This document shows, in pieces, positions 1 through 64,000 of a stretch of 64,000 nt of DNA. How positions within the stretch are numbered: the first letter of the stretch is position 1; every line of letters begins with the position of its first letter. Both the position numbers and the translations under genes were made by a program. The stretch is from the NCBI RefSeq assembly GCF_041886205.1, contig NZ_CP169029.1. One strand, written 5' to 3'. This DNA is from Escherichia coli. Its GTDB lineage: Bacteria > Pseudomonadota > Gammaproteobacteria > Enterobacterales > Enterobacteriaceae. A model generated the notes under the pieces. That model had not been told where the DNA came from, made no database searches, and saw nothing but the letters and a program-made list of their open reading frames with translations.

Positions 1-148
1 GATCGCGCCCATACAGCCACTCCAGCGCGTGGTCTATCTGCCGGGCGTTGTCATCCAGCCCACAAAGGGTCGTTTCTGCCGCTTCGCCAAGAATTAATCG
101 CCAGCGTTGTAGCTCACGGGTGGTCAGAAGATCGTTCAGTTCAGACAT
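1..148 (-). CDS. yehP: N-terminal fragment of YehP (vWA-domain partner of the MoxR ATPase); gene runs off the window edge
   Basis: Minus-strand ATG at 148..146 translates MSELNDLLTTRELQRWRLILGEAAETTLCGLDD.... It overlaps the yehM stop in an ATGTCTGA arrangement. Identity is from gene order and recollection; the vWA domain itself is outside the window. Confidence 0.5.
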   Translation of the reverse strand, partial: MSELNDLLTTRELQRWRLILGEAAETTLCGLDDNARQIDHALEWLYGRD

Positions 149-2420
149 GGAAAACTCCCCAGTGTTGCAGCGATGCCAGTGCCTGCTGTTCGAGTTGTTG
201 ATGATGTGCAATGGCTTGCGGTGGACAATGCAACGGTATTTGCAGCGCCGAAACGGGAAGTTGCGCCAGTTGATAATGCTCAAGCACCTGATGCGCCAGC
301 GTCCCGCGTTCTCGTGGTGGTAGCCAGGCCATCGCCGCGCGTAAATCGGGCAGGGCATTGATAAAATCGGCATCACTCAGTTGATTTAAATGACTGCTGA
401 AACCGGCGATAAATGCCGGCTGACAAGCCAGTTGATGACGGGCTAATGCCAGCAAACCGTGCAGCGCCTCGCCGGATTGGGCCGGGGATAACTGCGTCAG
501 CATTGTCAGCGCCGCTTCGGCACTAGCGTTGGGATGTTCCAGACGCATCAGTGCGCCAAGAGTCGCGCCGCGATCCAGCGCCGGGGCATGAATCGCCTGA
601 CTGCGGCGCTCCAGTAAGGCTACCGCCGCAGAAAGCGAAACGCCGGATAAGTTAACGCCGCTATGTAGATCGCGCAGGATATGGCAAAGCGCTTGCCAGC
701 TATGCAGGTGAGCGTGAAACTCCTTTTCATCCGGTCTGCCGTTGGATTCACACAGCCACAGCGTGCGATCGATAGCCGCGCATAACGTCGTTTGTAATAT
801 CTGCGCGCCTTGCATACCGCTAATTTCATCCAGCCGCCATAAGGCATATAGCACTTCCAGCGCCTGGCCCATTTCGGCAAATTGATTTTCCTGGGCGATT
901 AATAATGTGAGTTGTTCCAGTAATTGCTCACTAAAGCTCGCCAGGCCCGCTAACGCCGCCTGGCTAAGACATGCGGTAATGCTGCCGATTCCACCCGCGT
1001 CCAGCATATCGGCTTCTAATTTATTGCGTGCGGCTTCCTGGAGTGTTGCACCAAAGCAGGCGGCCTCAATCAATGCCGCATGCTGGCTAAGCGGGCGGGT
1101 TAATTTCCAGCGTTCTTCACCGTTGCCTGCAAGTGTCAGTGTACTTCCCTGCTGGCGTAAAATCCCTGGGATCTCCAGTATTGCCAGCCGATGTAACACC
1201 TGACTTTGCGCTAGTCCATTGGGGTTAAAGCGATTTAAGGTAAGCTGCGCCGGAAGAGAGATTCCGGTACGTTCCAGTTCGCAGGTGACATCTTTTGGCA
1301 GAGGCGGTTGTGGCGTGGAGGGGGCAAGTTTACCGAATCCGTCACCCGCTAATGTGTCTATCAACGTTAGCAGAATCGGATCGGTATCGGGATGAATAAC
1401 TCCGCGATAGCTCCACGGCAACGGCGCGTTCAAGGCTTCTTTAATCAGCGAGCCTGCTATGGCATCCAGCCAGTCAGTGCGTAACGGTAGTGTATGACCG
1501 CGCAACTGTGCCAGTGCCATTGCATGCAGATGTGCGGCAGCCATATCAGCGGTAGAAGCGGGCAATTTGTGCTGGCGCAAACGGGTGAGAACCGTTTTTA
1601 GCAGTTGTTCTCCCGCCTGCTGTAAGCCCCACTGCCAGCACCAGTTTTGCCAGACCGGAGCAGGCATTCCGGAAAGGTATCCTGCCAGCACATCAAGGCG
1701 CTTTTCGCTGTATGGCGTGAGATAACAACCTGTAACGGCATCATCCTGTGAGGGCAATTCTGGCTTGTTAATTTCCTGCGGGCATTCGCGCCACATTTTT
1801 GCCAGTGCCGGAGCGTGCCAGCCACCGCAGACGACTAACACGTCGCCATTGTTTTGCAGCATCGCCCATCCAATCCAGCGGGCCATAAAGGCTTCGCGCT
1901 GACGATTGAGAGCATCTCCGGGGGAATCGCCCCGCAGTTGGGCAAAATAGTGCGCCAGCGCAGAGGGTAATGCAGTTTGCTGGCTTTCATCTTCGAATAA
2001 GTGATCCCACAGGGTGTCGCTGTTATCCATGCGGGTGGCACGCAGCAGCAAGGCCTGGCTTTCCTCTTGCGTATCAGGCGAATCGTCCTCTTCTTCACTC
2101 TGCGCCCAGCAAGGCAAATCGATGAAGTAAGTTTGTGCCTGAATACGACGTGCGGCTTGTAGCGCCTGCCACTCCGGCGAAAATTCAGCAAATGGCGTCC
2201 AGGCACCGCGCCCGGGGGCCGTACCGTCCTGATACTGGCAATAACTGTAAATAGCTACCGGAAGCTGGTGGGCTAAAAACAGTTCGTCTACCCGGTCATT
2301 AAAATCAGCCGGGCCTTCAATCAACACGTATCGTGGCCGCTGGCTTTCGATTAACGATTTCACCAGCCGGGCGCTGGCCGGGCTATGATGCCGGATGCCG
2401 ACAATTAACGGCTCGCTCAT
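141..2420 (-). CDS. yehM: YehM, large uncharacterised protein (about 760 aa) encoded with the MoxR ATPase
   Basis: Long ORF in the track; start placed at internal ATG 2420 (MSEPLIVGIRHH) with an upstream aggaaag RBS, 10 nt after the yehL stop. The track's upstream extension would overlap yehL. Confidence 0.8.
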   Translation of the reverse strand: MSEPLIVGIRHHSPASARLVKSLIESQRPRYVLIEGPADFNDRVDELFLAHQLPVAIYSYCQYQDGTAPGRGAWTPFAEFSPEWQALQAARRIQAQTYFIDLPCWAQSEEEDDSPDTQEESQALLLRATRMDNSDTLWDHLFEDESQQTALPSALAHYFAQLRGDSPGDALNRQREAFMARWIGWAMLQNNGDVLVVCGGWHAPALAKMWRECPQEINKPELPSQDDAVTGCYLTPYSEKRLDVLAGYLSGMPAPVWQNWCWQWGLQQAGEQLLKTVLTRLRQHKLPASTADMAAAHLHAMALAQLRGHTLPLRTDWLDAIAGSLIKEALNAPLPWSYRGVIHPDTDPILLTLIDTLAGDGFGKLAPSTPQPPLPKDVTCELERTGISLPAQLTLNRFNPNGLAQSQVLHRLAILEIPGILRQQGSTLTLAGNGEERWKLTRPLSQHAALIEAACFGATLQEAARNKLEADMLDAGGIGSITACLSQAALAGLASFSEQLLEQLTLLIAQENQFAEMGQALEVLYALWRLDEISGMQGAQILQTTLCAAIDRTLWLCESNGRPDEKEFHAHLHSWQALCHILRDLHSGVNLSGVSLSAAVALLERRSQAIHAPALDRGATLGALMRLEHPNASAEAALTMLTQLSPAQSGEALHGLLALARHQLACQPAFIAGFSSHLNQLSDADFINALPDLRAAMAWLPPRERGTLAHQVLEHYQLAQLPVSALQIPLHCPPQAIAHHQQLEQQALASLQHWGVFHV

Positions 2421-2430
2421 GCATCTTTCC

Positions 2431-3519
2431 TCACGGCAGGCGGTGGCGGGCTTGATAATAAGCCTGCCAGTGAGCTTCTTTATGTGTGGCGACTCGCTGT
2501 TCGAAGTAACGGCGCAGACGAGCGCGATCTTCTTCGTTATCTTTGACGATGGTTCCGGCAATACAGTCCACCAGATCGGCTGGCTCACCTGCGCGATTCG
2601 CTAAAAACCAGGCGCGGACGCCCACAGCGTGGGCCACGTTCACGGCTTCAGCGGTGGACATAATCGCTGTTAGTGTATCCATTGACGTTTTCTTTTCGCC
2701 GTTGGCACGCAGATCGCGGAAGGTGCGGACCAGTAACTCCAGTACCGCGTCAGGCACTTTATGCGGAATACCGCTATGGGCCAGCAAACGCGCCGAAGCA
2801 CTGGCGACCAGTTCCAGCTCCTGAGCGAAATCCATAATCGGAAAGACAGTTTCAAAATCGAAGCGACGCTTTAGCGCAGCACTCATCTCATTGACGCCGC
2901 GATCGCGCGTATTGGCAGTGGCAATAATATTAAAGCCTTCCCGCGCATAGAGTTGACTGGCTTCACCAGTGAGTTCCGGCACCGTCATCACCCTGTCAGA
3001 AAGCATACCTAACAGACAGTCTTGCACTTCCAGCGGTGTACGCGTTATCTCTTCAAAACGGACGATTTTGCCGTCGCGCATTCCCTGGTAAAGCGGGGCA
3101 GGGACCAGCGCTTCCGTTGATGGACCATGATTGATAAGCAGAGCGTAGTTCCAGCCGTACTTGATTTGATCTTCAGTGGTAAATGCGCCGCCCTGGATGG
3201 TTAACCCGGCATCGCCGCTAATAGCGGTTGCCAGTAATTCAGACAGGAGAGATTTTGCGGTGCCCGGTTCCCCCACCAACATCAAACCGCGCCCGGTGGC
3301 AAGAGTGACTAACATACGTTCGACAGCAGAGGGACTAATCACGACTTTACGGCTAATATTTTGCGCGCTATCGCCAAGGATAAAAGCACGTGCCGCAGGC
3401 AAACTTAACTGCCAACCGGGCGGGCAAGGTGCGTTATCATTTTGTTTTAATTTTGCCAGTTCATCGGCGTATAACACAGCGGCAGGCGGACGCTGCAGAT
3501 GATTATTCTGCGGTGACAT
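2431..3519 (-). CDS. yehL: MoxR-family AAA+ ATPase
   Basis: Walker A motif LVGEPGTAKS and a Walker B-like FEEITRT segment are visible. Start taken at MSPQNNHLQRPP (ATG 3519), giving about 362 aa. Confidence 0.85.
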   Translation of the reverse strand: MSPQNNHLQRPPAAVLYADELAKLKQNDNAPCPPGWQLSLPAARAFILGDSAQNISRKVVISPSAVERMLVTLATGRGLMLVGEPGTAKSLLSELLATAISGDAGLTIQGGAFTTEDQIKYGWNYALLINHGPSTEALVPAPLYQGMRDGKIVRFEEITRTPLEVQDCLLGMLSDRVMTVPELTGEASQLYAREGFNIIATANTRDRGVNEMSAALKRRFDFETVFPIMDFAQELELVASASARLLAHSGIPHKVPDAVLELLVRTFRDLRANGEKKTSMDTLTAIMSTAEAVNVAHAVGVRAWFLANRAGEPADLVDCIAGTIVKDNEEDRARLRRYFEQRVATHKEAHWQAYYQARHRLP

Positions 3520-3629
3520 ATATTCATCCCTGAAATGTATTAATGAAATAAACGATATTTTACGCGCAATAAATGTTTGGCGCATTAGTTGTTTGAGCGA
3601 AAAATATCTGGAAAGCAGATCACAGTAAA

Positions 3630-3662
3630 TAAAAAAACCTGCTGGTGAGGCAGGTTCTTTTA
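3630..3662 (-). terminator. Rho-independent terminator downstream of yehK
   Basis: Minus-strand hairpin cctgcctcaccagcagg followed by a run of seven T. Confidence 0.6.
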
Positions 3663-3825
3663 TTTACTATTTTCAGGCCTAACACCACAGCCTGTGCAAC
3701 ATCGTGTTCCAACGAACGAATTATAACCACGGCTGGACCCCGTTGCAATTAAGATAATGAGATTTATAATCCAGACCGTTGGGACGTTGCGCCGGATCGG
3801 ACCAATTTGAATTATTTAGAGTATA

Positions 3826-4143
3826 TTATTCTATTTCTTGGTTGAATATATTCTGTAGTTCACGATTAAAAATTGCTATTACAGTTTCAGGTGATTCACC
3901 TCGTAATTTCCGCTCATCAATACACTCATCTCTTATATAAATCAACGCATCATTTATTAGCGGGTCAGCATCTTCTCGATCACGTTGATGAAATGTTGGA
4001 TGTAGCCGGAATCGCTCCAGTCGATAGACGGAACCTGTAAATAATTCAGAGCATTTATGGATCTCAAGTCTGAAGGAAAACGGATCTTCAGGTACAGGGA
4101 CCTCATAATCGTAAATAGCAACCAGCTCTTTTTGCACGATCAT
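3826..4143 (-). CDS. yehK: YehK, small uncharacterised protein (105 aa)
   Basis: ORF of the expected size and position, directly downstream of yehI. Confidence 0.8.
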   Translation of the reverse strand: MIVQKELVAIYDYEVPVPEDPFSFRLEIHKCSELFTGSVYRLERFRLHPTFHQRDREDADPLINDALIYIRDECIDERKLRGESPETVIAIFNRELQNIFNQEIE

Positions 4144-4202
4144 CGCTTTCCCGTTGGTAAGTCGTGTTGAAAACGGGCAGTCGCATCACTGCCCGTTGTG
4201 TT

Positions 4203-7200
4203 TTAATGGAAAATGACGTCGGGTGCGCTTAACGCCTCACTCAAATCAAACACATCAAGTGCGGCAAAAGTGACGGATTTATTGTCACGGTACACCCGAA
4301 GAGAACGGAAGCTCATCAGCGCTTTGCTATCAGCACTGTAGTAGTTAAAACCGGGTGAAAACTTAAGGACCAGCCGGTACTCACCTAAGTCATAGACAAA
4401 TGCGTCCTCATAGCCTGACTCCCAGCCTTTGTATCGCATTCCCATAAGCTGCCCAACGGTAGCGGATTTACCTTCCCAGCGAGTCAGGCTGTTACTGGTT
4501 GACTCGTCAGGTGTGAGCAGCACCGTGCGGCGCGACAACTGGCGAAAAGGCGGCATAATTTCGTAATCGGCAAAAAGCTGTGCAAATTCACTGCGCATTT
4601 CTGCTGTCATTTCTAACGGGTGGGCAATGCCAATCAGAGCGTCCGCAGGCAGGTCAATGGGCTCATCTTGTGCATTGCAGAATTCCCCCTCTGCGGCCAC
4701 ACGAAAGGTGTTGAGTAAACGACGTGGTTCATTTGCCGGATAAACCCCCCATATTAATCGCTGGGTAACCAGGCGGGTAAAGGGATGATTAACAAAAAGA
4801 GAATGAAAATCTGCCAGCGACCAGCGTCGGGTGGTGCGTAGGGCAGTTTCAAGACGCGGGAGCAGGTTTTTGCTCACCTGAGTGGCATCTTTTTTTAGCC
4901 CTTTTAGTCGGGCCAGTGCCTCGGGCGCTTTCAGTTGATCGTCATCGGCGCGCAACCGGGGAACACTTTTCTGGCGAACGTTTTGTTGATCGTAGATAAC
5001 CGGGTTGAGGTTTTCATCGAAGCGAACGGTAAACTGCCGGGGACCAAAATCAAAAATCAACGCCTGCGGATCATCAAGACCCAGTGTTGGGACTAATCTG
5101 TCCGCTAACTCTTCCTGGCTTAGCCCGCGATTTTCTGCGACCACCTGAAGAAATTCCGCTGCGTTTTCACGTAATGAAGAGGATTTCGCCCGTTGTGATA
5201 CATGATGCAGCTGTATCAGCGCCATATCATTATTCATCAGGGTGAGTATATTCAGACCACTGACAGCACGGGCAGATTTGCCTTCTTGTGGCCAAGCGAG
5301 GATCTGTGTTGTTAGATCCCGTGCCGTGCTTTCGTCACCAAAGAGACTTAACGCCAGAAATGCCCAGTTGTCTTTTGCGGGGGCACCAGCTTGTTGCCAT
5401 GCGGTGAAGAGATCCCAGGCAAAAGCTGCCAGCGTTTGCGGCTGGCAGAACGTTTTCAGTTGTTCCAGCCCGCTATAAAAACGTCCCCCTTGGGTAAAGC
5501 GCAGCATTTCGCCAATAATTTCCAGAGCGTCATCGGTAACAGGTTGATTATTAGTGATAAGGCGCGGCCTGGACCACATTTGCGGATGCCAGAAATCAGG
5601 GGCTTTTGGAATGCGTGCCGGGTAAATCTCTATTGGACTCTGTTTAAGTAATTGTTCCAGGGCAGGCCATACATCAGCGCGATCCCAGCGGTTTGCCACG
5701 GTTTGTAGTAATACGCCATGTCCCTGTTCGTAAAGTAAACGCAGGGCAAGTAATGCAGCTTCGCTATTATCGCTGGATTTAGTGAAGACAAGAGGGATAA
5801 GTGCAGTAGCCGTATGTTCCGGCCATTGTAAAATCCACTGGCGAGCCAGATCACGCTGCGCCGCGAAACGTCGCCAGACGCGGGCAACAGGCAGCGCCAG
5901 TTCTGTTGCGCCGAAATGAATCAGCAGCGGAAATATCTCTTGTGGATGTCGGGCAAAGGCGGTGTTTAATCCAGGCAAAGCATCGGTAGCCAGCACACTT
6001 AACAGATATTCCACCCCAGTGTAATGAAAATCAGCATCGACAATTTGTTGCCAGCACGATACCGCCATTTCGCGCGGCATCTGCGCGATAAGGTACAGAT
6101 TCCAAATCCCCCAACGCTTTTCATTACCATAGTAAAATTCGTGCTGAAAAGTTCGCCACCCTTCCATCAACGCAATGCAATCTTGTGCCAGTAATGCTTT
6201 GGTGGCTTCTTCACGATACTGTTTAGATTTGGCCTGATGCGCGTGATAAGTACGCAATAGTCCTATTGATGTGTATTCTTGCAGTTGCTGAGCATCAAAG
6301 GCATCCAACTGTCCATTAAGAAGATGCTTATTAAATTCCAGGCTATGAACGTCAAAACCTAATTCCCGCAAGAAGGTATCCGCCCCTCTCTTAGCAATAC
6401 GTTCGTCAAAAGACATGGCGCTAAAATGGTCAATTGCAGTTTGCTGTTCCGGCGTCCAGTGTTTATTCGGCGACCTGTACGTTTGCGGTGCAAGCGTAAG
6501 ATCAGGCAGCGAAAAGTGAGGTATGGAAGTCTTTTTCTTCCTCCCACGCCATGGTGGTGAAACGAGGATTTCAGGCATTTGGCTGTTATCGGTACTATCA
6601 ATAACCGGTTTGGGCGGTGCCAATAAATAACTATTCAGTACTGCCCGGGCTTGAGTACTTAACCACTGCATCACCTCTTCTGCCAGTTGTGGCTGCGATG
6701 CCATCAGCGTTTGTAACAGCGTACGCCAGTATTCATCTCGAGCTTTTTGCTGGGCAGGCAGCTTTTTGTCTTCGATGATTGGATAACCAGGGCGGGCTGG
6801 TGGTTCTTTTAACGCCAACAGTTCTGCCAGTGCCGCGAGCGTCGCGTGGGGGAAGTTTTTACTGTATTTAGCCACACGTTGCAGGCTGGGTTTGTTTTTA
6901 TCAGCCACCAGTAGCAAGGTGCGGATGACCTGCGGATGGTTAATTTGTACCAACAGACTGCCGCAATCTTCTTTATGGGCATACATCGCGAGGCGCGGAA
7001 TGGCTGCCAGTCCTTGTTCGCGCAAAAGGGCGGCGCAGGCCGCGTAGCCGAAGTGGTTTTCATGCGACATGTAGCTGGCTTCGCGATCGCTAAATATATC
7101 CTGACTCCAGTAGTGATCGAGTTTCCTCACCGCTGTGGGGTCATTAGCAACAACTTTTAGCCACTCCTTAGAATGATAATGAGTCCGTGGGCATTCAAGG

Positions 7201-7850
7201 CCTATCAACTCATTGGCGATTTCTGGTTTTTCCGGGAGGATCAGCGCAATAAAAGGGCGGCGAACTTTGGTTATTCCTGGCAGTGCGGCAATGAGTTTGT
7301 CGGCGCAACGCTGCCAGCAGCTTTCCTCTGCCAGAGAGAGATGCTTACGCAGTCGGAGATCGAATTCGTTATAGGTTTCTGATCGATAACCATAGCCATA
7401 GTCCTCGTTCTGATACTGCAATGTCACTACCAGAGGATCACTCTCATAACACCGCGCAATAAACTGGCGTGCAATCACCACCTCAGTCGCATATTCCAGT
7501 CCCTCTTGTTGGACGATTTCGTCGAGCAACTGTTGGCTGTCATTTTGCGCGATACAGGCTAGTGCCGCCATTGTGCGGGCCGGGACTGAGGGTTTGTGTT
7601 CGCCGATCAAGTTGATGGCCTGCGTAATGGCGGACTGCCACTCCAGTGAAAAATTTTCATAACGCCAGACAATGTTTTTTTTCTTCTCAGCTTTTTGTAG
7701 CAATTCATCACCCAGTGTCTGAATGATGCTTTCAGTGATAACAGGCACCGGTTCGCCCGGCCATTTGCGATGACTGAGTGGTGTTTTGCCTTTTTTATAT
7801 TTCAGTTCCAGTTGGGCGTTATCCGCCAGCCACGGTAATTCCTTGTCCAT
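4203..7850 (-). CDS. yehI: YehI, giant DUF4132-family protein (1215 aa), paralog of MolR without the N-terminal WGR region
   Basis: ORF starts MDKELPWLADNAQ, which aligns to MolR at about residue 100 (LLPWLADGAQ). The C-terminal two-thirds is colinear with both molR copies. Confidence 0.9.
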   Translation of the reverse strand: MDKELPWLADNAQLELKYKKGKTPLSHRKWPGEPVPVITESIIQTLGDELLQKAEKKKNIVWRYENFSLEWQSAITQAINLIGEHKPSVPARTMAALACIAQNDSQQLLDEIVQQEGLEYATEVVIARQFIARCYESDPLVVTLQYQNEDYGYGYRSETYNEFDLRLRKHLSLAEESCWQRCADKLIAALPGITKVRRPFIALILPEKPEIANELIGLECPRTHYHSKEWLKVVANDPTAVRKLDHYWSQDIFSDREASYMSHENHFGYAACAALLREQGLAAIPRLAMYAHKEDCGSLLVQINHPQVIRTLLLVADKNKPSLQRVAKYSKNFPHATLAALAELLALKEPPARPGYPIIEDKKLPAQQKARDEYWRTLLQTLMASQPQLAEEVMQWLSTQARAVLNSYLLAPPKPVIDSTDNSQMPEILVSPPWRGRKKKTSIPHFSLPDLTLAPQTYRSPNKHWTPEQQTAIDHFSAMSFDERIAKRGADTFLRELGFDVHSLEFNKHLLNGQLDAFDAQQLQEYTSIGLLRTYHAHQAKSKQYREEATKALLAQDCIALMEGWRTFQHEFYYGNEKRWGIWNLYLIAQMPREMAVSCWQQIVDADFHYTGVEYLLSVLATDALPGLNTAFARHPQEIFPLLIHFGATELALPVARVWRRFAAQRDLARQWILQWPEHTATALIPLVFTKSSDNSEAALLALRLLYEQGHGVLLQTVANRWDRADVWPALEQLLKQSPIEIYPARIPKAPDFWHPQMWSRPRLITNNQPVTDDALEIIGEMLRFTQGGRFYSGLEQLKTFCQPQTLAAFAWDLFTAWQQAGAPAKDNWAFLALSLFGDESTARDLTTQILAWPQEGKSARAVSGLNILTLMNNDMALIQLHHVSQRAKSSSLRENAAEFLQVVAENRGLSQEELADRLVPTLGLDDPQALIFDFGPRQFTVRFDENLNPVIYDQQNVRQKSVPRLRADDDQLKAPEALARLKGLKKDATQVSKNLLPRLETALRTTRRWSLADFHSLFVNHPFTRLVTQRLIWGVYPANEPRRLLNTFRVAAEGEFCNAQDEPIDLPADALIGIAHPLEMTAEMRSEFAQLFADYEIMPPFRQLSRRTVLLTPDESTSNSLTRWEGKSATVGQLMGMRYKGWESGYEDAFVYDLGEYRLVLKFSPGFNYYSADSKALMSFRSLRVYRDNKSVTFAALDVFDLSEALSAPDVIFH

Positions 7851-7859
7851 GCTCTTTCC

Positions 7860-10800
7860 TTATTCAAACAGGGCTTCAATATCGTTAATTAGCTCGCTGG
7901 CGGTGATGGCATCGAGTACGGAGAACTGCGCTTCCTGTGTTGAATTACTCCCCCAGCCATAGCTTTCCGCTTTGCCTTCCCATAACCACAGCTTGCTTAA
8001 GAGCTGCTCAGCGCTAAGTTCGGCTGGTGACATACCCACCGCAAAACCTTCGTCGATTTCCATGATTAACGACCAGCGACCCAAAGGTTTGATCATCCAT
8101 CCGATCCAGCCTCCATCCTGTGGTTCGCCCTTTATCCAGCCTTTATTCGCCAGCCCCATGACCCGACCACTCGGGCATTTTCTGCCTGCCCAGCGGGTCA
8201 GTTCACTGGCATTGCGCTCGGCTTCTGTCAGGGCGTAGCTGTTACGGTCGAGCTGGCGGAACGGTGGTAGCAGTTCGTAGTCGGCAAAAAGCTGACCAAA
8301 GGCGGCAGCATCCGTTGGTGATATTTCCAGAACGTGAGGAGTGCCGATAGAGATATCGCCTTCCGGCAGGGTGAAAAGATCATCGTCAGCGGTGCTGTAG
8401 CTGTTATCTTCTGCTACGCGAAAGCAAGCCAGTAGCTGGTTTTCGGCGCTATAAACGCCCCAAATCAGACGGCGGGTTAAGTGACGAACCAGCGGATGCT
8501 CAACCAGGAAGAGCTGGAAGTTTTCCAGCGACCAGCGGCGGCGCAGGCACATGGCGGATTCCAGCCTTGCTACCTGCTGGGCGGCGACGGTACGCGCATC
8601 TTTTTTCAGCAGTTTGTAGCGGTTAACAGCATCGTTCGCCTGTGATTCATCATCGCTTTTGTTTGGTTTGGGCAGGTCTTTCAGACGGCTGCCGGAAGCG
8701 TCACGCACAAACGGTTTTAAGGTTTCATCAAAGCTGACGGTGAACTGGCGTGGGCCGAAATCCAGCAGCAACGAACCGTTATCATCCAGACCGAGATCTG
8801 GTGCTAACCGATCTTCAAGCTCCGCCACCGTGAGTTCGCGGCTCTCGGCAATATCGGCAATTTTCTCTTTTGCCCGCTCCTGTAAAGCTTTGAATTTCAG
8901 TTTCTGAGCAATGCCGTTAAGCTGCATCAGAGCAATATCACTACCGATAGCGGCGAGGATATCAAGCCCGACGGTGGCGCGTTTATGCTGGGATTCGCCA
9001 GGCCAGGCGCGGATTAATGGCGTCAGTTTGCGGGCGGTGTCATCGTTACCGAGAACGCCTAACGCAGTGAACGCCCAACTCTCTTTCGACGGCGCGCCAG
9101 CGGTCTGCCAGGCGGTAAACAGATCCCAGGCAAATTCAGCCAGTGAGTCGGCGGTACAGGCGTCTTTCACCTGTAATATTCCCGGATACAGAACCTCTTC
9201 CTGAGGGAAGCGGAGCATTTCACCGAGGTGGAGGAGGGCTCTATCTGGCAGTGATTGGGCGTTTGCTTTTAATACCGGGCGCGTCCAGAGCGATGGTTGA
9301 TAAAAGGCCGGAAGAGTGGGGATTTTTGTCGGGTGATTATCTAAGGGATCGAGCGCAAGCAGAGCGTTCACCGCATCGGTTACTTCCGGCTGGTTATAAC
9401 GTCGGGCGATTTCTTGCAGTAATGGCTGATGACCGTTTTCGGTAAGCATACGCAAGGCAGCGCGGGCGTTATCCTGTGCTTCACCGGCTTTGCCGAGCGC
9501 CGCAGGCAGCAGGCCGGTAAGGGCATGTTCCGGGTATTTCAACAGCCAGCTACGGGCGTTTTCGCGTAGCGTTTTGAGTTTGTTGAAGGCACGGGCAATC
9601 AGTGGCGCTAATTCGATAGCCGCAAAATATTGTGCTACAGGCAGCGCTTCTTGCGGATAGCGAGATGCTGAGTGGATAAAACCTGTTAAACCAGCAAGTC
9701 GAAGATGCAACATTACTTGTGTTGCACCTGTATGTGGTTCTTTACTAAGGATGTTCCACATCTCGATAGCTTTATTAATGGGTAAAACATGGAGTGAAGA
9801 AAGATTCCATTCGCCCTGATAAGGGGAGTTATAGGACTTAAAAGCATCAATCAGCGCTGAATAATCTTCACGCTGCAAGGCATCCAGTGCTATTTCTGGA
9901 ACATCAATATAGCCTCTATGTTTGTTCCAATCCCAGCGGTTGAATCCCAGGGAGGTCAGAAAAGCTTTTTCTCCCTCAGCTTGCTGATGAGGTTGCCAGT
10001 TATGCTGCACTTGCAGTGTTTTGCTTTTTGTTTCATTTATTGTACAGAAGGATTCTAGGGATAATGGTGCTAAATCCAGCACCGAAATCGTCGATTTTTT
10101 CTTTTTAGCCAGCCAGGGCGGTGAGACTAATACGGCAGGCAGCATATCAGCGTTCGCATAAACTGAAGGTTGTGTCAGTTGTTGCTGGCATGACTTAAGA
10201 ACGGTAACTGCCGGGGCAGATAGCCAGGAGATTACCCGTTCTGCTAATGTTGGTTGTGAGATAAGCATTGTCATTAGCATCATGCGCCAGCGCTTTTCAT
10301 CTTTTTTTGCCAGAAGTTCTGCTAATGCCGCCAGCGCTGCATGTGGAAAGCGAACGAAAGCCTTTGTCATGCGATCGTGGCAACGCTTTCCCTGCTCGCT
10401 TGCATGGATAAGTAGTGTAAGTGCCTGCGGGTGGTTGATATGCATCAACACTTCACCACATGTGTCACCAGCAGCGTAAGGAGCAAAACGGGCCAGCGCA
10501 GCGACACCTTGCTCCTTGAGTATCGTTGCGCACCAGATTTTACCTCCGTAATAATCATCAAATACCTGCCCAGGCTGTCCTGGATAGTATTTTCCCAGTT
10601 CTGCCAATACCTGCTCGTCAGCGGCCGTCAGTTTTAGCCATTCCAGCGCATATAACCCTTTTTGTCCGCAAAGATGTCTGGCAATCTCATGAGCTATTTC
10701 TGGTTTTTCCGGCAACAATAGTGCAACCAGCGGCTGGTGCCAGGTGGGCATGTTTCCGAGAGCGGCAATCAGTTTGTCGGCGCAGCGCTGCCATACATCG

Positions 10801-11618
10801 TCATTTGCAAGTGAGAGATGCTTACGCAGGCGCATTTCAACCGAAGCGAAGCGTAACAGATAGCCAGGCTGCCTGTTATCCGGGGTAACCGTAATGAGAT
10901 GGGCATCATAATCCCAGTCGAAGCGGATGAATTGCAATGCAATGACAACCTCAGTGGCATATTCCAGACCACCTTCCTGGACAATTTGATCCATTAACTC
11001 TTCATGATCGTTACGATTGAAGCCTTGTTCCAGCGCAACCAGTACCGCCAGTACCATCGGAGGTAGCGTGGTGCTAATTGGCGAGTCGATAAGGCCTACT
11101 GCTTGTGTAATTGCCTGCTGCCAGTCGAGTGAACAGGTACTGTAATCGAAGGTGAGCACCTTTTTAAAACGCCGGTGAGTATTCGCGGCAACGGTGCGTA
11201 GCAGGGTTAATTCATCCTCCTGCTGCACCGGATCGCCAGGCCAGCGTCGATGACTGAGTGTGGTTGGCGCAATCTCTGTCGGTAACATGATTTGGGCACC
11301 GTCTGCCAGCCAGGGGAGGAGGTCACCAGCAAATGCTGGTTTGTCTTGTGGCAAAGGGGTAATTTCAGGGCATTCAATAACCTGGCCGGGTGCAAATGTC
11401 GCTGTCATCACGGATACTTCTTCTACGTAGCCCTTTTTTGTTTTCTCCGCAATCAGCTTCAGCTCCGCTTTTTCCGCCGCCGCAGCATCTGCAAAGCTTT
11501 TTACCTGACTTTGCCCGTTACTGCCGACTTTACCCCAGTTAATATGCAGCTCGTTTCCCTGCTGCTCCACCGCCCAGAATTTATGTGATTTTTCGTCCTG
11601 ATAAATATAGGTTTTCAT
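7860..11618 (-). CDS. molR: MolR-like giant protein (1252 aa), intact, with N-terminal WGR-like domain plus DUF4132-type body
   Basis: N-terminus MKTYIYQDEKSHKFWAVEQQGNELHINWGKVG carries a WGR-like motif. There is a 9-nt gap to yehI. To my recollection molR is a fragmented pseudogene in K-12 but is intact here. Confidence 0.85.
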   Translation of the reverse strand: MKTYIYQDEKSHKFWAVEQQGNELHINWGKVGSNGQSQVKSFADAAAAEKAELKLIAEKTKKGYVEEVSVMTATFAPGQVIECPEITPLPQDKPAFAGDLLPWLADGAQIMLPTEIAPTTLSHRRWPGDPVQQEDELTLLRTVAANTHRRFKKVLTFDYSTCSLDWQQAITQAVGLIDSPISTTLPPMVLAVLVALEQGFNRNDHEELMDQIVQEGGLEYATEVVIALQFIRFDWDYDAHLITVTPDNRQPGYLLRFASVEMRLRKHLSLANDDVWQRCADKLIAALGNMPTWHQPLVALLLPEKPEIAHEIARHLCGQKGLYALEWLKLTAADEQVLAELGKYYPGQPGQVFDDYYGGKIWCATILKEQGVAALARFAPYAAGDTCGEVLMHINHPQALTLLIHASEQGKRCHDRMTKAFVRFPHAALAALAELLAKKDEKRWRMMLMTMLISQPTLAERVISWLSAPAVTVLKSCQQQLTQPSVYANADMLPAVLVSPPWLAKKKKSTISVLDLAPLSLESFCTINETKSKTLQVQHNWQPHQQAEGEKAFLTSLGFNRWDWNKHRGYIDVPEIALDALQREDYSALIDAFKSYNSPYQGEWNLSSLHVLPINKAIEMWNILSKEPHTGATQVMLHLRLAGLTGFIHSASRYPQEALPVAQYFAAIELAPLIARAFNKLKTLRENARSWLLKYPEHALTGLLPAALGKAGEAQDNARAALRMLTENGHQPLLQEIARRYNQPEVTDAVNALLALDPLDNHPTKIPTLPAFYQPSLWTRPVLKANAQSLPDRALLHLGEMLRFPQEEVLYPGILQVKDACTADSLAEFAWDLFTAWQTAGAPSKESWAFTALGVLGNDDTARKLTPLIRAWPGESQHKRATVGLDILAAIGSDIALMQLNGIAQKLKFKALQERAKEKIADIAESRELTVAELEDRLAPDLGLDDNGSLLLDFGPRQFTVSFDETLKPFVRDASGSRLKDLPKPNKSDDESQANDAVNRYKLLKKDARTVAAQQVARLESAMCLRRRWSLENFQLFLVEHPLVRHLTRRLIWGVYSAENQLLACFRVAEDNSYSTADDDLFTLPEGDISIGTPHVLEISPTDAAAFGQLFADYELLPPFRQLDRNSYALTEAERNASELTRWAGRKCPSGRVMGLANKGWIKGEPQDGGWIGWMIKPLGRWSLIMEIDEGFAVGMSPAELSAEQLLSKLWLWEGKAESYGWGSNSTQEAQFSVLDAITASELINDIEALFE

Positions 11619-11630
11619 TGCTAAATCCTT

Positions 11631-14600
11631 TTAATCAAACAGTGATTCAATATCGTTAATCAGCTCGCTGGCGGTGATGTCGTCGAGCACGGAGAAGGGA
11701 TAAACCGATTTGCGCGGCGTCAGTTTGCACAACTGAATGTGCTCAATTTTTTGGCTATCGCTGATTTCGGTGACGGGCAATCCAACGCAGAAGCCTGGTG
11801 TCACACTCAGTTCGACGTAGCCATCATCCACAGATTTATAAAATGAGTAATAGCCGCCACCATCCAGCACATCGCCCCGTTGCCAGCCTTTATTCATCAG
11901 CCCGGCGACGCGCCCACTCGCTGCCTGGCGACCAGCCCAGCGCTGCAAATCGCTGCTGCTTTTTTCTGTCTCAGAGAGCTGAGACCAGGGGCGATCAAGT
12001 TGACTGAATGGTGGCAATAGTTCGTAGTCAGAGAACAGTTGTGCAAATTCAGCAGCCTGCGGGGCCGGGATTTCCAGTACATGCGGGATACCGATACTGC
12101 CCTGCGCAAGGGTTAACGGGTTATCCTGACCGTCGCTAAAACTGCCATCCTCCGCCACGCGGAAACAGGAAATAAGCTGATTATCAGCGTCATAAATGCC
12201 CCACATCAGACGTTGGGTGATATGACGAACCAGGGGATGCTCAACCAGAAACAGGCGGAACTGTTCTGCAGTCCAGCGGCGACGCTGACACATGGCGGCT
12301 TCCAGACGCGAAATCTGTTGTGCAGCTACCGTGCGGACATCTTTTTTCAACAACTTGTAGCGATTTACCGCTTCCTCAGCCAGCGTTTCATCATCGCTTT
12401 TGTTCGGTTTGGGCAGATCTTTCAGACGGTTGCCGGAAGCTTCGCGCACAAACGGTTTTAAGGATTCATCAAAGCTGACGGTGAACAGGCGTGGGCCGAA
12501 ATCCAGCAGTAGTGAGCCGTTATCATCCAGACCGAGATCGGGGGCTAACCGGTCTTCCATCTCTGCGACGGTGAGCTGGCGGCTTTCGGCAATCTGGGCG
12601 ATTTTAGTTCTAGCCTGATCCTGCAAGGCTTTAAATTTTAGCTTTTGCGCAATACCGTTAAGTTGCATCAGGGCGATATCGCTGCCGATAGCAGCAAGAA
12701 TATCCAGCCCGACAGTGGCGCGTTTATGCTGAGATTCCCCCGGCCATGCGCGGATGAGCGGGGTGAGTTTGCGGGCGGTGTCATCGTTACCCAGAATCCC
12801 CAGTGCGGTAAATGCCCAGTTATCTTTGGCTGACCCGCTTGCAATCTCCCAGCTCAAGAAGAGATCCCAGGCGAAATCGGCAAGAGACTGCGGGGTACAG
12901 GCCTCGATTACCTGTGTTATCCCCGGGTAAAGGGTGGCTTCGCGGGGAAAAGAGAGCATGGTGCACAGTTGCAGGATAGCTGAATCCGGAAGTGCCTTGC
13001 CGTTACTGCGCAGAAGCGGGCGGTGCCATACTTCAGGGGTACACCAGGCGGGGAGTTTAGCGATTTTCTGCGGAAAATTATCGAGGGGGTCGCTGTTAAG
13101 AACATCTAACAAACCCGTAAGCACTTCTGCCTGATTATAGCGGTGGGCAATTTCTTCCATTAACGGCTGATGCCCATGATGAGCCAGATAGCGAATTGCC
13201 GTAGCGGCGTCTTCACGCTCACTACCTGCTTTTCCCAGCACGGAAGGCAGCAGGCCCGTAATGGCATGTTCCGGATAGGTTAACAACCAACGTTCAGCAA
13301 CATCACGTACAGATTTAAGCTGACGAAAGGCGCGAGCCATTAAGGGGGCTACTTCGGTTGCGCCAAAACGTGCCGCTAAAGGAATGGCTTCCTGAGGTAC
13401 GACTAAGGCGCGACGCAGCAAGCCGGGCAATGTCGGAAGACCGTAATATTCCACTACTTCACATGCGTTAATCAGATGTAGGTGAGTCAGTGCGTTCCAT
13501 ATTTTCAGTGCTTTATTTTCTGATAACTGAAGCAATACCGACACATTGACAAGGATATGACTTGCCCACCGAGGTTTATCCCAGATCTTTAATAAAGCTT
13601 CGTAATTGTCCTGCTCGAAAAAATCAATGGCAGCCTGAGGTATACCCCAACCAAGCTCTTCGCAATGGAAGTTCAACAAATCCAGGATATCTTTCGCTGA
13701 TGGGGATGGCGCAGATGGCTCAGTCAGATTTTTTGTTGCGGGGATAGATTCAGGGGGGGAAGAGGTAATACCCGGAGAGTGAGGTTGATACCAGCAATCT
13801 TTTTCTTTTTTTCCAACCATGAAGGGGCGATCAATATACTGGGTAATTCATTCTTATGAGCAATTTTTTCGATGGACATAAGCTGAGGAAAATAACTAAA
13901 TAAAATTTGTTGCTGTTTTTCGTCAAGCCAGGGAAGCGTTTTATGTAAGGCTTGCGCATTACCCAAGATGATGCGCTGCAGTAAACGATAATAGTGAGAG
14001 TTATTTGTGTAATTTAAGGCTTTTGTTAATGCATAAAGTGCAGCTTCAGGATGTAAATTTGTTGCGTGTTCCACTTCACTGATACATTCTTCTTTTATTA
14101 ATATATTAATGGCGTCAGGATGATTAACTTGTGTAATTAGATTTTTAACTGAATAACTATCCTTTATCCATGGCTGAAGAAGTGGAAGAGCTTTTACCCC
14201 TCGTTCACGCAGTAATGTCGCAGTGCATTTTTCCGCCGTCTGCCAGTCGTTATAGCGCTTAAGTTGGTTAAGATTCATCAATTCATTGAGTGCCTGCGGA
14301 TCTGTGGCAACGATATCCAACCATTCCATTTCTGGGTAATTAGCACATTGCACTAAGTCAAAGACAATTTGATTAGCAATTTCAGGTTGTTCAGGCAAAA
14401 GAAAACCTATTAAAGGGCGTTTACGTGGAGACAGGGAAGGCAACGCTTGAGTAAGCTTTTTCATGCACCGTTGCCATGTTTTTTCATCAATACGCGAGAG
14501 ATGATTTCGCAAGTGAAAATCTACAGTGCTGAAGCCGAATTCAAAACGTTGTTCTGATATTGTGTTACTTAGAATAAGCGTTGGTACGCAATTTTTTGTA

Positions 14601-15370
14601 AAAAAATTGTATCCCATGCGAACATACAAAAGGCATTTATCTAAAGCTTCACAATTTCCCGGATCTTGATTTTGATCATCTGATATCTGAATTTGCTGTA
14701 ATAGCAAGACTAATTCGGTCGCGTATTCTACCCCATGCTGTTGCGCCAGATAATCAAAAAGATCATTAGCGCTATCGCTATCTTGCATAAGAAACTTGAC
14801 CAGCAAAAAGAATGCATTGGAGAAAATCGAACCGTCTATATTTTTCTGCTGAACGCGCATGATTGCTTCATCCCGGCCTCGTTGCCATTCCGGGCGGCAG
14901 TCACTCACATCAAAATGCTGTAATTGTGCAAGAAAATAGTATTCCTCATATTTGTTTTCCCATAAGAGTGACCATAACGAGATATCTTTAGCAAACGTCC
15001 TGACACTGTCGGCTGGGAATTTCCTACTGCTAAATACTCTCTTTGTTTCGAGAATGATTGGTTCAAGGTCCGCAATCCACGGTGGTGTGTCGACATCAGT
15101 AATAATTGGATGTTGTTCGCTATCATCAGCTGTGGTGGGAACAGTTATCAGCATGTTTATATCGTCAGTCGATTTTACATACCCCTTCTTCACCTTCTCC
15201 GCAATCAACTTCAGCTCCGCTTTTTCCGCCGTTGCAGCATCCGCAAAACTTTTTACCTGGCTTTGCCCTTGGGTGCCAACTTTTCCCCAACTGATATGCA
15301 ACTCGTTTCCCTGTTGCTCCACCGCCCAGAATTTATGTGATTTTTCGTCCTGATAGATAAAGCGTCTCAT
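11631..15370 (-). pseudogene. Second MolR paralog (WGR + DUF4132), split into 548-aa and 729-aa ORFs by a frameshift
   Basis: ORF 13724..15370 starts MRRFIYQDEKSHKFWAVEQQGNELHISWGKVG. ORF 11631..13820 continues colinear with molR. The two frames overlap at 13724..13820, which contains a G7 tract (13753..13759) and a T6 tract (13729..13734). Confidence 0.8.
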
Positions 15371-15469
15371 TCTGCATCCCTGTAATTTTATCCAGTTGAA
15401 TGCAGATGCTACCAGTATTTATGCGGGTTAGAGAGAGACAAAATCGCAAGAAAACAACTTTAGGAATTT

Positions 15470-15502
15470 ATAAAGAAAAGGCGCTGTCGATGCAGCGCCT
15501 TG
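15470..15502 (-). terminator. Rho-independent terminator of metG
   Basis: Minus-strand hairpin aaggcgctg/cagcgcctt followed by a T-rich run, just past the metG stop. Confidence 0.6.
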
Positions 15503-15510
15503 AAGGGGGA

Positions 15511-17544
15511 TTATTTCACCTGATGACCCGGTTTAGCACCGGCATCCGGGCTTAGCAGGAAGATATCTTTCCCGCCAGGACCAGCAGCCATTACCATGCC
15601 TTCGGAGATACCAAAGCGCATTTTACGCGGCGCCAGGTTAGCCACCATAATGGTGTGACGACCAATCAGAGCCTGCGGATCCGGGTAAGCAGAACGAATG
15701 CCGGAGAAAACATTACGTTTTTCACCGCCGAGATCCAGTGTCAGTCGCAGCAGTTTGTCAGAACCTTCAACAAACTCTGCATTTTCAATCAGCGCCACGC
15801 GCAGGTCAACTTTAGCGAAGTCGTCAAAGGTGATGGTTTCCTGAATCGGATCGTCTGCCAGCGGGCCAGTAACTGTCGCGGCAGCTGCTTTCACTTCTTC
15901 TTTAGAGGCTTCCACCAGTGCTTCAACCTGCTTCATATCGATGCGGTTATACAGCGCCTTGAACGGATTCACTTTGTGGCCCAGCAGCGGTTGCTGGATA
16001 CCATCCCAGGTCAGTTCCGTATTGAGGAATGCTTCTGCACGCTCGGTCAGTTTCGGCAGTACCGGCTTCAGGTAAGTCATCAGCACGCGGAACAGGTTTA
16101 TGCCCATTGAGCAAATTGCCTGCAGGTCGGCATCGCGGCCTTCCTGTTTCGCCACAACCCACGGAGCCTGTTCATCGACATAGCGGTTAGCCAGATCAGC
16201 CAGCGCCATGATTTCGCGCACGGCTTTACCAAATTCGCGGCTTTCCCACGCTTCACCAATCACTTCAGCGGCATCAGTGAAGGTTTTGTACAACTGCGGG
16301 TCAGCCAGTTCGCTTGCCAGCACACCGTCAAAACGCTTGTTGATAAAGCCCGCATTACGAGAGGCCAGGTTAACCACTTTGTTAACGATATCGGCATTCA
16401 CGCGCTGAACGAAATCTTCCAGGTTGAGATCGATATCATCAATGCGCGAAGAGAGTTTCGCAGTGTAGTAGTAACGCAGGCTGTCAGCGTCAAAATGATT
16501 CAGCCAGGTGCTGGCTTTAATAAAGGTACCGCGAGACTTAGACATCTTCGCGCCGTTCACCGTCACATAGCCATGAACAAACAGGTTGGTCGGCTTGCGG
16601 AAGTTGCTGCCTTCCAGCATTGCTGGCCAGAACAGACTGTGGAAGTAAACAATATCTTTACCGATGAAGTGGTACAGCTCGGCGGTGGAGTCTTTCTTCC
16701 AGTATTCATCGAAGCTTACGCTGTCGCCGCGCTTGTCGCACAGATTCTTGAAAGAACCCATATAGCCAATCGGCGCATCTAGCCAGACGTAGAAATATTT
16801 ACCCGGCGCGTTCGGAATTTCAAAACCGAAGTACGGCGCGTCGCGGGAGATATCCCACTGTTGCAGGCCGGATTCAAACCACTCCTGCATTTTATTTGCC
16901 ACCTGCTCCTGCAACGCACCGCTGCGGGTCCATGCCTGCAACATTTCGCTGAAAGAGGGCAGATCAAAGAAGAAGTGTTCAGAATCACGCATTACCGGCG
17001 TAGCGCCAGAAACCACCGATTTCGGCTCGATCAATTCAGTCGGGCTGTAGGTCGCGCCGCAAACTTCGCAGTTATCGCCGTATTGATCCGGGGATTTACA
17101 TTTCGGGCAGGTGCCTTTCACAAAACGGTCCGGCAGGAACATGCCTTTTTCCGGATCGTACAGCTGAGAGATGGTGCGGTTTTTAATAAAACCGTTTTCT
17201 TTCAAGCGAGTATAGATAAGCTCAGACAACTGGCGGTTCTCTTCGCTGTGCGTCGAGTGATAGTTGTCATAGCTGATGTTAAAGCCTGCGAAATCAGTCT
17301 GATGCTCCTGACTCATTTCGCCAATCATCTGCTCCGGGGTGATACCAAGCTGCTGAGCTTTCAGCATGATTGGCGTACCGTGGGCATCGTCGGCGCAGAT
17401 GAAGTTGACCTCGTGGCCGCGCATTCGCTGGTAACGGACCCAGACATCAGCCTGGATGTGCTCCAGCATATGGCCGAGGTGGATTGAGCCGTTAGCGTAC
17501 GGCAGTGCGCACGTCACCAGAATTTTCTTCGCGACTTGAGTCAT
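15511..17544 (-). CDS. metG: Methionyl-tRNA synthetase
   Basis: Start [26 protein letters not shown] carries the class I HIGH motif, and KMSKS is present; about 677 aa. Confidence 0.97.
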
Positions 17545-17675
17545 AGTAGGCATTACTTCTTAATAGTGAAAAGGGGTTAGATAGTACCAAATGGGAAAAT
17601 GTTAAGTAAGTACTTCTCTATATTCTTCAGGTAAACTATCAGCTGATGGTTTATCTATACAAAAAAGGAGTCGGG

Positions 17676-18785
17676 ATGAACGAACAATCCCAGGCCAAAT
17701 CACCAGAAGCCTTGCGCGCAATGGTCGCCGGGACACTGGCCAATTTTCAGCACCCAACCCTGAAGCATAACCTCACCACGCTGAAAGCGTTGCACCATGT
17801 CGCCTGGATGGACGACACGTTGCATGTGGAACTGGTTATGCCATTCGTCTGGCATAGCGCGTTTGAAGAGTTAAAAGAGCAATGTAGCGCCGAACTGCTG
17901 CGTATCACCGGGGCGAAAGCTATCGACTGGAAACTGTCGCACAATATCGCCACCTTAAAACGCGTGAAGAATCAGCCGGGTATTAATGGCGTGAAGAACA
18001 TCATTGCGGTCAGTTCCGGTAAAGGCGGCGTGGGTAAATCCTCCACGGCGGTAAACCTGGCGCTGGCACTGGCGGCGGAAGGGGCGAAAGTCGGCATTCT
18101 GGACGCCGATATCTACGGCCCATCAATTCCCACCATGCTGGGCGCAGAAAATCAGCGTCCAACTTCGCCGGACGGTACCCATATGGCACCGATTATGTCT
18201 CATGGCCTGGCAACCAATTCAATTGGTTATCTGGTCACTGACGACAATGCGATGGTGTGGCGTGGACCGATGGCGAGCAAGGCGTTAATGCAGATGTTGC
18301 AGGAAACCTTGTGGCCGGATCTGGACTATCTGGTACTCGACATGCCGCCAGGAACCGGTGACATTCAGCTGACGCTGGCGCAGAACATTCCGGTGACTGG
18401 TGCGGTAGTGGTCACCACCCCGCAGGACATCGCGCTGATCGATGCGAAAAAAGGCATTGTGATGTTCGAGAAAGTCGAAGTTCCGGTGCTCGGTATTGTC
18501 GAGAACATGAGTGTGCATATTTGCAGTAACTGTGGTCACCATGAACCGATTTTCGGTACCGGTGGTGCAGAGAAACTGGCTGAAAAATACCACACACAGC
18601 TGCTGGGGCAGATGCCGTTACACATCTCCTTACGTGAGGATCTCGATAAAGGCACGCCAACGGTTATCAGCCGTCCGGAGAGCGAATTTACCGCTATCTA
18701 TCGCCAGCTGGCTGACCGCGTTGCAGCTCAGCTCTACTGGCAGGGTGAAGTCATTCCCGGCGAGATTTCCTTCCGCGCGGTCTAA
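17676..18785 (+). CDS. apbC: Fe-S cluster carrier ATPase Mrp/ApbC
   Basis: Start MNEQSQAKSPEAL; P-loop SSGKGGVGKSS; CxxC motif (CSNCGHH). Confidence 0.95.
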   Translation: MNEQSQAKSPEALRAMVAGTLANFQHPTLKHNLTTLKALHHVAWMDDTLHVELVMPFVWHSAFEELKEQCSAELLRITGAKAIDWKLSHNIATLKRVKNQPGINGVKNIIAVSSGKGGVGKSSTAVNLALALAAEGAKVGILDADIYGPSIPTMLGAENQRPTSPDGTHMAPIMSHGLATNSIGYLVTDDNAMVWRGPMASKALMQMLQETLWPDLDYLVLDMPPGTGDIQLTLAQNIPVTGAVVVTTPQDIALIDAKKGIVMFEKVEVPVLGIVENMSVHICSNCGHHEPIFGTGGAEKLAEKYHTQLLGQMPLHISLREDLDKGTPTVISRPESEFTAIYRQLADRVAAQLYWQGEVIPGEISFRAV

Positions 18786-18814
18786 CGCCTATTAACCATT
18801 CTGGTTATTTTTCA

Positions 18815-18856
18815 TACACCGCAGAGATGTTACATTGATGCGGTGTATTTGTTTTT
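18815..18856 (+). terminator. Rho-independent terminator after apbC
   Basis: Hairpin acaccgca...tgcggtgt followed by tttgttttt. Confidence 0.55.
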
Positions 18857-19047
18857 GCCGCATTAATGAACACTTATTTAATACTGCGAATATTCTGCGG
18901 ACCTTCGTCCGAAACTCTACAAAGTCGATTGATCGTACAGGCAATGCTTCATTATCATCCTTCGTGGCTGTGTAGTGGATGTACAGCTATAGTTTGTTAT
19001 GCACTCATTCTATCCAGGCATAACCTTTACTACAGGGATAACGTTCA

Positions 19048-19329
19048 ATGAATAAGTATTGGCTGTCAGGAATTATTTTTCTTGCCTATGGATTGGCTTC
19101 TCCCGCATTCTCTTCACAGACTGCCACATTATCGATTAATGGCAGGATCAGTCCCCTAACATGCAGTATGACTATGGTTAATAGTCAACCTCAACAGCAT
19201 TGTGGTCAGTTAACGTATAATGTCGATACCCGTCATCAGGTTTCTTCGCCCGTCAAAGGTGTAAAGACAGAAGTGGTTGTTGCAGGTAGTGATAGCAAAC
19301 GTCGAATCGTGTTAAATCGATACGATTAA
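19048..19329 (+). CDS. yehE: YehE, small secreted protein (93 aa)
   Basis: ORF with a signal-peptide-like N-terminus, positioned before yehD. Confidence 0.8.
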   Translation: MNKYWLSGIIFLAYGLASPAFSSQTATLSINGRISPLTCSMTMVNSQPQQHCGQLTYNVDTRHQVSSPVKGVKTEVVVAGSDSKRRIVLNRYD

Positions 19330-19360
19330 TTTGGCAACCTGATTTTAATTGCATTTAGAA

Positions 19361-19399
19361 AGCCGAAATCATTTATATAAATGATTTCGGCTTTTTTTA
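19361..19399 (+). terminator. Rho-independent terminator after yehE
   Basis: Palindrome agccgaaatcatttatataaatgatttcggc followed by ttttttt. Confidence 0.7.
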
Positions 19400-19622
19400 T
19401 TGATATCAATAATACCATTTACATAAATCTACATTAATTAATAGATGCGATAAATATTTAATACTCTTAAGTATTTGTTGTATTTATATTGCATTGGTTA
19501 ATTTGTTTTAAATCAATAAAACAATATGTTTACATTGCGGCAACTTTTTTGATGTGAGAAATTTGTTTCCAAGAGATACAGACTCTTAACAACCAAAAAT
19601 AAATTTTATTAAGGAACATATT

Positions 19623-20165
19623 ATGAAACGTTCAATTATTGCTGCCGCTGTCTTTTCTTCTTTTTTTATGAGCGCTGGAGTATTTGCTGCAGACGTTGAT
19701 ACCGGAACATTAACCATTAAAGGAAATATTGCAGAATCTCCGTGTAAATTCGAAGCGGGTGGTGATTCAGTAAGTATTAATATGCCGACTGTACCAACCA
19801 CTGTCTTTGAAGGTAAAGCTAAATATTCTACCTATGATGATGCAGTCGGTGTAACCAGCAGCATGTTAAAAATTAGCTGCCCGAAAGAAGTTGCTGGTGT
19901 AAAACTCTCGTTGATTACCAACGATAAAATAACTGGTAACGATAAGGCGATAGCCAGTAGCAACGATACCGTGGGGTACTATCTCTATTTAGGTGATAAC
20001 AGCGATATCCTGGATATTTCTGCACCTTTTAACATTGAGAGTTATAAAACAGCGGAAGGTCAATATGCTATTCCGTTTAAAGCAAAATACCTGAAACTGA
20101 CAGATAACTCAGTGCAATCAGGTGATGTGTTATCTTCTCTGGTTATGCGTGTGGCGCAGGATTAA
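19623..20165 (+). CDS. yehD: Fimbrial major subunit (chaperone-usher pathway)
   Basis: 180-aa ORF with signal peptide and fimbrin-like composition; first gene of the yehDCBA order. Confidence 0.9.
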   Translation: MKRSIIAAAVFSSFFMSAGVFAADVDTGTLTIKGNIAESPCKFEAGGDSVSINMPTVPTTVFEGKAKYSTYDDAVGVTSSMLKISCPKEVAGVKLSLITNDKITGNDKAIASSNDTVGYYLYLGDNSDILDISAPFNIESYKTAEGQYAIPFKAKYLKLTDNSVQSGDVLSSLVMRVAQD

Positions 20166-20246
20166 TAAATAAAAATTGCAAGTTTCTCCAGGTAATAAAC
20201 ATGGCCGCTATCCCCATGGCGGCTTTTTAATTTAAGAGGCATTAAG

Positions 20247-20921
20247 ATGAAAGGATTATTATCTTTACTCATTTTTTCTATGGTCCTTCCTGCGCATGCC
20301 GGAATTGTTATCTACGGGACGCGCATTATTTACCCGGCAGAAAATAAAGAAGTGATGGTGCAGTTGATGAACCAGGGAAACCGTTCTTCGCTGCTGCAGG
20401 CGTGGATTGATGATGGCGATACGTCGTTACCACCAGAAAAAATTCAGGTTCCTTTCATGTTAACGCCACCAGTGGCAAAAATAGGGGCAAATTCCGGGCA
20501 GCAAGTAAAAATCAAAATTATGCCGAATAAACTGCCCACTAATAAAGAAAGCATTTTTTATCTGAATGTTCTGGATATTCCACCAAATAGTCCAGAACAA
20601 GAAGGTAAGAATGCACTGAAGTTTGCGATGCAAAACAAAATCAAATTGTTTTACCGGCCGGCGGGTATTGCTCCGGTAAATAAAGCGACCTTTAAAAAGT
20701 TACTGGTAAATCGCAGTGGCAATGGATTGGTGATAAAAAATGACTCAGCTAATTGGGTGACGATTTCGGATGTCAAAGCTAATAATGTCAAAGTCAATTA
20801 TGAAACTATTATGATTGCCCCCTTAGAAAGTCAGAGTGTTAATGTCAGAAGTAATAATGCAAATAACTGGTATCTGACCATTATCGATGACCACGGTAAC
20901 TATATTAGTGACAAAATTTAA
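20247..20921 (+). CDS. yehC: Periplasmic fimbrial chaperone (PapD-like)
   Basis: Signal peptide followed by a chaperone-like N-terminal region (GIVIYGTRIIYPAENKEVMVQLMNQG). Confidence 0.9.
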   Translation: MKGLLSLLIFSMVLPAHAGIVIYGTRIIYPAENKEVMVQLMNQGNRSSLLQAWIDDGDTSLPPEKIQVPFMLTPPVAKIGANSGQQVKIKIMPNKLPTNKESIFYLNVLDIPPNSPEQEGKNALKFAMQNKIKLFYRPAGIAPVNKATFKKLLVNRSGNGLVIKNDSANWVTISDVKANNVKVNYETIMIAPLESQSVNVRSNNANNWYLTIIDDHGNYISDKI

Positions 20922-31548: not shown

Positions 31549-32549
31549 ACCGCCTCCCGTTGTTGACGATATTTCGCCAGCGCTGTGGCATAGCGGTTGA
31601 AATCAAGCTGATTTACCGCATCCAGTTCCGCCTTTAACGCAGGATCGATAGCGTTAACGCCATGCAACGCGCCGCAAATCGCCGTCGCCATAGCGCCGAT
31701 GGTGTCTGTGTCGCCGCCAAGGTTAGCGCACAGGACGGCGCAGCGATTCGGGTCGGTTTGTGCCAGTTCAACCAGCGCAATGGCGCACGGAACGGACTCA
31801 ATAGTGCTGGTACCTGCGCCAACGACCTGGTAAAGCTGTTCGCTGGCGGATTCGGTGCCGTCGGCATTGCGCACAATTTTCAGCGCAATCTCCAGACGTG
31901 CTGCCAGTGAGGCGCTGAAGGTAGTGATGCGTTTTTGCTGTGCATGTCGCGCAATTGAAGGCAGGGAATCAACAATCGCTGACCAGCTTTCTCCGTCAAT
32001 GGCACGAGAAATCGCCCATGCGATGACTACCGCACCTGCAACTGCCAGATCGGATTTATGGGTCGGGCTCGACGCCAGCGCCACATCATCAATAAAGGAA
32101 TCAACATCACGCGCCGGAAGCAAACAACCTAATGGCGAGACGCGCATCGCTGCGCCGTTGGTCACGCCGTTGTTTTCCAGTTCAGCAACGGGTTTACCGT
32201 CGCGAATGGCGTTAAGCGCAATCTTCGAGGTCGGACCTAGTACGTTTTTGTTAAAGGCGTCGAAACGCAGCGCCCAGTCGAGAATATTACGCCCAATCAG
32301 ATCCGGATCGATCTTGCCTTCACGTTCCAGTAACGCATCCGCCAGACACAGCGCCATCGAGGTATCGTCGGTGAATTCGGCGCGGTTAAAATAACAGGCC
32401 GCGTTATTCTCCTTTGGTCCAGGAAGAAAACGGTCAATCCAGCCAAAGTGTGCTTTAACGCGGCTGCGTGGCCAAAGCTCGGAGGGCATCCCCATCGCAT
32501 CCCCTAACGCCTGCCCATAAAGAGCACCGAGAATACGTTCTGTTTTCAT
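31545..32549 (-). CDS. yegU: ADP-ribosylglycohydrolase family protein
   Basis: 334 aa, MKTERILGALYGQALGDAMGMPSE (ARH/DraG-type N-terminus); stop overlaps the yegV start. Confidence 0.85.
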   Translation of the reverse strand: MKTERILGALYGQALGDAMGMPSELWPRSRVKAHFGWIDRFLPGPKENNAACYFNRAEFTDDTSMALCLADALLEREGKIDPDLIGRNILDWALRFDAFNKNVLGPTSKIALNAIRDGKPVAELENNGVTNGAAMRVSPLGCLLPARDVDSFIDDVALASSPTHKSDLAVAGAVVIAWAISRAIDGESWSAIVDSLPSIARHAQQKRITTFSASLAARLEIALKIVRNADGTESASEQLYQVVGAGTSTIESVPCAIALVELAQTDPNRCAVLCANLGGDTDTIGAMATAICGALHGVNAIDPALKAELDAVNQLDFNRYATALAKYRQQREAV

Positions 32550-33823
32550 TTAACTTCCCCTTGTGTCAACGCAATATCGCGATCATCGACCTTGATAGCC
32601 GTAATTTCGTTGTCGGATTCGCGGAAAAAAATCATGAACAGCACGGCGATAATGGCAATCATCACCGCGCCGAAAGTCCACATCCCGGACCAGTTGAAAG
32701 TCAGCCCGTTTACCGGTTCCGGATAAGCGAACATCTTTTCCATCATCACACCGCCAAGACGATAGCCGAGCAAACTGCCGAAGCCCTGGCAGCAGAGCGT
32801 GATCAGCCCCTGCGCGGCGGTACGCATATGCACGGGGGCTTTTTTATCGACATAGATGTAAGCGGTAACGTAGTAAAAATCGTAACTTACGCCGTGAAGC
32901 AAAATACCGAGGAACAGTAACGCGTAAGTGAAATATTCATCCGCACTACCGTAAATAAAGAAGCCATAGCGGATCGCAGCGGTGACCAGACCAAGCAATA
33001 ATACCTTTTTGATACCAAAGCGTTTAGTGAAAAACGGCAATGCCAGCATAAAGAAGATTTCAGAGAACTGGCCGAGCGTCATCCAGCCGGTGGCGTTTTT
33101 CATGCCAACTTCGGTCAGATAACCGTTGGCAAAGATGTAATAGAACGCCAGTGGCATCGCAAACAGGAATGAACAGAAGAAAAAGACGAGGAAGTTTTTA
33201 TCGCGCAGCAGGATCAGCGCATCCAGGCCGAGCATGACTTTAATGTCCATTTTGCCGGTGCTTTTTGGCGGCGTGTCGGGCAGGAAAAACGCAAACACAC
33301 CGAGCAGAGCAGAACTTCCGGCGGTAATCAGCAGCGGGATGTTAGTCGGTGAGATATCGGCATACCCCAGCATTTGCGGCAAGAAACCACATGCCAGACC
33401 AGAGGCAATCCAGCCGATAGTGCCCATCACACGAATGCGCGGGAAATCACGCTCCACATCCGGCACGTTGGCAAAAGCGATACTGTTAGTCAGCGCAATG
33501 GTCGGCATATAGGTTAGCGAGTAGGCCAGCAGTAACGGGAAGAACCCGGCAAAAGTGGTCTGTTGCGCAGCGAAATACATCAGCAGCGCGCCTGCGAACA
33601 TCAATACCGCCAGCACTTTTTGCGCCGAGAAAAAGCGGTCAGTGATGGAGCCAACCAGAATTGGCGACAGGATCGCCGCAATGGCTGTGCAGGCATACGA
33701 CCAGCCAATTTCTCCGGCACTAAAACCGCTTTTACTTAACCACAACCACAATGGCACAAACCACGCGCCCCAGATAAACCATTCAACAAACATCATGAAC
33801 GACAGCTTTGCTGTTGTTTTCAT
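32546..33823 (-). CDS. yegT: Nucleoside:H+ symporter (NHS family MFS transporter)
   Basis: 425-aa polytopic membrane protein; stop overlaps the yegU start. Confidence 0.85.
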   Translation of the reverse strand: MKTTAKLSFMMFVEWFIWGAWFVPLWLWLSKSGFSAGEIGWSYACTAIAAILSPILVGSITDRFFSAQKVLAVLMFAGALLMYFAAQQTTFAGFFPLLLAYSLTYMPTIALTNSIAFANVPDVERDFPRIRVMGTIGWIASGLACGFLPQMLGYADISPTNIPLLITAGSSALLGVFAFFLPDTPPKSTGKMDIKVMLGLDALILLRDKNFLVFFFCSFLFAMPLAFYYIFANGYLTEVGMKNATGWMTLGQFSEIFFMLALPFFTKRFGIKKVLLLGLVTAAIRYGFFIYGSADEYFTYALLFLGILLHGVSYDFYYVTAYIYVDKKAPVHMRTAAQGLITLCCQGFGSLLGYRLGGVMMEKMFAYPEPVNGLTFNWSGMWTFGAVMIAIIAVLFMIFFRESDNEITAIKVDDRDIALTQGEVK

Positions 33824-34079
33824 CTTTTAATTCCTTCATGACAGGTAATGTAAGGTACGCGATGACAATACCACTTAATAATACCTTTTAAATACCTTTG
33901 CGGTGAAAACTTGACCGCGCTAACATTTTTTCTGATGAATCGAGCCAACAGAAAACGCTGAAAAAACATCCAAAAGATGGAAAAACTCGCCCGTAACGAC
34001 CAGGATTATGATTGCCCGCAAAAGGCGGGCCAGGAAAATCCATAGCCGATATCCAATCGGAATTTACGGGAGCATAGTA

Positions 34080-35132
34080 ATGACAGATATTGCGCAGTTG
34101 CTTGGCAAAGACGCCGACAACCTTTTACAGCACCGTTGTATGACTATTCCTTCTGACCAGCTTTATCTCCCCGGACATGACTACGTAGACCGCGTGATGA
34201 TTGACAATAATCGCCCGCCTGCGGTGTTACGTAATATGCAGACGTTGTACAACACCGGGCGTCTGGCTGGCACAGGATATCTTTCTATTCTGCCGGTTGA
34301 CCAGGGCGTTGAGCACTCTGCCGGAGCTTCATTTGCCGCTAACCCGCTCTATTTTGACCCGAAAAACATTGTTGAACTGGCGATCGAAGCGGGCTGTAAC
34401 TGTGTGGCGTCAACTTACGGCGTGCTGGCGTCGGTATCGCGGCGTTATGCGCATCGCATTCCATTCCTCGTCAAACTTAATCACAACGAGACGCTAAGTT
34501 ACCCGAATACCTACGATCAAACGCTGTATGCCAGCGTGGAGCAGGCGTTCAACATGGGCGCGGTTGCGGTTGGTGCGACTATCTATTTTGGCTCGGAAGA
34601 GTCACGTCGCCAGATTGAAGAAATTTCTGCGGCTTTTGAACGTGCGCACGAGCTGGGTATGGTGACAGTGCTGTGGGCCTATTTGCGTAACTCCGCCTTT
34701 AAGAAAGATGGCGTTGATTACCATGTTTCCGCCGACCTGACCGGTCAGGCAAACCATCTGGCGGCAACCATCGGTGCAGATATCGTCAAACAAAAAATGG
34801 CGGAAAATAACGGCGGCTATAAAGCAATTAATTACGGTTACACCGACGATCGTGTTTACAGCAAATTGACCAGCGAAAACCCGATTGATCTGGTGCGTTA
34901 TCAGTTAGCTAACTGCTATATGGGTCGGGCTGGGTTGATAAACTCCGGCGGTGCTGCGGGCGGTGAAACTGACCTCAGCGATGCAGTGCGTACTGCGGTT
35001 ATCAACAAACGCGCTGGCGGAATGGGGCTGATTCTTGGACGTAAGGCGTTCAAGAAATCGATGGCTGACGGCGTGAAACTGATTAATGCCGTGCAGGACG
35101 TTTATCTCGATAGCAAAATTACTATTGCCTGA
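34080..35132 (+). CDS. fbaB: Fructose-bisphosphate aldolase, class I
   Basis: Start [32 protein letters not shown]; about 350 aa. Confidence 0.95.
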
Positions 35133-35154
35133 TACGCCTCATACGAACAGCACC

Positions 35155-35275
35155 ACCCCGTAGGACGGATAAGGCGTTTACACTGCATCCGGCAACCTAT
35201 GCCTGATGCGACGCGGAAGCGTCTTATCATGCCTACATAGCACTGCCACGTATGTTTACACCGCATCCGGCATAA
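35155..35275. repeat. Cluster of REP (BIME-type) palindromic elements
   Basis: Repeated gccggatgcggtgtaaacgccttatccg and gcctgatgcgacgc...gcgtcttatcatgcctac type palindromes. Confidence 0.65.
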
Positions 35276-35294
35276 AAACACGCGCACTTTGCTA

Positions 35295-35324
35295 CGGCTT
35301 CCCTATCGGGAGGCCGTTTTTTTT
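35295..35324 (+). terminator. Rho-independent terminator (fbaB / upstream of gatY)
   Basis: Hairpin cggcttccc tatc gggaggccg followed by a run of eight T. Confidence 0.7.
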
Positions 35325-35386
35325 GCCTTTTACTCCTCGAACAATTTTCACATTGTCGTTTTTGTGATCGTTATCTCGACATTTAA

Positions 35387-36311
<925 letters not shown>

Positions 36312-36312
36312 T

Positions 36313-37586
<1,274 letters not shown>

Positions 37587-37595
37587 GGACGGTAT

Positions 37596-38048
37596 ATGAC
37601 TAACCTGTTTGTTCGTAGCGGAATTTCTTTTGTCGATCGTAGCGAAGTTTTAACCCATATCGGTAATGAGATGCTCGCGAAAGGTGTGGTTTATGATACC
37701 TGGCCACAGGCATTAATTGCCAGAGAAGCAGAATTCCCTACCGGGATAATGCTTGAGCAGCACGCCATTGCTATACCGCATTGTGAGGCGATTCATGCTA
37801 AGTCGTCAGCCATTTATCTGTTAAGGCCAACAAATAAAGTTCATTTTCAGCAAGCGGATGATGATAACGACGTGGAGGTGTCGTTGGTTATTGCGTTGAT
37901 TGTGGAAAATCCGCAGCAGCAATTGAAACTTTTACGCTGTTTATTTGGCAAGTTACAACAGCCCGATATCGTCGAGACACTAATCACTCTTCCTGAAACC
38001 CAGTTAAAGGAATACTTCACAAAGTATGTTTTAGATTCAGACGAATAA
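37596..38048 (+). CDS. gatA: Galactitol PTS enzyme IIA
   Basis: 150-aa ORF in the conserved gat operon order. Confidence 0.95.
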   Translation: MTNLFVRSGISFVDRSEVLTHIGNEMLAKGVVYDTWPQALIAREAEFPTGIMLEQHAIAIPHCEAIHAKSSAIYLLRPTNKVHFQQADDDNDVEVSLVIALIVENPQQQLKLLRCLFGKLQQPDIVETLITLPETQLKEYFTKYVLDSDE

Positions 38049-38078
38049 ATCCCTCTGTAACAATAAAAAGGACTATTT

Positions 38079-38363
38079 ATGAAACGCAAGATTATTGTCG
38101 CTTGCGGAGGCGCGGTTGCGACCTCTACGATGGCGGCGGAAGAAATTAAAGAGTTGTGTCAGAATCATAATATTCCTGTTGAATTAATCCAGTGTCGGGT
38201 TAATGAAATAGAAACCTATATGGATGGTGTGCATTTGATATGCACCACTGCCAAAGTGGATCGTAGTTTTGGCGATATTCCGTTAGTTCACGGCATGCCT
38301 TTTATTTCTGGTATCGGTATCGAAGCATTACAAAATAAAATTCTGACTATCTTACAGGGGTGA
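38079..38363 (+). CDS. gatB: Galactitol PTS enzyme IIB
   Basis: 94-aa [27 protein letters not shown]. Confidence 0.95.
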
Positions 38364-38366
38364 CCT

Positions 38367-39722
38367 ATGTTTTCAGAAGTCATGCGTTATATTCTCGACC
38401 TCGGCCCTACGGTGATGCTGCCGATTGTCATCATTATTTTTTCTAAAATATTAGGCATGAAGGCAGGCGATTGCTTTAAAGCGGGTCTGCATATCGGGAT
38501 TGGCTTTGTTGGCATTGGCCTTGTGATTGGCTTAATGCTGGATTCCATTGGCCCGGCGGCGAAAGCGATGGCGGAAAATTTCGACCTGAATCTGCATGTG
38601 GTCGATGTTGGCTGGCCGGGCTCTTCACCAATGACCTGGGCGTCGCAAATTGCGCTGGTGGCGATTCCGATTGCGATTCTGGTTAACGTGGCGATGTTAC
38701 TGACCCGTATGACGCGGGTGGTAAATGTTGATATCTGGAATATCTGGCATATGACCTTCACCGGCGCGTTGCTGCATCTGGCAACTGGTTCATGGATGAT
38801 AGGGATGGCAGGTGTGGTAATTCACGCGGCGTTTGTTTATAAGCTCGGCGACTGGTTTGCCCGCGATACCCGAAATTTCTTTGAGCTGGAAGGTATTGCT
38901 ATTCCGCACGGTACGTCGGCGTATATGGGGCCGATTGCGGTGCTGGTCGATGCTATCATCGAGAAAATCCCAGGCGTTAACCGAATTAAATTTAGCGCCG
39001 ACGATATTCAGCGCAAATTTGGTCCATTTGGCGAGCCTGTCACCGTGGGTTTTGTGATGGGGCTGATTATCGGCATCCTCGCGGGTTACGATGTCAAAGG
39101 TGTATTGCAGCTGGCGGTAAAAACGGCGGCAGTGATGCTGCTAATGCCACGGGTGATTAAACCCATCATGGATGGTTTAACGCCCATCGCTAAGCAGGCT
39201 CGTAGTCGTTTACAGGCGAAGTTCGGCGGTCAGGAGTTCCTGATTGGCCTTGATCCGGCGTTGCTGCTGGGACATACGGCGGTGGTATCGGCAAGCCTGA
39301 TTTTTATCCCACTCACCATTTTAATTGCTGTTTGTGTGCCGGGTAATCAGGTGCTGCCGTTTGGCGATCTTGCCACCATCGGCTTCTTCGTGGCGATGGC
39401 GGTCGCCGTGCATCGTGGAAATCTGTTCCGCACCTTAATCTCGGGTGTCATCATTATGAGCATCACCCTGTGGATCGCGACGCAAACTATTGGTTTGCAC
39501 ACCCAACTGGCGGCTAATGCTGGGGCGTTAAAAGCCGGGGGTATGGTGGCTTCAATGGATCAGGGCGGTTCTCCCATTACCTGGTTACTGATTCAGGTTT
39601 TCTCCCCGCAAAATATTCCCGGTTTCATTATTATCGGTGCAATTTATCTGACCGGTATTTTCATGACCTGGCGTAGAGCGCGTGGCTTTATTAAACAAGA
39701 GAAAGTCGTTCTCGCAGAATAA
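38367..39722 (+). CDS. gatC: Galactitol PTS enzyme IIC
   Basis: 451-aa polytopic membrane protein. Confidence 0.95.
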   Translation: MFSEVMRYILDLGPTVMLPIVIIIFSKILGMKAGDCFKAGLHIGIGFVGIGLVIGLMLDSIGPAAKAMAENFDLNLHVVDVGWPGSSPMTWASQIALVAIPIAILVNVAMLLTRMTRVVNVDIWNIWHMTFTGALLHLATGSWMIGMAGVVIHAAFVYKLGDWFARDTRNFFELEGIAIPHGTSAYMGPIAVLVDAIIEKIPGVNRIKFSADDIQRKFGPFGEPVTVGFVMGLIIGILAGYDVKGVLQLAVKTAAVMLLMPRVIKPIMDGLTPIAKQARSRLQAKFGGQEFLIGLDPALLLGHTAVVSASLIFIPLTILIAVCVPGNQVLPFGDLATIGFFVAMAVAVHRGNLFRTLISGVIIMSITLWIATQTIGLHTQLAANAGALKAGGMVASMDQGGSPITWLLIQVFSPQNIPGFIIIGAIYLTGIFMTWRRARGFIKQEKVVLAE

Positions 39723-39769
39723 TTTTTACCTGAGGGGGAGGTTATCCCCCTTAACAATCAGGAGTTTTT

Positions 39770-40810
39770 ATGAAATCAGTGGTGAATGATACTGATGGTA
39801 TCGTGCGTGTTGCAGAAAGCGTCATTCCTGAAATTAAACATCAGGATGAGGTGCGGGTAAAAATTGCCAGCTCGGGCTTATGTGGTTCCGATTTACCCAG
39901 GATATTTAAAAATGGTGCACATTATTATCCAATAACGTTAGGCCATGAATTTAGCGGCTATATTGATGCGGTGGGATCCGGTGTTGATGATTTACACCCT
40001 GGCGATGCGGTTGCCTGTGTGCCGTTATTACCCTGTTTTACTTGTCCAGAGTGTCTGAAAGGGTTTTATTCCCAGTGCGCAAAATATGATTTTATTGGCT
40101 CGCGGCGTGATGGTGGATTTGCTGAATATATTGTCGTTAAGCGAAAAAATGTCTTTGCTCTACCCACGGATATGCCTATTGAGGATGGGGCTTTTATTGA
40201 GCCGATTACCGTTGGTCTGCATGCTTTTCATTTAGCGCAAGGTTGTGAGAATAAAAACGTTATTATTATTGGTGCCGGAACCATTGGCCTGCTGGCCATT
40301 CAGTGCGCTGTCGCGCTGGGAGCAAAGAGTGTGACGGCGATCGACATTAGTTCAGAAAAACTGGCACTGGCAAAATCTTTCGGTGCGATGCAAACATTTA
40401 ACAGTAGCGAAATGAGCGCGCCGCAAATGCAGAGCGTTTTACGCGAACTGCGCTTTAATCAGCTTATCCTCGAGACGGCTGGCGTACCGCAAACTGTCGA
40501 ACTGGCGGTAGAGATTGCCGGTCCTCATGCCCAACTGGCGCTGGTGGGCACGTTGCATCAGGATCTGCATTTAACATCGGCAACGTTTGGCAAAATATTG
40601 CGTAAAGAGCTGACGGTTATCGGCAGTTGGATGAACTACTCCAGCCCTTGGCCGGGGCAGGAGTGGGAAACGGCGAGCCGGTTGCTGACAGAACGTAAGT
40701 TAAGCCTGGAGCCATTAATCGCTCACCGTGGAAGCTTTGAAAGCTTCGCCCAGGCGGTGCGTGACATCGCTCGTAATGCTATGCCGGGCAAAGTGTTGCT
40801 CATTCCCTGA
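39770..40810 (+). CDS. gatD: Galactitol-1-phosphate 5-dehydrogenase (Zn-dependent MDR family)
   Basis: 346 aa with Zn-ADH motifs (GHEFSG, GAGTIGL). Confidence 0.95.
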   Translation: MKSVVNDTDGIVRVAESVIPEIKHQDEVRVKIASSGLCGSDLPRIFKNGAHYYPITLGHEFSGYIDAVGSGVDDLHPGDAVACVPLLPCFTCPECLKGFYSQCAKYDFIGSRRDGGFAEYIVVKRKNVFALPTDMPIEDGAFIEPITVGLHAFHLAQGCENKNVIIIGAGTIGLLAIQCAVALGAKSVTAIDISSEKLALAKSFGAMQTFNSSEMSAPQMQSVLRELRFNQLILETAGVPQTVELAVEIAGPHAQLALVGTLHQDLHLTSATFGKILRKELTVIGSWMNYSSPWPGQEWETASRLLTERKLSLEPLIAHRGSFESFAQAVRDIARNAMPGKVLLIP

Positions 40811-40909
40811 AACCGCGGGCCAGCGTGATGCTGGCCCGGTATTGTGCAAAACAGATCATTCACCAATGGTCCCCCTTCGTTTACACTAGCCACAATTGAA
40901 TATGGGTAA

Positions 40910-41689
40910 ATGACGATGAATTCATTCGAGCGAAGGAATAAGATCATCCAATTAGTGAATGAACAGGGAACCGTGCTTGTTCAGGATCTGGCGGGAGTAT
41001 TTGCTGCCTCGGAAGCGACAATCCGTGCCGATTTGCGCTTTCTCGAACAAAAAGGCGTGGTTACGCGCTTTCATGGCGGTGCGGCGAAAATAATGTCTGG
41101 TAATAGTGAAACCGAGACCCAGGAAGTCGGGTTTAAAGAGCGATTTCAGCTCGCCAGCGCGCCAAAAAACAGAATAGCGCAGGCGGCAGTCAAAATGATC
41201 CACGAAGGGATGACCGTTATTCTCGACAGCGGAAGTACGACAATGCTTATCGCCGAAGGATTAATGACCGCCAAAAATATCACGGTGATTACCAACAGTC
41301 TCCCGGCAGCGTTTGCCCTTTCCGAAAATAAAGACATTACTCTGGTCGTCTGTGGTGGCACGGTCCGCCATAAAACGCGCTCGATGCATGGTTCCATTGC
41401 CGAGCGTTCATTACAGGATATTAATGCCGATTTAATGTTTGTCGGTGCTGATGGTATTGATGCGGTTAATGGTATTACGACCTTTAATGAAGGTTATTCT
41501 ATTAGCGGTGCGATGGTCACAGCCGCTAATAAAGTGATTGCCGTTCTCGATTCATCGAAATTTAACCGTCGCGGTTTTAATCAGGTACTACCAATCGAAA
41601 AAATTGACATTATTATTACCGATGATGCTGTGTCAGAGGTGGATAAACTGGCATTGCAGAAGACGCGGGTAAAATTAATTACGGTGTAG
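40910..41689 (+). CDS. gatR: DeoR-family repressor of the gat operon, intact
   Basis: 259-aa uninterrupted ORF with an N-terminal HTH region. To my recollection it is IS-disrupted in K-12 but not here. Confidence 0.85.
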   Translation: MTMNSFERRNKIIQLVNEQGTVLVQDLAGVFAASEATIRADLRFLEQKGVVTRFHGGAAKIMSGNSETETQEVGFKERFQLASAPKNRIAQAAVKMIHEGMTVILDSGSTTMLIAEGLMTAKNITVITNSLPAAFALSENKDITLVVCGGTVRHKTRSMHGSIAERSLQDINADLMFVGADGIDAVNGITTFNEGYSISGAMVTAANKVIAVLDSSKFNRRGFNQVLPIEKIDIIITDDAVSEVDKLALQKTRVKLITV

Positions 41690-41700
41690 TATTGTTCTGT

Positions 41701-41734
41701 ATGCCGGATAAGGTGTTTACACCGCATCCGGCAT
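41701..41734. repeat. REP element
   Basis: atgccggataaggtgtttacaccgcatccggcat palindrome after gatR. Confidence 0.65.
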
Positions 41735-41770
41735 TACGGATTCTCCCTGGTTCAAGAGAGAATAGTTTGA

Positions 41771-42670
41771 TTAACGCAACAGTGGACAATCTGGTGGTAA
41801 TCGACAACGCAACGCTGCCGGAAGTATTTCAATATGAAAATTTTGCCCACTCAACGGTTCGCCATCAAGATTAAAGGTGATGTCGTGTGGTGCCTGAATA
41901 TCAAACCACGACGAAGCGCCTTCGATAATATTCGGGTTATCTTCGTCAGATTTTAAGGTTGATACGAGAGCCGGAAGTATTTCATCGCCGGTAAAAATGC
42001 GCAGTTGCAGCAAGCCATCGTTAATTAACGCGTTCGGACACAATTGCTGACCGCCACCGGCCTGACGCCCGTTACCAATACCAATGACCAGGGCGTCACC
42101 TTGCCAGTGAAAGTTTTCACCGCGGATTTCACAACGGTCCGGTTGCAGAGTATCCATACGCATTAAGCCATGAATGATGTAAGAGACGCTACCCAGCGCG
42201 GCTTTTAATTTTTCCGGCGTTTCTGTGGTAATACGCGTCCCAAATCCGCCTGTCGCCATATTAATAAAACAGGTTTGTTTGTTGACCTGCGCCATATCTA
42301 TCGCAATGGCGTCACCGGCAATTGCCAGTTTCAGCGCCTTATCCAGTGCCTCAGGAATCCCTACACTGGTGGCAAAATCATTGGCGGTTCCTAATGGCAA
42401 AATTCCCAGCGCGGGTATGTCATCCCCCTCACACTGAATCAACGCCGTAGAAACTTCATTAATGGTGCCATCGCCACCACCGGCAATCACCGTTGCGACG
42501 CCCAACTTCCGGGCCTCCTCTACATATCGTGCGGCATCGCCTTTCTCCCAGGTGACCCGCACATGGATCGTCATTCCTTCCTCACGCAACAGCATAATTG
42601 CTTCGCGCAAGGGTAGATTGTCAGTACTTTTGCCATTAAGAATCAGTAAGCTGGCGGGAAATTCTGCCAT
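41771..42670 (-). CDS. yegS: Lipid kinase YegS (diacylglycerol kinase catalytic domain family)
   Basis: 299-aa ORF with the GGDGT motif. Confidence 0.9.
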
Positions 42671-43075
42671 GATCGTATGTGCCTTTATGATTGGTCTGTA
42701 GATAGTGTAGAGCAGAAAACAAAAGGTGGAGTCAGAACAGGATGAAAGTCGGAGGATAAAAAGTCAGTTCAAGTATGGAGGATTCAGTGGTTACCACCAG
42801 GAGCTTGCAATGGGGACAGCGAATACTAACGGCTGCCACCGATAAATTTCAAAAAAGAGCATATACCTAATATTCAACTAAACAGTGGCATCTTCAATAT
42901 AATATATTAAAGCCCCCATGGAGTTACCCTGAAGGGCCTCAATGTCCGTAATTCCTACTTATGTAGGAAATGTTGTACAGAACATTTATTATAATCCTAT
43001 TCAATTATAATAATCATGCCATTATTATATTTAAACACTAGAGAGTGTCGTTGGTATTTAATGGGGGAAGGTGAG

Positions 43076-43393
43076 ATGAAAAAGATAGCTGCTATATCAT
43101 TAATTAGTATTTTTATTATGTCTGGTTGTGCTGTGCATAATGATGAGACAAGTATCGGTAAATTTGGTCTTGCATATAAAAGTAATATTCAGCGTAAACT
43201 CGATAACCAATACTACACCGAAGCCGAAGCTTCTTTAGCCAGGGGTAGAATATCTGGTGCAGAAAATATAGTAAAAAATGATGCAACTCATTTCTGTGTT
43301 ACTCAGGGCAAAAAAATGCAAATAGTTGAGCTGAAGACAGAAGGTGTAGGATTACATGGTGTCGCTCGTCTGACATTCAAATGTGGAGAGTGA
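43076..43393 (+). CDS. yegR: Small predicted lipoprotein YegR
   Basis: MKKIAAISLISIFIMSGCAV (lipobox); AT-rich gene; about 105 aa. Confidence 0.8.
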   Translation: MKKIAAISLISIFIMSGCAVHNDETSIGKFGLAYKSNIQRKLDNQYYTEAEASLARGRISGAENIVKNDATHFCVTQGKKMQIVELKTEGVGLHGVARLTFKCGE

Positions 43394-43552
43394 GAATATT
43401 TTTTGGTAAGCGTCAAATATGCGCGTTCTGGCTGTGCGTAGCCGGAACCTGTGGGAGCACGATGCCGATAAGTGAAAGGCATCGTGCTATGAAGGAGGAT
43501 TCTATCGATGTGGTCAATGGAAGACGGTTACCAGAGATAGGGCTTATGCATA

Positions 43553-43639
43553 AAAAAATAAGCCCGTGTAAGGGAGATTACACAGGCTAAGGAGGTGGTT
43601 CCTGGTACAGCTAGCATTTTATGGGTTATGTTTTTCAGC
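43553..43639 (-). ncRNA. cyaR: CyaR (RyeE) Hfq-dependent sRNA
   Basis: Minus-strand sequence GCTGAAAAACATAACCCATAAAATGCTAGCTGTACCAGGAACCACCTCCTTAGCCTGTGTAATCTCCCTTACACGGGCTTATTTTTT, recognised from memory, including the terminator hairpin. Confidence 0.85.
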
Positions 43640-43723
43640 GAAACGGATGATAACCTTAATAAATGCAGCTGTATGTGATCGGTTTCTAAGAATTTTCCAT
43701 CCGGGAAAAATAATCGAAATTAA

Positions 43724-45085
43724 TCACTTACCGTGTGGGTTACGCGTGGTTTCCCCGGAGAAATTACGCATCAGCAGAGCGTAATTGAGCTCAAGATCCT
43801 GCGGGACCGGGAGCCACACAGTATAACCATCGCCTGGTGCGACCGGCATCGCTTCACCTTTGGCGTTTTCCATGTGCTCAAGGGTAAAGTTAATGTTGCC
43901 TTGCGGCGTCATCAGCTCAAGGCTGTCGCCAACGGAGAATTTATTTTTCACCGCTACCGCCGCGAGGTCCCCCTTGCGCTCACCGGTAAACTCACCAACA
44001 AACTGCTGGCGGTCAGAAACTGAATAACCGTATTCGTAGTTCTGATAATCGTCGTGAGTATGACGACGCAGGAAACCTTCGGTATAGCCACGATGCGCCA
44101 GACCTTCCAGAGTTTCCAGCAGGCTGGTATCGAACGGTTTGCCCGCAGCGGCGTCATCGATAGCTTTACGGTAAACCTGTGCGGTGCGTGCGCAATAGTA
44201 GAAAGATTTAGTACGGCCTTCGATTTTCAGCGAATGCACGCCCATTTTGGTCAGGCGTTCTACATGGGCGATGGCGCGCAGATCTTTCGAGTTCATGATG
44301 TAAGTGCCGTGCTCATCTTCAAACGCGGTCATATACTCGCCCGGACGCTGGGCTTCTTCGATCATAAACACTTTGTCGGTTGGCGCGCCGATACCCAGCG
44401 TCGGCTCAACATTTTGCACCGGAATCGGCTCGTACTTGTGTACGATGTTGCCAACGTCATCTTCTTTCCCTTCCTGGACGTTGTACTCCCAGCGGCAGGC
44501 GTTGGTGCAGGTACCCTGGTTCGGATCGCGCTTGTTGATATAGCCAGAGAGCAGGCAGCGACCGGAGTAGGCCATGCACAGTGCGCCGTGAACGAAGATC
44601 TCGATCTCCATATCCGGCACCTGATTGCGGATCTCTTCAATCTCTTCCAGCGACAGCTCGCGAGAGAGGATCACGCGGGTCAGGCCCATTTGCTGCCAGA
44701 ATTTCACCGTCGCCCAGTTTACGGCGTTAGCCTGCACCGAGAGGTGGATCGGCATTTCAGGGAAGTGCTCACGCACCAGCATAATCAGCCCTGGATCGGA
44801 CATAATCAGCGCATCCGGCCCCATTTCCACCACCGGTTTCAGGTCACGGATAAAGGTTTTCAGCTTGGCGTTGTGCGGTGCAATGTTGACCACGACATAA
44901 AACTTTTTCCCCAGCGCGTGGGCTTCATTGATGCCGAGCTGAAGATTTTCGTGGTTGAATTCGTTGTTGCGCACACGCAGGGAGTAACGCGGCTGGCCCG
45001 CATAAACAGCATCTGCGCCATAAGCGAAAGCGTAACGCATATTTTTCAGCGTTCCCGCCGGGGAAAGGAGTTCCGGTTTAAACAT
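43724..45085 (-). CDS. yegQ: Peptidase U32-family protein (tRNA hydroxylation factor TrhP/YegQ)
   Basis: 453-aa ORF MFKPELLSPAGTLKNMRYAFAYGADAVYAGQPRYSLR. Confidence 0.9.
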   Translation of the reverse strand: MFKPELLSPAGTLKNMRYAFAYGADAVYAGQPRYSLRVRNNEFNHENLQLGINEAHALGKKFYVVVNIAPHNAKLKTFIRDLKPVVEMGPDALIMSDPGLIMLVREHFPEMPIHLSVQANAVNWATVKFWQQMGLTRVILSRELSLEEIEEIRNQVPDMEIEIFVHGALCMAYSGRCLLSGYINKRDPNQGTCTNACRWEYNVQEGKEDDVGNIVHKYEPIPVQNVEPTLGIGAPTDKVFMIEEAQRPGEYMTAFEDEHGTYIMNSKDLRAIAHVERLTKMGVHSLKIEGRTKSFYYCARTAQVYRKAIDDAAAGKPFDTSLLETLEGLAHRGYTEGFLRRHTHDDYQNYEYGYSVSDRQQFVGEFTGERKGDLAAVAVKNKFSVGDSLELMTPQGNINFTLEHMENAKGEAMPVAPGDGYTVWLPVPQDLELNYALLMRNFSGETTRNPHGK

Positions 45086-45231
45086 AATTCTCTCGTTCTG
45101 ATGACAGGTCAGATCCGCTTCACCTGATGAAGCGGTTAGGGGAGTGCCCCCACTTTAAGGGCGGGCATTGTAGCGCTGTGGGGGGATCTGGTAAAGCGCC
45201 GGACGCCAACAACCCACGCCCGGCATCGTAA

Positions 45232-45564
45232 TTACGTATTGTCTTTCACCGTCTGGCTTGTGCCATTGGCTTTAACGGAGGCAATTCCGGTTTCACGAGA
45301 TTGCGCGGTGGCGTACATCTGGCTGGAGCCGATAATTTGATGATTAGCGGCTTTCAGATTGAAATAGAATTTGCCGTTACTTGCCGTTTTTTTCTCATAG
45401 CGTTCTTCTTGCGGGCTGTTGCTACGCACCGACGCGATGCCCTTTTCCGCAGAGGCTTTTGAGGTATAAAGCTCGCTGGTGAGGATAGTCTCACCATTGC
45501 CCGCTTTTAGCACAAACCGGAACTGATTATCACTGCTCTTACTGAGTTCAAACCAACCAGCCAT
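45232..45564 (-). CDS. yegP: YegP, tandem DUF1508 (UPF0339) protein
   Basis: Start MAGWFELSKSSDNQFRFVLKAGNGE; two internal repeats of about 50 aa. Confidence 0.85.
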   Translation of the reverse strand: MAGWFELSKSSDNQFRFVLKAGNGETILTSELYTSKASAEKGIASVRSNSPQEERYEKKTASNGKFYFNLKAANHQIIGSSQMYATAQSRETGIASVKANGTSQTVKDNT

Positions 45565-45754
45565 AATGACTCCTTGATTGAAATTGTGTATCGAAAACAG
45601 CATCTAAAGGTGCTGTTTACCGATTAAAGTATGAGCGATTTTCTGATGCCTGCCAGGGCGGAGAGATAATGTCAGTTTGCTGACCATGCGTGGGATAATG
45701 TTGCCGGATCTGGTCTGAACGCCATCTCCGGCTAACAAAATAATGTCGCTAAAA

Positions 45755-46477
45755 CTAAACGATGCGGCAGGCGTCGGCTTCCCAGCGGTAACCGACGCCA
45801 TAAACGGCGCGGATAAATGACTGTTCGGCGTCGAGAGATTCCAGCTTGCGGCGCAGGTTTTTAATGTGGCTGTCGATGGTGCGGTCGGTTACTACGCGGT
45901 AGTCGTCATAAAGATGATTGAGCAATTGCTCGCGGGAGAACACTTTTCCTGGTTCGTGAGAGAGCGTTTTCAGCAGACGAAATTCCGCAGGCGTCAGGTC
46001 AAGCATTTTACCGCGCCATGAAGCCTGAAAACGACCTTCGTCGATAATCAACGGGCTTTCAGCATCCTGTTGCTGCAACTCGCGCTGCGGTTTGCAACGG
46101 CGCAAAATGGTTTTGACGCGCGCTACCACTTCCCGTGGGCTGTACGGCTTACAGATATAATCATCTGCGCCAATCTCCAGCCCCAGCAGGCGATCGATCT
46201 CTTCGATTTTTGCCGTCACCATCACGATCGGAATGTCAGAAAAACGACGAATTTCCCGGCACAGCGTCAGGCCATCGGTGCCAGGGAGCATCAGATCTAA
46301 CAGGATCAGATCCGGTGGTGTCTGGCGCACATACGGCAGTACCTGATCGCCGTGGCTGATAAGCGTCGGCGCATAGCTCGCAGCACGCAGATAATCAATG
46401 AGCAACTGCCCCAGCTTCGGTTCATCTTCCACGATCAAAATACGCGGTGTGTTTTCGTCGATTGGTAACTCGGTCAT
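45755..46477 (-). CDS. baeR: Response regulator BaeR (OmpR family)
   Basis: 240 aa with a receiver domain (LIVEDEPKL...DLMLPGTDG) and winged-helix C-terminus. Confidence 0.95.
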
Positions 46478-47877
46478 ACTTCTCTCTGTAAATCCCGTTC
46501 CAGCGGTAACTCTACTGTAATGCTTACCCCGCCAAAAGGCGAATGGGCAGCAATAATGCGACCATTATGTGCTTCAACAATGTTCAGGCAAATCGCCAGC
46601 CCCAGCCCGGAACCGCCGCTGGCACGGTTGCGGGAACCTTCGGTGCGATAAAAACGTTCAAACAATTTTTGTAGCTGATCGTCACTGACACCTGGCGCAC
46701 TGTCGGCAAAGGTCAGGCGCACCGTTTTGTCGCGCTGCCCGGCAGAGATTTGCAGGCTGCCGCCGCTGTCAGTGTAGCGCAGGCTGTTTTCCAGTAAGTT
46801 ATTGAATAACTGCATTAAACGGTCGCGATCGCCAAATACGGTAATACTGTCTGGCAGGGAAAATTGCAGTTTCAGGCCACGACTGGCGAATCGTTCGCGA
46901 AATGCGCCGCCCGCCACTTCCAGCAGTGGGATCAAATCTACCGGTGCTTTTTGATAGGCGAGAGCGCCTTCATCAGACATCGACAACTGATGGAGATCGT
47001 CAACCAGTTTGGTCAGTGTACCGACCTCCGCCTGTAAAGACGCCACCGTCTCCGGCGTGAATTTACGCACGCCATCCTGAATGGCTTCCAGTTCACCGCG
47101 CAGCACCGCTAATGGCGTACGCAGTTCGTGAGAAATATCGGCCATAAAATCGCGCCGCATTTGCTGGTTTTTCTCCAGTGTGCTGGCAAGCTGGTTGAAG
47201 TCTTGCGCCAGTTTGCCCAGTTCATCTTCACTGGTGGGCGTTACGCGGGTAGTGAAATCGCCCGCCGCCAGTTTGTGCGTGCCATCGACAAGTCGTTTTA
47301 CCGGTGCCAGTAAACCGCGCGCCAGCAGAAAAGTGGCAAGTGCCGCGAGTAACGTTGCCAGGGCGACAATCAACCAGCTGGTTTGCCGCTGTTGTTTATC
47401 GAAATTGATATCAGTATTGCGCGTTAACCGCTCAACGGGGGAGGCGATCACCGCGCCAACTTCCGCACCGTTGACCAGAATGGGTCGCCGTGTACCGTCA
47501 GGTGGAATCGGCGCTCGCGGACCAACCAGCACTTTGTTGTTTTGATCAACCACCCAGAACTGGGTACGCCAGCCGTGCGGTGGCATACCCGGGCCGGGTT
47601 TATCTTCCGAATTATCGTGTTCAAATGAACGCAGGATCTGAAAGACAAAGCGATCATTGTTGCGCAGGAAGCGCCAGTTGCCATGCTGCGCATACTGCTC
47701 GCCAAGCGCATCACTTAACAGTTGTAATCGCTGTTCATTACCATGCTTGATGTAATCAATAAAGCCACGCTCAAAACTGATACGCACCGCCCAGTGCATA
47801 CTGATCAGCAAGACAATGCAGGTGGCGAAAATCGCCAGAAACAGTTTGCCGGTAATACCGGGTCGCCAGAACTTCAT
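46474..47877 (-). CDS. baeS: Sensor histidine kinase BaeS
   Basis: 467 aa with the H-box [11 protein letters not shown] and an ATPase domain; stop overlaps the baeR start. Confidence 0.95.
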
Positions 47878-49289
47878 TGCGCGCTCCTTTTTCGCCGCGA
47901 AATAGCTACATTTTGATGCGTATCGTTCGGCACTCTGGCAAAGATGAACGCCGGAAGGGCGATGATCAACGCCATGCTAAGCCAGGTGTACATAAAGACG
48001 GTTTGTGTGGTGCCGCTGTCGACGCTGACATGCTGTGAACCAAAAAGTCCCAGCAACAGCCCGGCGATAGTGACGCCGATACTCATCGACAATTGCATAA
48101 TCATCGACAGCAGGCTGTTGCCGCTGCTCGCCAGATTGTCCGGGAGATCTTTCAGCGTCAGGGTGTTCATGGAGGAGAAACGCGTCGAGTTGACCATCCC
48201 TTGTAAAAACAGGACGAACGGCAAAACGTAGTACCAGCCCAGCAGGGCGGTAGTCATAAACAACAGGGTGACCAGCGACAGACCCAGCGTGGTCGCTACC
48301 AGTACCCGACGATAACCAAAGCGATTCACCACCTGTACCACAATTCGCTTCATTCCCATGCTGCCAAGCACCATCGGGATCATCATCAGTCCGGCATGAA
48401 ACGGCGAGAAACCGAGGCCAATTTGCAGGAAAACCGGTGTCATAAAGGGCAACATGCCACTGCCAATACGTCCGGCAAAGCTCCCCGCCAGGCCCAGCGA
48501 AAAGGTACGAGTACGGAACAGTTTCAGACTGAACAGGGCACGGTTGTTATTTCTGGCGTGCAGCAGATAAAGCACCAGTGCCACCACGCCAACTGCGACC
48601 AGGCCTGCAATCGTCAGCGGCGATAAACCTGTACCTTTACTGCCGTCCAGCGCCAGGGTTAATACCGCCATGCCAACCGCCAGCAATAAAAATCCGGAGA
48701 GATCAAAGCGCCGCGTCTGCATGGTGTAGTTTGGCATTAACAGCAATGTGGCGATCGCACCGATAATCCCCACCGGAATGTTGATCAAAAAGATCCAGTG
48801 CCACGATGCGTACTCCACCAGCAGACCGCCGAGCGCCGGACCGAGCAGCGGACCGACCTGACCGGGTAACGTGACAAAGGTCATCGCCGCCATATATTGC
48901 TCGCGCGGTACGATTTTCATCACCGTCAATCTGCCGACCGGCACCATCATCGCGCCGCCAACGCCCTGTAACGCGCGTGCCAGCAACAGTTCGTTCAGCG
49001 TGCCGGAAAGCGCGCAAAACAGTGAACCGAGAGTAAACAGCACGATGGCGGTAAAGAAAATATTGCGCACGCCGACTTTGTCCGCCAGCCAGCCGCTGGC
49101 GGGCAGCATCACCGCCACGGTCAGCACATAAGAGACAATGACCATGTGCATATGCAACGGACTTTCCCCGAGGCTTTGCGCCATTGAGGGAAGGGCGGTG
49201 TTTACGATGGTGGTGTCCAGCGACTGCATAAAGAAGCCGAAAGCCACAATCCACAATTGCCAACGGGTGCTGTCGGGAAGATCTGTCAT
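47874..49289 (-). CDS. mdtD: MFS transporter MdtD
   Basis: 471-aa polytopic MFS protein. Confidence 0.95.
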
Positions 49290-52200
49290 TTACTCGGTTA
49301 CCGTTTGTTTAGGTTTACGCGAAAAACGCAGCCGCAGACGGTCGAAAAAGAGATACACCACCGGCGTGGTATACAGCGTAAGGAGCTGGCTCATTACCAG
49401 TCCGCCGACAATGGTGATCCCCAGGGGTTGCCGCAGCTCCGAGCCGTCGCCGCCCGACAATACCAGCGGCAGCGCACCAAACAGCGCCGCCAGGGTAGTC
49501 ATCATAATCGGGCGAAAACGCAGCAGACAGGCCTGGAAAATAGCTTCCTGCGGCGTCAGGTTACCGTGCCGTTGGGCTTCAAGCGCAAAATCGACCATCA
49601 TAATGGCGTTTTTCTTCACGATGCCGATTAATAGCATGATCCCTATCAGGGCGATTAGGCTGAACGGGGCATTGAACAGCTCCAGCGCCAACAGCGCTCC
49701 AACGCCCGCCGAGGGCAGGGTGGAGAGAATCGTCAGCGGATGTACGTAACTCTCGTAAAGGATACCCAGCACGATATACACCGTGGCGATGGCGGCGATA
49801 ATCAGGATCACCTGCGAGTTCATCGTCTCCTGGAACACCTGCGCCGTGCCGGCAAAACTGCCGCGCACCGTCGAAGGCACACCAAGCTGGGTCATTGCGC
49901 GATCGATCGCCGCACTGGCGTCCGAGAGCGATTTTCCGGTCGGCAGGTTAAACGAAATGGTCGAGGCCGCCGATAATCCCTGATGATTCACCGATAGTGG
50001 GGCATTCGCCGGTTGCCATTTAGCGAAATACGACAGCGGGATCGCTTTGCCTTCGTTATTGATAACGAACATTTTTTCCAGCGCACTGATGTCCTGGGTA
50101 TAGCGCGGATCCACTTCCATCACCACTTTATACTGGTTCATCGGCTGGTAAATGGTCGAGATTTGCCGCTGACCGAAGGCGTTATTTAACAGACTGTTGG
50201 CGGCTTGTACGTCGATTCCCAGCCGTGCCATGGTGTCGCGGTCGTAAACCAGATTCATCTCCGCGCCGTTATCCTGCTGATCGGAGTTCACGTCCGCCAG
50301 TTCCGGCAACGTCGCCAGTTTTTTGCGGATTTTCGGCTCCCATTCTCGCAGTGCCGCCAGGTCGTCGGATAACAACGTGTACTGGTAGCTGGCGTTCGAC
50401 TGACGCCCACCAACGCGAATATCCTGTACCGCCATCAGGAACAGATTCGCCCCCGGTTCTTTCGCCAGTTTTACGCGCAGACGGTCGATAATTTGCTGCG
50501 CCGTTTCGCTGCGTTCGTCGCGTGGCTTGAGGGTGATAAACATCATCCCGCTGTTCACTCGCGAACCGCCTGTAAAGCCGGTGACATTATCCACTGCCGG
50601 ATCGTCACGGATAATTTTCATGAAATCCTGCAACTTACCGCGCATCGCCTGAAACGAAATACTCTGATCCGCCTGAATCCCGCCCATCAACACGCCAGTG
50701 TCCTGCTCCGGGAAGAAGGTTTTCGGGATCGAGATATACAGCCAGATATTCAGCGCAATGGTGCCAAGCAGCACCACGCCCACCAGATGGGTATGATTGA
50801 GCACCCATTTCAGTGACTTGCCGTAGCCTTGTTGCAGGGCTACCAACATGCGACCAAAACCACGCAGTCGCTTTTGCTCGCGCGGCTTGCTGGCTTTCAG
50901 CATCCAGCCACACATCATTGGCGTTAATGTCAGAGAAACCAGCAACGATATACCAATGGCGACAGAAAGCGTCACGGCAAATTCGCGTAACAGTCGGCCC
51001 GGCAATCCGCCCATCAACAGCAGCGGCAGGAACACCGCCACCAGTGACAGACTCATCGACAGCACCGTAAAACCGACTTCGCGAGTACCTTGCAGTGCGG
51101 CTTGCAACGGTTTCATTCCCGCTTCCAGATGACGTGCAATGTTTTCCAGCACCACGATGGCGTCATCCACCACGAAACCAGTAGCGATGGTGAGCGCCAT
51201 TAACGAAAGGTTATTGAGACTGAATCCGCACAGGTACATCGCCGCAAACGTACCAATCAGCGAAACCGGCACCGAAACGGCGGGAATAATAGTGGCGCGA
51301 CCCGAGCGCAGGAATAAAAACACCACCAGAATCACCAGCGCCACCGAGATAATCAGCGTTTGCTCGACTTCTTCCAGCGAGGCGCGAATGGTGGGGGAGC
51401 GATCCTGGGCAATTTGCAGATCAATCGCCGCCGGAATGGTTTCCTGCAACTCCGGTAATTTTGCCCGGATGCTGTCAACCGTCTGGATAATATTGGCTTC
51501 CGGCAGTTTGCGGATCATCAGTAAAATAGCCGGTTTGGCGTTGGTCATCCCGGCGTTGCGCACATCCTGCACTGAGTCGGTCACCGTCGCCACATCGCCC
51601 AGACGAACCGCGCCGCCGTTGTTGTAGTGAATAATCAACGGCTGATATTCAGCGGCGGTTTTTAGCTCATCATTGGTCTGGATCTGCCAGCGGTGAGTGC
51701 CATCTTCCAGCGCGCCCTGCGGTTTACGCACGTTGGCATTGCTGACGGCGGTGCGTACGTCGTCCAGCGACACGCCCTGATTAAACAGCGCCTGCGGATT
51801 CAGCCCGACGCGTACGGCGGGCAGTGAGCTGCCTCCGACATCGACATCACCAACACCGTCGATTTGCGAAATTGTCGGAGCCAGCTGCGTCGAGGCGAAA
51901 TCGTACAGTTCACCCTGCGAATAAGTATCGGACGTCAGCGTGAGGATCATAATTGGCGCATCCGACGGGTTCGCTTTGCGATAGGTCGGGCGGCTGGGCA
52001 TCCCACTGGGCAGCAAACTTTGTGCAGCGTTGATCGCCGCCTGCACATCACGCGCTGCGCCGTTGATATCCCGGTCAAAATCAAACTGCAAAATAATACG
52101 CGTGCTGCCGAGCGAACTGCTGGAGGTCATTTCACTGACTCCGGCAATGCGCCCAAGTGAGCGCTCCAGCGGCGTGGCAACGGAAGACGCCATTGTTTCT

Positions 52201-52367
52201 GGTGACGCACCGGGCAGCGAGGCGCTGACCATAATCACCGGAAAATCGACCTGCGGCAGCGGGGCGACCGGCAGCATACGGAAGCCCAGTATGCCGCACA
52301 GGGTAATGGCAACCGACAGTAAAATCGTCGCCACCGGACGGTAAATGAAGAGGGCAAAAAACTTCAC
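49290..52367 (-). CDS. mdtC: RND multidrug efflux pump subunit MdtC
   Basis: 1025-aa RND protein. Confidence 0.95.
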
Positions 52368-55300
52368 TTACGCCTCCTCTTCATGACGGGCAAAGCGGCT
52401 TTTGGTCCACAATGCCAGGCGGTCGAACAGCAGATAAATCACCGGCGTGGTGAACAGCGTCAGCACCTGGCTGACAATCAGGCCGCCGACCATGCCGATA
52501 CCTAACGGACGACGCAGTTCCGCGCCGACCCCGGTACTCAACATCAGCGGCAGCGCGCCAAGCAGAGCCGCCAGGGTGGTCATCAGGATCGGACGAAAAC
52601 GCAACAGACAAGCCTGGTAGATTGCCTCGCGCGGCGACATGCCTTGCTCGCGCTCGGCAGCCAGCGCGAAGTCGATCATCATGATGGCGTTCTTCTTCAC
52701 GATACCGATCAGCAAAATAATGCCGATAATCGCAATCACATCCAGTTCGCTACCAGCAATCAGCAACGCCAGCAGTGCGCCAACCCCTGCGGTGGGTAGC
52801 GTCGAGAGAATGGTGATCGGGTGAATAAAGCTCTCGTACAGAATGCCGAGCACGATATACATCGCCACCACCGCCGCGACAATCAGCCAGACAGTGCTGC
52901 CCAGCGCCGACTGGAAGGCGAGGGTGCTGCCCTGGAACTGCGTGGTGATATCCACCGGCAGATTCAGCGTCTTTTCGGTGTCCATAATCGCCTGCACCGC
53001 ATCGCCCAGCGAATAGTTATCCGGCACGTTAAAGGAGATGGTCGTTACCGGGAACTGATCCAGATGGTTGATGGAGAGCGGCGCAAAACGCTGCTCAATT
53101 TTGGCAATTGAGCTTAGCGGCACCACGCCGCCGTCGCTGCTGGTCAGGCGAATGGTATCCAGCGCCGCGAGGCCTGGGGTATTTTCGGTGTTGTGCTCCA
53201 GCACCACGCGATACTGGTTGGCCTGAGTATAAATAGTGGAAATCAGCCGCTGACCAAACGCGTTGTACAGGGCGTTATCGACATCCGCCATGCTGATCCC
53301 CAGACGGCTGGCGCTGTCGCGATCAACATTGACATACGCCACCAGCCCTTTGTCCTGCCAGTCGCTGGAGACATCAGAAAGCTGTGGCAGTTGCTGGAGT
53401 TTTTCCATCAACTGTGGCACCCAGGTACTGAGCGCATCCAGTGACGTGGCCTGCAAGGTAAACTGGTACTGGGTGCGGCTGACCTGAGTATCAATAGTCA
53501 GATCCTGCGTTGGTTGCAGGAAGAGATCGACGCCCGGCACTTTATCTACCGCCGTTTGCAGACGGGCGATGACTTTTTGCACCCGATCATCACGTTCATC
53601 CAACGGTTTGAGGTTGATTTGTAAACGTGCACTGTTCAGCGACGGGTTAGTGCCATCAACGCCAACAAATGAGGTCAGGCTTTGCACTGCCGGATCCTGC
53701 AAAATCACGTCCGCGACCTGGCGTTGTCGCTGGGCCATATTGGCAAAGGAGCTGGATTGCGGTGCCTGCAAAGTGCCCTGAATAATGCCATTGTCCTGTA
53801 CCGGGAAGAAACCTTTCGGAATGAACACCCACAGCAGCACGCTAAGCAGCAGCGTGCTGAGTGCCACGCTTAAGGTCAGCCACGGATGATTCAGCACTTT
53901 CGCCAGTCCACGACCATAGGCGGCGATTATCCTGTCGAACATTTTTTCCGAGGCACGGGAGAAGCGGTTCTGTTTACGCAACGACTCCTGGCTGAGCATC
54001 CGCGCGCACATCATCGGTGTCAGGGTCAGCGACACCACCGCTGAGATCAAAATCGCTACCGCCAGGGTAATAGCAAATTCGCGGAACAGTCGCCCGACGA
54101 TATCGCCCATAAACAGCAGTGGGATCAACACCGCAATCAGTGAGAAGGTCAGCGAGATAATGGTAAAGCCGATTTCACCTGCGCCCTTGAGCGCCGCCGC
54201 CAACGGTTTTTCGCCTTTTTCGATATAGCGGGAAATGTTTTCGATCACCACGATGGCGTCATCGACCACGAATCCGGTGGCGATAGTTAACGCCATCAGT
54301 GTCAGGTTATTGATTGAAAAATCGAGAAACACCATAACCGCGAAAGTGCCGATTAACGACAGCGGTACAGCAACACCGGGAATGATGGTCGCCGGAATAT
54401 TGCGCAAAAACAGGTAGATAATCATGACTACCAGCGCGATAGCCATCATCAATTCAAACTGAGTATCATCGACGGATGCGCGGATATTGGTGGTGCGATC
54501 GGAAAGCACTGTCACCTTCACCGATTTCGGCAGACTCTCAGTGAGCTGTGGCAGCATCTGCCGAATGCTGTCGGCGGTGGAGATAATGTTAGCACCGGGC
54601 TGGCGCTGAACATTCATCACAATGGCCTGTTCTTTGTTCGCCCACGCGCCGAGCCAGCTGTTTTCTGCACCTTGCTCTACAGTTGCGACATCGCCCAGAC
54701 GAATTGGCGCGCCGTTCTGGTAGGCGATGATTAGCTGGCGATACTCTTCGGCGGATTGCATCTGGTCGTTCGCGGAAAGCGTGACCGCACGGGAAGGGCC
54801 GTCGAGGCTACCTTTTGCCGAGTTAACGTTAGCGCCGGTAATGGCGGTGCGCACGGTTTCGCTGGTCAGGCCGAGGGCGGCAATCGCCTGAGCGTTAAGT
54901 TTGACGCGAACAGCCGGACGCTGACCGCCGGAAAGCGTCACCAGGCCGACGCCGGAAATCTGCGAGATTTTCTGCGCGACGCGGGTTTCCACCATATCTT
55001 CCACTTGCGTCATCGGCATGGCGGTTGAGGTGACGGCGAGCGTCATGATCGGCGGATCTGCCGGGTTCACTTTGCTGTAAACCGGCGGGTTAGGCAGATC
55101 GCTCGGCAACAAGTTGGTCGCAGCGTTAATCGCGGCCTGCACTTCCTGCTCGGCGACATCGAGCGGTAATGTTAGCTGGAACTGCAAAGTGATAACTGAC
55201 GCACCGCCGGAACTTTGCGACGACATCTGTTTCAGGCCAGACATCTGCCCGAACTGGCGTTCTAGCGGCGCGGTAACGGCAGAGGTCATGACATCCGGGC

Positions 55301-55490
55301 TGGCACCTGGGTAGAGCGTGACCACCTGAATGGTCGGATAGTCCACTTCCGGCAGCGCCGAAACGGGCAGGGCGCGATAACCGATAATCCCGGCGAGTAA
55401 GATCGCCACCATCAGCAGCGTGGTGGCCACAGGACGCATAATAAACAGGCGCGACGGGCCGCCTGTGCTGCTCGGGGGTAACACCTGCAT
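52368..55490 (-). CDS. mdtB: RND multidrug efflux pump subunit MdtB
   Basis: 1040-aa RND protein. Confidence 0.95.
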
Positions 55491-56737
55491 CAGGAGCGTG
55501 CTCCTTTTTTCGCGTATTCGCGGCTGGTGGCTTTCTCTTCCGGAGTAGTGGCGCTCTGGGCTTCCACCACTTCCACTTTCGCCCCTTCGGTCAGGCGATC
55601 AATGCCGTCTGTCACCACGCGATCGCCCGCAGAAATACCTGCACGGATCACCACTTTCTGACTGTCCTGAATGCCCGGCGTCACCAGATGTTTGCTGACC
55701 TTGTTTTCGCTATTCAGCACCCAGACAAAATGGCCTTCATTGCCCATTTGCAGGGCGGCTGTTGGGATCACTACGGCGTTTTGTTCGGTGTCGACTAACA
55801 TGCGCGCGTTAACAAACTGATTGGGAAACAGCGCATCATCCTGATTATTAAAGCGTGCTTTCACTTTAATCGTACCGGTAGTGGCATCGATTTGGTTATC
55901 TAGACTTAACAGCGTGCCTTCACTTAATTTCTTCGAGTTGGTGCGATCCCAGGCTTCTACCACCAGCGGTTTTCCGGCTTTCTGCGCCTGCACTACGGTA
56001 GCGATATCGCTTTCCGGCAGGGTAAAGACTAAATCGATAGGATGCGTCTGGGTGATCACCACGATCCCGGTGGTATCACCACTGGAGATTTGGTTACCAA
56101 CATCAACCTGCTTGAGACCAACGCGACCATCGACTGGTGCGGTAATCCGGCTCCAGTCGAGTTGCAGCTGCGCGCTGGCAACGCTTGCTTCATCAGCCTT
56201 AATGGTGCCTTCGGTTTCACTGACCAGCGCCTGTTGGGCATCCAGCTCCTGGCGGGAAACGAGATTGGTTTTTGCCAGTTGTTGATAACGCGCCAGGTCA
56301 CGGCGGGCGTTGGCAAGCGTGGCTTTATCTTTTGCCAGTTGGCCCTGGGCTTGTGCTAATGCAACTTTGAACTGGCTGGGGTCAATTTCTGCCAGTAAAT
56401 CGCCTGCTTTGACCTGCTGGCCTTCCTGGAAATGTAACGCTATCAGTTGGCCGTCCACGCGGCTGCGCACCGTAACGGTATTAGCGGCGGTAATGGTGCC
56501 AAGCCCGGTGAGGTAACGCGGAACTGCCTGTTCTACGGCGGTCGCCGCCTGAACCGGGGCTAATGGGCCGGAACGCATACCACGTCGACCACCCGCTGGC
56601 GATTGCTGCGCTTGTTTCGTCGCCCCTGGGGCTGCACTCCGGGAGTCATTGCGGCCTTGCCAGAACCAGAATGCGGCGATGGCGGCGATAACCACCACGA
56701 TTACGATTACCCAACGGGATTTATAACTACCTTTCAT
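55490..56737 (-). CDS. mdtA: RND membrane fusion protein MdtA
   Basis: Start placed at [23 protein letters not shown] (ATG 56737). The ORF-track extension to 56884 is judged spurious. Confidence 0.9.
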
Positions 56738-56790
56738 CGTTAAGAGTTTCTCTTCCTGAAACGTTTCGCGGAATGATACTAGTGTAGCCA

Positions 56791-56808
56791 GCCAATAAGG
56801 GAGAAAAA
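56791..56808 (-). promoter_or_regulatory. Candidate BaeR box upstream of mdtA
   Basis: Minus-strand tttttctcccttattggc matches the BaeR consensus TTTTTCTCCATDATTGGC as I recall it. Confidence 0.6.
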
Positions 56809-56974
56809 TGGAGGAATTATGAAACACTGTCTGGAATCGTCTGAATGACGGGCACATTTGCGAGCACGCATCCAGTAATAACACAGGAAACTATTTTATC
56901 TACGCGTTAGCGATAGACTGCTTGCATGGCGAAAGGAGGTAAGCCGACGATTTCAGCGGGACGCTGAAACGGGA

Positions 56975-57110
56975 AAGCCCCTCCCGAGGAAGGGGCCATA
57001 AATAAGGAAAGGGTCATGATGAAGCTACTCATCATCGTGGTGCTCTTAGTCATAAGCTTCCCCGCTTACTAAGACTACCAGGGCGGGGGAAACCCCGCTC
57101 TACCCTCACT
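56975..57110 (-). ncRNA. Sib-family antisense antitoxin RNA, copy 1 (ends approximate)
   Basis: Antisense to ibs; minus-strand TTGACA at 57138..57143 with a -10-like tacttt 17 nt away; hairpin plus U-rich stretch near 56975. Ends are inferred, not mapped. Confidence 0.55.
57016..57072 (+). CDS. Ibs-family type I toxin (18 aa), copy 1
   Basis: MMKLLIIVVLLVISFPAY. Confidence 0.85.
   Translation: MMKLLIIVVLLVISFPAY

Positions 57111-64000: not shown

Follow-up and report, generated by a model that had tools for sequence, protein, structure and literature searches.

Between one edge of the window (the whole stretch of 64,000 nucleotides of Escherichia coli DNA analysed here) and metG lies a string of y-genes and genes for DUF proteins, which raises the question of whether these genes belong together and what their products might do. 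An earlier note had read them as two units split by a terminator, and had proposed that they form an ATPase-driven sensor or conflict system. We find that the block is one operon-like cassette, encoding a five-protein-family machine with specific residues to mutate, and not two units. It consists of one to four WGR–solenoid–DUF4132 proteins, the ATPase YehL, the DUF5682 protein YehM, the CoxE-type vWA/MIDAS co-chaperone YehP and the SWIM protein YehQ. The role that we consider most likely, with a confidence that stops a little short of even, is that of an intracellular conflict or stress-response system which monitors DNA damage or invading DNA.

Layout and conservation of the cassette

All genes of the block are on the minus strand, co-directional and tightly packed, at the positions given in the earlier note (Table 1). 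The overlap of yehP with yehM is ATGTCTGA, at the yehM stop codon, while yehL and yehM are separated by 10 nt and the giant genes by 9 and 12 nt. The full YehP protein of 378 aa was taken from the near-identical record L001, and the fifth gene of the system, yehQ (SWIM), lies just beyond the window edge. The metG terminator is the upstream boundary of the block, and the intergenic region of 140 nt beside it is 100% identical to K-12. This three-paralogue layout is rare, with at least 80% of window positions 1–15500 covered in only 5 of 5,426 complete E. coli genomes.

Table 1. Positions of genes and regulatory features in the metG-adjacent block of the window
Feature	Position	Strand	Description
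yehP 5' end	1..148	-	CoxE-type vWA partner; gene continues beyond window edge
yehM	141..2420	-	759 aa; DUF5682
yehL	2431..3519	-	362 aa; MoxR-type AAA+ ATPase
OrzO/P-family antitoxin sRNA gene	3631..3706	-	Rfam RF02083
yehK	3826..4143	-	105 aa; without recognisable domain
yehI	4203..7850	-	1215 aa; DUF4132 paralogue without WGR
Second molR-like gene (MolR2)	7860..11618	-	1252 aa; WGR + DUF4132
First (metG-proximal) molR-like gene (MolR1)	11631..15370	-	WGR-DUF4132, frameshifted
LexA (SOS) box CTGGATAAAATTACAG	15380..15395	-	CTG-N10-CAG; read from sequence
metG intrinsic terminator	15478..15501	-	9-bp stem, 6 G-C pairs, then TTCTTTAT

The terminator hairpin that had been placed at about 3630..3662, and taken to split the block, is real (stem 3656..3636, followed by a T-run) but serves as intrinsic terminator to an sRNA gene of the OrzO/P family. 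The sRNA, read from 3706 to 3631, matches the Rfam model over its full length (1–76) with 99.9 bits (gathering score 60), and a promoter-like TTGCAA-17-TATAAT is found near it at 3748..3720. It occupies the position between yehI/yehK and yehL that was described for the zor-orz locus by Fozo et al. in 2010 (PMC2887945). That locus pairs Orz sRNAs with divergent 29-aa ZorO/P ORFs, of which O157 has two; the window retains a single sRNA copy, and no such toxin ORF was found within it. The sRNA is an orphan remnant of a zor-orz type I toxin–antitoxin locus, unrelated to and outside the MoxR system. Its neighbour yehK lies in a region of low GC (0.43–0.45), has no match in Pfam, PADLOC or NCBIfam, occurs in just one of the 80 loci surveyed (that of Escherichia whittamii) and is missing from Klebsiella and Serratia; it is an Escherichia-only, lineage-specific insert and no member of the conserved cassette. 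The yehI–yehL gap is an Escherichia-specific insertion made up of yehK and the toxin–antitoxin remnant. The hairpin was rejected as an operon boundary of the system, being the terminator of the sRNA and lying in a gap that the relatives in Serratia and Klebsiella do not have.

The survey of 80 loci covered Proteobacteria, Myxococcota and Actinobacteria, and 77 loci were evaluable. One to three DUF4132 genes share the locus with AAA_5, DUF5682, VWA_CoxE and SWIM genes in 75 of these 77, nearly always directly upstream, and all five families occur together in 72. The order DUF4132(s)–AAA_5–DUF5682–VWA_CoxE–SWIM is near-universal among the 80, is the same in Serratia and Klebsiella, and recurs with the same linkage on an Acidobacteria contig (n=1). 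The neighbourhood test put forward in the earlier note came out clearly in favour of a conserved linkage of the MoxR/vWA genes with the WGR–DUF4132 genes. The cassette is present in five or more bacterial phyla and in no fewer than 561 species out of about 100,000, and tandem expansion of DUF4132 paralogues is repeated in unrelated taxa. Its genomic context varies within genera, in that flanking ORFs are mostly not common to the loci of one genus, and neighbour genes differ between Serratia, Klebsiella and the Acidobacteria contig; the locus is fixed in Escherichia, Klebsiella and Intestinirhabdus.

The protein families

E. coli has two MoxR ATPases, YehL and RavA, the second of which has been under study for years. 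YehL matches AAA_5 (Pfam, 7.8e-34), and among solved sequences it is closest to midasin AAA modules and MoxR 2r44. The Walker A sequence GEPGTAKS and the short spacing to yehM were read correctly in the earlier note. Residues K89, E156, E157, N203, R218 and R219 are 100% conserved in 81 sequences from about 80 species, and YehL has the Walker A Lys, Walker B acidic pair (an invariant Glu-Glu, not Asp-Glu), sensor-1 Asn and Arg finger of an AAA_5 protein. The YehL subfamily was named in the Snider and Houry classification of MoxR AAA+ ATPases (PMC3893208); the window holds its type member, YehL itself, with the adjacent vWA protein. In the literature searched no function, client or wider cassette was described for this subfamily.

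YehP matches VWA_CoxE (Pfam, 5.6e-70), this partner of YehL is present in nearly all loci, and its MIDAS motif (DxSxS...T...D; D222, S224, S226, T281, D307) is invariant in about 80 species. With their AAA_5 domain, MIDAS motif and operon pairing, YehL and YehP resemble RavA–ViaA, CoxD–CoxE and NorQ–NorD, and they are always embedded with DUF5682, SWIM and DUF4132 proteins. In YehQ, a SWIM zinc-finger protein, two CxCxnCxH signatures are readable in the E. coli sequence, with a weak Pfam SWIM match (1.6e-3); conservation is 100% for the first signature and about 50% for the second. The ATPase, MIDAS and first SWIM motifs are thus invariant across about 80 species of three phyla.

YehM, in which the earlier note had seen no assignable motif, matches DUF5682 (Pfam, 2e-98). 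Its AF2 model (pLDDT 93.5) has an N-terminal domain (about residues 1–250) with the α/β fold of the TIKI/TraB/ChaN/erythromycin-esterase (Ere) superfamily, followed by a HEAT-like solenoid. It carries G8-x-x-H11, E35 and G199-x-x-H202, a candidate active or metal site in which H11, E35, G199 and H202 do not vary among 85 sequences. Members of the superfamily include the toxin protease RRSP and the effector HopBA1. Fold and GxxH/E/GxxH motifs agree with it, while the joining of the domain to a solenoid of ~500 aa and its operon coupling to MoxR/vWA set YehM apart; DUF5682–vWA fusion proteins also occur. We regard YehM as a putative metal-dependent hydrolase on a HEAT-like scaffold, and both its hydrolytic activity and DNA binding by the WGR domains of the block are predicted from family resemblance. 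The domain searches assigned an ordinary metabolic function to none of the proteins.

The three giants of ~1215–1250 aa are paralogues with the gaps of 9–12 nt that the earlier note gave, except that MolR1 is broken in the window. MolR2 matches DUF4132 (PF13569, 1.3e-50) and, at its N-terminus, WGR (PF05406, 1e-17). The same WGR start is present in MolR1, which bears out the WGR-like motif proposed for two of the giants. MolR2 consists of WGR, a variable solenoid and a conserved C-terminal module of HEAT-like and DUF4132 α/β regions; the C-terminal 553 aa are modelled by AF2 with a pLDDT of 94.1, and no solved structural relative was found for the DUF4132 α/β part. MolR1 is split into ORFs 13724..15370 (548 aa) and 11631..13820 (729 aa) by the loss of a single C at about 13750, where the window has TTCAGGGGGGG against TTCCAGGGGGGG in 6/6 other carriers; in the nearest record the protein is intact at 1246 aa. 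Its N-terminal half is low in GC (0.39–0.42 over 13500–15000). YehI, annotated as DUF4132, is 38.6% identical to MolR2 from residue 101 on, and the domain search gave no WGR-type match at its N-terminus.

Conservation is concentrated at the C-terminal end of these proteins. MolR1 and MolR2 are 89% identical in the C-terminal block and 26–38% in the N-terminal and middle regions, and MolR2 compared with molR of K-12, a pseudogene as the earlier note stated, is 94.7% identical in the C-half and about 70% in the N-half. Across phyla the C-terminal module has a mean column identity of 47%, and it is better conserved than the N-half in 27/27 within-locus paralogue pairs. A WGR–LRR–DUF4132 protein in Leptospira shows that the repeat module in the middle can be exchanged. 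Both WGR and SWIM are domains associated with nucleic acids. The giants resemble PARP-type WGR break sensors in the N-terminal WGR of two of them, which has weak sequence similarity to that of PARP3, and in the tie of their expression to DNA damage. They differ in having no PARP catalytic domain, in the joining of WGR to a helical solenoid and DUF4132, and in that the paralogue YehI is entirely without WGR, a domain termed DNA-binding in PMC7824862.

Regulation and variation

The SOS box (15395..15380) ends 10 nt before the start codon of the first molR-like gene. Published work places molR in the LexA regulon, among the E. coli genes for which an SOS box is known (PMC6590174, Table 1). Klebsiella grimontii and Intestinirhabdus alba have similar boxes at the corresponding position. 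Among the loci examined, those of enterics alone gave LexA-type boxes, and no Cheo-type boxes were found in the actinobacterial loci. In Deinococcus, DRA0166 (DUF4132) and DR2173 (WGR) are mitomycin C-induced via DdrO/IrrE, as part of the radiation-desiccation regulon. This DNA-damage regulation, overlooked by the earlier note, is the strongest functional clue, and it fits a role in damage surveillance or repair as well as it fits a conflict role. The genes yehL and yehM are silenced by H-NS. Co-transcription of yehL from the SOS promoter is hypothetical in E. coli, where yehK, the sRNA terminator and an H-NS-bound region separate it from the giants.

Within E. coli the yehLM engine is present in 5,333 of 5,426 genomes (98%) at 95–99% identity, beside giants whose N-halves are hypervariable: at a coverage of at least 80% that of MolR1 is found in 8 genomes, that of MolR2 in 22 and that of YehI in 48. 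At least one pseudogene of the system, in different genes, occurs in six of nine genomes inspected, the other three being fully intact; pseudogenisation is independent and frequent.

Possible roles: surveillance, repair, maturation or decay

In 2020 Kaur, Burroughs, Iyer and Aravind (PMC7159879) put forward the idea that MoxR–vWA couples work as thresholding switches of conflict systems. The cassette shares with their vWA–MoxR ternary systems a MoxR–vWA core of CoxD/CoxE ancestry, extra sensor and effector components of which one diversifies between strains, a peptidase-like component, and enrichment in Actinobacteria, Myxococcota and Betaproteobacteria. It differs in having no VMAP, iSTAND or β-propeller third component and no effector fused to the vWA C-terminus, as YehP ends with its vWA domain and bpMoxR matched only at 0.0049; the diversifying part is here the N-half of separate giant WGR–DUF4132 proteins. 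The paper does not list this architecture, nor does it mention YehL, SWIM, WGR or DUF4132. The tandem paralogues, frequent pseudogenes, H-NS silencing and varying context within genera fit a sensor or conflict system, as do hypervariable N-halves beside a conserved engine. The sensor or conflict proposal of the earlier note is partly supported, and a conflict role is plausible. A search of PADLOC-DB v2.0.0 with eight proteins gave 0 significant families, the only match (DpdF, 0.0068) being at chance level, and the near-universal yehLM, core in E. coli, together with the fixed locus in three enteric genera counts against conflict, since defence systems mostly have a sporadic distribution. The cassette has no toxic effector domain of a classical kind (nuclease, TIR or pore-former), and the frequent pseudogenes could merely reflect relaxed selection.

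In the surveillance role that we favour, DNA damage or foreign DNA would relieve LexA repression of the head DUF4132 genes, a step with published support in the regulation of molR, and transcription might then read through into yehLMPQ. MolR and YehI would act as interchangeable receptors, in which WGR may contact nucleic acid at breaks or ends, the N-terminal solenoid, which diverges fast, may sense variable ligands, and the conserved C-terminal HEAT+DUF4132 module may bind the invariant YehLMPQ engine. A YehL hexamer with the YehP MIDAS would spend ATP on remodelling or gating the complex, as a threshold switch for the action of the YehM hydrolase, of YehQ or of both on a target bound to DNA or protein. 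A bolder proposal, which we think rather doubtful, is that the cassette defines an unrecognised class of innate immunity or genome surveillance, leading from damage-induced hypervariable WGR–solenoid receptors through DUF4132 and a MoxR/vWA switch to a TIKI-like protease; it would act like NLR- or PARP-based sensing, yet from entirely different parts. If the system is triggered by damage or invaders, it would be a new architecture in bacterial immunity and would assign roles to three DUFs of wide distribution, namely DUF4132, DUF5682 and the SWIM proteins of YehQ type. Handles are its presence in at least five phyla and 561 species, a predicted enzyme subunit in the TIKI/TraB-like YehM, a conserved engine set against a variable receptor, and a regulatory entry point at LexA/SOS that is paralleled by DdrO in Deinococcus.

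Somewhat less probable again is a machine for repair or tolerance of DNA damage with no conflict role, in which WGR recognises breaks as in PARP enzymes, SWIM and MoxR/vWA clear or process stalled protein–DNA complexes, and YehM cleaves DNA-bound protein or an adduct. The SOS box of molR, the Deinococcus regulon, the nucleic-acid-associated WGR and SWIM domains and an engine near-universal in E. coli all agree with this, but it is unusual for repair factors to differ strongly from strain to strain, to expand in tandem or to be broken in numerous lineages. The patchy phyletic spread (561 or more of about 100,000 species), the context varying within genera and the failure to find SOS-type boxes outside enterics also speak against it. 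We think it improbable that the cassette is a chaperone dedicated to maturation, comparable to CoxD/CoxE, NorQ/NorD and CbbQ/CbbO, inserting a metal or cofactor or remodelling a client, with the giants as client adaptors and a molybdenum tie that the old name molR might reflect. YehP does belong to the CoxE-type vWA family, and every biochemically studied MoxR–vWA pair is a maturation factor (PMC3893208; PMC7159879); the name molR goes back to a 1990 genetic report on molybdate utilisation, as cited in PMC8533742. Against this, no candidate client was apparent in the neighbourhoods, where flanking ORFs are mostly unshared within a genus and the gene lists of Serratia, Klebsiella and an Acidobacteria contig differ; a housekeeping maturase would not be expected to have hypervariable adaptors, LexA control or H-NS silencing; and molybdenum genes are not co-regulated in Deinococcus. 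Moreover, K-12 utilises molybdate normally although its molR is a pseudogene. Whether for repair or for maturation, such a machine would explain a long-unexplained member of the SOS regulon.

Slightly more remote still is a decaying relic in E. coli with no current function, its variability arising from drift and recombination among tandem paralogues. Pseudogenes in different genes of six of the nine inspected genomes, the frameshifted MolR1 of the window itself, silencing of yehL and yehM by H-NS, and transposons or IS elements that insert or delete at the locus (PMC9334617; PMC12795559) are what such decay would leave. A relic accords poorly, however, with the retention and high identity of yehLM in 98% of genomes, with the three fully intact genomes, with two highly confident AF2 models, and with catalytic motifs that are all invariant across about 80 species of three phyla.

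One cassette across bacteria

Sequence identity between the window and E. coli strain wlxctx60, sourced from bear faeces, is 99.97%, and the annotation of that strain could therefore be transferred onto the window. Every open reading frame that the earlier note had called in the block is present on the minus strand where it had been placed, and its finer details were borne out on reading, namely the ATGTCTGA overlap of yehP and yehM, the gaps of 10, 9 and 12 nt, the Walker A motif GEPGTAKS of YehL and the WGR-like motif KFWAVEQQGNELHINWGKVG. Pfam searches identified WGR (1e-17) and DUF4132 (1.3e-50) domains in the 1252-aa giant protein, AAA_5 (7.8e-34) in YehL and VWA_CoxE (5.6e-70) in YehP.

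Features of the block, in its order of transcription, with the comparison positions in the O157:H7 zor-orz locus (L089)
Feature	Position	Strand	Remarks
metG	17553..15511	minus	head of the block's transcription order
metG terminator	15501..15478	minus	between metG and the first giant
SOS box CTGGATAAAATTACAG	15395..15380	minus	ends 10 nt before the start codon of the first giant
first WGR-DUF4132 gene	15370..11631	minus	
second WGR-DUF4132 gene	11618..7860	minus	1252 aa
yehI	7850..4203	minus	1215 aa, without WGR
yehK	4143..3826	minus	
OrzO/P antitoxin sRNA	3631-3706	minus	Rfam 99.9 bits; own promoter-like site and terminator
yehL	3519..2431	minus	
yehM	2420..141	minus	
yehP	from 148, off the window edge	minus	
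zor-orz comparison positions in L089	5421-5496, 6032-6105, 5742-5831, 6351-6440		

The block had been read as two units, but its relatives show a single cassette. In Serratia fonticola the genes run WGR-DUF4132, AAA_5, DUF5682, VWA_CoxE and SWIM (the yehQ family), with short gaps, no yehK and a genomic context unlike that of E. coli, while in Klebsiella grimontii metG is followed by two DUF4132 genes and then directly by the four engine genes yehLMPQ. DUF5682 was encoded in at least 561 species when one genome of each was scanned, and the best 80 of these loci, drawn from Entero-, Beta- and Xanthomonad-type Proteobacteria, Myxococcota and Actinobacteria, were analysed by ORF calling and jackhmmer. 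Among these 80, DUF4132 genes adjoin yehLMPQ in 75 of the 77 evaluable loci, which strongly supports the proposed linkage of the MoxR/vWA unit with the WGR-DUF4132 genes, so that the refuting condition set in the earlier note, a lack of conserved linkage, is not borne out. All five families occur together in 72 loci, and long DUF4132 copies number one in 40 loci, two in 23 and three in nine. The same layout is seen on an Acidobacteria contig, yehK is limited to Escherichia, and DUF5682-vWA fusion proteins occur in nature.

By a crude test, flanking genes are seldom common even to loci of one genus. True plasmid carriage was found on a 76-kb plasmid of Iodobacter and on Streptomyces megaplasmids, and plasmid records of Rhizobium also match the cassette; plasmid matches labelled E. 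coli are mostly wrongly labelled chromosomes. A phage-genome search with YehM did not find phage carriage, its one match (27% identity, partial and weak, on an unannotated metagenomic contig) being rejected as such. This contig, MT835988.1, is a 14-kb record labelled 'Bacteriophage sp.' and encodes at 11208-12770 a distant DUF5682 relative with 27% identity over 515 aa.

The engine proteins and the modular giants

Of the seven MoxR subfamilies, one has YehL as its type member (PMC3893208); the solved sequences closest to YehL in a PDB sequence search are the AAA modules of midasin. YehM, in which the earlier note could assign no motif, in fact matches DUF5682 at 2e-98 and has a recognisable fold. 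The MIDAS motif of YehP is intact, and YehQ carries two SWIM signatures (CxCx5CxH). In phmmer alignments covering about 80 species, conservation is 100% for the ATPase motifs, the MIDAS and the first SWIM signature, but the second SWIM signature is missing from roughly half. The five-family cassette is conserved, with an invariant engine that is predicted to depend on ATP and MIDAS; YehM is its predicted hydrolase subunit. The Walker B motif of YehL is VRFEEITR (residues 153-160; gene 2431-3519), in which Glu-Glu replaces the usual Asp-Glu, and this is invariant in 81/81 sequences of the YehL family.

The giants are modular: their docking-type C-module is conserved and their N-halves diverge. 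Their last ~550 residues have a mean column identity of 47% across phyla, and the C-module includes an invariant LPKPxxxDD loop and the motif FADYEILQPF. When 27 within-locus paralogue pairs from other taxa were compared, every pair showed stronger conservation in the C-module than in the 550 residues before it. In the model of the C-terminal part (pLDDT 94.1), HEAT-like repeats lead into an α/β region, the DUF4132 part, which has no relative among solved structures. For MolR, PDB sequence searches matched the WGR domain alone (2ra8, PARP3); for YehM, YehP and YehQ they gave no match. Scans against PADLOC, NCBIfam and PHROGs returned nothing informative. In PHROGs there are full-length, almost perfect matches to E. 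coli YehK, YehM, YehQ, MolR and YehP (phrog_36295, 30700, 33984, 29006, 20839, 36602 and 31592); these families differ very little from the E. coli proteins, probably represent chromosomal DNA caught in prophage prediction, and were therefore rejected as a sign of phage origin. In the literature searched, DUF4132 is named in four papers and DUF5682 in none.

Within E. coli, 5,333 of the 5,426 complete genomes carry yehL-yehM, nearly always at 95-99% identity. The N-halves of the giants are near-complete in just 8 (first), 22 (second) and 48 (yehI) of the 5,426, with partial matches of 60-95% in most of the others. Against K-12, the second giant has 94.7% identity in its C-half and ~70% in its N-half; the N-half of the first giant has a low GC content, 0.39-0.42. 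Genomes have between two and at least four copies of the giants. At least one system pseudogene was found in six of nine inspected genomes, the affected genes differing, and in four of the six there are internal stops, so homopolymer assembly errors cannot explain the pseudogenes of those four. Strains EP91B, 806883-9-2019 and wlxctx60 have an intact cassette.

All three giant genes that had been described in the window are real, but the first is broken by a frameshift, a single C being missing from TTCCAGGGGGGG at ~13750. The six other genomes with the same rare allele all read CC, and the lesion is therefore specific to the window sequence; either a genuine mutation or a mistake in the assembly could account for it. 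A slip in the G7/G8 homopolymer was ruled out as its cause, since the missing base is a C beside the G-run.

DNA-damage regulation and the place of the cassette among MoxR systems

In E. coli, molR is a well-established LexA-regulon gene whose SOS box is known (PMC6590174, Table 1), and similar boxes are found at the equivalent position in Klebsiella and Intestinirhabdus. The DdrO/IrrE radiation-desiccation regulon of Deinococcus radiodurans includes DRA0166 (DUF4132) and DR2173 (WGR), both inducible by mitomycin C (PMC8533742). DNA-damage regulation is thus present in two distant lineages. Upstream of the first DUF4132 gene, 45 loci with sufficient upstream sequence were searched for boxes of the proteobacterial LexA type and the actinobacterial GAAC-N4-GTTC type; enteric loci alone were positive. 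Numerous other CTG-N10-CAG matches fall where the WGR motif FWEVEQ is encoded. H-NS of K-12 binds upstream of yehL, and hns/stpA mutants show raised yehL and yehM (PMC3686432).

In the scheme that we infer, the giants would act as receptors sensing nucleic acid and would feed a MoxR/vWA threshold switch that controls YehM and YehQ. Such an arrangement would be similar to the MoxR-vWA conflict systems proposed by Kaur et al. (PMC7159879); however, the defining third components and vWA-fused effectors of those systems are absent from the cassette, and none of its components is named in that work. The cassette is therefore not one of the systems of Kaur et al., and is best filed with the MoxR-vWA multi-component systems. 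The candidate sensor or conflict system of the earlier note is sharpened: the system is real and coherent, and a conflict role would be plausible. No PADLOC model matches any block protein. The same cassette could also be an SOS repair machine, a maturase like CoxD/E or a decaying relic. Transcription factor or molybdate regulator was rejected as a sufficient description of MolR, on the grounds that its architecture is that of a solenoid protein of 1,250 aa coupled to an ATPase machine and that molR is a pseudogene in K-12. The cassette offers a directly testable route to the function of both the second MoxR ATPase of E. coli and an unexplained SOS gene.

An orphan antitoxin RNA and other local features

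The terminator hairpin at 3636-3656, once taken to divide two units, is actually the terminator of a small RNA of the OrzO/P family. The zor-orz locus lies between yehI and yehL (PMC2887945), and in O157:H7 it has a pair of sRNAs and a pair of toxin genes of 29 aa, whereas the window and K-12 have only the yehL-proximal sRNA. With no ZorO/P toxin ORF in the window, the sRNA of the window is an orphan remnant of this type I toxin-antitoxin locus.

Further along, a copy of IS1 (22942-23709) disrupts the fimbrial usher gene yehB. It has InsA, InsB' and 23-nt inverted ends, is flanked by ACCGTCTTTCCG duplicated as direct repeats (22930-22941 and 23707-23718), and is not found in the otherwise near-identical wlxctx60. 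The GC content dips to 0.36-0.41 in the interval from apbC to the yehABCDE fimbrial operon (18500-20000), a low value typical of H-NS-type, horizontally acquired DNA.

Follow-up and report, generated by a model that had tools for sequence, protein, structure and literature searches.

Conserved stop-start overlaps and plausible translational coupling in the probable yehLMPQ operon of Escherichia coli

Introduction

In CoxD-CoxE, NorQ-NorD, CbbQ-CbbO and midasin/Rea1, an AAA_5/MoxR ATPase is tied functionally to a MIDAS-containing VWA protein. Escherichia coli has two MoxR-VWA units. In one of them, ravA-viaA, the ATPase gene lies before the VWA gene in one operon, the two genes share an out-of-frame 7-nt stop-start overlap, and RavA and ViaA interact physically. 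The overlap does not equalise output: a cell contains about 350 molecules of RavA and about 90 of ViaA, roughly 4:1. The second unit is yehLMPQ, which contains four genes rather than two, belongs to a different MoxR subfamily, adds a DUF5682 and a SWIM partner that ravA-viaA lacks, and has its ATPase and VWA genes separated by yehM. Its VWA protein is of the CoxE type and the best solved-structure matches of its ATPase are midasin AAA domains, which likens it to CoxD-CoxE and midasin, but the conserved DUF5682 and SWIM proteins, and usually a WGR/DUF4132 protein, are extra components absent from those two systems and from NorQ-NorD and CbbQ-CbbO. The MoxR YehL subfamily takes its name from E. 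coli YehL (PMC3893208).

The closest described cases of coupling between adjacent genes are hyfH-hyfI, ydbH-ynbE and menD-menH (Huber et al. 2019, 2023), which resemble the yeh genes in being co-directional operon genes with a stop-start overlap and a Shine-Dalgarno (SD) sequence inside the upstream gene. Huber et al. found coupling in every native overlapping E. coli pair that they tested, with a decay as distance increased. The efficient stop-start range has been placed at about -8 to +6, and genes at +9 to +12 are regarded as more likely to be initiated independently, on their own SD (PMC10666635). Coupling efficiency falls faster for overlaps more negative than -4 than for positive spacings, and published effects of spacings of +10 to +14 range from none up to complete loss of coupling.

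Such junctions are common in E. coli, where about 27% of same-strand gene pairs lie within -8 to +10 nt. Among 2,987 unidirectional pairs, 707 fall in the -8 to +6 range and 203 in the +9 to +12 range (PMC10666635), and -8 is the third most common overlap class.

Results

We analyzed a 64,000-nt stretch of E. coli DNA (the window), in which yehL, yehM, yehP and their junctions lie on the minus strand. Gene names and boundaries agree with the RefSeq annotation of a genome identical across window positions 1-4200 and with K-12 MG1655. The yehL gene (2431..3519, minus strand) encodes a 362-residue MoxR-family AAA+ ATPase of the YehL subfamily (Pfam AAA_5, 1.2e-34), in which the Walker A motif GEPGTAKS is invariant across 80 orthologues, as is a Walker-B-like position that reads FEE, not DE. 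The yehM gene (141..2420, minus strand) encodes a 759-residue DUF5682 protein whose N-terminal domain has a ChaN/TraB/TIKI/erythromycin-esterase-like fold, with helical repeats after it. Of yehP, the window holds the first 49 codons (1..148, minus strand); the remainder of this gene and yehQ, which encodes a SWIM zinc-finger protein, lie beyond the window start, and a complete yehP is found at related locus L001 (13053-14189). YehP, a CoxE-type VWA/MIDAS protein of 378 residues in full, matches Pfam VWA_CoxE (8.3e-71) and has an intact MIDAS motif, DQSGS...T...D, that is conserved in 75 orthologues. The YehL and YehP matches and the intact MIDAS bear out the identification of a MoxR-type unit made in an earlier sequence-only reading of this DNA. 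No solved structures were found by sequence for YehM, YehP or YehQ. We rejected membership of a defence system, as the PADLOC-DB defence models gave no significant match to seven proteins (the sole match was DpdF, E = 0.007, 13 bits), and also the MoxR-vWA-beta-propeller ternary system of Kaur and Aravind, for which the bpMoxR match reached 18.7 bits against a threshold of 27.

The upstream boundary of the unit is an OrzP-like sRNA gene (3631..3748, minus strand; Rfam RF02083, 99.9 bits), with the sRNA at 3706-3631 and a strong intrinsic terminator at about 3665-3631 (fold z = -7.9). Its promoter, at 3748-3720, is a promoter-like site, and the surrounding region is AT-rich (37-44% GC). The terminator insulates the unit from the yehK and DUF4132 genes. 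We considered it as the terminator of yehK and rejected this, as Rfam assigns it to the OrzP-like sRNA. Because 111 nt separate it from the yehL ATG, the yehLMPQ promoter must lie within 3630-3520 unless the unit depends on read-through. Minus-strand sigma-70-like promoter sites were not found in 1-3519, which covers yehL, yehM and the start of yehP, and the six terminator-like sites inside the unit, none of them convincing, equal the shuffle expectation of 5.4 ± 2.6. The junctions themselves are too tight to hold a promoter or terminator. The genes are thus adjacent co-directional ORFs with no intervening promoter or terminator, as in the class of coupled pairs; we infer that yehLMPQ is co-transcribed, a conclusion that is strongly supported and near certain. 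It has been reported that yehL and yehM are jointly derepressed in hns/stpA mutants and that H-NS binds at the intergenic region near yehL and yehM. Taken together, yehLMPQ is probably a core but H-NS-silenced minus-strand operon of E. coli, with the junctions as its internal cistron boundaries.

On the minus strand the yehL-yehM junction reads CTG CCG, then the yehL stop TGA (2433-2431), then the 10-nt spacer GGAAAGATGC (2430-2421), then ATG AGC. The yehM ATG occupies 2420-2418, and the distance of +10 agrees with the 10-nt separation described before. A ribosome-binding site aggaaag had been placed within these 10 nt; GGAAAG is indeed in the spacer, but the leading A is the last A of the yehL TGA. 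At the next junction, yehM and yehP share the 8-nt overlap ATGTCTGA (141..148, minus strand), which runs from the yehP ATG (148-146) to the yehM stop (143-141). The minus strand at 150..141 is ccATGTCTGA; in the yehM frame the gene ends with CAT GTC TGA (H, V, stop), and in the yehP frame the gene begins with ATG TCT GAA and translates as MSELNDLL... The overlap had been recognized correctly, but not its frame: the TGA had been assigned to the +1 frame of ATG TCT GAA, whereas it is yehP that is +1 relative to yehM, and hence the TGA lies in the +2 (= -1) frame of yehP. Beyond the window, yehP and yehQ overlap by 4 nt (-4) in a canonical ATGA, as in termination-reinitiation pairs. The K-12 MG1655 annotation agrees on the layout at all three junctions (+10, -8 and -4). 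The 61-mers spanning yehL|yehM and yehM|yehP were present in 5,216 and 5,330, respectively, of 5,426 complete E. coli genomes, at least 96% in each case.

The -8 and -4 junctions fall within the efficient stop-start range and the +10 junction falls outside it. The -1 overlap of the E. coli test pairs of Huber et al. differs from the -8 of yehM|yehP, a distance that was assumed permissive there and not tested. The yehL|yehM junction is unlike their coupled pairs, as +10 belongs to the class thought to start independently. Tight junctions are an ordinary signature of a bacterial operon. In the window, 15 of 36 same-strand pairs lie within -8 to +10 and 8 of them overlap, as counted from the annotation of the nearest genome after its collinearity with the window had been checked.

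We then consider ribosome binding. An SD-like AGGGA (3527..3531, minus strand) lies 5' of the yehL ATG (3519-3517) at a spacing of 6 nt, with an anti-SD duplex of -4.9 kcal/mol. The SD core of yehM, AGGA (2431-2428, minus strand), shares its first A with the yehL stop and is about 6-7 nt from the ATG (-6.2 kcal/mol, top 7% of the positional null). For yehP, an SD-like GGGGAG lies within the yehM coding sequence (155..160, minus strand), 6 nt 5' of the ATG (-7.9 kcal/mol, top 2%), and for yehQ an SD-like GGAG lies inside yehP (-6.6 kcal/mol, top 5%). The opening energies of the initiation regions are at the 64th (yehM), 28th (yehP) and 20th (yehQ) percentiles. As these values are unremarkable, coupling through an inhibitory mRNA structure was rejected, and a 12-bp hairpin across the yehL stop and the yehM SD was no better than shuffled sequence (z = -0.74).

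Because every downstream gene is preceded by a good SD and the yehP and yehQ regions are relatively unstructured, independent initiation alone could suffice. One alternative builds on this: there would be no functional coupling, each cistron would initiate on its own SD, and the overlaps would be neutral by-products of operon compaction by start and stop drift that have simply persisted. The strong duplexes, the open yehP and yehQ regions and the membership of yehL|yehM in the independently initiated class all favor it, as does the fact that overlaps in the window are common between functionally unlinked genes. What stands against it, besides the coupling of every native overlapping E. coli pair tested by Huber et al., is the conservation of the junctions.

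We compared 80 related loci from 44 genera, in which start codons had been called from SD strength and homology and not from the position of the upstream stop, so that SD energies there are biased upward. The overlap of yehM with yehP is kept in 64 of 78 loci and 37 of 44 genera, and that of yehP with yehQ in 66 of 78 loci and 36 of 44 genera, across four bacterial classes; at both boundaries the stop-start overlap, found in more than 80% of loci, is mostly ATGA or GTGA. A rough estimate puts the chance occurrence of these motifs in the correct frame at about 3%, against the 60-81% observed. The yehL|yehM junction varies more, with an overlap in 30 of 80 loci, a spacing of 0 to +12 in a further 28 and more than 30 nt in 17. 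As an internal control, the DUF4132|yehL junction, examined in the same loci by the same method, was loose, being tight in just 16 of 67. The order L-M-P-Q spans Gamma-, Beta- and Deltaproteobacteria and Actinobacteria and is kept in every related locus with sufficient flanking DNA except L062, where neither yehP nor yehQ is seen; the other exceptions are truncated contigs and four loci with inserted genes. In those four loci, and in Erwinia and Burkholderia, the yehM|yehP overlap is lost yet the cluster retained, as neutral persistence would allow. Conservation of the junctions across relatives is well beyond chance, and we regard neutral persistence without coupling as rather unlikely. The conserved GGGGAG is a separate matter. 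The codons of the invariant YehM residues Trp754 and Gly755 make up this element, and its conservation may therefore be caused by the YehM protein rather than by a ribosome-binding site.

Discussion

The earlier suggestion that overlapping and short-spaced junctions couple translation within the MoxR unit holds up in part. Termination-reinitiation is plausible at yehM-yehP, where the -8 class is treated as permissive and the overlap is widely kept, and likewise at yehP-yehQ; the suggestion is not supported at yehL-yehM, where, at +10, initiation of yehM from a ribosome-binding site of its own is more likely. We propose that a single mRNA carries all four genes. Termination at the yehM UGA would leave a ribosome 5 nt beyond the yehP AUG, and it could re-initiate at that AUG, aided by GGGGAG; the same process could operate at the AUGA of yehP|yehQ. 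For yehM, most initiation would come from de novo ribosome binding at the SD of that gene, and ribosomes from the adjacent UGA would add a modest contribution at most. Overlaps have been retained over the long term at the M|P|Q boundaries and not at DUF4132|L, which suggests that selection ties the synthesis of YehP and YehQ to the translation of YehM in time and place, and such a linkage would fit YehM, YehP and YehQ acting together with the ATPase. In this proposal the junctions would set linkage and not ratio, with relative amounts still governed by how efficiently ribosomes re-initiate, by SD strength and by protein turnover.

A stronger version had been put forward, in which YehL, YehM and YehP are subunits of one complex and coupling at the two junctions ensures that they are made stoichiometrically. 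Several observations point in its direction. Heteromeric complexes are enriched 4.5-fold among gene pairs in the -8 to +10 class, MoxR ATPases bind to VWA proteins, RavA and ViaA being an example, and the four genes occur together in the same order in all assessable related loci but one. In midasin an AAA ring and a MIDAS domain are combined in one chain; the MIDAS of YehP is complete, and the closest solved relatives of YehL are the midasin AAA domains. However, stoichiometric co-production is not supported, as the unequal amounts of RavA and ViaA arise despite an overlap of 7 nt, and the spacing between yehL and yehM, +10 in E. coli, varies among relatives. A further point against one stoichiometric complex is that AAA+ ATPases work as hexamers whose partners are substoichiometric. 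The claim that tight junctions are as expected of a complex fares no better. Their positive predictive value for a complex is about 30% in E. coli, so that about 70% of tight pairs are not known complex subunits, and overlaps in the window also join genes whose products are not known complex partners (mdtD-baeS, thiD-thiM and yegT-yegU-yegV). Fusion proteins were absent from the 80 loci. The fusions that a protein search did return, YehL-YehM, YehM-YehP and YehM-YehQ, were rejected as Rosetta-stone evidence of interaction, as they come from singleton assemblies with about 96% identity to E. coli and are likely frameshift errors at tight junctions. We also rejected a YehQ "interaction" match as a false match to an entrapment database. 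In the papers searched for the yeh genes we found no expression, ribosome-profiling, abundance, interaction or co-purification data, and the text matches were almost only name collisions. Overall, we consider enforced stoichiometry within one complex to be doubtful.

A different arrangement can be put forward tentatively, although we think it unlikely. YehM, YehP and YehQ might form an obligate, co-translationally assembled sub-complex that is remodelled by a YehL MoxR hexamer, as part of an H-NS-silenced five-gene machine that usually includes the WGR/DUF4132 protein. To this sub-complex YehM may contribute its TraB/ChaN/TIKI-like hydrolase-fold domain and a helical scaffold, YehP its MIDAS VWA domain and YehQ its SWIM zinc finger. 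Its role could be that of a stress or conflict system that senses nucleic acids and occurs from Enterobacteria to Actinobacteria.

Much of this picture is already known: the K-12 annotation shows the junctions, E. coli operons with short overlaps or +10 spacers form described classes, and the MoxR-VWA pairing is textbook. What the comparison adds is that yehLMPQ, with the WGR/DUF4132 gene in most relatives, is a widely conserved, uncharacterised module, and that the conservation pattern points to selection on M|P and P|Q, not on DUF4132|L and in part not on L|M, a hint for choosing genes for co-expression or co-purification. Because H-NS silences the locus, tests of coupling or complex formation require derepressed or heterologous conditions.

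It is highly improbable that the yehM-yehP overlap is an annotation artefact with the real start of yehP or yehM elsewhere, so that the genes do not overlap: the yehM frame is open for 56 codons 5' of its annotated ATG, but the first 49 codons of yehP hold no other in-frame ATG, GTG or TTG and conserved residues begin close to the called starts (residue 13-20 of yehP, residue 4 of yehM), which together argue against a miscalled start, and, in addition, orthologue alignments start at residues 1-6, the RefSeq and K-12 annotations concur, and independent start calls in relatives fall on the upstream stop codon in most loci.

The yehM-yehP overlap is genuine

The interval 141-2433 falls on a minus-strand gene: yehM occupies 2420-141, preceded by yehL (3519-2431, minus) and followed by yehP (minus), which starts at 148 and continues past the window start after its first 49 codons. 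The yehL-yehM junction reads ...CTG CCG TGA GGAAAGATGC ATG AGC..., with the stop at 2433-2431, a 10-nt spacer and the ATG at 2420-2418. The 10-nt separation described in the sequence-only reading was confirmed in both sequence and annotation, while the aggaaag motif placed within it holds in part: GGAAAG lies in the spacer, and the first A belongs to the stop codon, as its third base. The yehM-yehP junction reads ...GGGGAGTTTTCC ATG TC TGA A..., yehM ending in CAT GTC TGA and yehP opening with ATG TCT GAA (translated start MSELNDLL). The reported overlap of the yehM stop and yehP start was borne out and spans 8 nt (ATGTCTGA). The TGA had been assigned to the +1 frame of ATG TCT GAA, which is wrong; the yehP frame is shifted by +1 from that of yehM, which puts the TGA in the +2/-1 frame. 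Annotation artefact can be ruled out as the source of the overlap, since no alternative in-frame ATG, GTG or TTG occurs among the 49 yehP codons in the window and conservation in YehM and YehP sets in within a few codons of each annotated start.

E. coli wlxctx60 matches window 1-4200 at 100% identity, and ~5,200 further complete E. coli genomes match it at 95-99%. The RefSeq annotations of wlxctx60 and K-12 MG1655 show the same layout (minus for an overlap, plus for a spacer): +10 nt for yehL|yehM, -8 for yehM|yehP and -4 for yehP|yehQ, the last being TCATGA, beyond the window, with a gap of at least 124 nt from yehQ to yehR. Among 5,426 complete E. coli genomes, the 61-mer across the yehM|yehP junction was found at ≥95% identity in 5,330 and that across yehL|yehM in 5,216. 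YehQ has 666 aa in this lineage (14186-16186 of L001, the locus with the complete yehP at 13053-14189) versus 614 aa in K-12 MG1655 (L083 17101-18945), and the yehQ-yehR gap is 124 versus 281 nt; the K-12 yehQ has probably lost part of its 3' end.

Overlaps at yehM|yehP and yehP|yehQ are conserved across phyla

Junctions of this kind are common in E. coli: 707 of 2,987 unidirectional gene pairs lie at -8 to +6, the commonest overlaps are, in order, -4, -1 and -8, and the +9 to +12 class comprises 203 pairs, polycistronic in 194 of the 201 with characterised transcripts (PMC10666635). By our own count on the annotation of the nearest genome, which is collinear with the window except for an IS1 and additional ibs/sib repeats, the window has 36 same-strand pairs, of which 15 lie at -8 to +10 and 8 overlap, and several of the overlaps join proteins without a known complex (mdtD-baeS, thiD-thiM, yegT-yegU-yegV and pphC-yegL). 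The junction pattern as such is not beyond chance, but its conservation is.

The comparison covered 80 loci that encode YehM relatives (37-95% identity); the 44 genera represented belong to the Gamma-, Beta- and Deltaproteobacteria and the Actinobacteria. We called the downstream starts by homology, codon type and anti-SD pairing, ignoring the position of the upstream stop. The order YehL-YehM-YehP-YehQ is kept wherever flanking DNA suffices, barring four insertion loci and one locus (L062) in which no yehP or yehQ was seen. Stop and start overlap at yehM|yehP in 64/78 loci and 37/44 genera (-4 in 47, -1 in 8, -8 in 6), and at yehP|yehQ in 66/78 loci and 36/44 genera (-4 in 63). The -8 form of yehM|yehP is shared by Escherichia, Iodobacter and Thorsellia, and the -1 form occurs in Klebsiella and Serratia; the distance is +9 or +10 in Erwinia and ~+100 in Burkholderia. 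The yehL|yehM junction, beside the ATPase gene, shows less constraint than the other two (overlap in 30/80 loci, a further 28 at 0 to +12 nt). When the same method was applied to the same loci, the DUF4132|yehL control junction lay at -14 to +12 in only 16/67, and the yehM|yehP and yehP|yehQ result is therefore not due to general compaction or to the method. The strength of this conservation across phyla is the sole modestly new point; in other respects the junctions are unremarkable and already annotated, in an E. coli operon that is known but uncharacterised.

In four relatives, additional genes sit exactly between yehM and yehP. These are a Phd/ParE-like toxin-antitoxin pair in Xenophilus (L073 8336-9084), BrnT/BrnA-like and HigB/HigA-like pairs in an Azoarcus MAG (L048 4295-5633), and proteins of 346 aa (L047 8527-9567) and 255 aa (L042 8370-9137) in two other loci; the toxin-antitoxin sequences were judged by eye, with no family search. 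Counting zor-orz in E. coli, the yeh cluster seems to attract toxin-antitoxin insertions.

Translational coupling is plausible at yehM|yehP and doubtful at yehL|yehM

Each downstream gene carries an SD-like element, with anti-SD duplex energies of -6.2 kcal/mol for yehM (top 7% of the positional null, spacing 6 nt), -7.9 kcal/mol for yehP (top 2%, 5 nt) and -6.6 kcal/mol for yehQ (top 5%, 10 nt). The yehP element, GGGGAG, is made by the codons of the invariant Trp754-Gly755 of YehM, so protein and ribosome-binding-site constraint are inseparable there. Local folding of the three starts gave no sign of structure gating: the opening energies of the yehM, yehP and yehQ starts fall at the 64th, 28th and 20th percentiles, and the z-score of the hairpin that covers the yehL stop is -0.74.

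E. coli genes couple best at distances of -4 to +3; efficiency falls off faster with longer overlaps than with positive spacings, and at +10 to +14 it depends on context, some reports finding no effect and others complete loss of coupling (PMC12548453; PMC10666635); pairs at +9 to +12 are thought to be mostly independently initiated (PMC10666635). The sequence-only reading proposed coupling throughout the unit. This is plausible for yehM|yehP, with its -8 overlap, and doubtful for yehL|yehM, with its +10 spacing and own SD. That the genes form an operon is near certain, and the deep conservation of the yehM|yehP and yehP|yehQ overlaps argues that translational linkage there has been selected. 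We propose that one mRNA would carry all four genes, with yehM translated chiefly from its own SD, whereas yehP and yehQ would be translated de novo plus by re-initiating ribosomes, which would terminate just past the next AUG, by 5 nt for yehM and 1 nt for yehP.

Tight junctions do not imply equal dosing

The further proposal that tight junctions provide stoichiometric co-production, as of a complex, is unsupported. Tight E. coli pairs are 4.5-fold enriched for complex subunits, and known complexes account for only 30.4% of them. The nearest point of comparison is ravA-viaA, the second MoxR-VWA pair of E. coli: the two genes overlap by 7 nt and their products interact, yet RavA is present at ~350 and ViaA at ~90 molecules per cell. 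Our literature search retrieved no abundance, ribosome-profiling or co-purification data for Yeh proteins. A functional association of YehL, YehM, YehP and YehQ is very likely, judging from their near-universal co-occurrence in loci and the MoxR-VWA precedent, and equal dosing is not implied by it.

No natural fusions of the four proteins were seen. Database proteins joining YehL-YehM, YehM-YehP or YehM-YehQ were rejected as real fusions, being singletons ~96% identical to E. coli; they are likely single-base assembly (frameshift) errors at tight or overlapping junctions.

The upstream region

No sigma-70-like site was found on the minus strand within 1-3519, and the six weak terminator-like sites in the unit are as many as shuffling predicts (5.4 ± 2.6). 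Between yehK and yehL lies an AT-rich spacer of 306 nt (37-44% GC versus 52-60% in genes); it contains a full-length OrzO-P family sRNA (3706-3631, minus, as yehL; Rfam RF02083, 99.9 bits) with its own promoter-like site at 3748-3720 (minus) and a terminator of very high stability (z = -7.9). Since this terminator would largely end transcription from yehK or the sRNA 111 nt ahead of the yehL ATG, yehLMPQ should be served by its own weak promoter within 3630-3520; no consensus-like promoter site was found in that interval. In K-12, H-NS binds an intergenic region close to yehL and yehM, and hns/stpA mutants jointly up-regulate both genes (PMC3686432). This up-regulation, the sole expression evidence found, is consistent with a single silenced operon.

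No 29-aa Zor toxin ORF was found near the sRNA in 3631-3748, making this an 'orz-only' locus. K-12 carries an identical orz element, without RefSeq annotation; MG1655 expresses an orphan OrzP (PMC11264685), a zor-orz locus has been mapped between yehI and yehL (PMC2887945), and the orz element in the spacer is thus already published.

Upstream of yehLMPQ lies yehK and, upstream of yehK, three tandem DUF4132 paralogues (window 4203-11618 and beyond; L001 1-8998; minus), of which the central one has a WGR domain at its N-terminus. Here the three are all intact; K-12, by contrast, carries yehF and a yehH pseudogene. A single WGR/DUF4132 gene stands directly upstream of yehL on the same strand in 68/81 loci, so the ancestral conserved module probably comprised five genes; in Escherichia the DUF4132 genes are set apart from yehLMPQ by yehK and the orz sRNA.

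Proteins of the module

Pfam searches assigned YehL to AAA_5 (E = 1.2e-34), YehM to DUF5682 (E = 1.7e-98), YehP to VWA_CoxE (E = 8.3e-71) and YehQ to SWIM (E = 9.1e-08); there are two CxC...CxH SWIM-like motifs in YehQ. MoxR ATPases fall into seven subfamilies, and YehL is the type member of the one named after it (PMC3893208). The YehL Walker A motif, GEPGTAKS, is invariant in orthologues, and the Walker B position reads hhhFEE versus the canonical AAA+ hhhDE in 80/80 orthologues; FEE may be a diagnostic trait of the subfamily. YehP orthologues retain a complete MIDAS motif (DQSGS...T...D). Among solved structures searched by sequence, midasin AAA domains were the best matches of YehL, and no match was obtained for YehM, YehP or YehQ. 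The predicted YehM structure has a HEAT/ARM-like helical array beyond a TraB/TIKI-like domain, and a sub-threshold match to Pfam TraB_PrgY_gumN (E = 0.11) points the same way. The invariant YehM motifs G8-x-R-H11-H12 and G199-G-x-H202 resemble the paired GxxH motifs of TIKI/TraB enzymes, a lead only; Glu35 and Glu143 of the TraB/TIKI-like domain are invariant as well. A PADLOC defence-model search returned no match for any protein of the locus.

Other features of the window

An IS1 (InsA and InsB ORFs, 22942-23709) breaks the fimbrial usher gene yehB; the genome NZ_AP045833.1, nearly identical in other respects, lacks this element. Sib sRNAs, the CyaR sRNA and the thiMD TPP riboswitch lie at 57001-58128 (-), 43556-43641 (-) and 27212-27308 (+), respectively. 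The Sib antitoxin sRNAs number four in tandem versus two annotated ibs toxin genes in the nearest complete genome, which indicates extra ibs/sib repeats in this strain. A second vWA cluster near 56.8-63 kb (1698-7151 of locus L084) comprises yegD (Hsp70-like), yegI (protein kinase), pphC (phosphatase) and yegL (vWA), with pphC and yegL overlapping by 4 nt.

Follow-up and report, generated by a model that had tools for sequence, protein, structure and literature searches.

Purifying selection and recombination at gene boundaries as the likely makers of a mosaic molR array in Escherichia coli

Introduction

Enterobacterial loci of the Rhs and CDI type combine a conserved core with variable, often AT-rich tips, and their orphan cassettes are exchanged by homologous recombination. 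Gene conversion drives concerted evolution in tufA/tufB and in the rRNA operons. MoxR-type AAA+ proteins work in partner systems with vWA proteins (RavA-ViaA, NorQ-NorD, and CbbQ-CbbO). We know of no systems of the RavA-ViaA type with WGR/DUF4132 solenoid partners or with SWIM or DUF5682 components.

The closest described counterpart of the genes studied here is molR (formerly yehG/yehH) of E. coli K-12 which, together with yehI, occupies the same metG-yehK locus and has the same domain composition. The name ('molybdate regulator') stems from old genetics, and nothing in this analysis supports a role in molybdate regulation. A literature search returned no paper on the function of these genes, and a paper on ternary vWA-MoxR conflict systems does not mention them.

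Here, we analyze a 64,000-nucleotide stretch of E. coli DNA (GCF_041886205.1 NZ_CP169029.1; hereafter, the window). K-12 has one broken WGR copy, whereas the window has two, one of them of a rare type (B), and other strains have up to four. We consider it very probable that the two window copies, A and B, are ancient MolR paralogs, that their mosaic appearance comes from purifying selection together with recombination at their boundaries, and that the array expands, contracts, and forms hybrids.

Results

Organization of the array

Based on ORF calling and Pfam searches, the window encodes two WGR+DUF4132 ('molR') genes in tandem on the minus strand (Table 1), as a preliminary description of this DNA had proposed. 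The molR copies are followed by yehI, yehK, and then yehLMPQ, and the locus is flanked by metG and yehK-yehLMPQ, which is also its position in K-12 (NZ_AP027790 and the K-12 MC4100 annotation), with yeh genes, apbC, and fimbrial genes annotated further out. Array genes are 9–12 nt apart with no small ORF between them, and the ORFs of at least 100 aa at 6500–17000 (the three DUF4132-family genes and metG only) include no reverse transcriptase or recombinase of the kind that would mark a diversity-generating retroelement or programmed shuffling by an invertase. Each internal boundary of such arrays carries a junction of ~278 nt, which in the window consists of the last 66 nt of B, the spacer, and the first 200 nt of A.

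Table 1 Coordinates of features in and around the molR array, counted from the first nucleotide of the window
Feature	Position	Strand	Basis or remark
Copy A, intact WGR+DUF4132 gene, 1252 aa, yehI-adjacent	7860..11618	-	ORF, Pfam
Copy B, metG-adjacent (upstream) WGR+DUF4132 gene	11631..15370	-	ORFs, D::B hybrid
ORFs of copy B after frameshift (548 aa; 729 aa)	13724-15370; 11631-13820	-	ORF calling
Copy C, yehI-like DUF4132 paralog without WGR, 1215 aa, third array member	4203..7850	-	
metG, upstream boundary of the array	15511..17553	-	
Terminator-like hairpin of metG	15478-15501		
B/A spacer, 12 nt	11619..11630		within conserved ~278-nt junction
WGR-coding segment of A (aa 7-67)	11418..11600	-	Pfam, PDB 2ra8 match; B counterpart ~15170-15352
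DUF4132-coding segment of A (aa 976-1161)	8136..8693	-	Pfam
Low-pS tract of A (aa ~940-985)	8664..8801	-	pairs with B 12405-12542
Most conserved protein core of A (aa 861-935)	8814..9038	-	50-residue run identical to B
Last 66 nt of A	7860..7925	-	B counterpart 11631-11696
D-derived segment of B (CDS nt 1-129 and 140 nt upstream, metG-side intergenic)	15242..15510	-	
Crossover interval of B (CDS nt 130-137)	15234..15241	-	informative sites
G7 homopolymer (C7 on coding strand), frameshift site in B	13753..13759		
AT-rich divergent N-terminal interior of B (gene nt ~199-1900)	13470..15172	-	

The WGR domain of A was recognized by Pfam (PF05406, E = 1e-17) and by a match to PDB 2ra8 (E = 9e-18); B and paralog D, a third WGR paralog found in three- and four-copy strains, share an N-terminal NCBIfam partial match, and copy C lacks WGR. 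Pfam places DUF4132 (PF13569) on A with E = 1e-50, and A, B, and C are all annotated as DUF4132 in RefSeq; beyond WGR, the MolR proteins gave no NCBIfam or PDB match. An AF2 model (pLDDT 89) consists of a helical solenoid and a C-terminal alpha/beta domain, and its structural neighbors were HEAT/ARM proteins only, so that a HEAT-like solenoid is the predicted MolR fold. The C-terminal half is the conserved part of the family: most of the 150 listed matches (of 6002 representatives) align there alone.

The products of yehLMPQ are AAA+ ATPase, DUF5682, vWA, and SWIM proteins, and yehL (AAA+) and yehP (vWA) form a MoxR-type pair that is highly conserved across distant bacteria. For example, Chitinibacter has the same gene order, with identities of 76% for YehL, 69% for YehP, 42% for MolR, and ~31% for YehI. 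PADLOC-DB v2 defence models matched none of A, B, C, D, or YehK/L/M/P.

The array shares with Rhs/CDI loci large genes, a conserved recombination substrate, divergent lower-GC segments, and variation between strains. However, the RHS/YD repeats, toxin tip, and immunity gene of those loci are absent (Pfam gives WGR and DUF4132 only), variation falls in the N-terminal half plus a middle block instead of a C-terminal tip, and whole genes are gained or lost rather than orphan tips; the likeness to Rhs is one of process only.

Similarity and synonymous divergence of copies A and B

A sliding-window profile showed non-uniform divergence along the two genes and a lower GC content in the interior than in the flanks. 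The mosaic pattern of the preliminary description is real, yet it was overstated. The 5' ends, called near-identical, are indeed similar, but their first 198 nt are only ~85% identical (11421-11619 vs 15173-15371). The very high similarity ascribed to the C-terminal third holds locally, with 80–93% in 100-nt windows restricted to about 8650-9070 vs 12400-12810, but the 3' block as a whole shows 72% identity over ~1300 nt (gene nt 2071-3374, blastn) and is followed by a drop to ~37% and then by 89% over the last 66 nt. Exact matches between the copies do not exceed 41 nt, and direct repeats in the array are solely diverged paralog blocks (61–89%). The claim that incidental ORFs of both copies share peptides was partly borne out, for GLGRSFRRLPE (8665 and 12406), RNQLQLRFFRR (11448 and 15200), and QLVSLLLHRPEF (11547 and 15299). 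Divergence of the interiors stood as described, with 16–46% identity between the proteins and a gap-rich nucleotide alignment whose identity is close to chance, and the N-terminal halves are essentially unalignable.

To separate selection from conversion, synonymous (pS) and non-synonymous (pN) differences were compared along the genes. Over 50 consecutive residues that are identical in A and B, synonymous sites are saturated (pS 0.55-0.75), which indicates purifying selection and not conversion. The surrounding core (aa 861-935), with columns that are nearly invariant family-wide, has pS 0.63 and pN 0.06, compared with pS 0.80 and pN 0.51 in the N-terminal interior. Judged from these sequence comparisons, constraint on the protein sequence of two ancient paralogs, and not gene conversion, explains most of the likeness of A and B in the C-terminal third.

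Three segments depart from saturation: a tract of ~140 nt (aa ~940-985) with pS 0.13-0.22 vs ~0.7 in its flanks, the WGR region with pS 0.47 vs ~0.7 elsewhere, and the last 22 codons with pS 0.30. Low synonymous divergence in these segments points to recombination or gene conversion, although the A/B signal is modest because the low-pS tract is short and each window holds few synonymous sites (aa 936-1000, Fisher p = 1e-6). In the A-vs-D and B-vs-D comparisons, the ~140-nt tract has pS 0.66-0.69, showing that its sites are not intrinsically constrained; old gene conversion between A and B is the probable origin of this tract. For the WGR region, site-specific synonymous constraint might conceivably account for the low pS instead.

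Hybrid origin of copy B and concerted evolution

The informative sites show copy B to be a clean D::B hybrid: through nt 129 each of the 16 is D-like, at nt 138-200 each of the 20 is B-like, and the sequence has no mismatch to paralog D over -139..135. Strain 6EVA has three copies, with D next to metG; the D-derived segment is identical to that D copy, and from nt 138 onward the window gene equals copy B of 6EVA save for two SNPs and one indel. This switch indicates that the array of the window arose by deletion between WGR-coding segments. The D origin of the 5' end was absent from the preliminary description, as was a frameshift in B, a 1-nt deletion in a G-run relative to other complete genomes that carry B (an intact allele of 3741 nt, WP_001252237.1, is present in NZ_AP027790). 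The run is the sole homopolymer of at least 7 G/C (or at least 8 A/T) in 7860-15370, and the deletion is either a real pseudogenizing mutation or a homopolymer sequencing error.

Paralogs B and E show no difference over their last 1023 nt in the MB53 lineage and are 95–100% alike in GF4-3, although orthologs from these two lineages differ by ~1–7% in the same 3' region (~4% for the orthologs of B and of E over the last 1023 nt). In the last 66 nt, copies group according to their place in the array and not their gene lineage, with 97–100% identity within and 85–89% between the two classes (copies before yehI vs copies before another WGR gene). A hybrid with a discrete breakpoint, copy-number polymorphism, and within-lineage similarity of B and E are the marks of tandem unequal crossing-over and gene conversion; the A/B pair shows within-lineage similarity in the ~140-nt low-pS tract only. 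As in tufA/tufB-type concerted evolution, paralogs are closer within a lineage than orthologs (B/E) and a crossover has formed a hybrid gene. However, homogenization in the molR array reaches no further than short segments at the gene ends and certain 3' tracts, and gene bodies stay saturated, giving mosaics instead of uniform copies. Gene conversion or shuffling, as originally suggested, thus applies to the ends (D::B hybrid, B/E, 3' 66 nt) and not to most of the C-terminal similarity.

Copy number and allele variation

The tandem junction (at least two copies) was found in 1634 of 5426 complete E. coli genomes (~30%), and arrays with 1, 2, 3, or 4 WGR copies plus yehI were seen, in agreement with the earlier expectation that copy number varies between strains and that K-12 carries a single fragmented molR. 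Interiors in these 5426 genomes are mostly of the K-12 type (4004) or type D (1632), followed by A (22), B (8–9), and E (3–5). Compared to K-12 molR, A is 95% identical in the 3' half only, and the K-12 N-terminal half is ~70% identical or unalignable. Between A and the 042 allele, and also among yehI alleles, a middle block is 41–63% identical between flanks of at least 90%, and copy C matches yehI at ~95% except in a single block. N-terminal halves and the middle block therefore swap among alleles independently of the C-terminal half, a pattern that the preliminary description had proposed to look for in central segments. Alleles differ at pS 0.13-0.38, and between deep alleles pN/pS is 0.02/0.16-0.35.

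Discussion

Of the alternatives, decay retains a small but appreciable probability: the genes would be duplicates that degenerate as selection relaxes, with the mosaic as a non-adaptive by-product. In 9 of the 11 arrays inspected, at least one DUF4132 gene is frameshifted, truncated, or IS-disrupted, and K-12 molR is a pseudogene; so many pseudogenes could mean decay instead of diversifying selection. Yet the C-terminal half of intact copies and the deep alleles have pN/pS far below 1, and conservation of the MolR family (thousands of clusters) and its operon extends as far as Betaproteobacteria.

It is quite unlikely that a low-GC donor from outside the genus Escherichia recently contributed the AT-rich interior of B as a cassette. 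The AT-rich interior reported for the upstream copy was borne out, with GC 0.34-0.43 over ~13850-15050 vs 0.51 for the window; nt 199-1900 of the gene have GC 0.41 and GC3 0.37 (A GC3: 0.46), compared with about 0.53 in the 3' half. This interior is also rare (about 9 of 5426 E. coli genomes), and a search of 5.8 billion sequences gave one distant protein match (41% identity). A recent foreign origin nevertheless fails to fit the ortholog of Escherichia sp. MOD1-EC7003, which sits at the same array position, is equally AT-rich (N-terminal half GC 0.40, GC3 0.345), and has already diverged to 35–68% amino-acid identity with the N-terminal half of B. Moreover, GC is lower in the N-terminal half of every paralog, 50,697 phage records held no homolog, the few copies in plasmid records include several from records of chromosome size, and neither ORFs nor annotation in the window place mobile-element genes beside B. 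Introgression among Escherichia lineages is plausible given the allele pS of 0.13-0.38.

Even less probable is selection acting without recombination, in which purifying selection at the level of domains would have kept the ends and the block of old paralogs conserved. The saturated run of 50 identical residues, the C-terminal half conserved in thousands of family members, and the recognized WGR domain all agree with it. As a complete explanation, however, it is contradicted by the crossover in B (36 informative sites without exception) and by the B/E identity between paralogs with differing orthologs, and it is at odds with the tract that has low pS in A/B but not in A/D or B/D and with the clustering of 3' ends by array position. 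Finally, assembly can go wrong at paralogous repeats, and the frameshift falls within a homopolymer, but a mis-assembled second copy or chimeric end has next to no probability, given that the two-copy structure occurs in five complete genomes (the best at 100.0% rounded identity; at least two from different hosts and countries) and that exact A/B identity of at most 41 nt is too little for assembler error, which leaves the 1-nt indel as the one possible error.

We therefore favor selection and boundary recombination acting together on ancient paralogs. Each of the two proteins would start with a WGR domain, continue as a long helical solenoid of the HEAT-like kind, and end in a DUF4132 domain of alpha/beta type. 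Purifying selection on WGR, the last solenoid repeats, and DUF4132, as shown by the synonymous sites, holds nucleotide identity at 70–83% despite saturation, and recombination or gene conversion, shown at the first ~200 nt, at the last 66 nt with the spacer, and in short internal tracts, is the second cause. With repeats at its boundaries, the array can expand, contract, and form hybrid genes, which would explain the 1–4 WGR copies in E. coli. The two-copy array of the window probably derives from a D-B-A (or D-B-E-A) array in which a crossover between WGR-coding segments, the recombination substrate, deleted the body of D and left the D::B hybrid, although the direction and order of events (D-B-E-A ancestral or shorter arrays first) are read from very few genomes. 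The N-terminal solenoid and the middle block, which evolve fast, are a putative binding or specificity surface, and the invariant C-terminal half may dock on the conserved YehL/YehP machinery. Taken together, the molR array presents an ordinary evolutionary process, well documented here, in an uncharacterized gene family.

Gene organization of the array

Two tandem genes encoding WGR and DUF4132 domains ("molR"; hereafter, copies B and A) are followed in the window by a WGR-less, yehI-like paralog (copy C), with spacers of only 12 nt (B/A) and 9 nt (A/C). Pfam identified a WGR domain (aa 7–67) and a DUF4132 domain (aa 976–1161) in copy A and no other domain, and RefSeq names the array genes 'WGR and DUF4132 domain-containing protein' and 'DUF4132 domain-containing protein', with yehK, yehL (ATP-binding), yehM (DUF5682), yehP (vWA), and yehQ (SWIM) downstream. 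The promoter and terminator scan returned nothing notable within the array interior, and the array junctions were devoid of any Rfam RNA family.

Features of the DUF4132 locus in the window
Feature	Position	Strand	Remarks
metG	15511–17553	minus	upstream of array
Terminator-like hairpin of metG	15478–15501		promoter/terminator scan
Copy B	11631–15370	minus	ORF calling
Crossover interval in copy B	15234–15241		CDS nt 130–137
AT-rich interior of copy B	~13850–15050		GC 0.34–0.43
G-run in copy B	13753–13759		G7
Copy A	7860–11618	minus	1252 aa
A/B conserved block	8650–9070 (A), 12400–12810 (B)		gene nt ~2550–3000
A/B low-pS tract	8664–8801 (A), 12405–12542 (B)		aa ~940–985
Copy C, yehI-like	4203–7850	minus	1215 aa
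Hypervariable middle block of copy C	~5921–6501		gene nt ~1350–1930
OrzO-P match	3631–3706	minus	Rfam
yehL	2431–3519		flanking gene

The sole Rfam match in the scan, further downstream of the array, was to the OrzO-P type I antitoxin sRNA (99.9 bits vs. a gathering score of 60) and sits in the 306-nt gap between yehK and yehL, with no obvious 29-aa ZorO-like toxin ORF near it. Because the zor-orz locus of O157:H7 lies between yehI and yehL and is absent from MG1655 (Fozo et al. 2010; PMC2887945), this match may be an orphan antitoxin remnant. Nucleotide identity of the flanking metG and yehL is 97.0% and 96.1% to K-12, and 99.4% and 99.9% to strain GF4-3, respectively; raised divergence or recombination may reach past the array into these flanks.

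Copy B is split in the window into two ORFs (548 aa and 729 aa) by one missing base in a G-run, the sole homopolymer of at least 7 G/C (or at least 8 A/T) in the 7.5-kb region. NZ_AP027790, a genome with almost no other differences, carries G8 at this site and an intact 3741-nt gene. Since the match is also longer by one base in the remaining complete genomes with the whole B segment, as G8 would predict, the frameshift is either a homopolymer sequencing error or a mutation of this strain alone.

Copy number variation across E. coli

Among 5426 complete E. coli genomes, only 5 have the array with both copies as in the window. Tandem copies in general are common: a 278-nt query across the B/A junction matched end to end in 1634 of these genomes (30%). 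Using a coverage threshold of at least 80%, the K-12-type N-terminal interior was present in 4004 genomes, the D-type in 1632, the A-type in 22 (plus ~740 partial matches at 90–95%), the B-type in 8 (plus one partial), and the E-type in 3 (plus two partial), where D and E are further WGR+DUF4132 paralogs of other E. coli strains. The number of WGR copies ranges from one to four, and K-12 carries a single pseudogene, as the preliminary description had stated in proposing that copy number varies between strains.

Array structures in comparison strains
Strain	Gene order
K-12	metG-(single pseudogene)-yehI
042	metG-F(D type)-G(A type)-yehI
6EVA, USMARC-49610	metG-D-B-A-yehI
PT62	metG-D-B-E, E truncated by IS1
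MB53	(IS)-B(truncated)-E-A-yehI
GF4-3	metG-D-B-E-A(broken)-yehI (four WGR copies + yehI)

At least one disrupted DUF4132 gene was found in 9 of the 11 arrays inspected, including that of the window. K-12 molR has a frameshift and an internal stop. Strain 042 has a frameshift in yehI and an internal stop in yehL, and the locus of other strains contains internal deletions or insertions of IS1, IS3, and IS4.

A hybrid gene and exchange at gene ends

The 5' ends and upstream DNA of window copy B and of copies D and B of strain 6EVA were aligned and informative sites counted. Between position –139 (relative to the start codon) and CDS nt 135, window B shows no difference from 6EVA D, and all 16 informative sites up to CDS nt 129 are D-like. 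All 20 sites at CDS nt 138–200 are B-like and this segment is identical to 6EVA B, from which the rest of the gene (3.5 kb) differs by only two SNPs and the frameshift. This clean switch between D-like and B-like sites shows that window copy B is a hybrid gene (D::B; D 5' end and B body), and that the two-copy array arose from a longer one by deletion, through homologous recombination between WGR-coding segments. Together with the one-to-four-copy polymorphism across E. coli, this crossover is the clearest new result of the analysis.

The 3' ends of the genes have been exchanged as well, given that the last 66 nt cluster by position in the array and not by gene lineage. Copies with a further WGR gene downstream (B, D, E, F, and the upstream copy of XH990) are 97–100% alike and those that precede yehI (A, G, and K-12 molR) 95–98% alike, compared to 85–89% between the two classes. 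Over the last 22 codons, pS was 0.07–0.13 for B vs. D, B vs. F, and D vs. E; in the bodies of D, B, and A it is saturated. Copies B and E of the window/MB53 lineage are identical over the last 1023 nt (the truncated B of MB53 matches window B across 1896 nt), and B and E within GF4-3 are 95–100% alike, whereas orthologs differ by 1–7% in the same region (window B vs. GF4-3 B; MB53 E vs. GF4-3 E). Paralogs that are closer to each other than orthologs indicate gene conversion between B and E. Thus, crossover and conversion affect 3' tracts as well as the ends of the genes, and we infer that unequal exchange mainly uses the ~270-nt boundary segment (last 66 nt, spacer, and WGR-coding 200 nt) as its substrate. 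A diversity-generating retroelement (DGR) or an invertase is an unlikely source of the variation, because no RT or recombinase was found among the annotated neighbors and the ORFs of at least 100 aa across 6500–17000, and no high-identity direct repeats were detected.

Selection and probable conversion between copies A and B

Identity between A and B (global alignment in 100-nt windows, and blastn) is not uniform along the genes: 85% over gene nt 1–198, 20–50% with many gaps (near chance) at nt ~200–1900, ~60% at nt ~1950–2500, 76–93% at nt ~2550–3000, down to ~37% beyond nt ~3000, and 89% in the last 66 nt, with a longest exact match of 41 nt. The mosaic pattern reported in the preliminary description is therefore real, and so is the AT-richness of the upstream interior compared to the window mean (GC 0.51). 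GC3 at nt 199–1900 is 0.37 in B and 0.46 in A, and 0.54–0.56 in the 3' halves of both. The "near-identical ends" of that description are in fact only 85–89% identical, however, and its "very high similarity" for the C-terminal third is an overstatement, since 76–93% is reached only at nt ~2550–3000. The incidental plus-strand peptides it had cited are present in both copies, in slightly shorter form than quoted.

Nei-Gojobori proportions on the A/B codon alignment, which are rough values given the small windows, were pS 0.80 and pN 0.51 in the N-terminal interior, 0.47 (p = 0.009) and 0.08 in the WGR region (aa 1–66), and 0.30 (p = 0.001) and 0.09 in the last 22 codons. In the core (aa 861–935), which includes 50 consecutive identical residues, pS was 0.63 (0.55–0.75 in 30-codon windows) and pN 0.06. 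Because identical residues are encoded there by such divergent synonymous sites, the nucleotide similarity of the core is the product of protein-level constraint on very old paralogs. An adjacent tract (aa ~940–985) has a pS of 0.13–0.22 and a low pN, and differs from its flanks (Fisher p = 1e-6 for aa 936–1000). The same tract shows pS 0.66–0.69 in A vs. D and B vs. D, so its sites are under no intrinsic constraint, and the simplest reading would be that the lineages of A and B underwent conversion long ago. Recombination between paralogs, as first proposed, is thus the right class of process, but the main conserved block reflects selection and not conversion. Overall, these are ancient tandem paralogs under module-specific purifying selection.

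Allelic diversity and the origin of the B interior

Mosaic structure is also found among alleles. From nt 1906 onward, copy A shares 95% identity with K-12 molR, compared to 83% over the first 197 nt, and in between it is ~70% identical or unalignable; the 5' 195 nt of K-12 molR are nearest to the metG-adjacent copies B and D (90–92%). A middle block (gene nt ~1350–1930) shows 41–63% identity and its flanks mostly at least 90%, both between A and the 042 allele and between yehI of the window and K-12. Taken separately, this block is 53–63% identical between the A-lineage alleles (A vs. 042), and 41–56% between copy C and yehI of K-12 and XH990 (flanks mostly 90–99%). Alleles within E. coli are pS 0.13–0.38 apart, and A-lineage genes of E. 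fergusonii, E. albertii, and E. ruysiae (82–89% identity) overlap with the range of E. coli alleles (77–100%). Such allelic polymorphisms are deep, and possibly trans-species or introgressed.

The B interior is rare, with 9 carriers among 5426 E. coli genomes, and a word-indexed search of 5.8 billion proteins, which missed B itself and is informative on little but rarity, returned one metagenomic match (41% identity). When one genome per bacterial species was scanned, a B-type gene turned up at the same position (B'-A'-yehI') in Escherichia sp. MOD1-EC7003, with 35–68% protein identity in the N-terminal half (GC 0.40, GC3 0.345) and 85–100% in the C-terminal half. This ortholog is equally AT-rich and already diverged, which argues against a recent foreign import; the AT-rich interior, a region for which the preliminary description considered horizontal replacement as one option, is an old lineage trait. 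In every paralog, GC content is lower in the N-terminal half (0.41–0.51) than in the 3' half (0.51–0.56). No homolog was found in the phage collection. The plasmid collection (PLSDB) contained 27 records with homologs of the locus, but these give no sign of mobility because several are chromosome-sized (4.8–4.9 Mb, evidently misfiled chromosomes); two 181-kb E. coli records carry a 97% copy. A paper on ST131 noted the metG/DUF4132/yeh region only as a transposon insertion site.

Protein family and putative function

The family comprises 6002 clusters at 50% identity (E <= 1e-3; 2656 at E <= 1e-30). Most of the family matches listed align to the C-terminal half of A only, and nearly invariant columns are concentrated there; therefore, a variable N-terminal and a conserved C-terminal half is a trait of the whole family. 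In the betaproteobacterium Chitinibacter sp. GC72, the operon is conserved as a whole (8272–21951), with genes for a WGR-DUF4132 protein, a WGR-less paralog, and homologs of YehL (76% identity to E. coli), YehM, and YehP (69%), with MolR at 42% and YehI at ~31%. An extra ORF (19641–20681) lies between its yehM and yehP homologs. It is the DUF4132 proteins of the operon that evolve fast.

PADLOC found no defence-system match for A, B, C, D, and YehK/L/M/P, NCBIfam returned nothing beyond a sub-threshold WGR-like N-terminal match, and only the WGR domain was matched in a PDB sequence search (2ra8, PARP3). The literature on DUF4132, WGR, yehI/L/M/P/Q, molR, and MoxR/vWA/SWIM yielded no functional report, and a paper on vWA-MoxR conflict systems does not mention the array or the yeh genes. 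We infer that the variable solenoid surfaces serve as binding or specificity surfaces and that the invariant C-terminal half contacts the Yeh ATPase/vWA machinery. The locus is hypervariable, polymorphic for presence/absence, often inactivated, and silenced by H-NS, all of which would fit a conflict system: YehL (MoxR-like AAA+), YehM, YehP (vWA), and YehQ (SWIM) would form a machine directed against phages or plasmids, and the array would be its hypervariable module for sensing or specificity. Here, the WGR domain would detect a nucleic-acid signal and the fast-evolving solenoid surfaces would recognize invader proteins; the E. coli repertoire would be diversified by copy gain, loss, and chimerization via the conserved gene ends, and balancing selection would keep the deep, trans-species alleles. 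Such a role is attractive, but we consider it unlikely, as none of the database searches supports it.

Unequal crossing-over and gene conversion in tandem paralogs are textbook processes, and the locus is a well-resolved case of a known mechanism in an uncharacterized, already annotated family. Since 'molR' alleles are mosaics, neither ortholog and pseudogene calls nor typing schemes will be reliable at this locus. The yeh cluster is among the larger E. coli gene blocks still without an assigned function. Fast evolution and copy-number variation are features of its giant DUF4132 genes, of which there are two or more, whereas the AAA+/vWA partners stay highly conserved, and the variation is produced by recombination at defined end segments. 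This provides candidate specificity segments, natural arrays that differ in copy number (one to four) and in being intact or broken, and strains to compare.

Follow-up and report, generated by a model that had tools for sequence, protein, structure and literature searches.

The 293-bp spacer between yehE and yehD in this Escherichia coli chromosome is best read as a composite of two parts with ordinary functions, a terminator belonging to yehE followed by a separate control region for the yehDCBA fimbrial operon, and we put the probability of this reading at about 80%. The region is a textbook example of how a cryptic fimbrial operon is controlled from AT-rich DNA coated by H-NS; the key facts are in print for K-12, and the region in itself matters little. 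What is added here is evidence of covariation in the hairpin downstream of yehE, a conserved block located at the ArcA site, and an argument against anti-termination, points that could guide the building of reporters with which to wake the yeh operon. The present analysis supplied the base composition, the energetics of the hairpin, the covariation of its stem, the conservation profile and the placing of published sites on the window; H-NS occupancy, the ArcA peak with its boxes, the derepression seen in an arcA mutant and the effects of SlyA and BolA have been demonstrated by others in K-12. All of the regulatory data thus stem from K-12 rather than from the present strain, to which the K-12 results would be expected to carry over.

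Locus and gene order

The window, by which is meant the whole 64-kb stretch of DNA analysed, was identified as E. coli chromosome through a genome search in which a 701-bp query around the spacer found matches in 5411 of 5426 complete E. coli genomes, with NZ_AP027790.1 being 100% identical. The gene order, taken from the RefSeq annotation of NZ_AP027790.1 and of a K-12-like genome, is metG (minus strand), apbC, yehE, yehD, yehC, yehB, and yehA. yehE (19048-19329, plus strand) encodes a small secreted DUF2574 protein recognized from its open reading frame, from the RefSeq annotation of identical DNA and from a match to Pfam PF10836 (E 1e-48), and its TAA stop codon occupies 19327-19329. yehD (19623-20165, plus strand), the first gene of yehDCBA, encodes the major fimbrial subunit, as indicated by its open reading frame, annotation and a match to Pfam Fimbrial PF00419. 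The intergenic region of about 290 bp described in the initial annotation corresponds exactly, on open reading frames and RefSeq annotation, to the 293-bp spacer at 19330-19622 between these two plus-strand genes, and is 97-98% identical to its K-12 counterpart. Further downstream are yehC (20247-20921, plus strand), which encodes the periplasmic chaperone (Pfam PapD_N and PapD_C, in agreement with the annotation), and the usher gene yehB (20937-24194, plus strand), the 5′ part of which matches Pfam Usher and PapC_N and which is split by an IS1 at 22942-23709.

A possible origin of YehE as the remnant of a fimbrial subunit N-terminus was considered when residues 1-44 of YehD matched DUF2574 (E 8e-4, under the gathering score). 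BLASTP of YehE against YehD was non-significant (E 2.4), and the idea was dropped as a weak lead.

Base composition and H-NS silencing

With a GC content of 23.5%, against 50.7% for the whole window, the spacer is the lowest-GC 293-bp stretch in the 64 kb (percentile 0.05%) and the sole place where a 293-bp window falls below 30% GC; the yeh genes themselves are at 39-42%. TpA steps account for 12% of the spacer and 4.7% of the window, a 2.5-fold enrichment, and homopolymer runs occur at 19392-19398 (T7), 19545-19550 (T6), and 19595-19599 (A5), so that the extreme AT-richness and poly-A/T runs noted initially are borne out. The spacer has the extended AT-rich DNA, far under genome GC, by which H-NS-silenced regions are recognized, and H-NS binding would follow from this AT-richness. 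The H-NS motif TCGATAAATT is matched twice with 2 mismatches, at 19436 (minus strand) and 19447 (plus strand), both within 19399-19472.

The proposal that this is an H-NS-silenced cryptic chaperone-usher operon is supported and was already known, since both H-NS binding and silencing have been published for K-12 (PMC3661553; PMC5797941; bioRxiv 10.1101/2024.06.20.599902). Panyukov and Ozoline (2013) listed 78 promoter islands in K-12, AT-rich stretches occupied by RNA polymerase and H-NS from which almost no full-length RNA is made, and these include entry 2190229_357, assigned to yehD(-)/yehE(-) (PMC3661553, Table 1). The H-NS ChIP data that the initial annotation pointed to as a check therefore exist for the K-12 ortholog, which is marked as H-NS-bound, with code K, from the Kahramanoglou and Oshima data sets (PMC3661553), and yehDCBA is likewise entered in the H-NS regulon as "K, O" on the basis of two ChIP studies (PMC5797941, Table 2). 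When the ArcA site is used as an anchor, the K-12 island maps to positions 19282-19638 of the window, approximately the whole spacer; the K-12 ortholog of the spacer is thus itself a listed island, with no substantive difference between the two. A strict hexamer scan of 18700-19800 found 3 promoter-like sites where 3.8 were expected from shuffles and hence no promoter-site excess, but the published islands were defined with PlatProm and this result reflects a failure of the proxy only.

In K-12, yehDCBA was described as H-NS-repressed by Korea et al. (2010), as cited in PMC5797941, and its expression rose 3.6-fold on SlyA overproduction, an effect read as antagonism of H-NS (PMC5797941). In an IPOD-HR study, yehEDCBA was found within a static silenced protein-occupancy domain (bioRxiv 10.1101/2024.06.20.599902), and overproduction of BolA raises yehD and yehC (PMC4337573). 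Among the cryptic K-12 chaperone-usher operons sfm, yad, elf/ycb, and yeh (Korea et al., 2010, cited through PMC5797941 and PMC3559732), the present locus is yeh itself. It has the AT-rich upstream region, the poor expression and the increase brought about by overproduced SlyA or BolA, and it differs from K-12 yeh in that the usher gene is additionally broken by IS1 in the present strain.

A predicted terminator downstream of yehE

The spacer contains a perfect 36-bp palindrome with 18-nt arms at 19359-19376 and 19377-19394. The effective hairpin consists of a 16-bp stem (19359-19374 paired with 19379-19394) and a 4-nt loop (19375-19378), with the T7 run at 19392-19398; its folding energy is -22.9 kcal/mol (z = -6.5), none of 200 shuffles folded as well, and a consensus scan scored it as terminator-like. 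The stem starts 29 nt past the yehE stop codon, at a co-oriented gene end, and the T-tract is present on the yehE sense strand only, the opposite strand offering merely TTTCTAAAT. A T-tract of 6-7 T is retained in 16 of 16 Escherichia sequences. Together, the palindrome, folding energy, terminator scan and covariation (below) identify 19359-19398 on the plus strand as a predicted intrinsic (Rho-independent) terminator of yehE. A near-perfect palindromic terminator at 19361-19399 had been reported in the initial annotation; the palindrome is real but perfect rather than near-perfect, and its 5′ end had been placed 2 nt off, the description being otherwise right.

Covariation was assessed in 16 Escherichia sequences of the spacer, representing E. 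coli phylogroup variants, O157, two cryptic lineages, E. albertii and E. whittamii, which yielded 11 distinct hairpins. The stem variants include GCCG/CGGC, GCTG/CAGC, GCTT/AAGC, GCCA/TGGC, and GCCT/AGGC, with GGA/TCC in E. albertii; G-U intermediates are found in ESDR8, MS20645, and SCPM, and the 4-nt loop varies freely across Escherichia alleles. Across the 11 alleles, 97.7% of stem cells are paired and two-sided changes occur at 4 stem pairs (11 cells). None of 500 shuffles matched the observed percentage of paired cells, the number of cells with two-sided changes or the covariation score, and 8 of 500 matched the count of 4 pairs with two-sided changes, while in controls with a slid 3′ partner pairing fell to 28-53%. 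These figures draw on no more than 11 sequences, all related, one of which supplied the structure itself. This new evidence of covariation indicates, at the level of sequence comparison, that the yehE hairpin has been under selection as an RNA structure.

A perfect 36-bp palindrome situated amid the binding of regulators and nucleoid proteins might instead act at the level of DNA, as an operator bound by a dimeric regulator or as a cruciform or other structural site, and not as an RNA terminator. We consider this highly improbable. The presence of several different Watson-Crick pairs at one position, reached via G-U intermediates, together with a freely varying loop, is a signature of RNA pairing and not of a fixed half-site, and thus disfavours a DNA operator; the restriction of the T-tract to the yehE sense strand and the start of the hairpin 29 nt past a stop codon also stand against it. 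The terminator reading agrees with what is known of E. coli intrinsic terminators, which the hairpin resembles in having a sense-strand T7 straight after it, in lying 29 nt past a stop codon and in its compensatory stem changes. Unlike that of the most efficient terminators, the yehE stem is unusually long (16-18 bp) and AT-rich, with 5 G-C pairs. The hairpin at 19359-19398 would then be the element at which the yehE transcript ends. Neither yehE nor yehD has an entry in the Term-seq supplements of PMC7815308, which were consulted for an experimental yehE 3′ end, and an Rfam scan at a permissive E-value returned only sub-threshold microRNA-like matches to the bare hairpin, none near the gathering score.

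The terminator is absent in the other genera examined (Citrobacter and Superficieibacter). Just after the Citrobacter yehE homolog (locus L019, 2740-2773) there is an 11-12-bp hairpin whose sequence is unlike that of the Escherichia hairpin, with a folding energy of about -21 kcal/mol when an 86-nt segment is folded (z -3.2) and with no T-tract on either strand. Termination at the 3′ end of yehE is not universal, given that the Citrobacter hairpin lacks a T-tract. The palindrome had also been considered as a dispersed repeat, after searches of E. coli genomes returned "2 places per genome"; this was rejected, as the second place is the self-match of the 36-bp palindrome to its opposite strand.

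A conserved control block upstream of yehD

A conservation profile from apbC to yehC, expressed as mean pairwise identity among 11 Escherichia alleles, divides the remainder of the spacer into two segments. The first, at 19399-19472, has a mean pairwise identity of 66.4%, the lowest of all segments, and by this profile is unconstrained AT-rich filler. The second, at 19473-19622 on the plus strand, stands at 90.8% and is designated here the conserved yehDCBA control block, containing a probable promoter, operator sites and the 5′ UTR. For comparison, the identity is 84.0% in the yehE coding sequence, 84.4% in the hairpin and T-tract, 86.4% in the yehD coding sequence, and 71.6% in the yehD-yehC spacer, and within the block positions 19503-19592 reach 93-97%, as against 84-86% in the yehE and yehD coding sequences. 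The new finding, as judged from these comparisons, is that constraint varies along the spacer, and that one block, at the position of the ArcA site, exceeds both adjacent genes in conservation and is recognizable in other genera as well.

The core of the block is common to Escherichia, Citrobacter and Superficieibacter and comprises TTTAAATCAA(T/C)AAAACA, T(T/C)ACATTG, CTTAACAA and an AAGGAA ribosome-binding site. The Shine-Dalgarno sequence AAGGA (19611-19615, plus strand) lies 7 nt before the yehD ATG and is invariant in the aligned sequences of the three genera. A strict scan for sigma-70 consensus found no plus-strand promoter in the spacer. The best candidate core promoter, at 19507-19536 on the plus strand (TTTAAA, an 18-nt spacer and TACATT, with 8 of 12 consensus matches), came from a loosened scan which yields only 8-of-12 candidates; Citrobacter retains the two hexamers at the same spacing, as does Superficieibacter with CACATT as the second hexamer, and the ArcA boxes extend over the candidate. 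Both the ArcA operator and the conservation profile argue for a yehD promoter downstream of the hairpin. Its exact position, and that of the transcription start site, are placed here from sequence features and should be taken as provisional; for K-12 yehD, "no TSS" has been stated (PMC3798270).

The predicted 5′ UTR, folded as 19540-19640, does no better than shuffles (z -0.17), and the constraint on the block is therefore probably exerted at the level of DNA, through a promoter and protein-binding sites. The alternative that the block is conserved as a structured 5′ UTR, a small RNA or a leader peptide could draw on its conservation above that of the flanking coding sequence and on an inverted repeat, AAGAG-N7-CTCTT (19571-19587), which recurs with a different loop in Citrobacter. 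However, the fold is at shuffle level, there is no Rfam match to the block, and the changes found in E. coli E69 in the AAGAG/CTCTT repeat break the pairing rather than compensate for it. A mini-ORF at 19527 opens with ATG here and GTG in K-12, but it lacks a Shine-Dalgarno sequence and its start codon is lost in E. albertii, and the center of the block is already explained by the published ArcA operator. An RNA or leader-peptide role for the block is accordingly quite unlikely; RNA structure was rejected as its explanation on the z of -0.17, and the mini-ORF was rejected for the missing start codon in E. albertii and Shine-Dalgarno sequence. The repeat itself, AAGAG-ATACAGA-CTCTT, is situated about 35 nt upstream of the yehD start, has a 6-nt loop in Citrobacter and is roughly kept in Superficieibacter.

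Among the conserved motifs left unexplained by ArcA are TTATATTGCA at 19484-19493 and AAGAG-N7-CTCTTAACAA at 19571-19592. It is conceivable, though we would wager against it, that the core of about 120 bp (approximately 19473-19592) holds, besides the ArcA boxes, a putative site for a dedicated activator or an unusual promoter. If true, this would amount to a physiological switch capable of waking the cryptic Yeh fimbriae.

The ArcA operator

The center of the conserved block is occupied by a published site for phosphorylated ArcA. The direct-repeat operator given for K-12 at 2190321-2190363 of U00096.2 (PMC3798270) corresponds, as its reverse complement, to 19504-19546 of the window with 1 mismatch, and falls in the most conserved part of the spacer; the center of the K-12 ChIP peak maps to 19568. 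Phased direct repeats with an 11-bp period that match the ArcA box are thus present under the position of the K-12 ChIP peak, as expected of an operator for phosphorylated ArcA. In K-12, an ArcA ChIP-seq peak was observed upstream of yehD in one of two replicates, the ArcA box had a modest score of 12.3 bits, and yehDCBA was up 5.4-fold in an arcA mutant (PMC3798270). YehD was also among the ArcA targets in an independent genomic SELEX study (PMC6134199). Promoter occlusion has been proposed as a general mechanism of ArcA (PMC3798270), and the location of the ArcA boxes over the candidate promoter fits with it. Compared with promoters repressed by phosphorylated ArcA (Park et al., 2013; PMC3798270), the site is alike in having phased direct repeats, which here lie in the most conserved part of the spacer, but differs in that the yehD peak was found in one of two replicates only, the score is 12.3 bits and there is no TSS relative to which the boxes could be placed (PMC3798270).

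Termination or anti-termination

The initial annotation had regarded the whole spacer as a long leader and as a likely site of regulated anti-termination. In such an arrangement yehD would owe its transcription chiefly to read-through, from a promoter located before the hairpin, and the hairpin would serve as a regulated attenuator that an anti-termination factor overrides. The hairpin does lie between two co-oriented genes. Elongation factors, RfaH among them, can be needed for the expression of H-NS-silenced operons, which lends this model some general plausibility. The operon has, moreover, been written as yehEDCBA in one preprint (bioRxiv 10.1101/2024.06.20.599902).

Several lines of evidence nevertheless make read-through a very unlikely route to yehD. 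The ops element GGCGGTAGnnTG has no match with 2 or fewer mismatches on the plus strand between 18790 and 19940. When 19230-19420 (191 nt) was folded in a search for an alternative antiterminator, the entire hairpin persisted in both the minimum free energy and the centroid structure, and nothing competed with its pairing. Conservation is highest downstream of the hairpin, where the ArcA operator also lies, as would be expected if the promoter were there. In Superficieibacter, the core of the block persists upstream of yehD even though the DUF2574 gene is divergent from yehD, and in Citrobacter the T-tract is missing. The locus is therefore similar to systems with RfaH/ops anti-termination, or with terminator/antiterminator attenuators, only in having a terminator hairpin upstream of a silenced operon, and is unlike them in having no ops element, no alternative fold and a terminator that precedes the conserved block. 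Regulated anti-termination thus finds no footing here. Neither does the notion of a long leader, with the hairpin placed 29 nt past the stop of yehE and ahead of the conserved block that bears the ArcA operator; from this same arrangement, the hairpin most likely belongs to yehE rather than being an attenuator of yehD.

Proposed regulation of yehDCBA

The composite reading, a yehE terminator followed by an independent control region, suggests the following course of events. The Rho-independent terminator at 19359-19398 would end the yehE transcript and so insulate yehD from transcription of apbC and yehE. RNA polymerase would, most likely, initiate within the conserved block of about 150 bp; if the candidate promoter at 19507-19536 is used, the TSS would be near 19543 and the 5′ UTR about 80 nt long. 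Under anaerobic conditions, phosphorylated ArcA bound to the phased repeats at 19504-19546, across the candidate promoter, would repress the operon, and H-NS would coat the whole AT-rich interval and keep the yeh operon cryptic. In K-12, overproduced SlyA or BolA raises the amount of yeh transcript, the SlyA effect being read as antagonism of H-NS by the authors of the SlyA study (PMC5797941).

Other genera and ancestry of the locus

A contig scan based on YehE recovered Escherichia only (6 loci), as did a YehE protein search, and other genera were reached via YehD homologs. Citrobacter has the synteny metG-apbC-DUF2574-yehD-yehC-yehB, the same as in E. coli. In Superficieibacter, the divergent orientation of the DUF2574 gene leaves yehD with no co-oriented upstream gene; this opposite-strand, yehE-like gene (locus L021, 2246-2518) has 61% GC, compared with 42% for E. 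coli yehE. Yeh has been described as a core, ancestral fimbrial locus that occupies the same position in Salmonella, as Stc, and in Citrobacter (Wurpel et al.; PMC3559732), and the K-12 promoter island has been flagged as overlapping predicted genomic islands (PMC3661553). The initial annotation had spoken of xenogeneic silencing. A xenogeneic origin of the locus is doubtful, in view of its ancestral status and the position it shares with Citrobacter.

Within Escherichia, O157, a cryptic lineage, E. whittamii, and E. albertii carry a common diverged yehE/yehD allele, with 74-81% identity to window positions 19048-20921. The O157 apbC protein has the same accession as that of K-12-like strains, implying a sharp boundary of recombination or divergence near yehE. 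Conservation in Escherichia is 92-99% at 18965-19054, from the 3′ portion of the apbC-yehE spacer into the beginning of yehE, far above the rest of yehE. Positions 18929-18958 carry a promoter-like site, TTGATC-18-TATCAT, and positions 18964-18990 a weak hairpin of terminator-like form.

Disruption of yehB and insertion sequences

The usher gene yehB is interrupted by a 768-bp IS1 at 22942-23709, with break points established by comparison with a K-12-like genome. The element is flanked by a 9-bp target duplication, GTCTTTCCG, at 22933-22941 and 23710-23718, and its InsB transposase ORF (22957-23460, minus strand) matches PF03400. With yehB split by IS1, the yeh operon is predicted to be non-functional and unable to assemble fimbriae in the present strain, whatever its regulation. 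Further downstream, megablast against the K-12-like genome left most of yehA, the tip adhesin gene, unmatched (24185-25155), although the flanks are 97-99% identical; on this comparison yehA is evidently a divergent adhesin allele.

In NZ_AP027790.1, which is 100% identical over the spacer, the usher gene is annotated as a pseudogene by PGAP, and a 1.35-kb part of the window is missing (22908-24256, comprising the IS1 and flanking yehB and yehA). Its arrangement looks like an IS1-associated deletion derivative of that in the window. In NZ_CP067245.1, an IS3-family element replaces the DNA right after the equivalent of window position 19045 (locus L004, 1547 onward), and NZ_CP019280.1 carries an IS1A within the yehE-yehD area. 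The yeh locus seems to be a recurrent target of insertion sequences.

Follow-up and report, generated by a model that had tools for sequence, protein, structure and literature searches.

The gene at positions 40910..41689 (forward strand) of the window, the whole 64,000-nucleotide stretch of Escherichia coli DNA analysed here, is very probably (with a probability of roughly 0.92) the wild-type, functional gatR of a natural non-K-12 E. coli, encoding the galactitol-induced repressor of gatYZABCD. All 780 of its 780 nucleotides, and both flanking spacers, are the same as in E. coli HS, and the window therefore holds an allele that has been validated experimentally. Both the gene and its wild-type state were known before; the finding leaves current understanding unchanged, and its value is practical only. 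Unlike in MG1655-derived laboratory strains, the gat operon is expected to be repressed here when galactitol is absent, so the high gat transcript levels of K-12 data sets should not be transferred to this strain.

The gatR reading frame and its counterparts in MG1655 and HS

The coding sequence was assigned from the ORF list of the window, the protein domains encoded, the RefSeq annotation of identical DNA, and identity to the alleles of HS and of K-12 once the insertion sequence (IS) of the latter is removed. It forms a single ORF of 259 codons plus a stop, from an ATG to a TAG. The first-pass annotation had described gatR as intact in one 259-residue frame; the ORF list, the sequence and the comparison with K-12 bear this out, and the reading of 40910..41689 for a premature stop or frameshift, which it had suggested, or for an IS found none. 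In the RefSeq/PGAP annotation, translation begins two codons later, at the second ATG (window position 40916), which gives a protein of 257 residues (WP_001295426.1). Both ATG codons are kept in divergent E. coli alleles, both protein lengths are found in databases, and each form occurs as an exact match on at least 1000 public contigs; the choice of start codon has no bearing on the intactness of gatR. Three alleles that differ from gatR of the window by 20-25 nucleotides (2.6-3.2%) contain no internal stops and encode zero, one and one amino acid changes (I198V). Such divergence of DNA with at most one change in the protein indicates that gatR is under purifying selection.

In MG1655, gatR (b4498) is annotated as a pseudogene in two fragments around an IS3E element (2170171-2171428, 1258 bp). 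When the MG1655 locus was aligned to the window by BLAST, the element fell after window position 41214 and the alignments overlapped by 3 bp at 41212-41214, and the junction sequences identified this overlap as the duplicated target GAC, which is present in the window as an empty site. The first-pass annotation had described gatR as IS-disrupted in K-12 and had proposed an alignment with the K-12 region: the description is right for MG1655, with IS3E as the element, and the alignment gave 780 identical positions out of 780 once IS3E and one copy of GAC were removed. The insertion truncates GatR past residue 102, so that the predicted product of MG1655, with 102 native and 10 IS-encoded residues, retains the helix-turn-helix (HTH) but lacks nearly the whole sensor domain, whereas the gene in the window is uninterrupted. 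The K-12 insertion is named 'IS1' in one passage of a published study (PMC5850726), but the sequence and annotation of MG1655 identify it as IS3E.

Inactivation of gatR by IS insertion in MG1655 is reported to result in constitutive gat expression, and replacement of the MG1655 pseudogene by the native gatR of HS, obtained by PCR from primer sites within gatD and yegS, restored regulation; in mice, fresh IS insertions in the HS-derived gatR gave rise to constitutive mutants (Sousa et al. 2017, PMC5850726). For MG1655-type strains, gatR disruption has likewise been given as the reason for raised or constitutive expression of the gat genes by Lyons et al. 2011 (PMC3045373), Kinnersley et al. 2014 (PMC4072538) and a 2026 CRISPRi preprint (bioRxiv 10.64898/2026.01.05.697630), which also reported that silencing of gatR was beneficial in strains LF82 and CFT073. 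These four sources back the statement of the first-pass annotation that the gat operon is constitutive where gatR is disrupted by an IS. GatR of HS (WP_001295426.1) is encoded by the same DNA as in the window, between the same spacers and in the same gene order; the two strains do not differ in gatR, but their gatY promoter alleles differ at a few positions. Because the HS gatR restored regulated gat expression in MG1655, the prediction that galactitol catabolism is regulated in this strain, which had also been made in the first-pass annotation, is well supported, and the full-length gat genes and the promoter variants shared with other natural strains point in the same direction.

The gat operon and its candidate control sequences

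The presumed targets of GatR, gatYZABCD, were located at 35441..40810 on the forward strand by the ORF map and NCBIfam matches. All six structural genes are full-length (GatY, 284 residues; GatZ, 420; GatA, 150; GatB, 94; GatC, 451; GatD, 346), and each of their products exceeds an NCBIfam curated cut-off for a galactitol or tagatose function. In MG1655, gatC is a pseudogene due to a frameshift by two extra G residues at the position corresponding to 39280 of the window, whereas gatC of the window (38367-39722) is intact and encodes 451 residues, and is also intact in NCM3722 and HS. The gene order is gatY-Z-A-B-C-D-gatR, with gatR directly 3' of gatD and convergent with yegS, and the order of the gat genes is the same in the annotated genomes of MG1655, HS and NCM3722.

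Upstream of gatY, the fbaB terminator (35294-35317) and its T-run are followed by the gatY upstream region, in which a consensus scan found a candidate sigma-70 promoter on the forward strand, TCGACA-18-CATTAT (35376..35405), that matches 9 of 12 consensus positions. Its -10 hexamer is overlapped by a perfect palindrome, ATTTCA-N8-TGAAAT (35396..35415), which was noticed on reading the sequence, is the sole perfect copy within the window, and is a candidate GatR operator. With up to two mismatches allowed, the same motif has four matches in the window against 4.1 expected. When seven E. coli alleles were aligned with the gatY start as anchor, divergence in this spacer spanned about 10%, but almost no position varied between 35343 and the start of gatY, and none at all within the palindrome arms or the -10 hexamer. 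The segment just past the fbaB terminator (35318-35345) is unusually polymorphic among E. coli, in contrast to the conserved core promoter downstream; identity across the 128-nucleotide region 35318-35445 ranges from 100% down to about 90%, compared with at least 96.8% for gatR. The fbaB-gatY spacer also contains REP-type repeats (GCCGGATG.../...CATCCGGC) at 35160-35275, which recur in the gatR-yegS spacer at 41703-41732, where a reading of the sequence places a REP-type palindrome (GCCGGAT...ATCCGGC) between the convergent genes.

The presumed operator consensus of AgaR, TTTCRTTTYRTTTY, has four matches in the window with one mismatch allowed, against 0.58 expected. One of these (35397-35410) falls in the -10 region of gatY, and it is treated as a lead only, since the consensus is a presumed one and the other three matches lie elsewhere.

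The gatY promoter of the window differs from the K-12/HS allele at six positions within 35320-35440, one of which changes the candidate -35 hexamer (TCGACA in the window, TCGATA in K-12 and HS). It is a tentative and rather doubtful proposal that the palindrome could be the GatR operator and that strains could differ in basal or induced expression of gat owing to the polymorphism nearby. If so, a strain with intact gatR would not behave exactly like MG1655 restored with the HS gene, and a known system would be modestly refined.

It is distinctly improbable that regulation has been lost or altered outright despite the intact ORF, whether through weak expression of gatR or through a gatY promoter/operator allele that escapes repression. 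The six base differences, including the one in the candidate -35 hexamer, could be read in this way, but each of the variant bases recurs in other natural strains, the gatY promoter region is at least 99% identical to that of the window in 955 genomes, and neither the -10 hexamer nor the palindrome arms vary among the seven alleles. As to expression of gatR itself, no promoter matching at least 9 of 12 positions emerged for it from the consensus scan; however, the gatD-gatR spacer is that of HS, and the HS DNA between gatD and yegS sufficed to restore regulation (PMC5850726). A candidate found by eye, TTCACC-17-TACACT (40859-40887), matches at only 8 of 12 positions and is not claimed as a promoter. 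The window search found no second copy of the palindrome upstream of gatR, and thus gave no evidence of autoregulation.

Just past the gatD stop codon, the forward strand has a G+C-rich hairpin (40816..40838) with a 9-bp stem and a 5-nucleotide loop (-21.1 kcal/mol, z = -2.8), conserved in the four alleles compared save for one stem base in one of them. It is followed by no T-run and so is not a canonical terminator; possible functions are those of a partial terminator or an RNA-stabilising element.

GatR as a repressor of the DeoR family

GatR has the two parts that characterize the DeoR family, an N-terminal HTH and a C-terminal effector-binding and oligomerisation domain. Pfam identified HTH_DeoR (PF08220) at residues 8-60 (40931..41089, forward strand; E = 1.3e-16, 60.5 bits against a cut-off of 21) and the DeoRC sensor/oligomerisation domain (PF00455) at residues 85-238 (41162..41623, forward strand; E = 2.5e-51, 174.2 bits against a cut-off of 31.8). 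The sole solved relative that was found by sequence is the C-terminal domain of DeoR (7l6l). AgaR, SrlR and DeoR of E. coli share this HTH_DeoR plus DeoRC architecture, but each is encoded at another locus and acts on another target operon. Some public sources label the identical protein 'DeoR family galactitol utilization operon repressor'; RefSeq uses the generic name 'DeoR/GlpR family DNA-binding transcription regulator', which is consistent with the finding that the NCBIfam matches of GatR include no GatR model.

It is scarcely credible that the gene encodes some other sugar regulator of this family, a paralogue such as AgaR or SrlR, because the best NCBIfam matches, which together with the generic RefSeq name might suggest it, fall below the curated equivalog cut-offs (AgaR, NF040755, 232.9 bits against 260; SrlR, NF007753, 226.3 bits against 350), and the gene is part of the gat locus and has the same sequence as K-12 b4498 (gatR) and the function-tested HS allele.

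Repression by GatR has a parallel in Salmonella Typhimurium, for which PMC7972205, citing Nolle et al. 2017, describes GatR as a repressor of the gat promoters and states that deletion of the HTH abolishes repression; the likeness to GatR of the window is one of description.

With GatR as the galactitol repressor, the system may be pictured as follows. The products of gatYZABCD constitute a galactitol phosphotransferase system (PTS), a galactitol-1-phosphate dehydrogenase and a tagatose-bisphosphate aldolase. A GatR dimer, held by its N-terminal HTH on the candidate palindrome at the gatY promoter, would block RNA polymerase and keep gatYZABCD switched off. Galactitol would be phosphorylated as it is imported, and a phosphorylated intermediate would most likely bind the DeoR-type sensor domain, freeing GatR from the DNA so that the operon is induced. 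The effectors of DeoR-family repressors are sugar phosphates, and release by a phosphorylated intermediate is proposed by analogy with them. Expression of gatR in this strain, the identity of the inducer and the position of the operator are all presumed in this scheme.

Distribution of intact gatR and the background of the strain

An intact gatR is the norm in E. coli, and the IS3E-disrupted state is a peculiarity of the laboratory lineage of K-12. DNA of gatR was present in 5,109 of 5,426 complete E. coli genomes, and 4,756 of the 5,426 (about 88%, a figure that counts genomes with at least 80% of gatR in one place and is not the exact intact fraction) had most of the gene uncut by this measure. 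Sixty records sampled at even spacing from the ranking of gatR matches comprised 54 uninterrupted 780-nucleotide matches, four K-12-type genes, one IS1 insertion, in BLR(DE3), and one remnant. A 120-nucleotide probe across the K-12 gatR::IS3E junction had a full match in 344 of the 5,426 genomes; the three junction matches listed, ER1709, RP437 and TG1, are all K-12 laboratory strains. These counts identify the intact gene as the norm. The 1.2-kb region around gatR had a match in 5,417 of the 5,426 genomes, and the best match to a 24-kb stretch of the window was 99.9% identical.

In the gut, the gat locus is known as a hotspot where IS insertions arise adaptively, so the uninterrupted gene is the ancestral form from which selection can start. 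BLR(DE3), a derivative of E. coli B, carries an independent IS1 in gatR, inserted after the position corresponding to 41149 with duplication of the 9 bp at 41141..41149; in the window, this site and the IS3E site at 41212-41214 are both empty. Another IS1 lies within gatR of strain 51489, and a third within gatZ of strain EF7-18-51, the gatR region of which is otherwise 100% identical to that of the window. These three IS1 insertions fit the published description of the locus as a frequent IS target.

The intact gatR site is a simple marker against an origin in the MG1655 lineage. The first-pass annotation had taken it as confirmation that the window is not MG1655, and MG1655 is indeed excluded, but the evidence is weaker than was implied: in NCM3722, a strain of K-12, gatR is intact, as reported by Lyons et al. 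(PMC3045373), and encodes an identical protein (WP_001295426.1), and gatC is intact too, so an intact gatR alone rules out the MG1655-type lineage and not the whole of K-12. Comparison over longer stretches of sequence is more telling. Identity to MG1655 is 99.3% over the 10.6 kb upstream of the IS site (70 mismatches), and identity to NCM3722 is 99.0% over 18.4 kb and 96-97% in other blocks. The window lacks the 611-bp PR-X prophage remnant (ogrK, yegZ) that adjoins cyaR in K-12, and it has an IS1 that is absent from HS and NCM3722. This divergence of about 1%, the missing PR-X remnant and the extra IS1 show that the window is not K-12.

The CyaR small RNA gene was located at 43556-43641 on the reverse strand (Rfam RF00112, 100.7 bits). 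In K-12, PR-X, a P2-type remnant, adjoins the 3' end of cyaR, and the K-12 alignment blocks overlap there by 18 bp (43553-43570). The IS1 copy of the window (22942-23709, 768 bp) is 97% identical to IS1A of BLR(DE3). The HS and NCM3722 alignments break exactly at 22942-23709, and the annotation of HS places this site inside the fimbrial usher gene yehB, which thus appears to be interrupted by IS1 in this strain.

Follow-up and report, generated by a model that had tools for sequence, protein, structure and literature searches.

The DNA analysed here, called the window throughout, is a 64,000-nucleotide stretch of an Escherichia coli genome. Within it, the conserved left flank of the locus was formed by the lipid kinase gene yegS (41771-42670, minus strand), a 299-aa ORF carrying the same name in the RefSeq annotation of identical DNA. 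A spacer of 405 bp with 38.0% G+C separated yegS from yegR (43076-43393, plus strand; stop codon 43391-43393), which encodes 105 aa with a lipoprotein signal and the lipobox MSGC, and which RefSeq names 'protein YegR' on identical DNA. The small RNA gene cyaR (RyeE) followed at 43553-43639 on the minus strand, as placed by mapping the 87-nt ncRNA annotation of MG1655. The conserved right flank was yegQ/trhP (43724-45085, minus strand; a 453-aa ORF, supported by annotation), a gene that adjoins cyaR across Enterobacterales. The non-coding gap from the yegR stop codon to the CyaR 3' end measured 159 nt, in agreement with the initial annotation of this DNA, which had put the stop (43393) about 160 bp from the end of cyaR (about 43553). 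Between yegR and cyaR, ORF inspection and tblastn revealed neither ogrK nor yegZ, and no int, ogr or D gene. A perfect 11-bp inverted repeat (AGCACGATGCC ... GGCATCGTGCT; 43456-43488, plus strand) was present downstream of yegR. It had no T-run, and the terminator search made no call there.

The identity of cyaR was clear from a match to the Rfam family RF00112 (CyaR_RyeE) at 43556-43641 on the minus strand, which scored 100.7 bits against a gathering score of 47 and covered model positions 1-85 of 85. The gene ended in a rho-independent terminator, with an 11-pair stem (43588-43561) followed by the U-tail TATTTTTTTA. Upstream of the RNA 5' end, we read from the sequence a -10 hexamer, TATCAT (43647-43652), and a CRP-like site, TGTGA-N6-TCTAA (43674-43689), the centre of which lay about 42.5 bp from the annotated start. 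The corresponding TTAGA...TCACA motif was also conserved upstream of cyaR in Klebsiella-like loci. The title of Papenfort 2008 describes CyaR as a CRP-dependent sRNA.

The last 27 nucleotides of cyaR (43553-43579; AAAAAATAAGCCCGTGTAAGGGAGATT on the plus strand), comprising the 3' half of the terminator and the U-tail, were identical at 27/27 positions to the annotated attP, or Int core-binding site, of phage P2 (AF063097, 24356-24382). No other intact copy was found in the window. In P2, attP is surrounded on one side by ogr, its terminator, the Int P arm and an IHF site, and on the other by the Cox site, the P' arm and int. In the window, host DNA continued on both sides of the single full-identity core. 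In occupied genomes, the left piece of host DNA stopped at 43579 and the right piece began at 43553, and the integrase, repressor C and Cox genes (int-C-cox) of P2-like prophages lay directly after the core in E. coli B, in an O157:H7 strain and in the human isolate 720632. The window site is thus an unoccupied attB as regards modern P2-like phages. We take it to be locI, which is the integration site favoured by P2 and was described in E. coli C. Studies by Yu et al. in 1989 and by Barreiro and Haggard-Ljungquist in 1992 are said to describe locI. The window agreed with locI in having the same 27-bp core as attP, without a single difference, at the same place (the cyaR 3' end, between yegR and yegQ). 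It differed in that a P-arm-like sequence was additionally seen on the yegR side.

These observations fix the point of P2 integration in this strain to 27 bases within the CyaR terminator. The initial annotation had proposed looking for attachment-like repeats at 43400-43550, to the left of where the site proved to be. Because the bacterial core is identical to that of attP, integration duplicates it and cyaR stays complete. The CRP-like site and the -10 hexamer lie upstream of the RNA 5' end and far from the core, and the promoter is therefore likewise unaffected by an integrated phage. The initial annotation had named the CyaR promoter context alongside the integration site, but integration at 43553-43579 does not reach the promoter region (43640-43723). 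Occupancy alters neither the sequence of CyaR nor its promoter.

The interval between cyaR and yegS differed among genera. Two Klebsiella-like loci (L015 and L020) had the order baeS-baeR-yegQ-cyaR-yegS without yegR, and the distance between the CyaR U-tail and the start codon of yegS was only 70-85 bp. The same gene order without yegR was found in another enterobacterial genome, reached through YegQ, and the cyaR-yegS interval of Citrobacter amalonaticus likewise lacked yegR. In Salmonella the interval held a different island, consisting of sseK2, a CesT-like gene and a 111-aa ORF; the literature searched contained no published link between this island and cyaR. One Escherichia-like genome (L028), by inference probably E. 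albertii, had a YegS 91% identical to that of the window, with cdtABC adjoining yegS. Homology between the regions upstream of yegS in E. coli and in the Klebsiella-like loci was not statistically detectable (40/500 shuffles in the best case).

The right end of the yegR segment resembled a phage attachment arm. The sequence directly to the left of the core (43504-43552, plus strand) was P-arm-like, with the first Int arm repeat, TGTGGTCA, intact at 43509-43516. Within it, 43504-43539 (TCGATGTGGTCAATGGAAGACGGTTACCAGAGATA) aligned with a stretch of P2 (TCGATGTGGTCAATGTGTGGACGTGACCAGAAATA) that is annotated as the P-arm binding site of Int and continues into the beginning of the IHF region. The alignment contained an exact run of 15 nt and scored 38, compared with 17.1 ± 2.1 for dinucleotide shuffles, none of which reached 38 (0/500). 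Both the side and the orientation of the match were those of the P arm in attR. A divergent Escherichia genome (L007) had a longer P-arm/IHF-like stretch beside its core, and in Salmonella a P-arm-like stretch extended up to the core (score 32 versus 19.2 ± 2.5; 0/500 shuffles). The spacers of the Klebsiella-like loci and of Citrobacter, used as negative controls, showed nothing collinear with the P arm.

The left end was more decayed. The first 87 nt upstream of yegS (42671-42757) may represent the ancestral upstream segment of this gene, the 'B arm' of the original site. It was about 93% identical to the divergent Escherichia genome L007, and beyond it identity dropped to about 55%. Its right-hand 65 nt or so matched by eye the 87 nt between yegS and the attL core of the E. 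albertii-like genome, although the ungapped count, which runs out of register, gave 22/87. Immediately after this segment we found a degenerate core copy at 42758-42784 (plus strand), an attL-like scar that matched 18 of 27 positions in the orientation of the true core. Only two matches at the 18/27 level occurred among 128,000 window positions, one of them being that at 42758, and 10/1000 shuffles of the spacer reached 18. A P'-arm-like sequence followed at 42785-42814 (plus strand), matching 19/30 of the P2 bases after the core when a 1-nt deletion was allowed, a level reached at 3.1e-5 of window positions.

Taken as one 57-mer, core plus P' found its best match in the window at the scar (37/57, against 35/57 at the real core; z ~6.9), with the 1-nt deletion chosen post hoc, and a free local alignment settled on this diagonal too. 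Without the deletion, the best match other than the core itself was 31/57 at 42757, one base off. The ungapped identity scans used here are suited to similarity of about 65%. Local alignment (+2/-3) of the yegS-yegR spacer with the core missed the second copy, as did a repeat finder. With an identity to attP of only about 65%, the left scar is weak when considered alone.

Other genomes added to the case for the left scar, which we compared in a five-way alignment that included P2 attP, the attL of E. coli B and the attL of L028. Of seven further E. coli loci, six (L001, L002, L003, L006, L013 and L014) carried the scar with 17-19/27 core and 19-20/30 P' matches. For the seventh (L012), the ungapped comparison gave 13/27 and 17/30, having been thrown out of register by a 1-nt indel. 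The divergent genome L007 had its own 18/27 core copy at the aligned place, and at 10 of the 11 positions at which the two copies differed, one genome or the other carried the P2 base. The E. albertii-like genome had a core copy matching at 22/27, and behind it a P' arm of the P2 type that was nearly intact. This core copy lay 87 nt from the yegS start codon, which is exactly the offset of the scar in the window.

The cyaR 3' end carries an empty P2 attB, and these features taken together suggest that the adjoining yegR segment (about 42758-43552) is the relic of an older integration by a P2-type element; to this reading as a whole we assign a probability of roughly 0.8. The layout is that expected of an integrated element. 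Direct core repeats lie at 42758 (18/27) and 43553 (27/27), the left one degenerate, and the arms occur in prophage order, with a P'-like sequence inside the left repeat (42785-42814) and a P-like sequence inside the right one (43504-43539). A junction of the uninterrupted, ancestral type also exists, in the Klebsiella-like loci where cyaR is 70-85 bp from yegS. A tblastn search of the segment with P2 proteins for Int, Ogr and D remnants gave only noise. As no phage gene was recognised inside the segment, the claim is limited to a probable remnant of a P2-type integration event, and 'prophage' would be too strong a term.

The strongest competing explanation is that attB is virgin, that the core and arm similarities (42758-42814 and 43504-43539) are due to chance or base composition, and that yegR arrived in a way unrelated to P2-type integration. 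In its favour, a second core copy did not reach significance in a standard local alignment, and the island holds no phage genes. The relatives of yegR elsewhere are also not phage-associated and sit among ordinary chromosomal genes. However, chance does not readily account for a best 57-mer match exactly where an attL is predicted, nor for a less decayed attL at the identical yegS offset in the E. albertii-like genome. The decay in L007, independent of that in E. coli yet complementary to it, also argues against chance, as does a P-arm match with a 15-nt exact run that no shuffle equalled and that is absent where there is no island. We therefore consider a virgin attB unlikely, and prefer the relic of an older integration.

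The base composition of the yegR segment bears on its origin. The region 42671-43400 had a G+C content of 37.1%, compared with 50.7% for the window, and the flanking genes yegS and yegQ had 49.8% and 54.3%. Only 1.3% of 730-bp windows within the 64 kb were equally AT-rich. The initial annotation had already described the region as markedly AT-rich relative to its flanks and had suggested older, horizontally acquired DNA of the H-NS type. The comparison of genera supports this suggestion, as the segment is missing in the Klebsiella-like and Citrobacter loci and replaced by another island in Salmonella. YegR relatives at other loci and on plasmids, together with a published H-NS mark in the spacer, support it further. 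The AT-rich composition could instead reflect a regulatory intergenic region plus a small gene, with no foreign origin. Promoter-rich spacers are generally AT-rich and several promoter-like sites were detected here. Nonetheless, the yegR coding sequence itself has only 36.5% G+C, other genera lack the entire segment in this interval, and the segment diverges far faster than its flanks, so this explanation is very improbable. The segment is best regarded as a candidate for horizontally acquired, H-NS-type DNA, a view supported by the sequence comparisons.

The distribution of YegR relatives was scattered. Close relatives (82-83% aa identity) occurred in three other Enterobacteriaceae, where the neighbours were genes for a glutaminase, a GNAT acetyltransferase, a nitroreductase and Ivy. 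No cyaR, yegS, yegQ or mobile-element genes were found near these close relatives in the three genera. More distant relatives, at 46-47% identity, were found on about 89 enterobacterial plasmids. On the one plasmid inspected, an IncFIB plasmid of Klebsiella pneumoniae, the yegR relative lay between IS elements. A search of Pfam assigned the YegR protein to no family, and NCBIfam gave only sub-threshold matches to signal peptides. YegR has been detected as a lipoprotein in an O157:H7 proteome.

The spacer upstream of yegR contained candidate regulatory sites. The palindrome TTCCTACTTATGTAGGAA (42952-42969), read from the sequence of the yegR promoter, is a candidate EvgA box, a type of site that takes the form of an 18-bp inverted repeat. 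Its half-sites, TTCCTAC and GTAGGAA, were conserved in L007, while its centre and surroundings had diverged. A review lists the yegR promoter among those bound by EvgA. In a published table of constitutive promoters, the spacer between yegR and yegS carries the label 'HNS', with the hexamers TAAACA-18-TATATT and TTTAAA-17-TATTAT, which we located in the window at 42879-42908 (plus strand) and 43035-43007 (minus strand). The EvgA-type palindrome and the H-NS site reported in the spacer suggest that yegR may now be a host-regulated gene for a small lipoprotein. The segment resembles H-NS-bound, AT-rich xenogeneic islands in its low G+C content, patchy occurrence, fast divergence and reported H-NS site. 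It differs from them in that yegR is reported to be EvgA-activated, and silencing by H-NS at this locus is putative.

The comparison with K-12 showed what a younger remnant at this site looks like. The order in MG1655 is cyaR (2167114-2167200), the 'cryptic prophage PR-X' (2167183-2167811, 629 bp, with ogrK and the pseudogene yegZ), yegR and yegS. This matches the statement in the initial annotation that K-12 carries ogrK and yegZ between cyaR and yegR. Its observation that the window lacks them was equally correct. In a K-12-lineage genome, the window sequence from 42400 to 44000 (1601 bases) was matched at 100% in two pieces, with a 629-bp insert between them that is missing from the window. 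The insert carried ogrK and a D-gene fragment. Base-by-base extension showed the left flank to be identical up to 43570 and the right flank from 43553, so that the insert is bounded by an 18-bp repeat of the core (AAAAAATAAGCCCGTGTA), the copy adjoining cyaR being intact. PR-X is the right end (D'-ogr-P arm-core) of a P2-like prophage. What removed the rest was a deletion extending from within the left core copy to a point inside gene D. The window itself is not from K-12, as gatR (40910-41689) was intact in it and is split by IS3E in MG1655.

The uninterrupted junction, 161 bp long, was found in 4207 of 5426 complete E. coli genomes. The K-12-type core/D' junction occurred in 356 of the 5426, and about 860 showed another state, which proved to be a P2-like prophage in each of the three inspected (3/3). 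The empty site is thus the norm in E. coli and PR-X is the exception. The proposal that the window descends from a K-12-like ancestor from which PR-X was later removed, for instance through recombination of the 18-bp repeats, is hardly tenable; although the flanks are 100% identical to the K-12-lineage genome over 1601 bases and such direct repeats could support a deletion, the uninterrupted junction occurs in 4207 genomes across the 95-100% identity classes against 356 of the K-12 type, site-specific excision is impossible for a PR-X without integrase and with a truncated left core, and gatR is intact in the window and IS3-disrupted in K-12. The description of the site as 'unoccupied' thus stands in part. 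The window has no PR-X and only a single intact core, but the yegR segment carries att-like scars of what would be an older integration.

The P2 remnant of K-12 at this site was reportedly described in 1992. An empty P2 site at cyaR, and its occupation by PR-X in K-12, are already known biology, cyaR having been published as a P2 integration site. In the E. coli W genome paper, Table 2 gives 'cyaR RNA' as the place of insertion of a P2-type prophage in W, 'ogr-D'' in K-12 and 'P2*B' in B, with none in Crooks (PMC3032704). Bobay et al. also treated ryeE of E. coli as an already known phage target (PMC3603311). The population frequencies of the empty, K-12-type and otherwise occupied states are now given as well.

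A probable history of the locus can be proposed from these comparisons. An ancestral cyaR-yegS junction of the Klebsiella-like type would have received a P2-type element by site-specific integration. The integrated element would later have been reduced to less than 800 bp, with its left core free to decay. The right core was probably retained owing to its role as the CyaR terminator, and it would now serve as attB for modern P2-like phages. The attB of modern P2 would then be the attR of the old relic. At this site, P2 integrase would recombine the attB core with the identical attP core, placing the prophage between yegR and cyaR. The core would be duplicated in the process and cyaR rebuilt intact at the ogr-side junction. 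K-12 would, in this history, hold relics of two generations side by side. PR-X and the proposed yegR relic share their site and orientation, and PR-X has a truncated left core copy. They differ in that the arms of PR-X are nearly 100% P2-like, whereas the yegR relic would be older, with arms of about 65% identity and no recognisable phage gene. The yegR gene itself may have been phage cargo, or may have arrived later in an existing relic by another route.

Prophages are known to use the 3' ends of tRNA, tmRNA and sRNA genes, as in ryeB/SdsR of Salmonella and rybB of E. coli, where the phage copy of the gene end restores the RNA gene. Such sites become hotspots that gather islands, and cyaR does not differ in principle. 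Its putative relic islands vary between lineages, with yegR in E. coli, sseK2 in Salmonella and cdtABC in the E. albertii-like genome. A broader proposal is that P2-type elements have hit the cyaR 3' end repeatedly in both Escherichia and Salmonella, leaving the yegR, sseK2, cdtABC and PR-X islands, that attB is the attR of the oldest relic, and that the arm-type Int-binding repeat TGTGGTCA beside it may aid the strong preference of P2 for this site over secondary ones. We regard this extended version as doubtful, if conceivable, and offer it as a tentative idea.

If the yegR segment is indeed such a relic, the origin of the orphan yegR gene and of its AT-rich promoter, putatively controlled by EvgA and H-NS, would be explained. 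It would also mean that one phage site linked to an sRNA has seeded different small islands in different lineages, including effector and toxin islands. The decayed att arms bounding the yegR segment, and the relic islands proposed for Salmonella and the E. albertii-like genome, appear to be undocumented in the literature searched, and the 1989 and 1992 papers on P2 att may already note arm homology at locI.

Searches of phage sequences for yegR returned host DNA. No relative was found in true phage genomes, and the two phage-database records that matched both contained host DNA. In IMG/VR, all 80 matching loci (80/80) shared at least 95% identity with E. coli yegR and lay at a contig end. In 74 of the 80, the core was followed by the P' arm, which indicates prophage calls that overshoot into host DNA. 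Automated prophage callers, as well as the two GenBank 'phage' records, included yegR or other host DNA at the junction. Prophage calls at the cyaR junction can thus take in the host gene yegR, and annotations made from them should be read with this in mind.

In the Escherichia-like contig L028 (Logan SRR10749232; 142-2617), cdtA-cdtB-cdtC adjoined yegS, and an attL lay between yegS and the toxin genes. This attL consisted of a 22/27 copy of the P2 attachment core and a near-intact P2-type P' arm, and its offset from yegS, 87 nt, equalled that of the scar in the window, a degenerate attL-like core copy at 42758-42784. We infer only tentatively that the contig comes from E. albertii. In Salmonella enterica (CP019409.1; locus L024, 981-4000), the cyaR-yegS interval carried sseK2, of the SseK_NleB family, together with a CesT-like gene and an ORF of 111 aa. 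The cyaR core of this locus was directly adjoined by sequence resembling the P arm of P2 (score 32 versus 19.2 ± 2.5, 0 of 500 shuffles). The Salmonella locus showed no attL-like copy in the vicinity of yegS. The P-arm-like sequence beside the core suggests that the sseK2 island is another P2-type relic.

Automated P2-like prophage calls at the cyaR site usually started at yegR (IMG/VR, L029-L108), and the core was followed by the P' arm in 74 of the 80 IMG/VR loci. Host DNA was also present inside two GenBank "phage" records, ON470606.1 and AY639599.1, with gatR-yegS-yegR in one and the K-12 region of PR-X, the 629-bp cryptic prophage remnant, in the other. The presence of yegR or other host DNA in such calls and records is an artefact of boundary overshoot. 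About 89 plasmids from Klebsiella, Enterobacter, Citrobacter and E. coli, the majority of them conjugative, also carried relatives of YegR at 46-47% identity. In the single plasmid inspected, K. pneumoniae p1 (NZ_CP065832.1; locus L023), the relative at 3986-4306 was flanked by IS3, IS630 and IS26 elements.

The yegS-yegQ stretch of the window was 100% identical to a K-12-lineage genome. In K-12 MG1655, gatR is split by IS3E, whereas the window carries an intact 259-aa ORF (40910-41689); the window is therefore not K-12. One genome, E. coli H32 (NZ_CM184319.1), had an IS1A insertion within the region matching 42400-44000. Only 166-318 bp separated baeR from yegQ in the Klebsiella-like and Citrobacter loci (L015 2683-3000, L026 2078-2243), with no called gene between them. 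Given this short gap and the lack of a called gene in it, yegP (window 45232-45603) seems to be a further lineage-restricted small gene of this neighbourhood.

Downstream of yegR, two perfectly matching 11-bp arms enclosing a loop of 11 nt formed an inverted repeat (43456-43488), which lacked a T-run and lay 16 nt ahead of the P-arm-like sequence. The gatR-yegS spacer contained a REP-like hairpin (41702-41737), which partially matched Rfam naRNA4 at 36.1 bits, below the gathering score of 59.5. Further AT-rich troughs, with 730-bp windows below 40% G+C, were found elsewhere in the window at about 13400-15100, 18700-21300 and 23750-25400, reaching a minimum of 32.9%.
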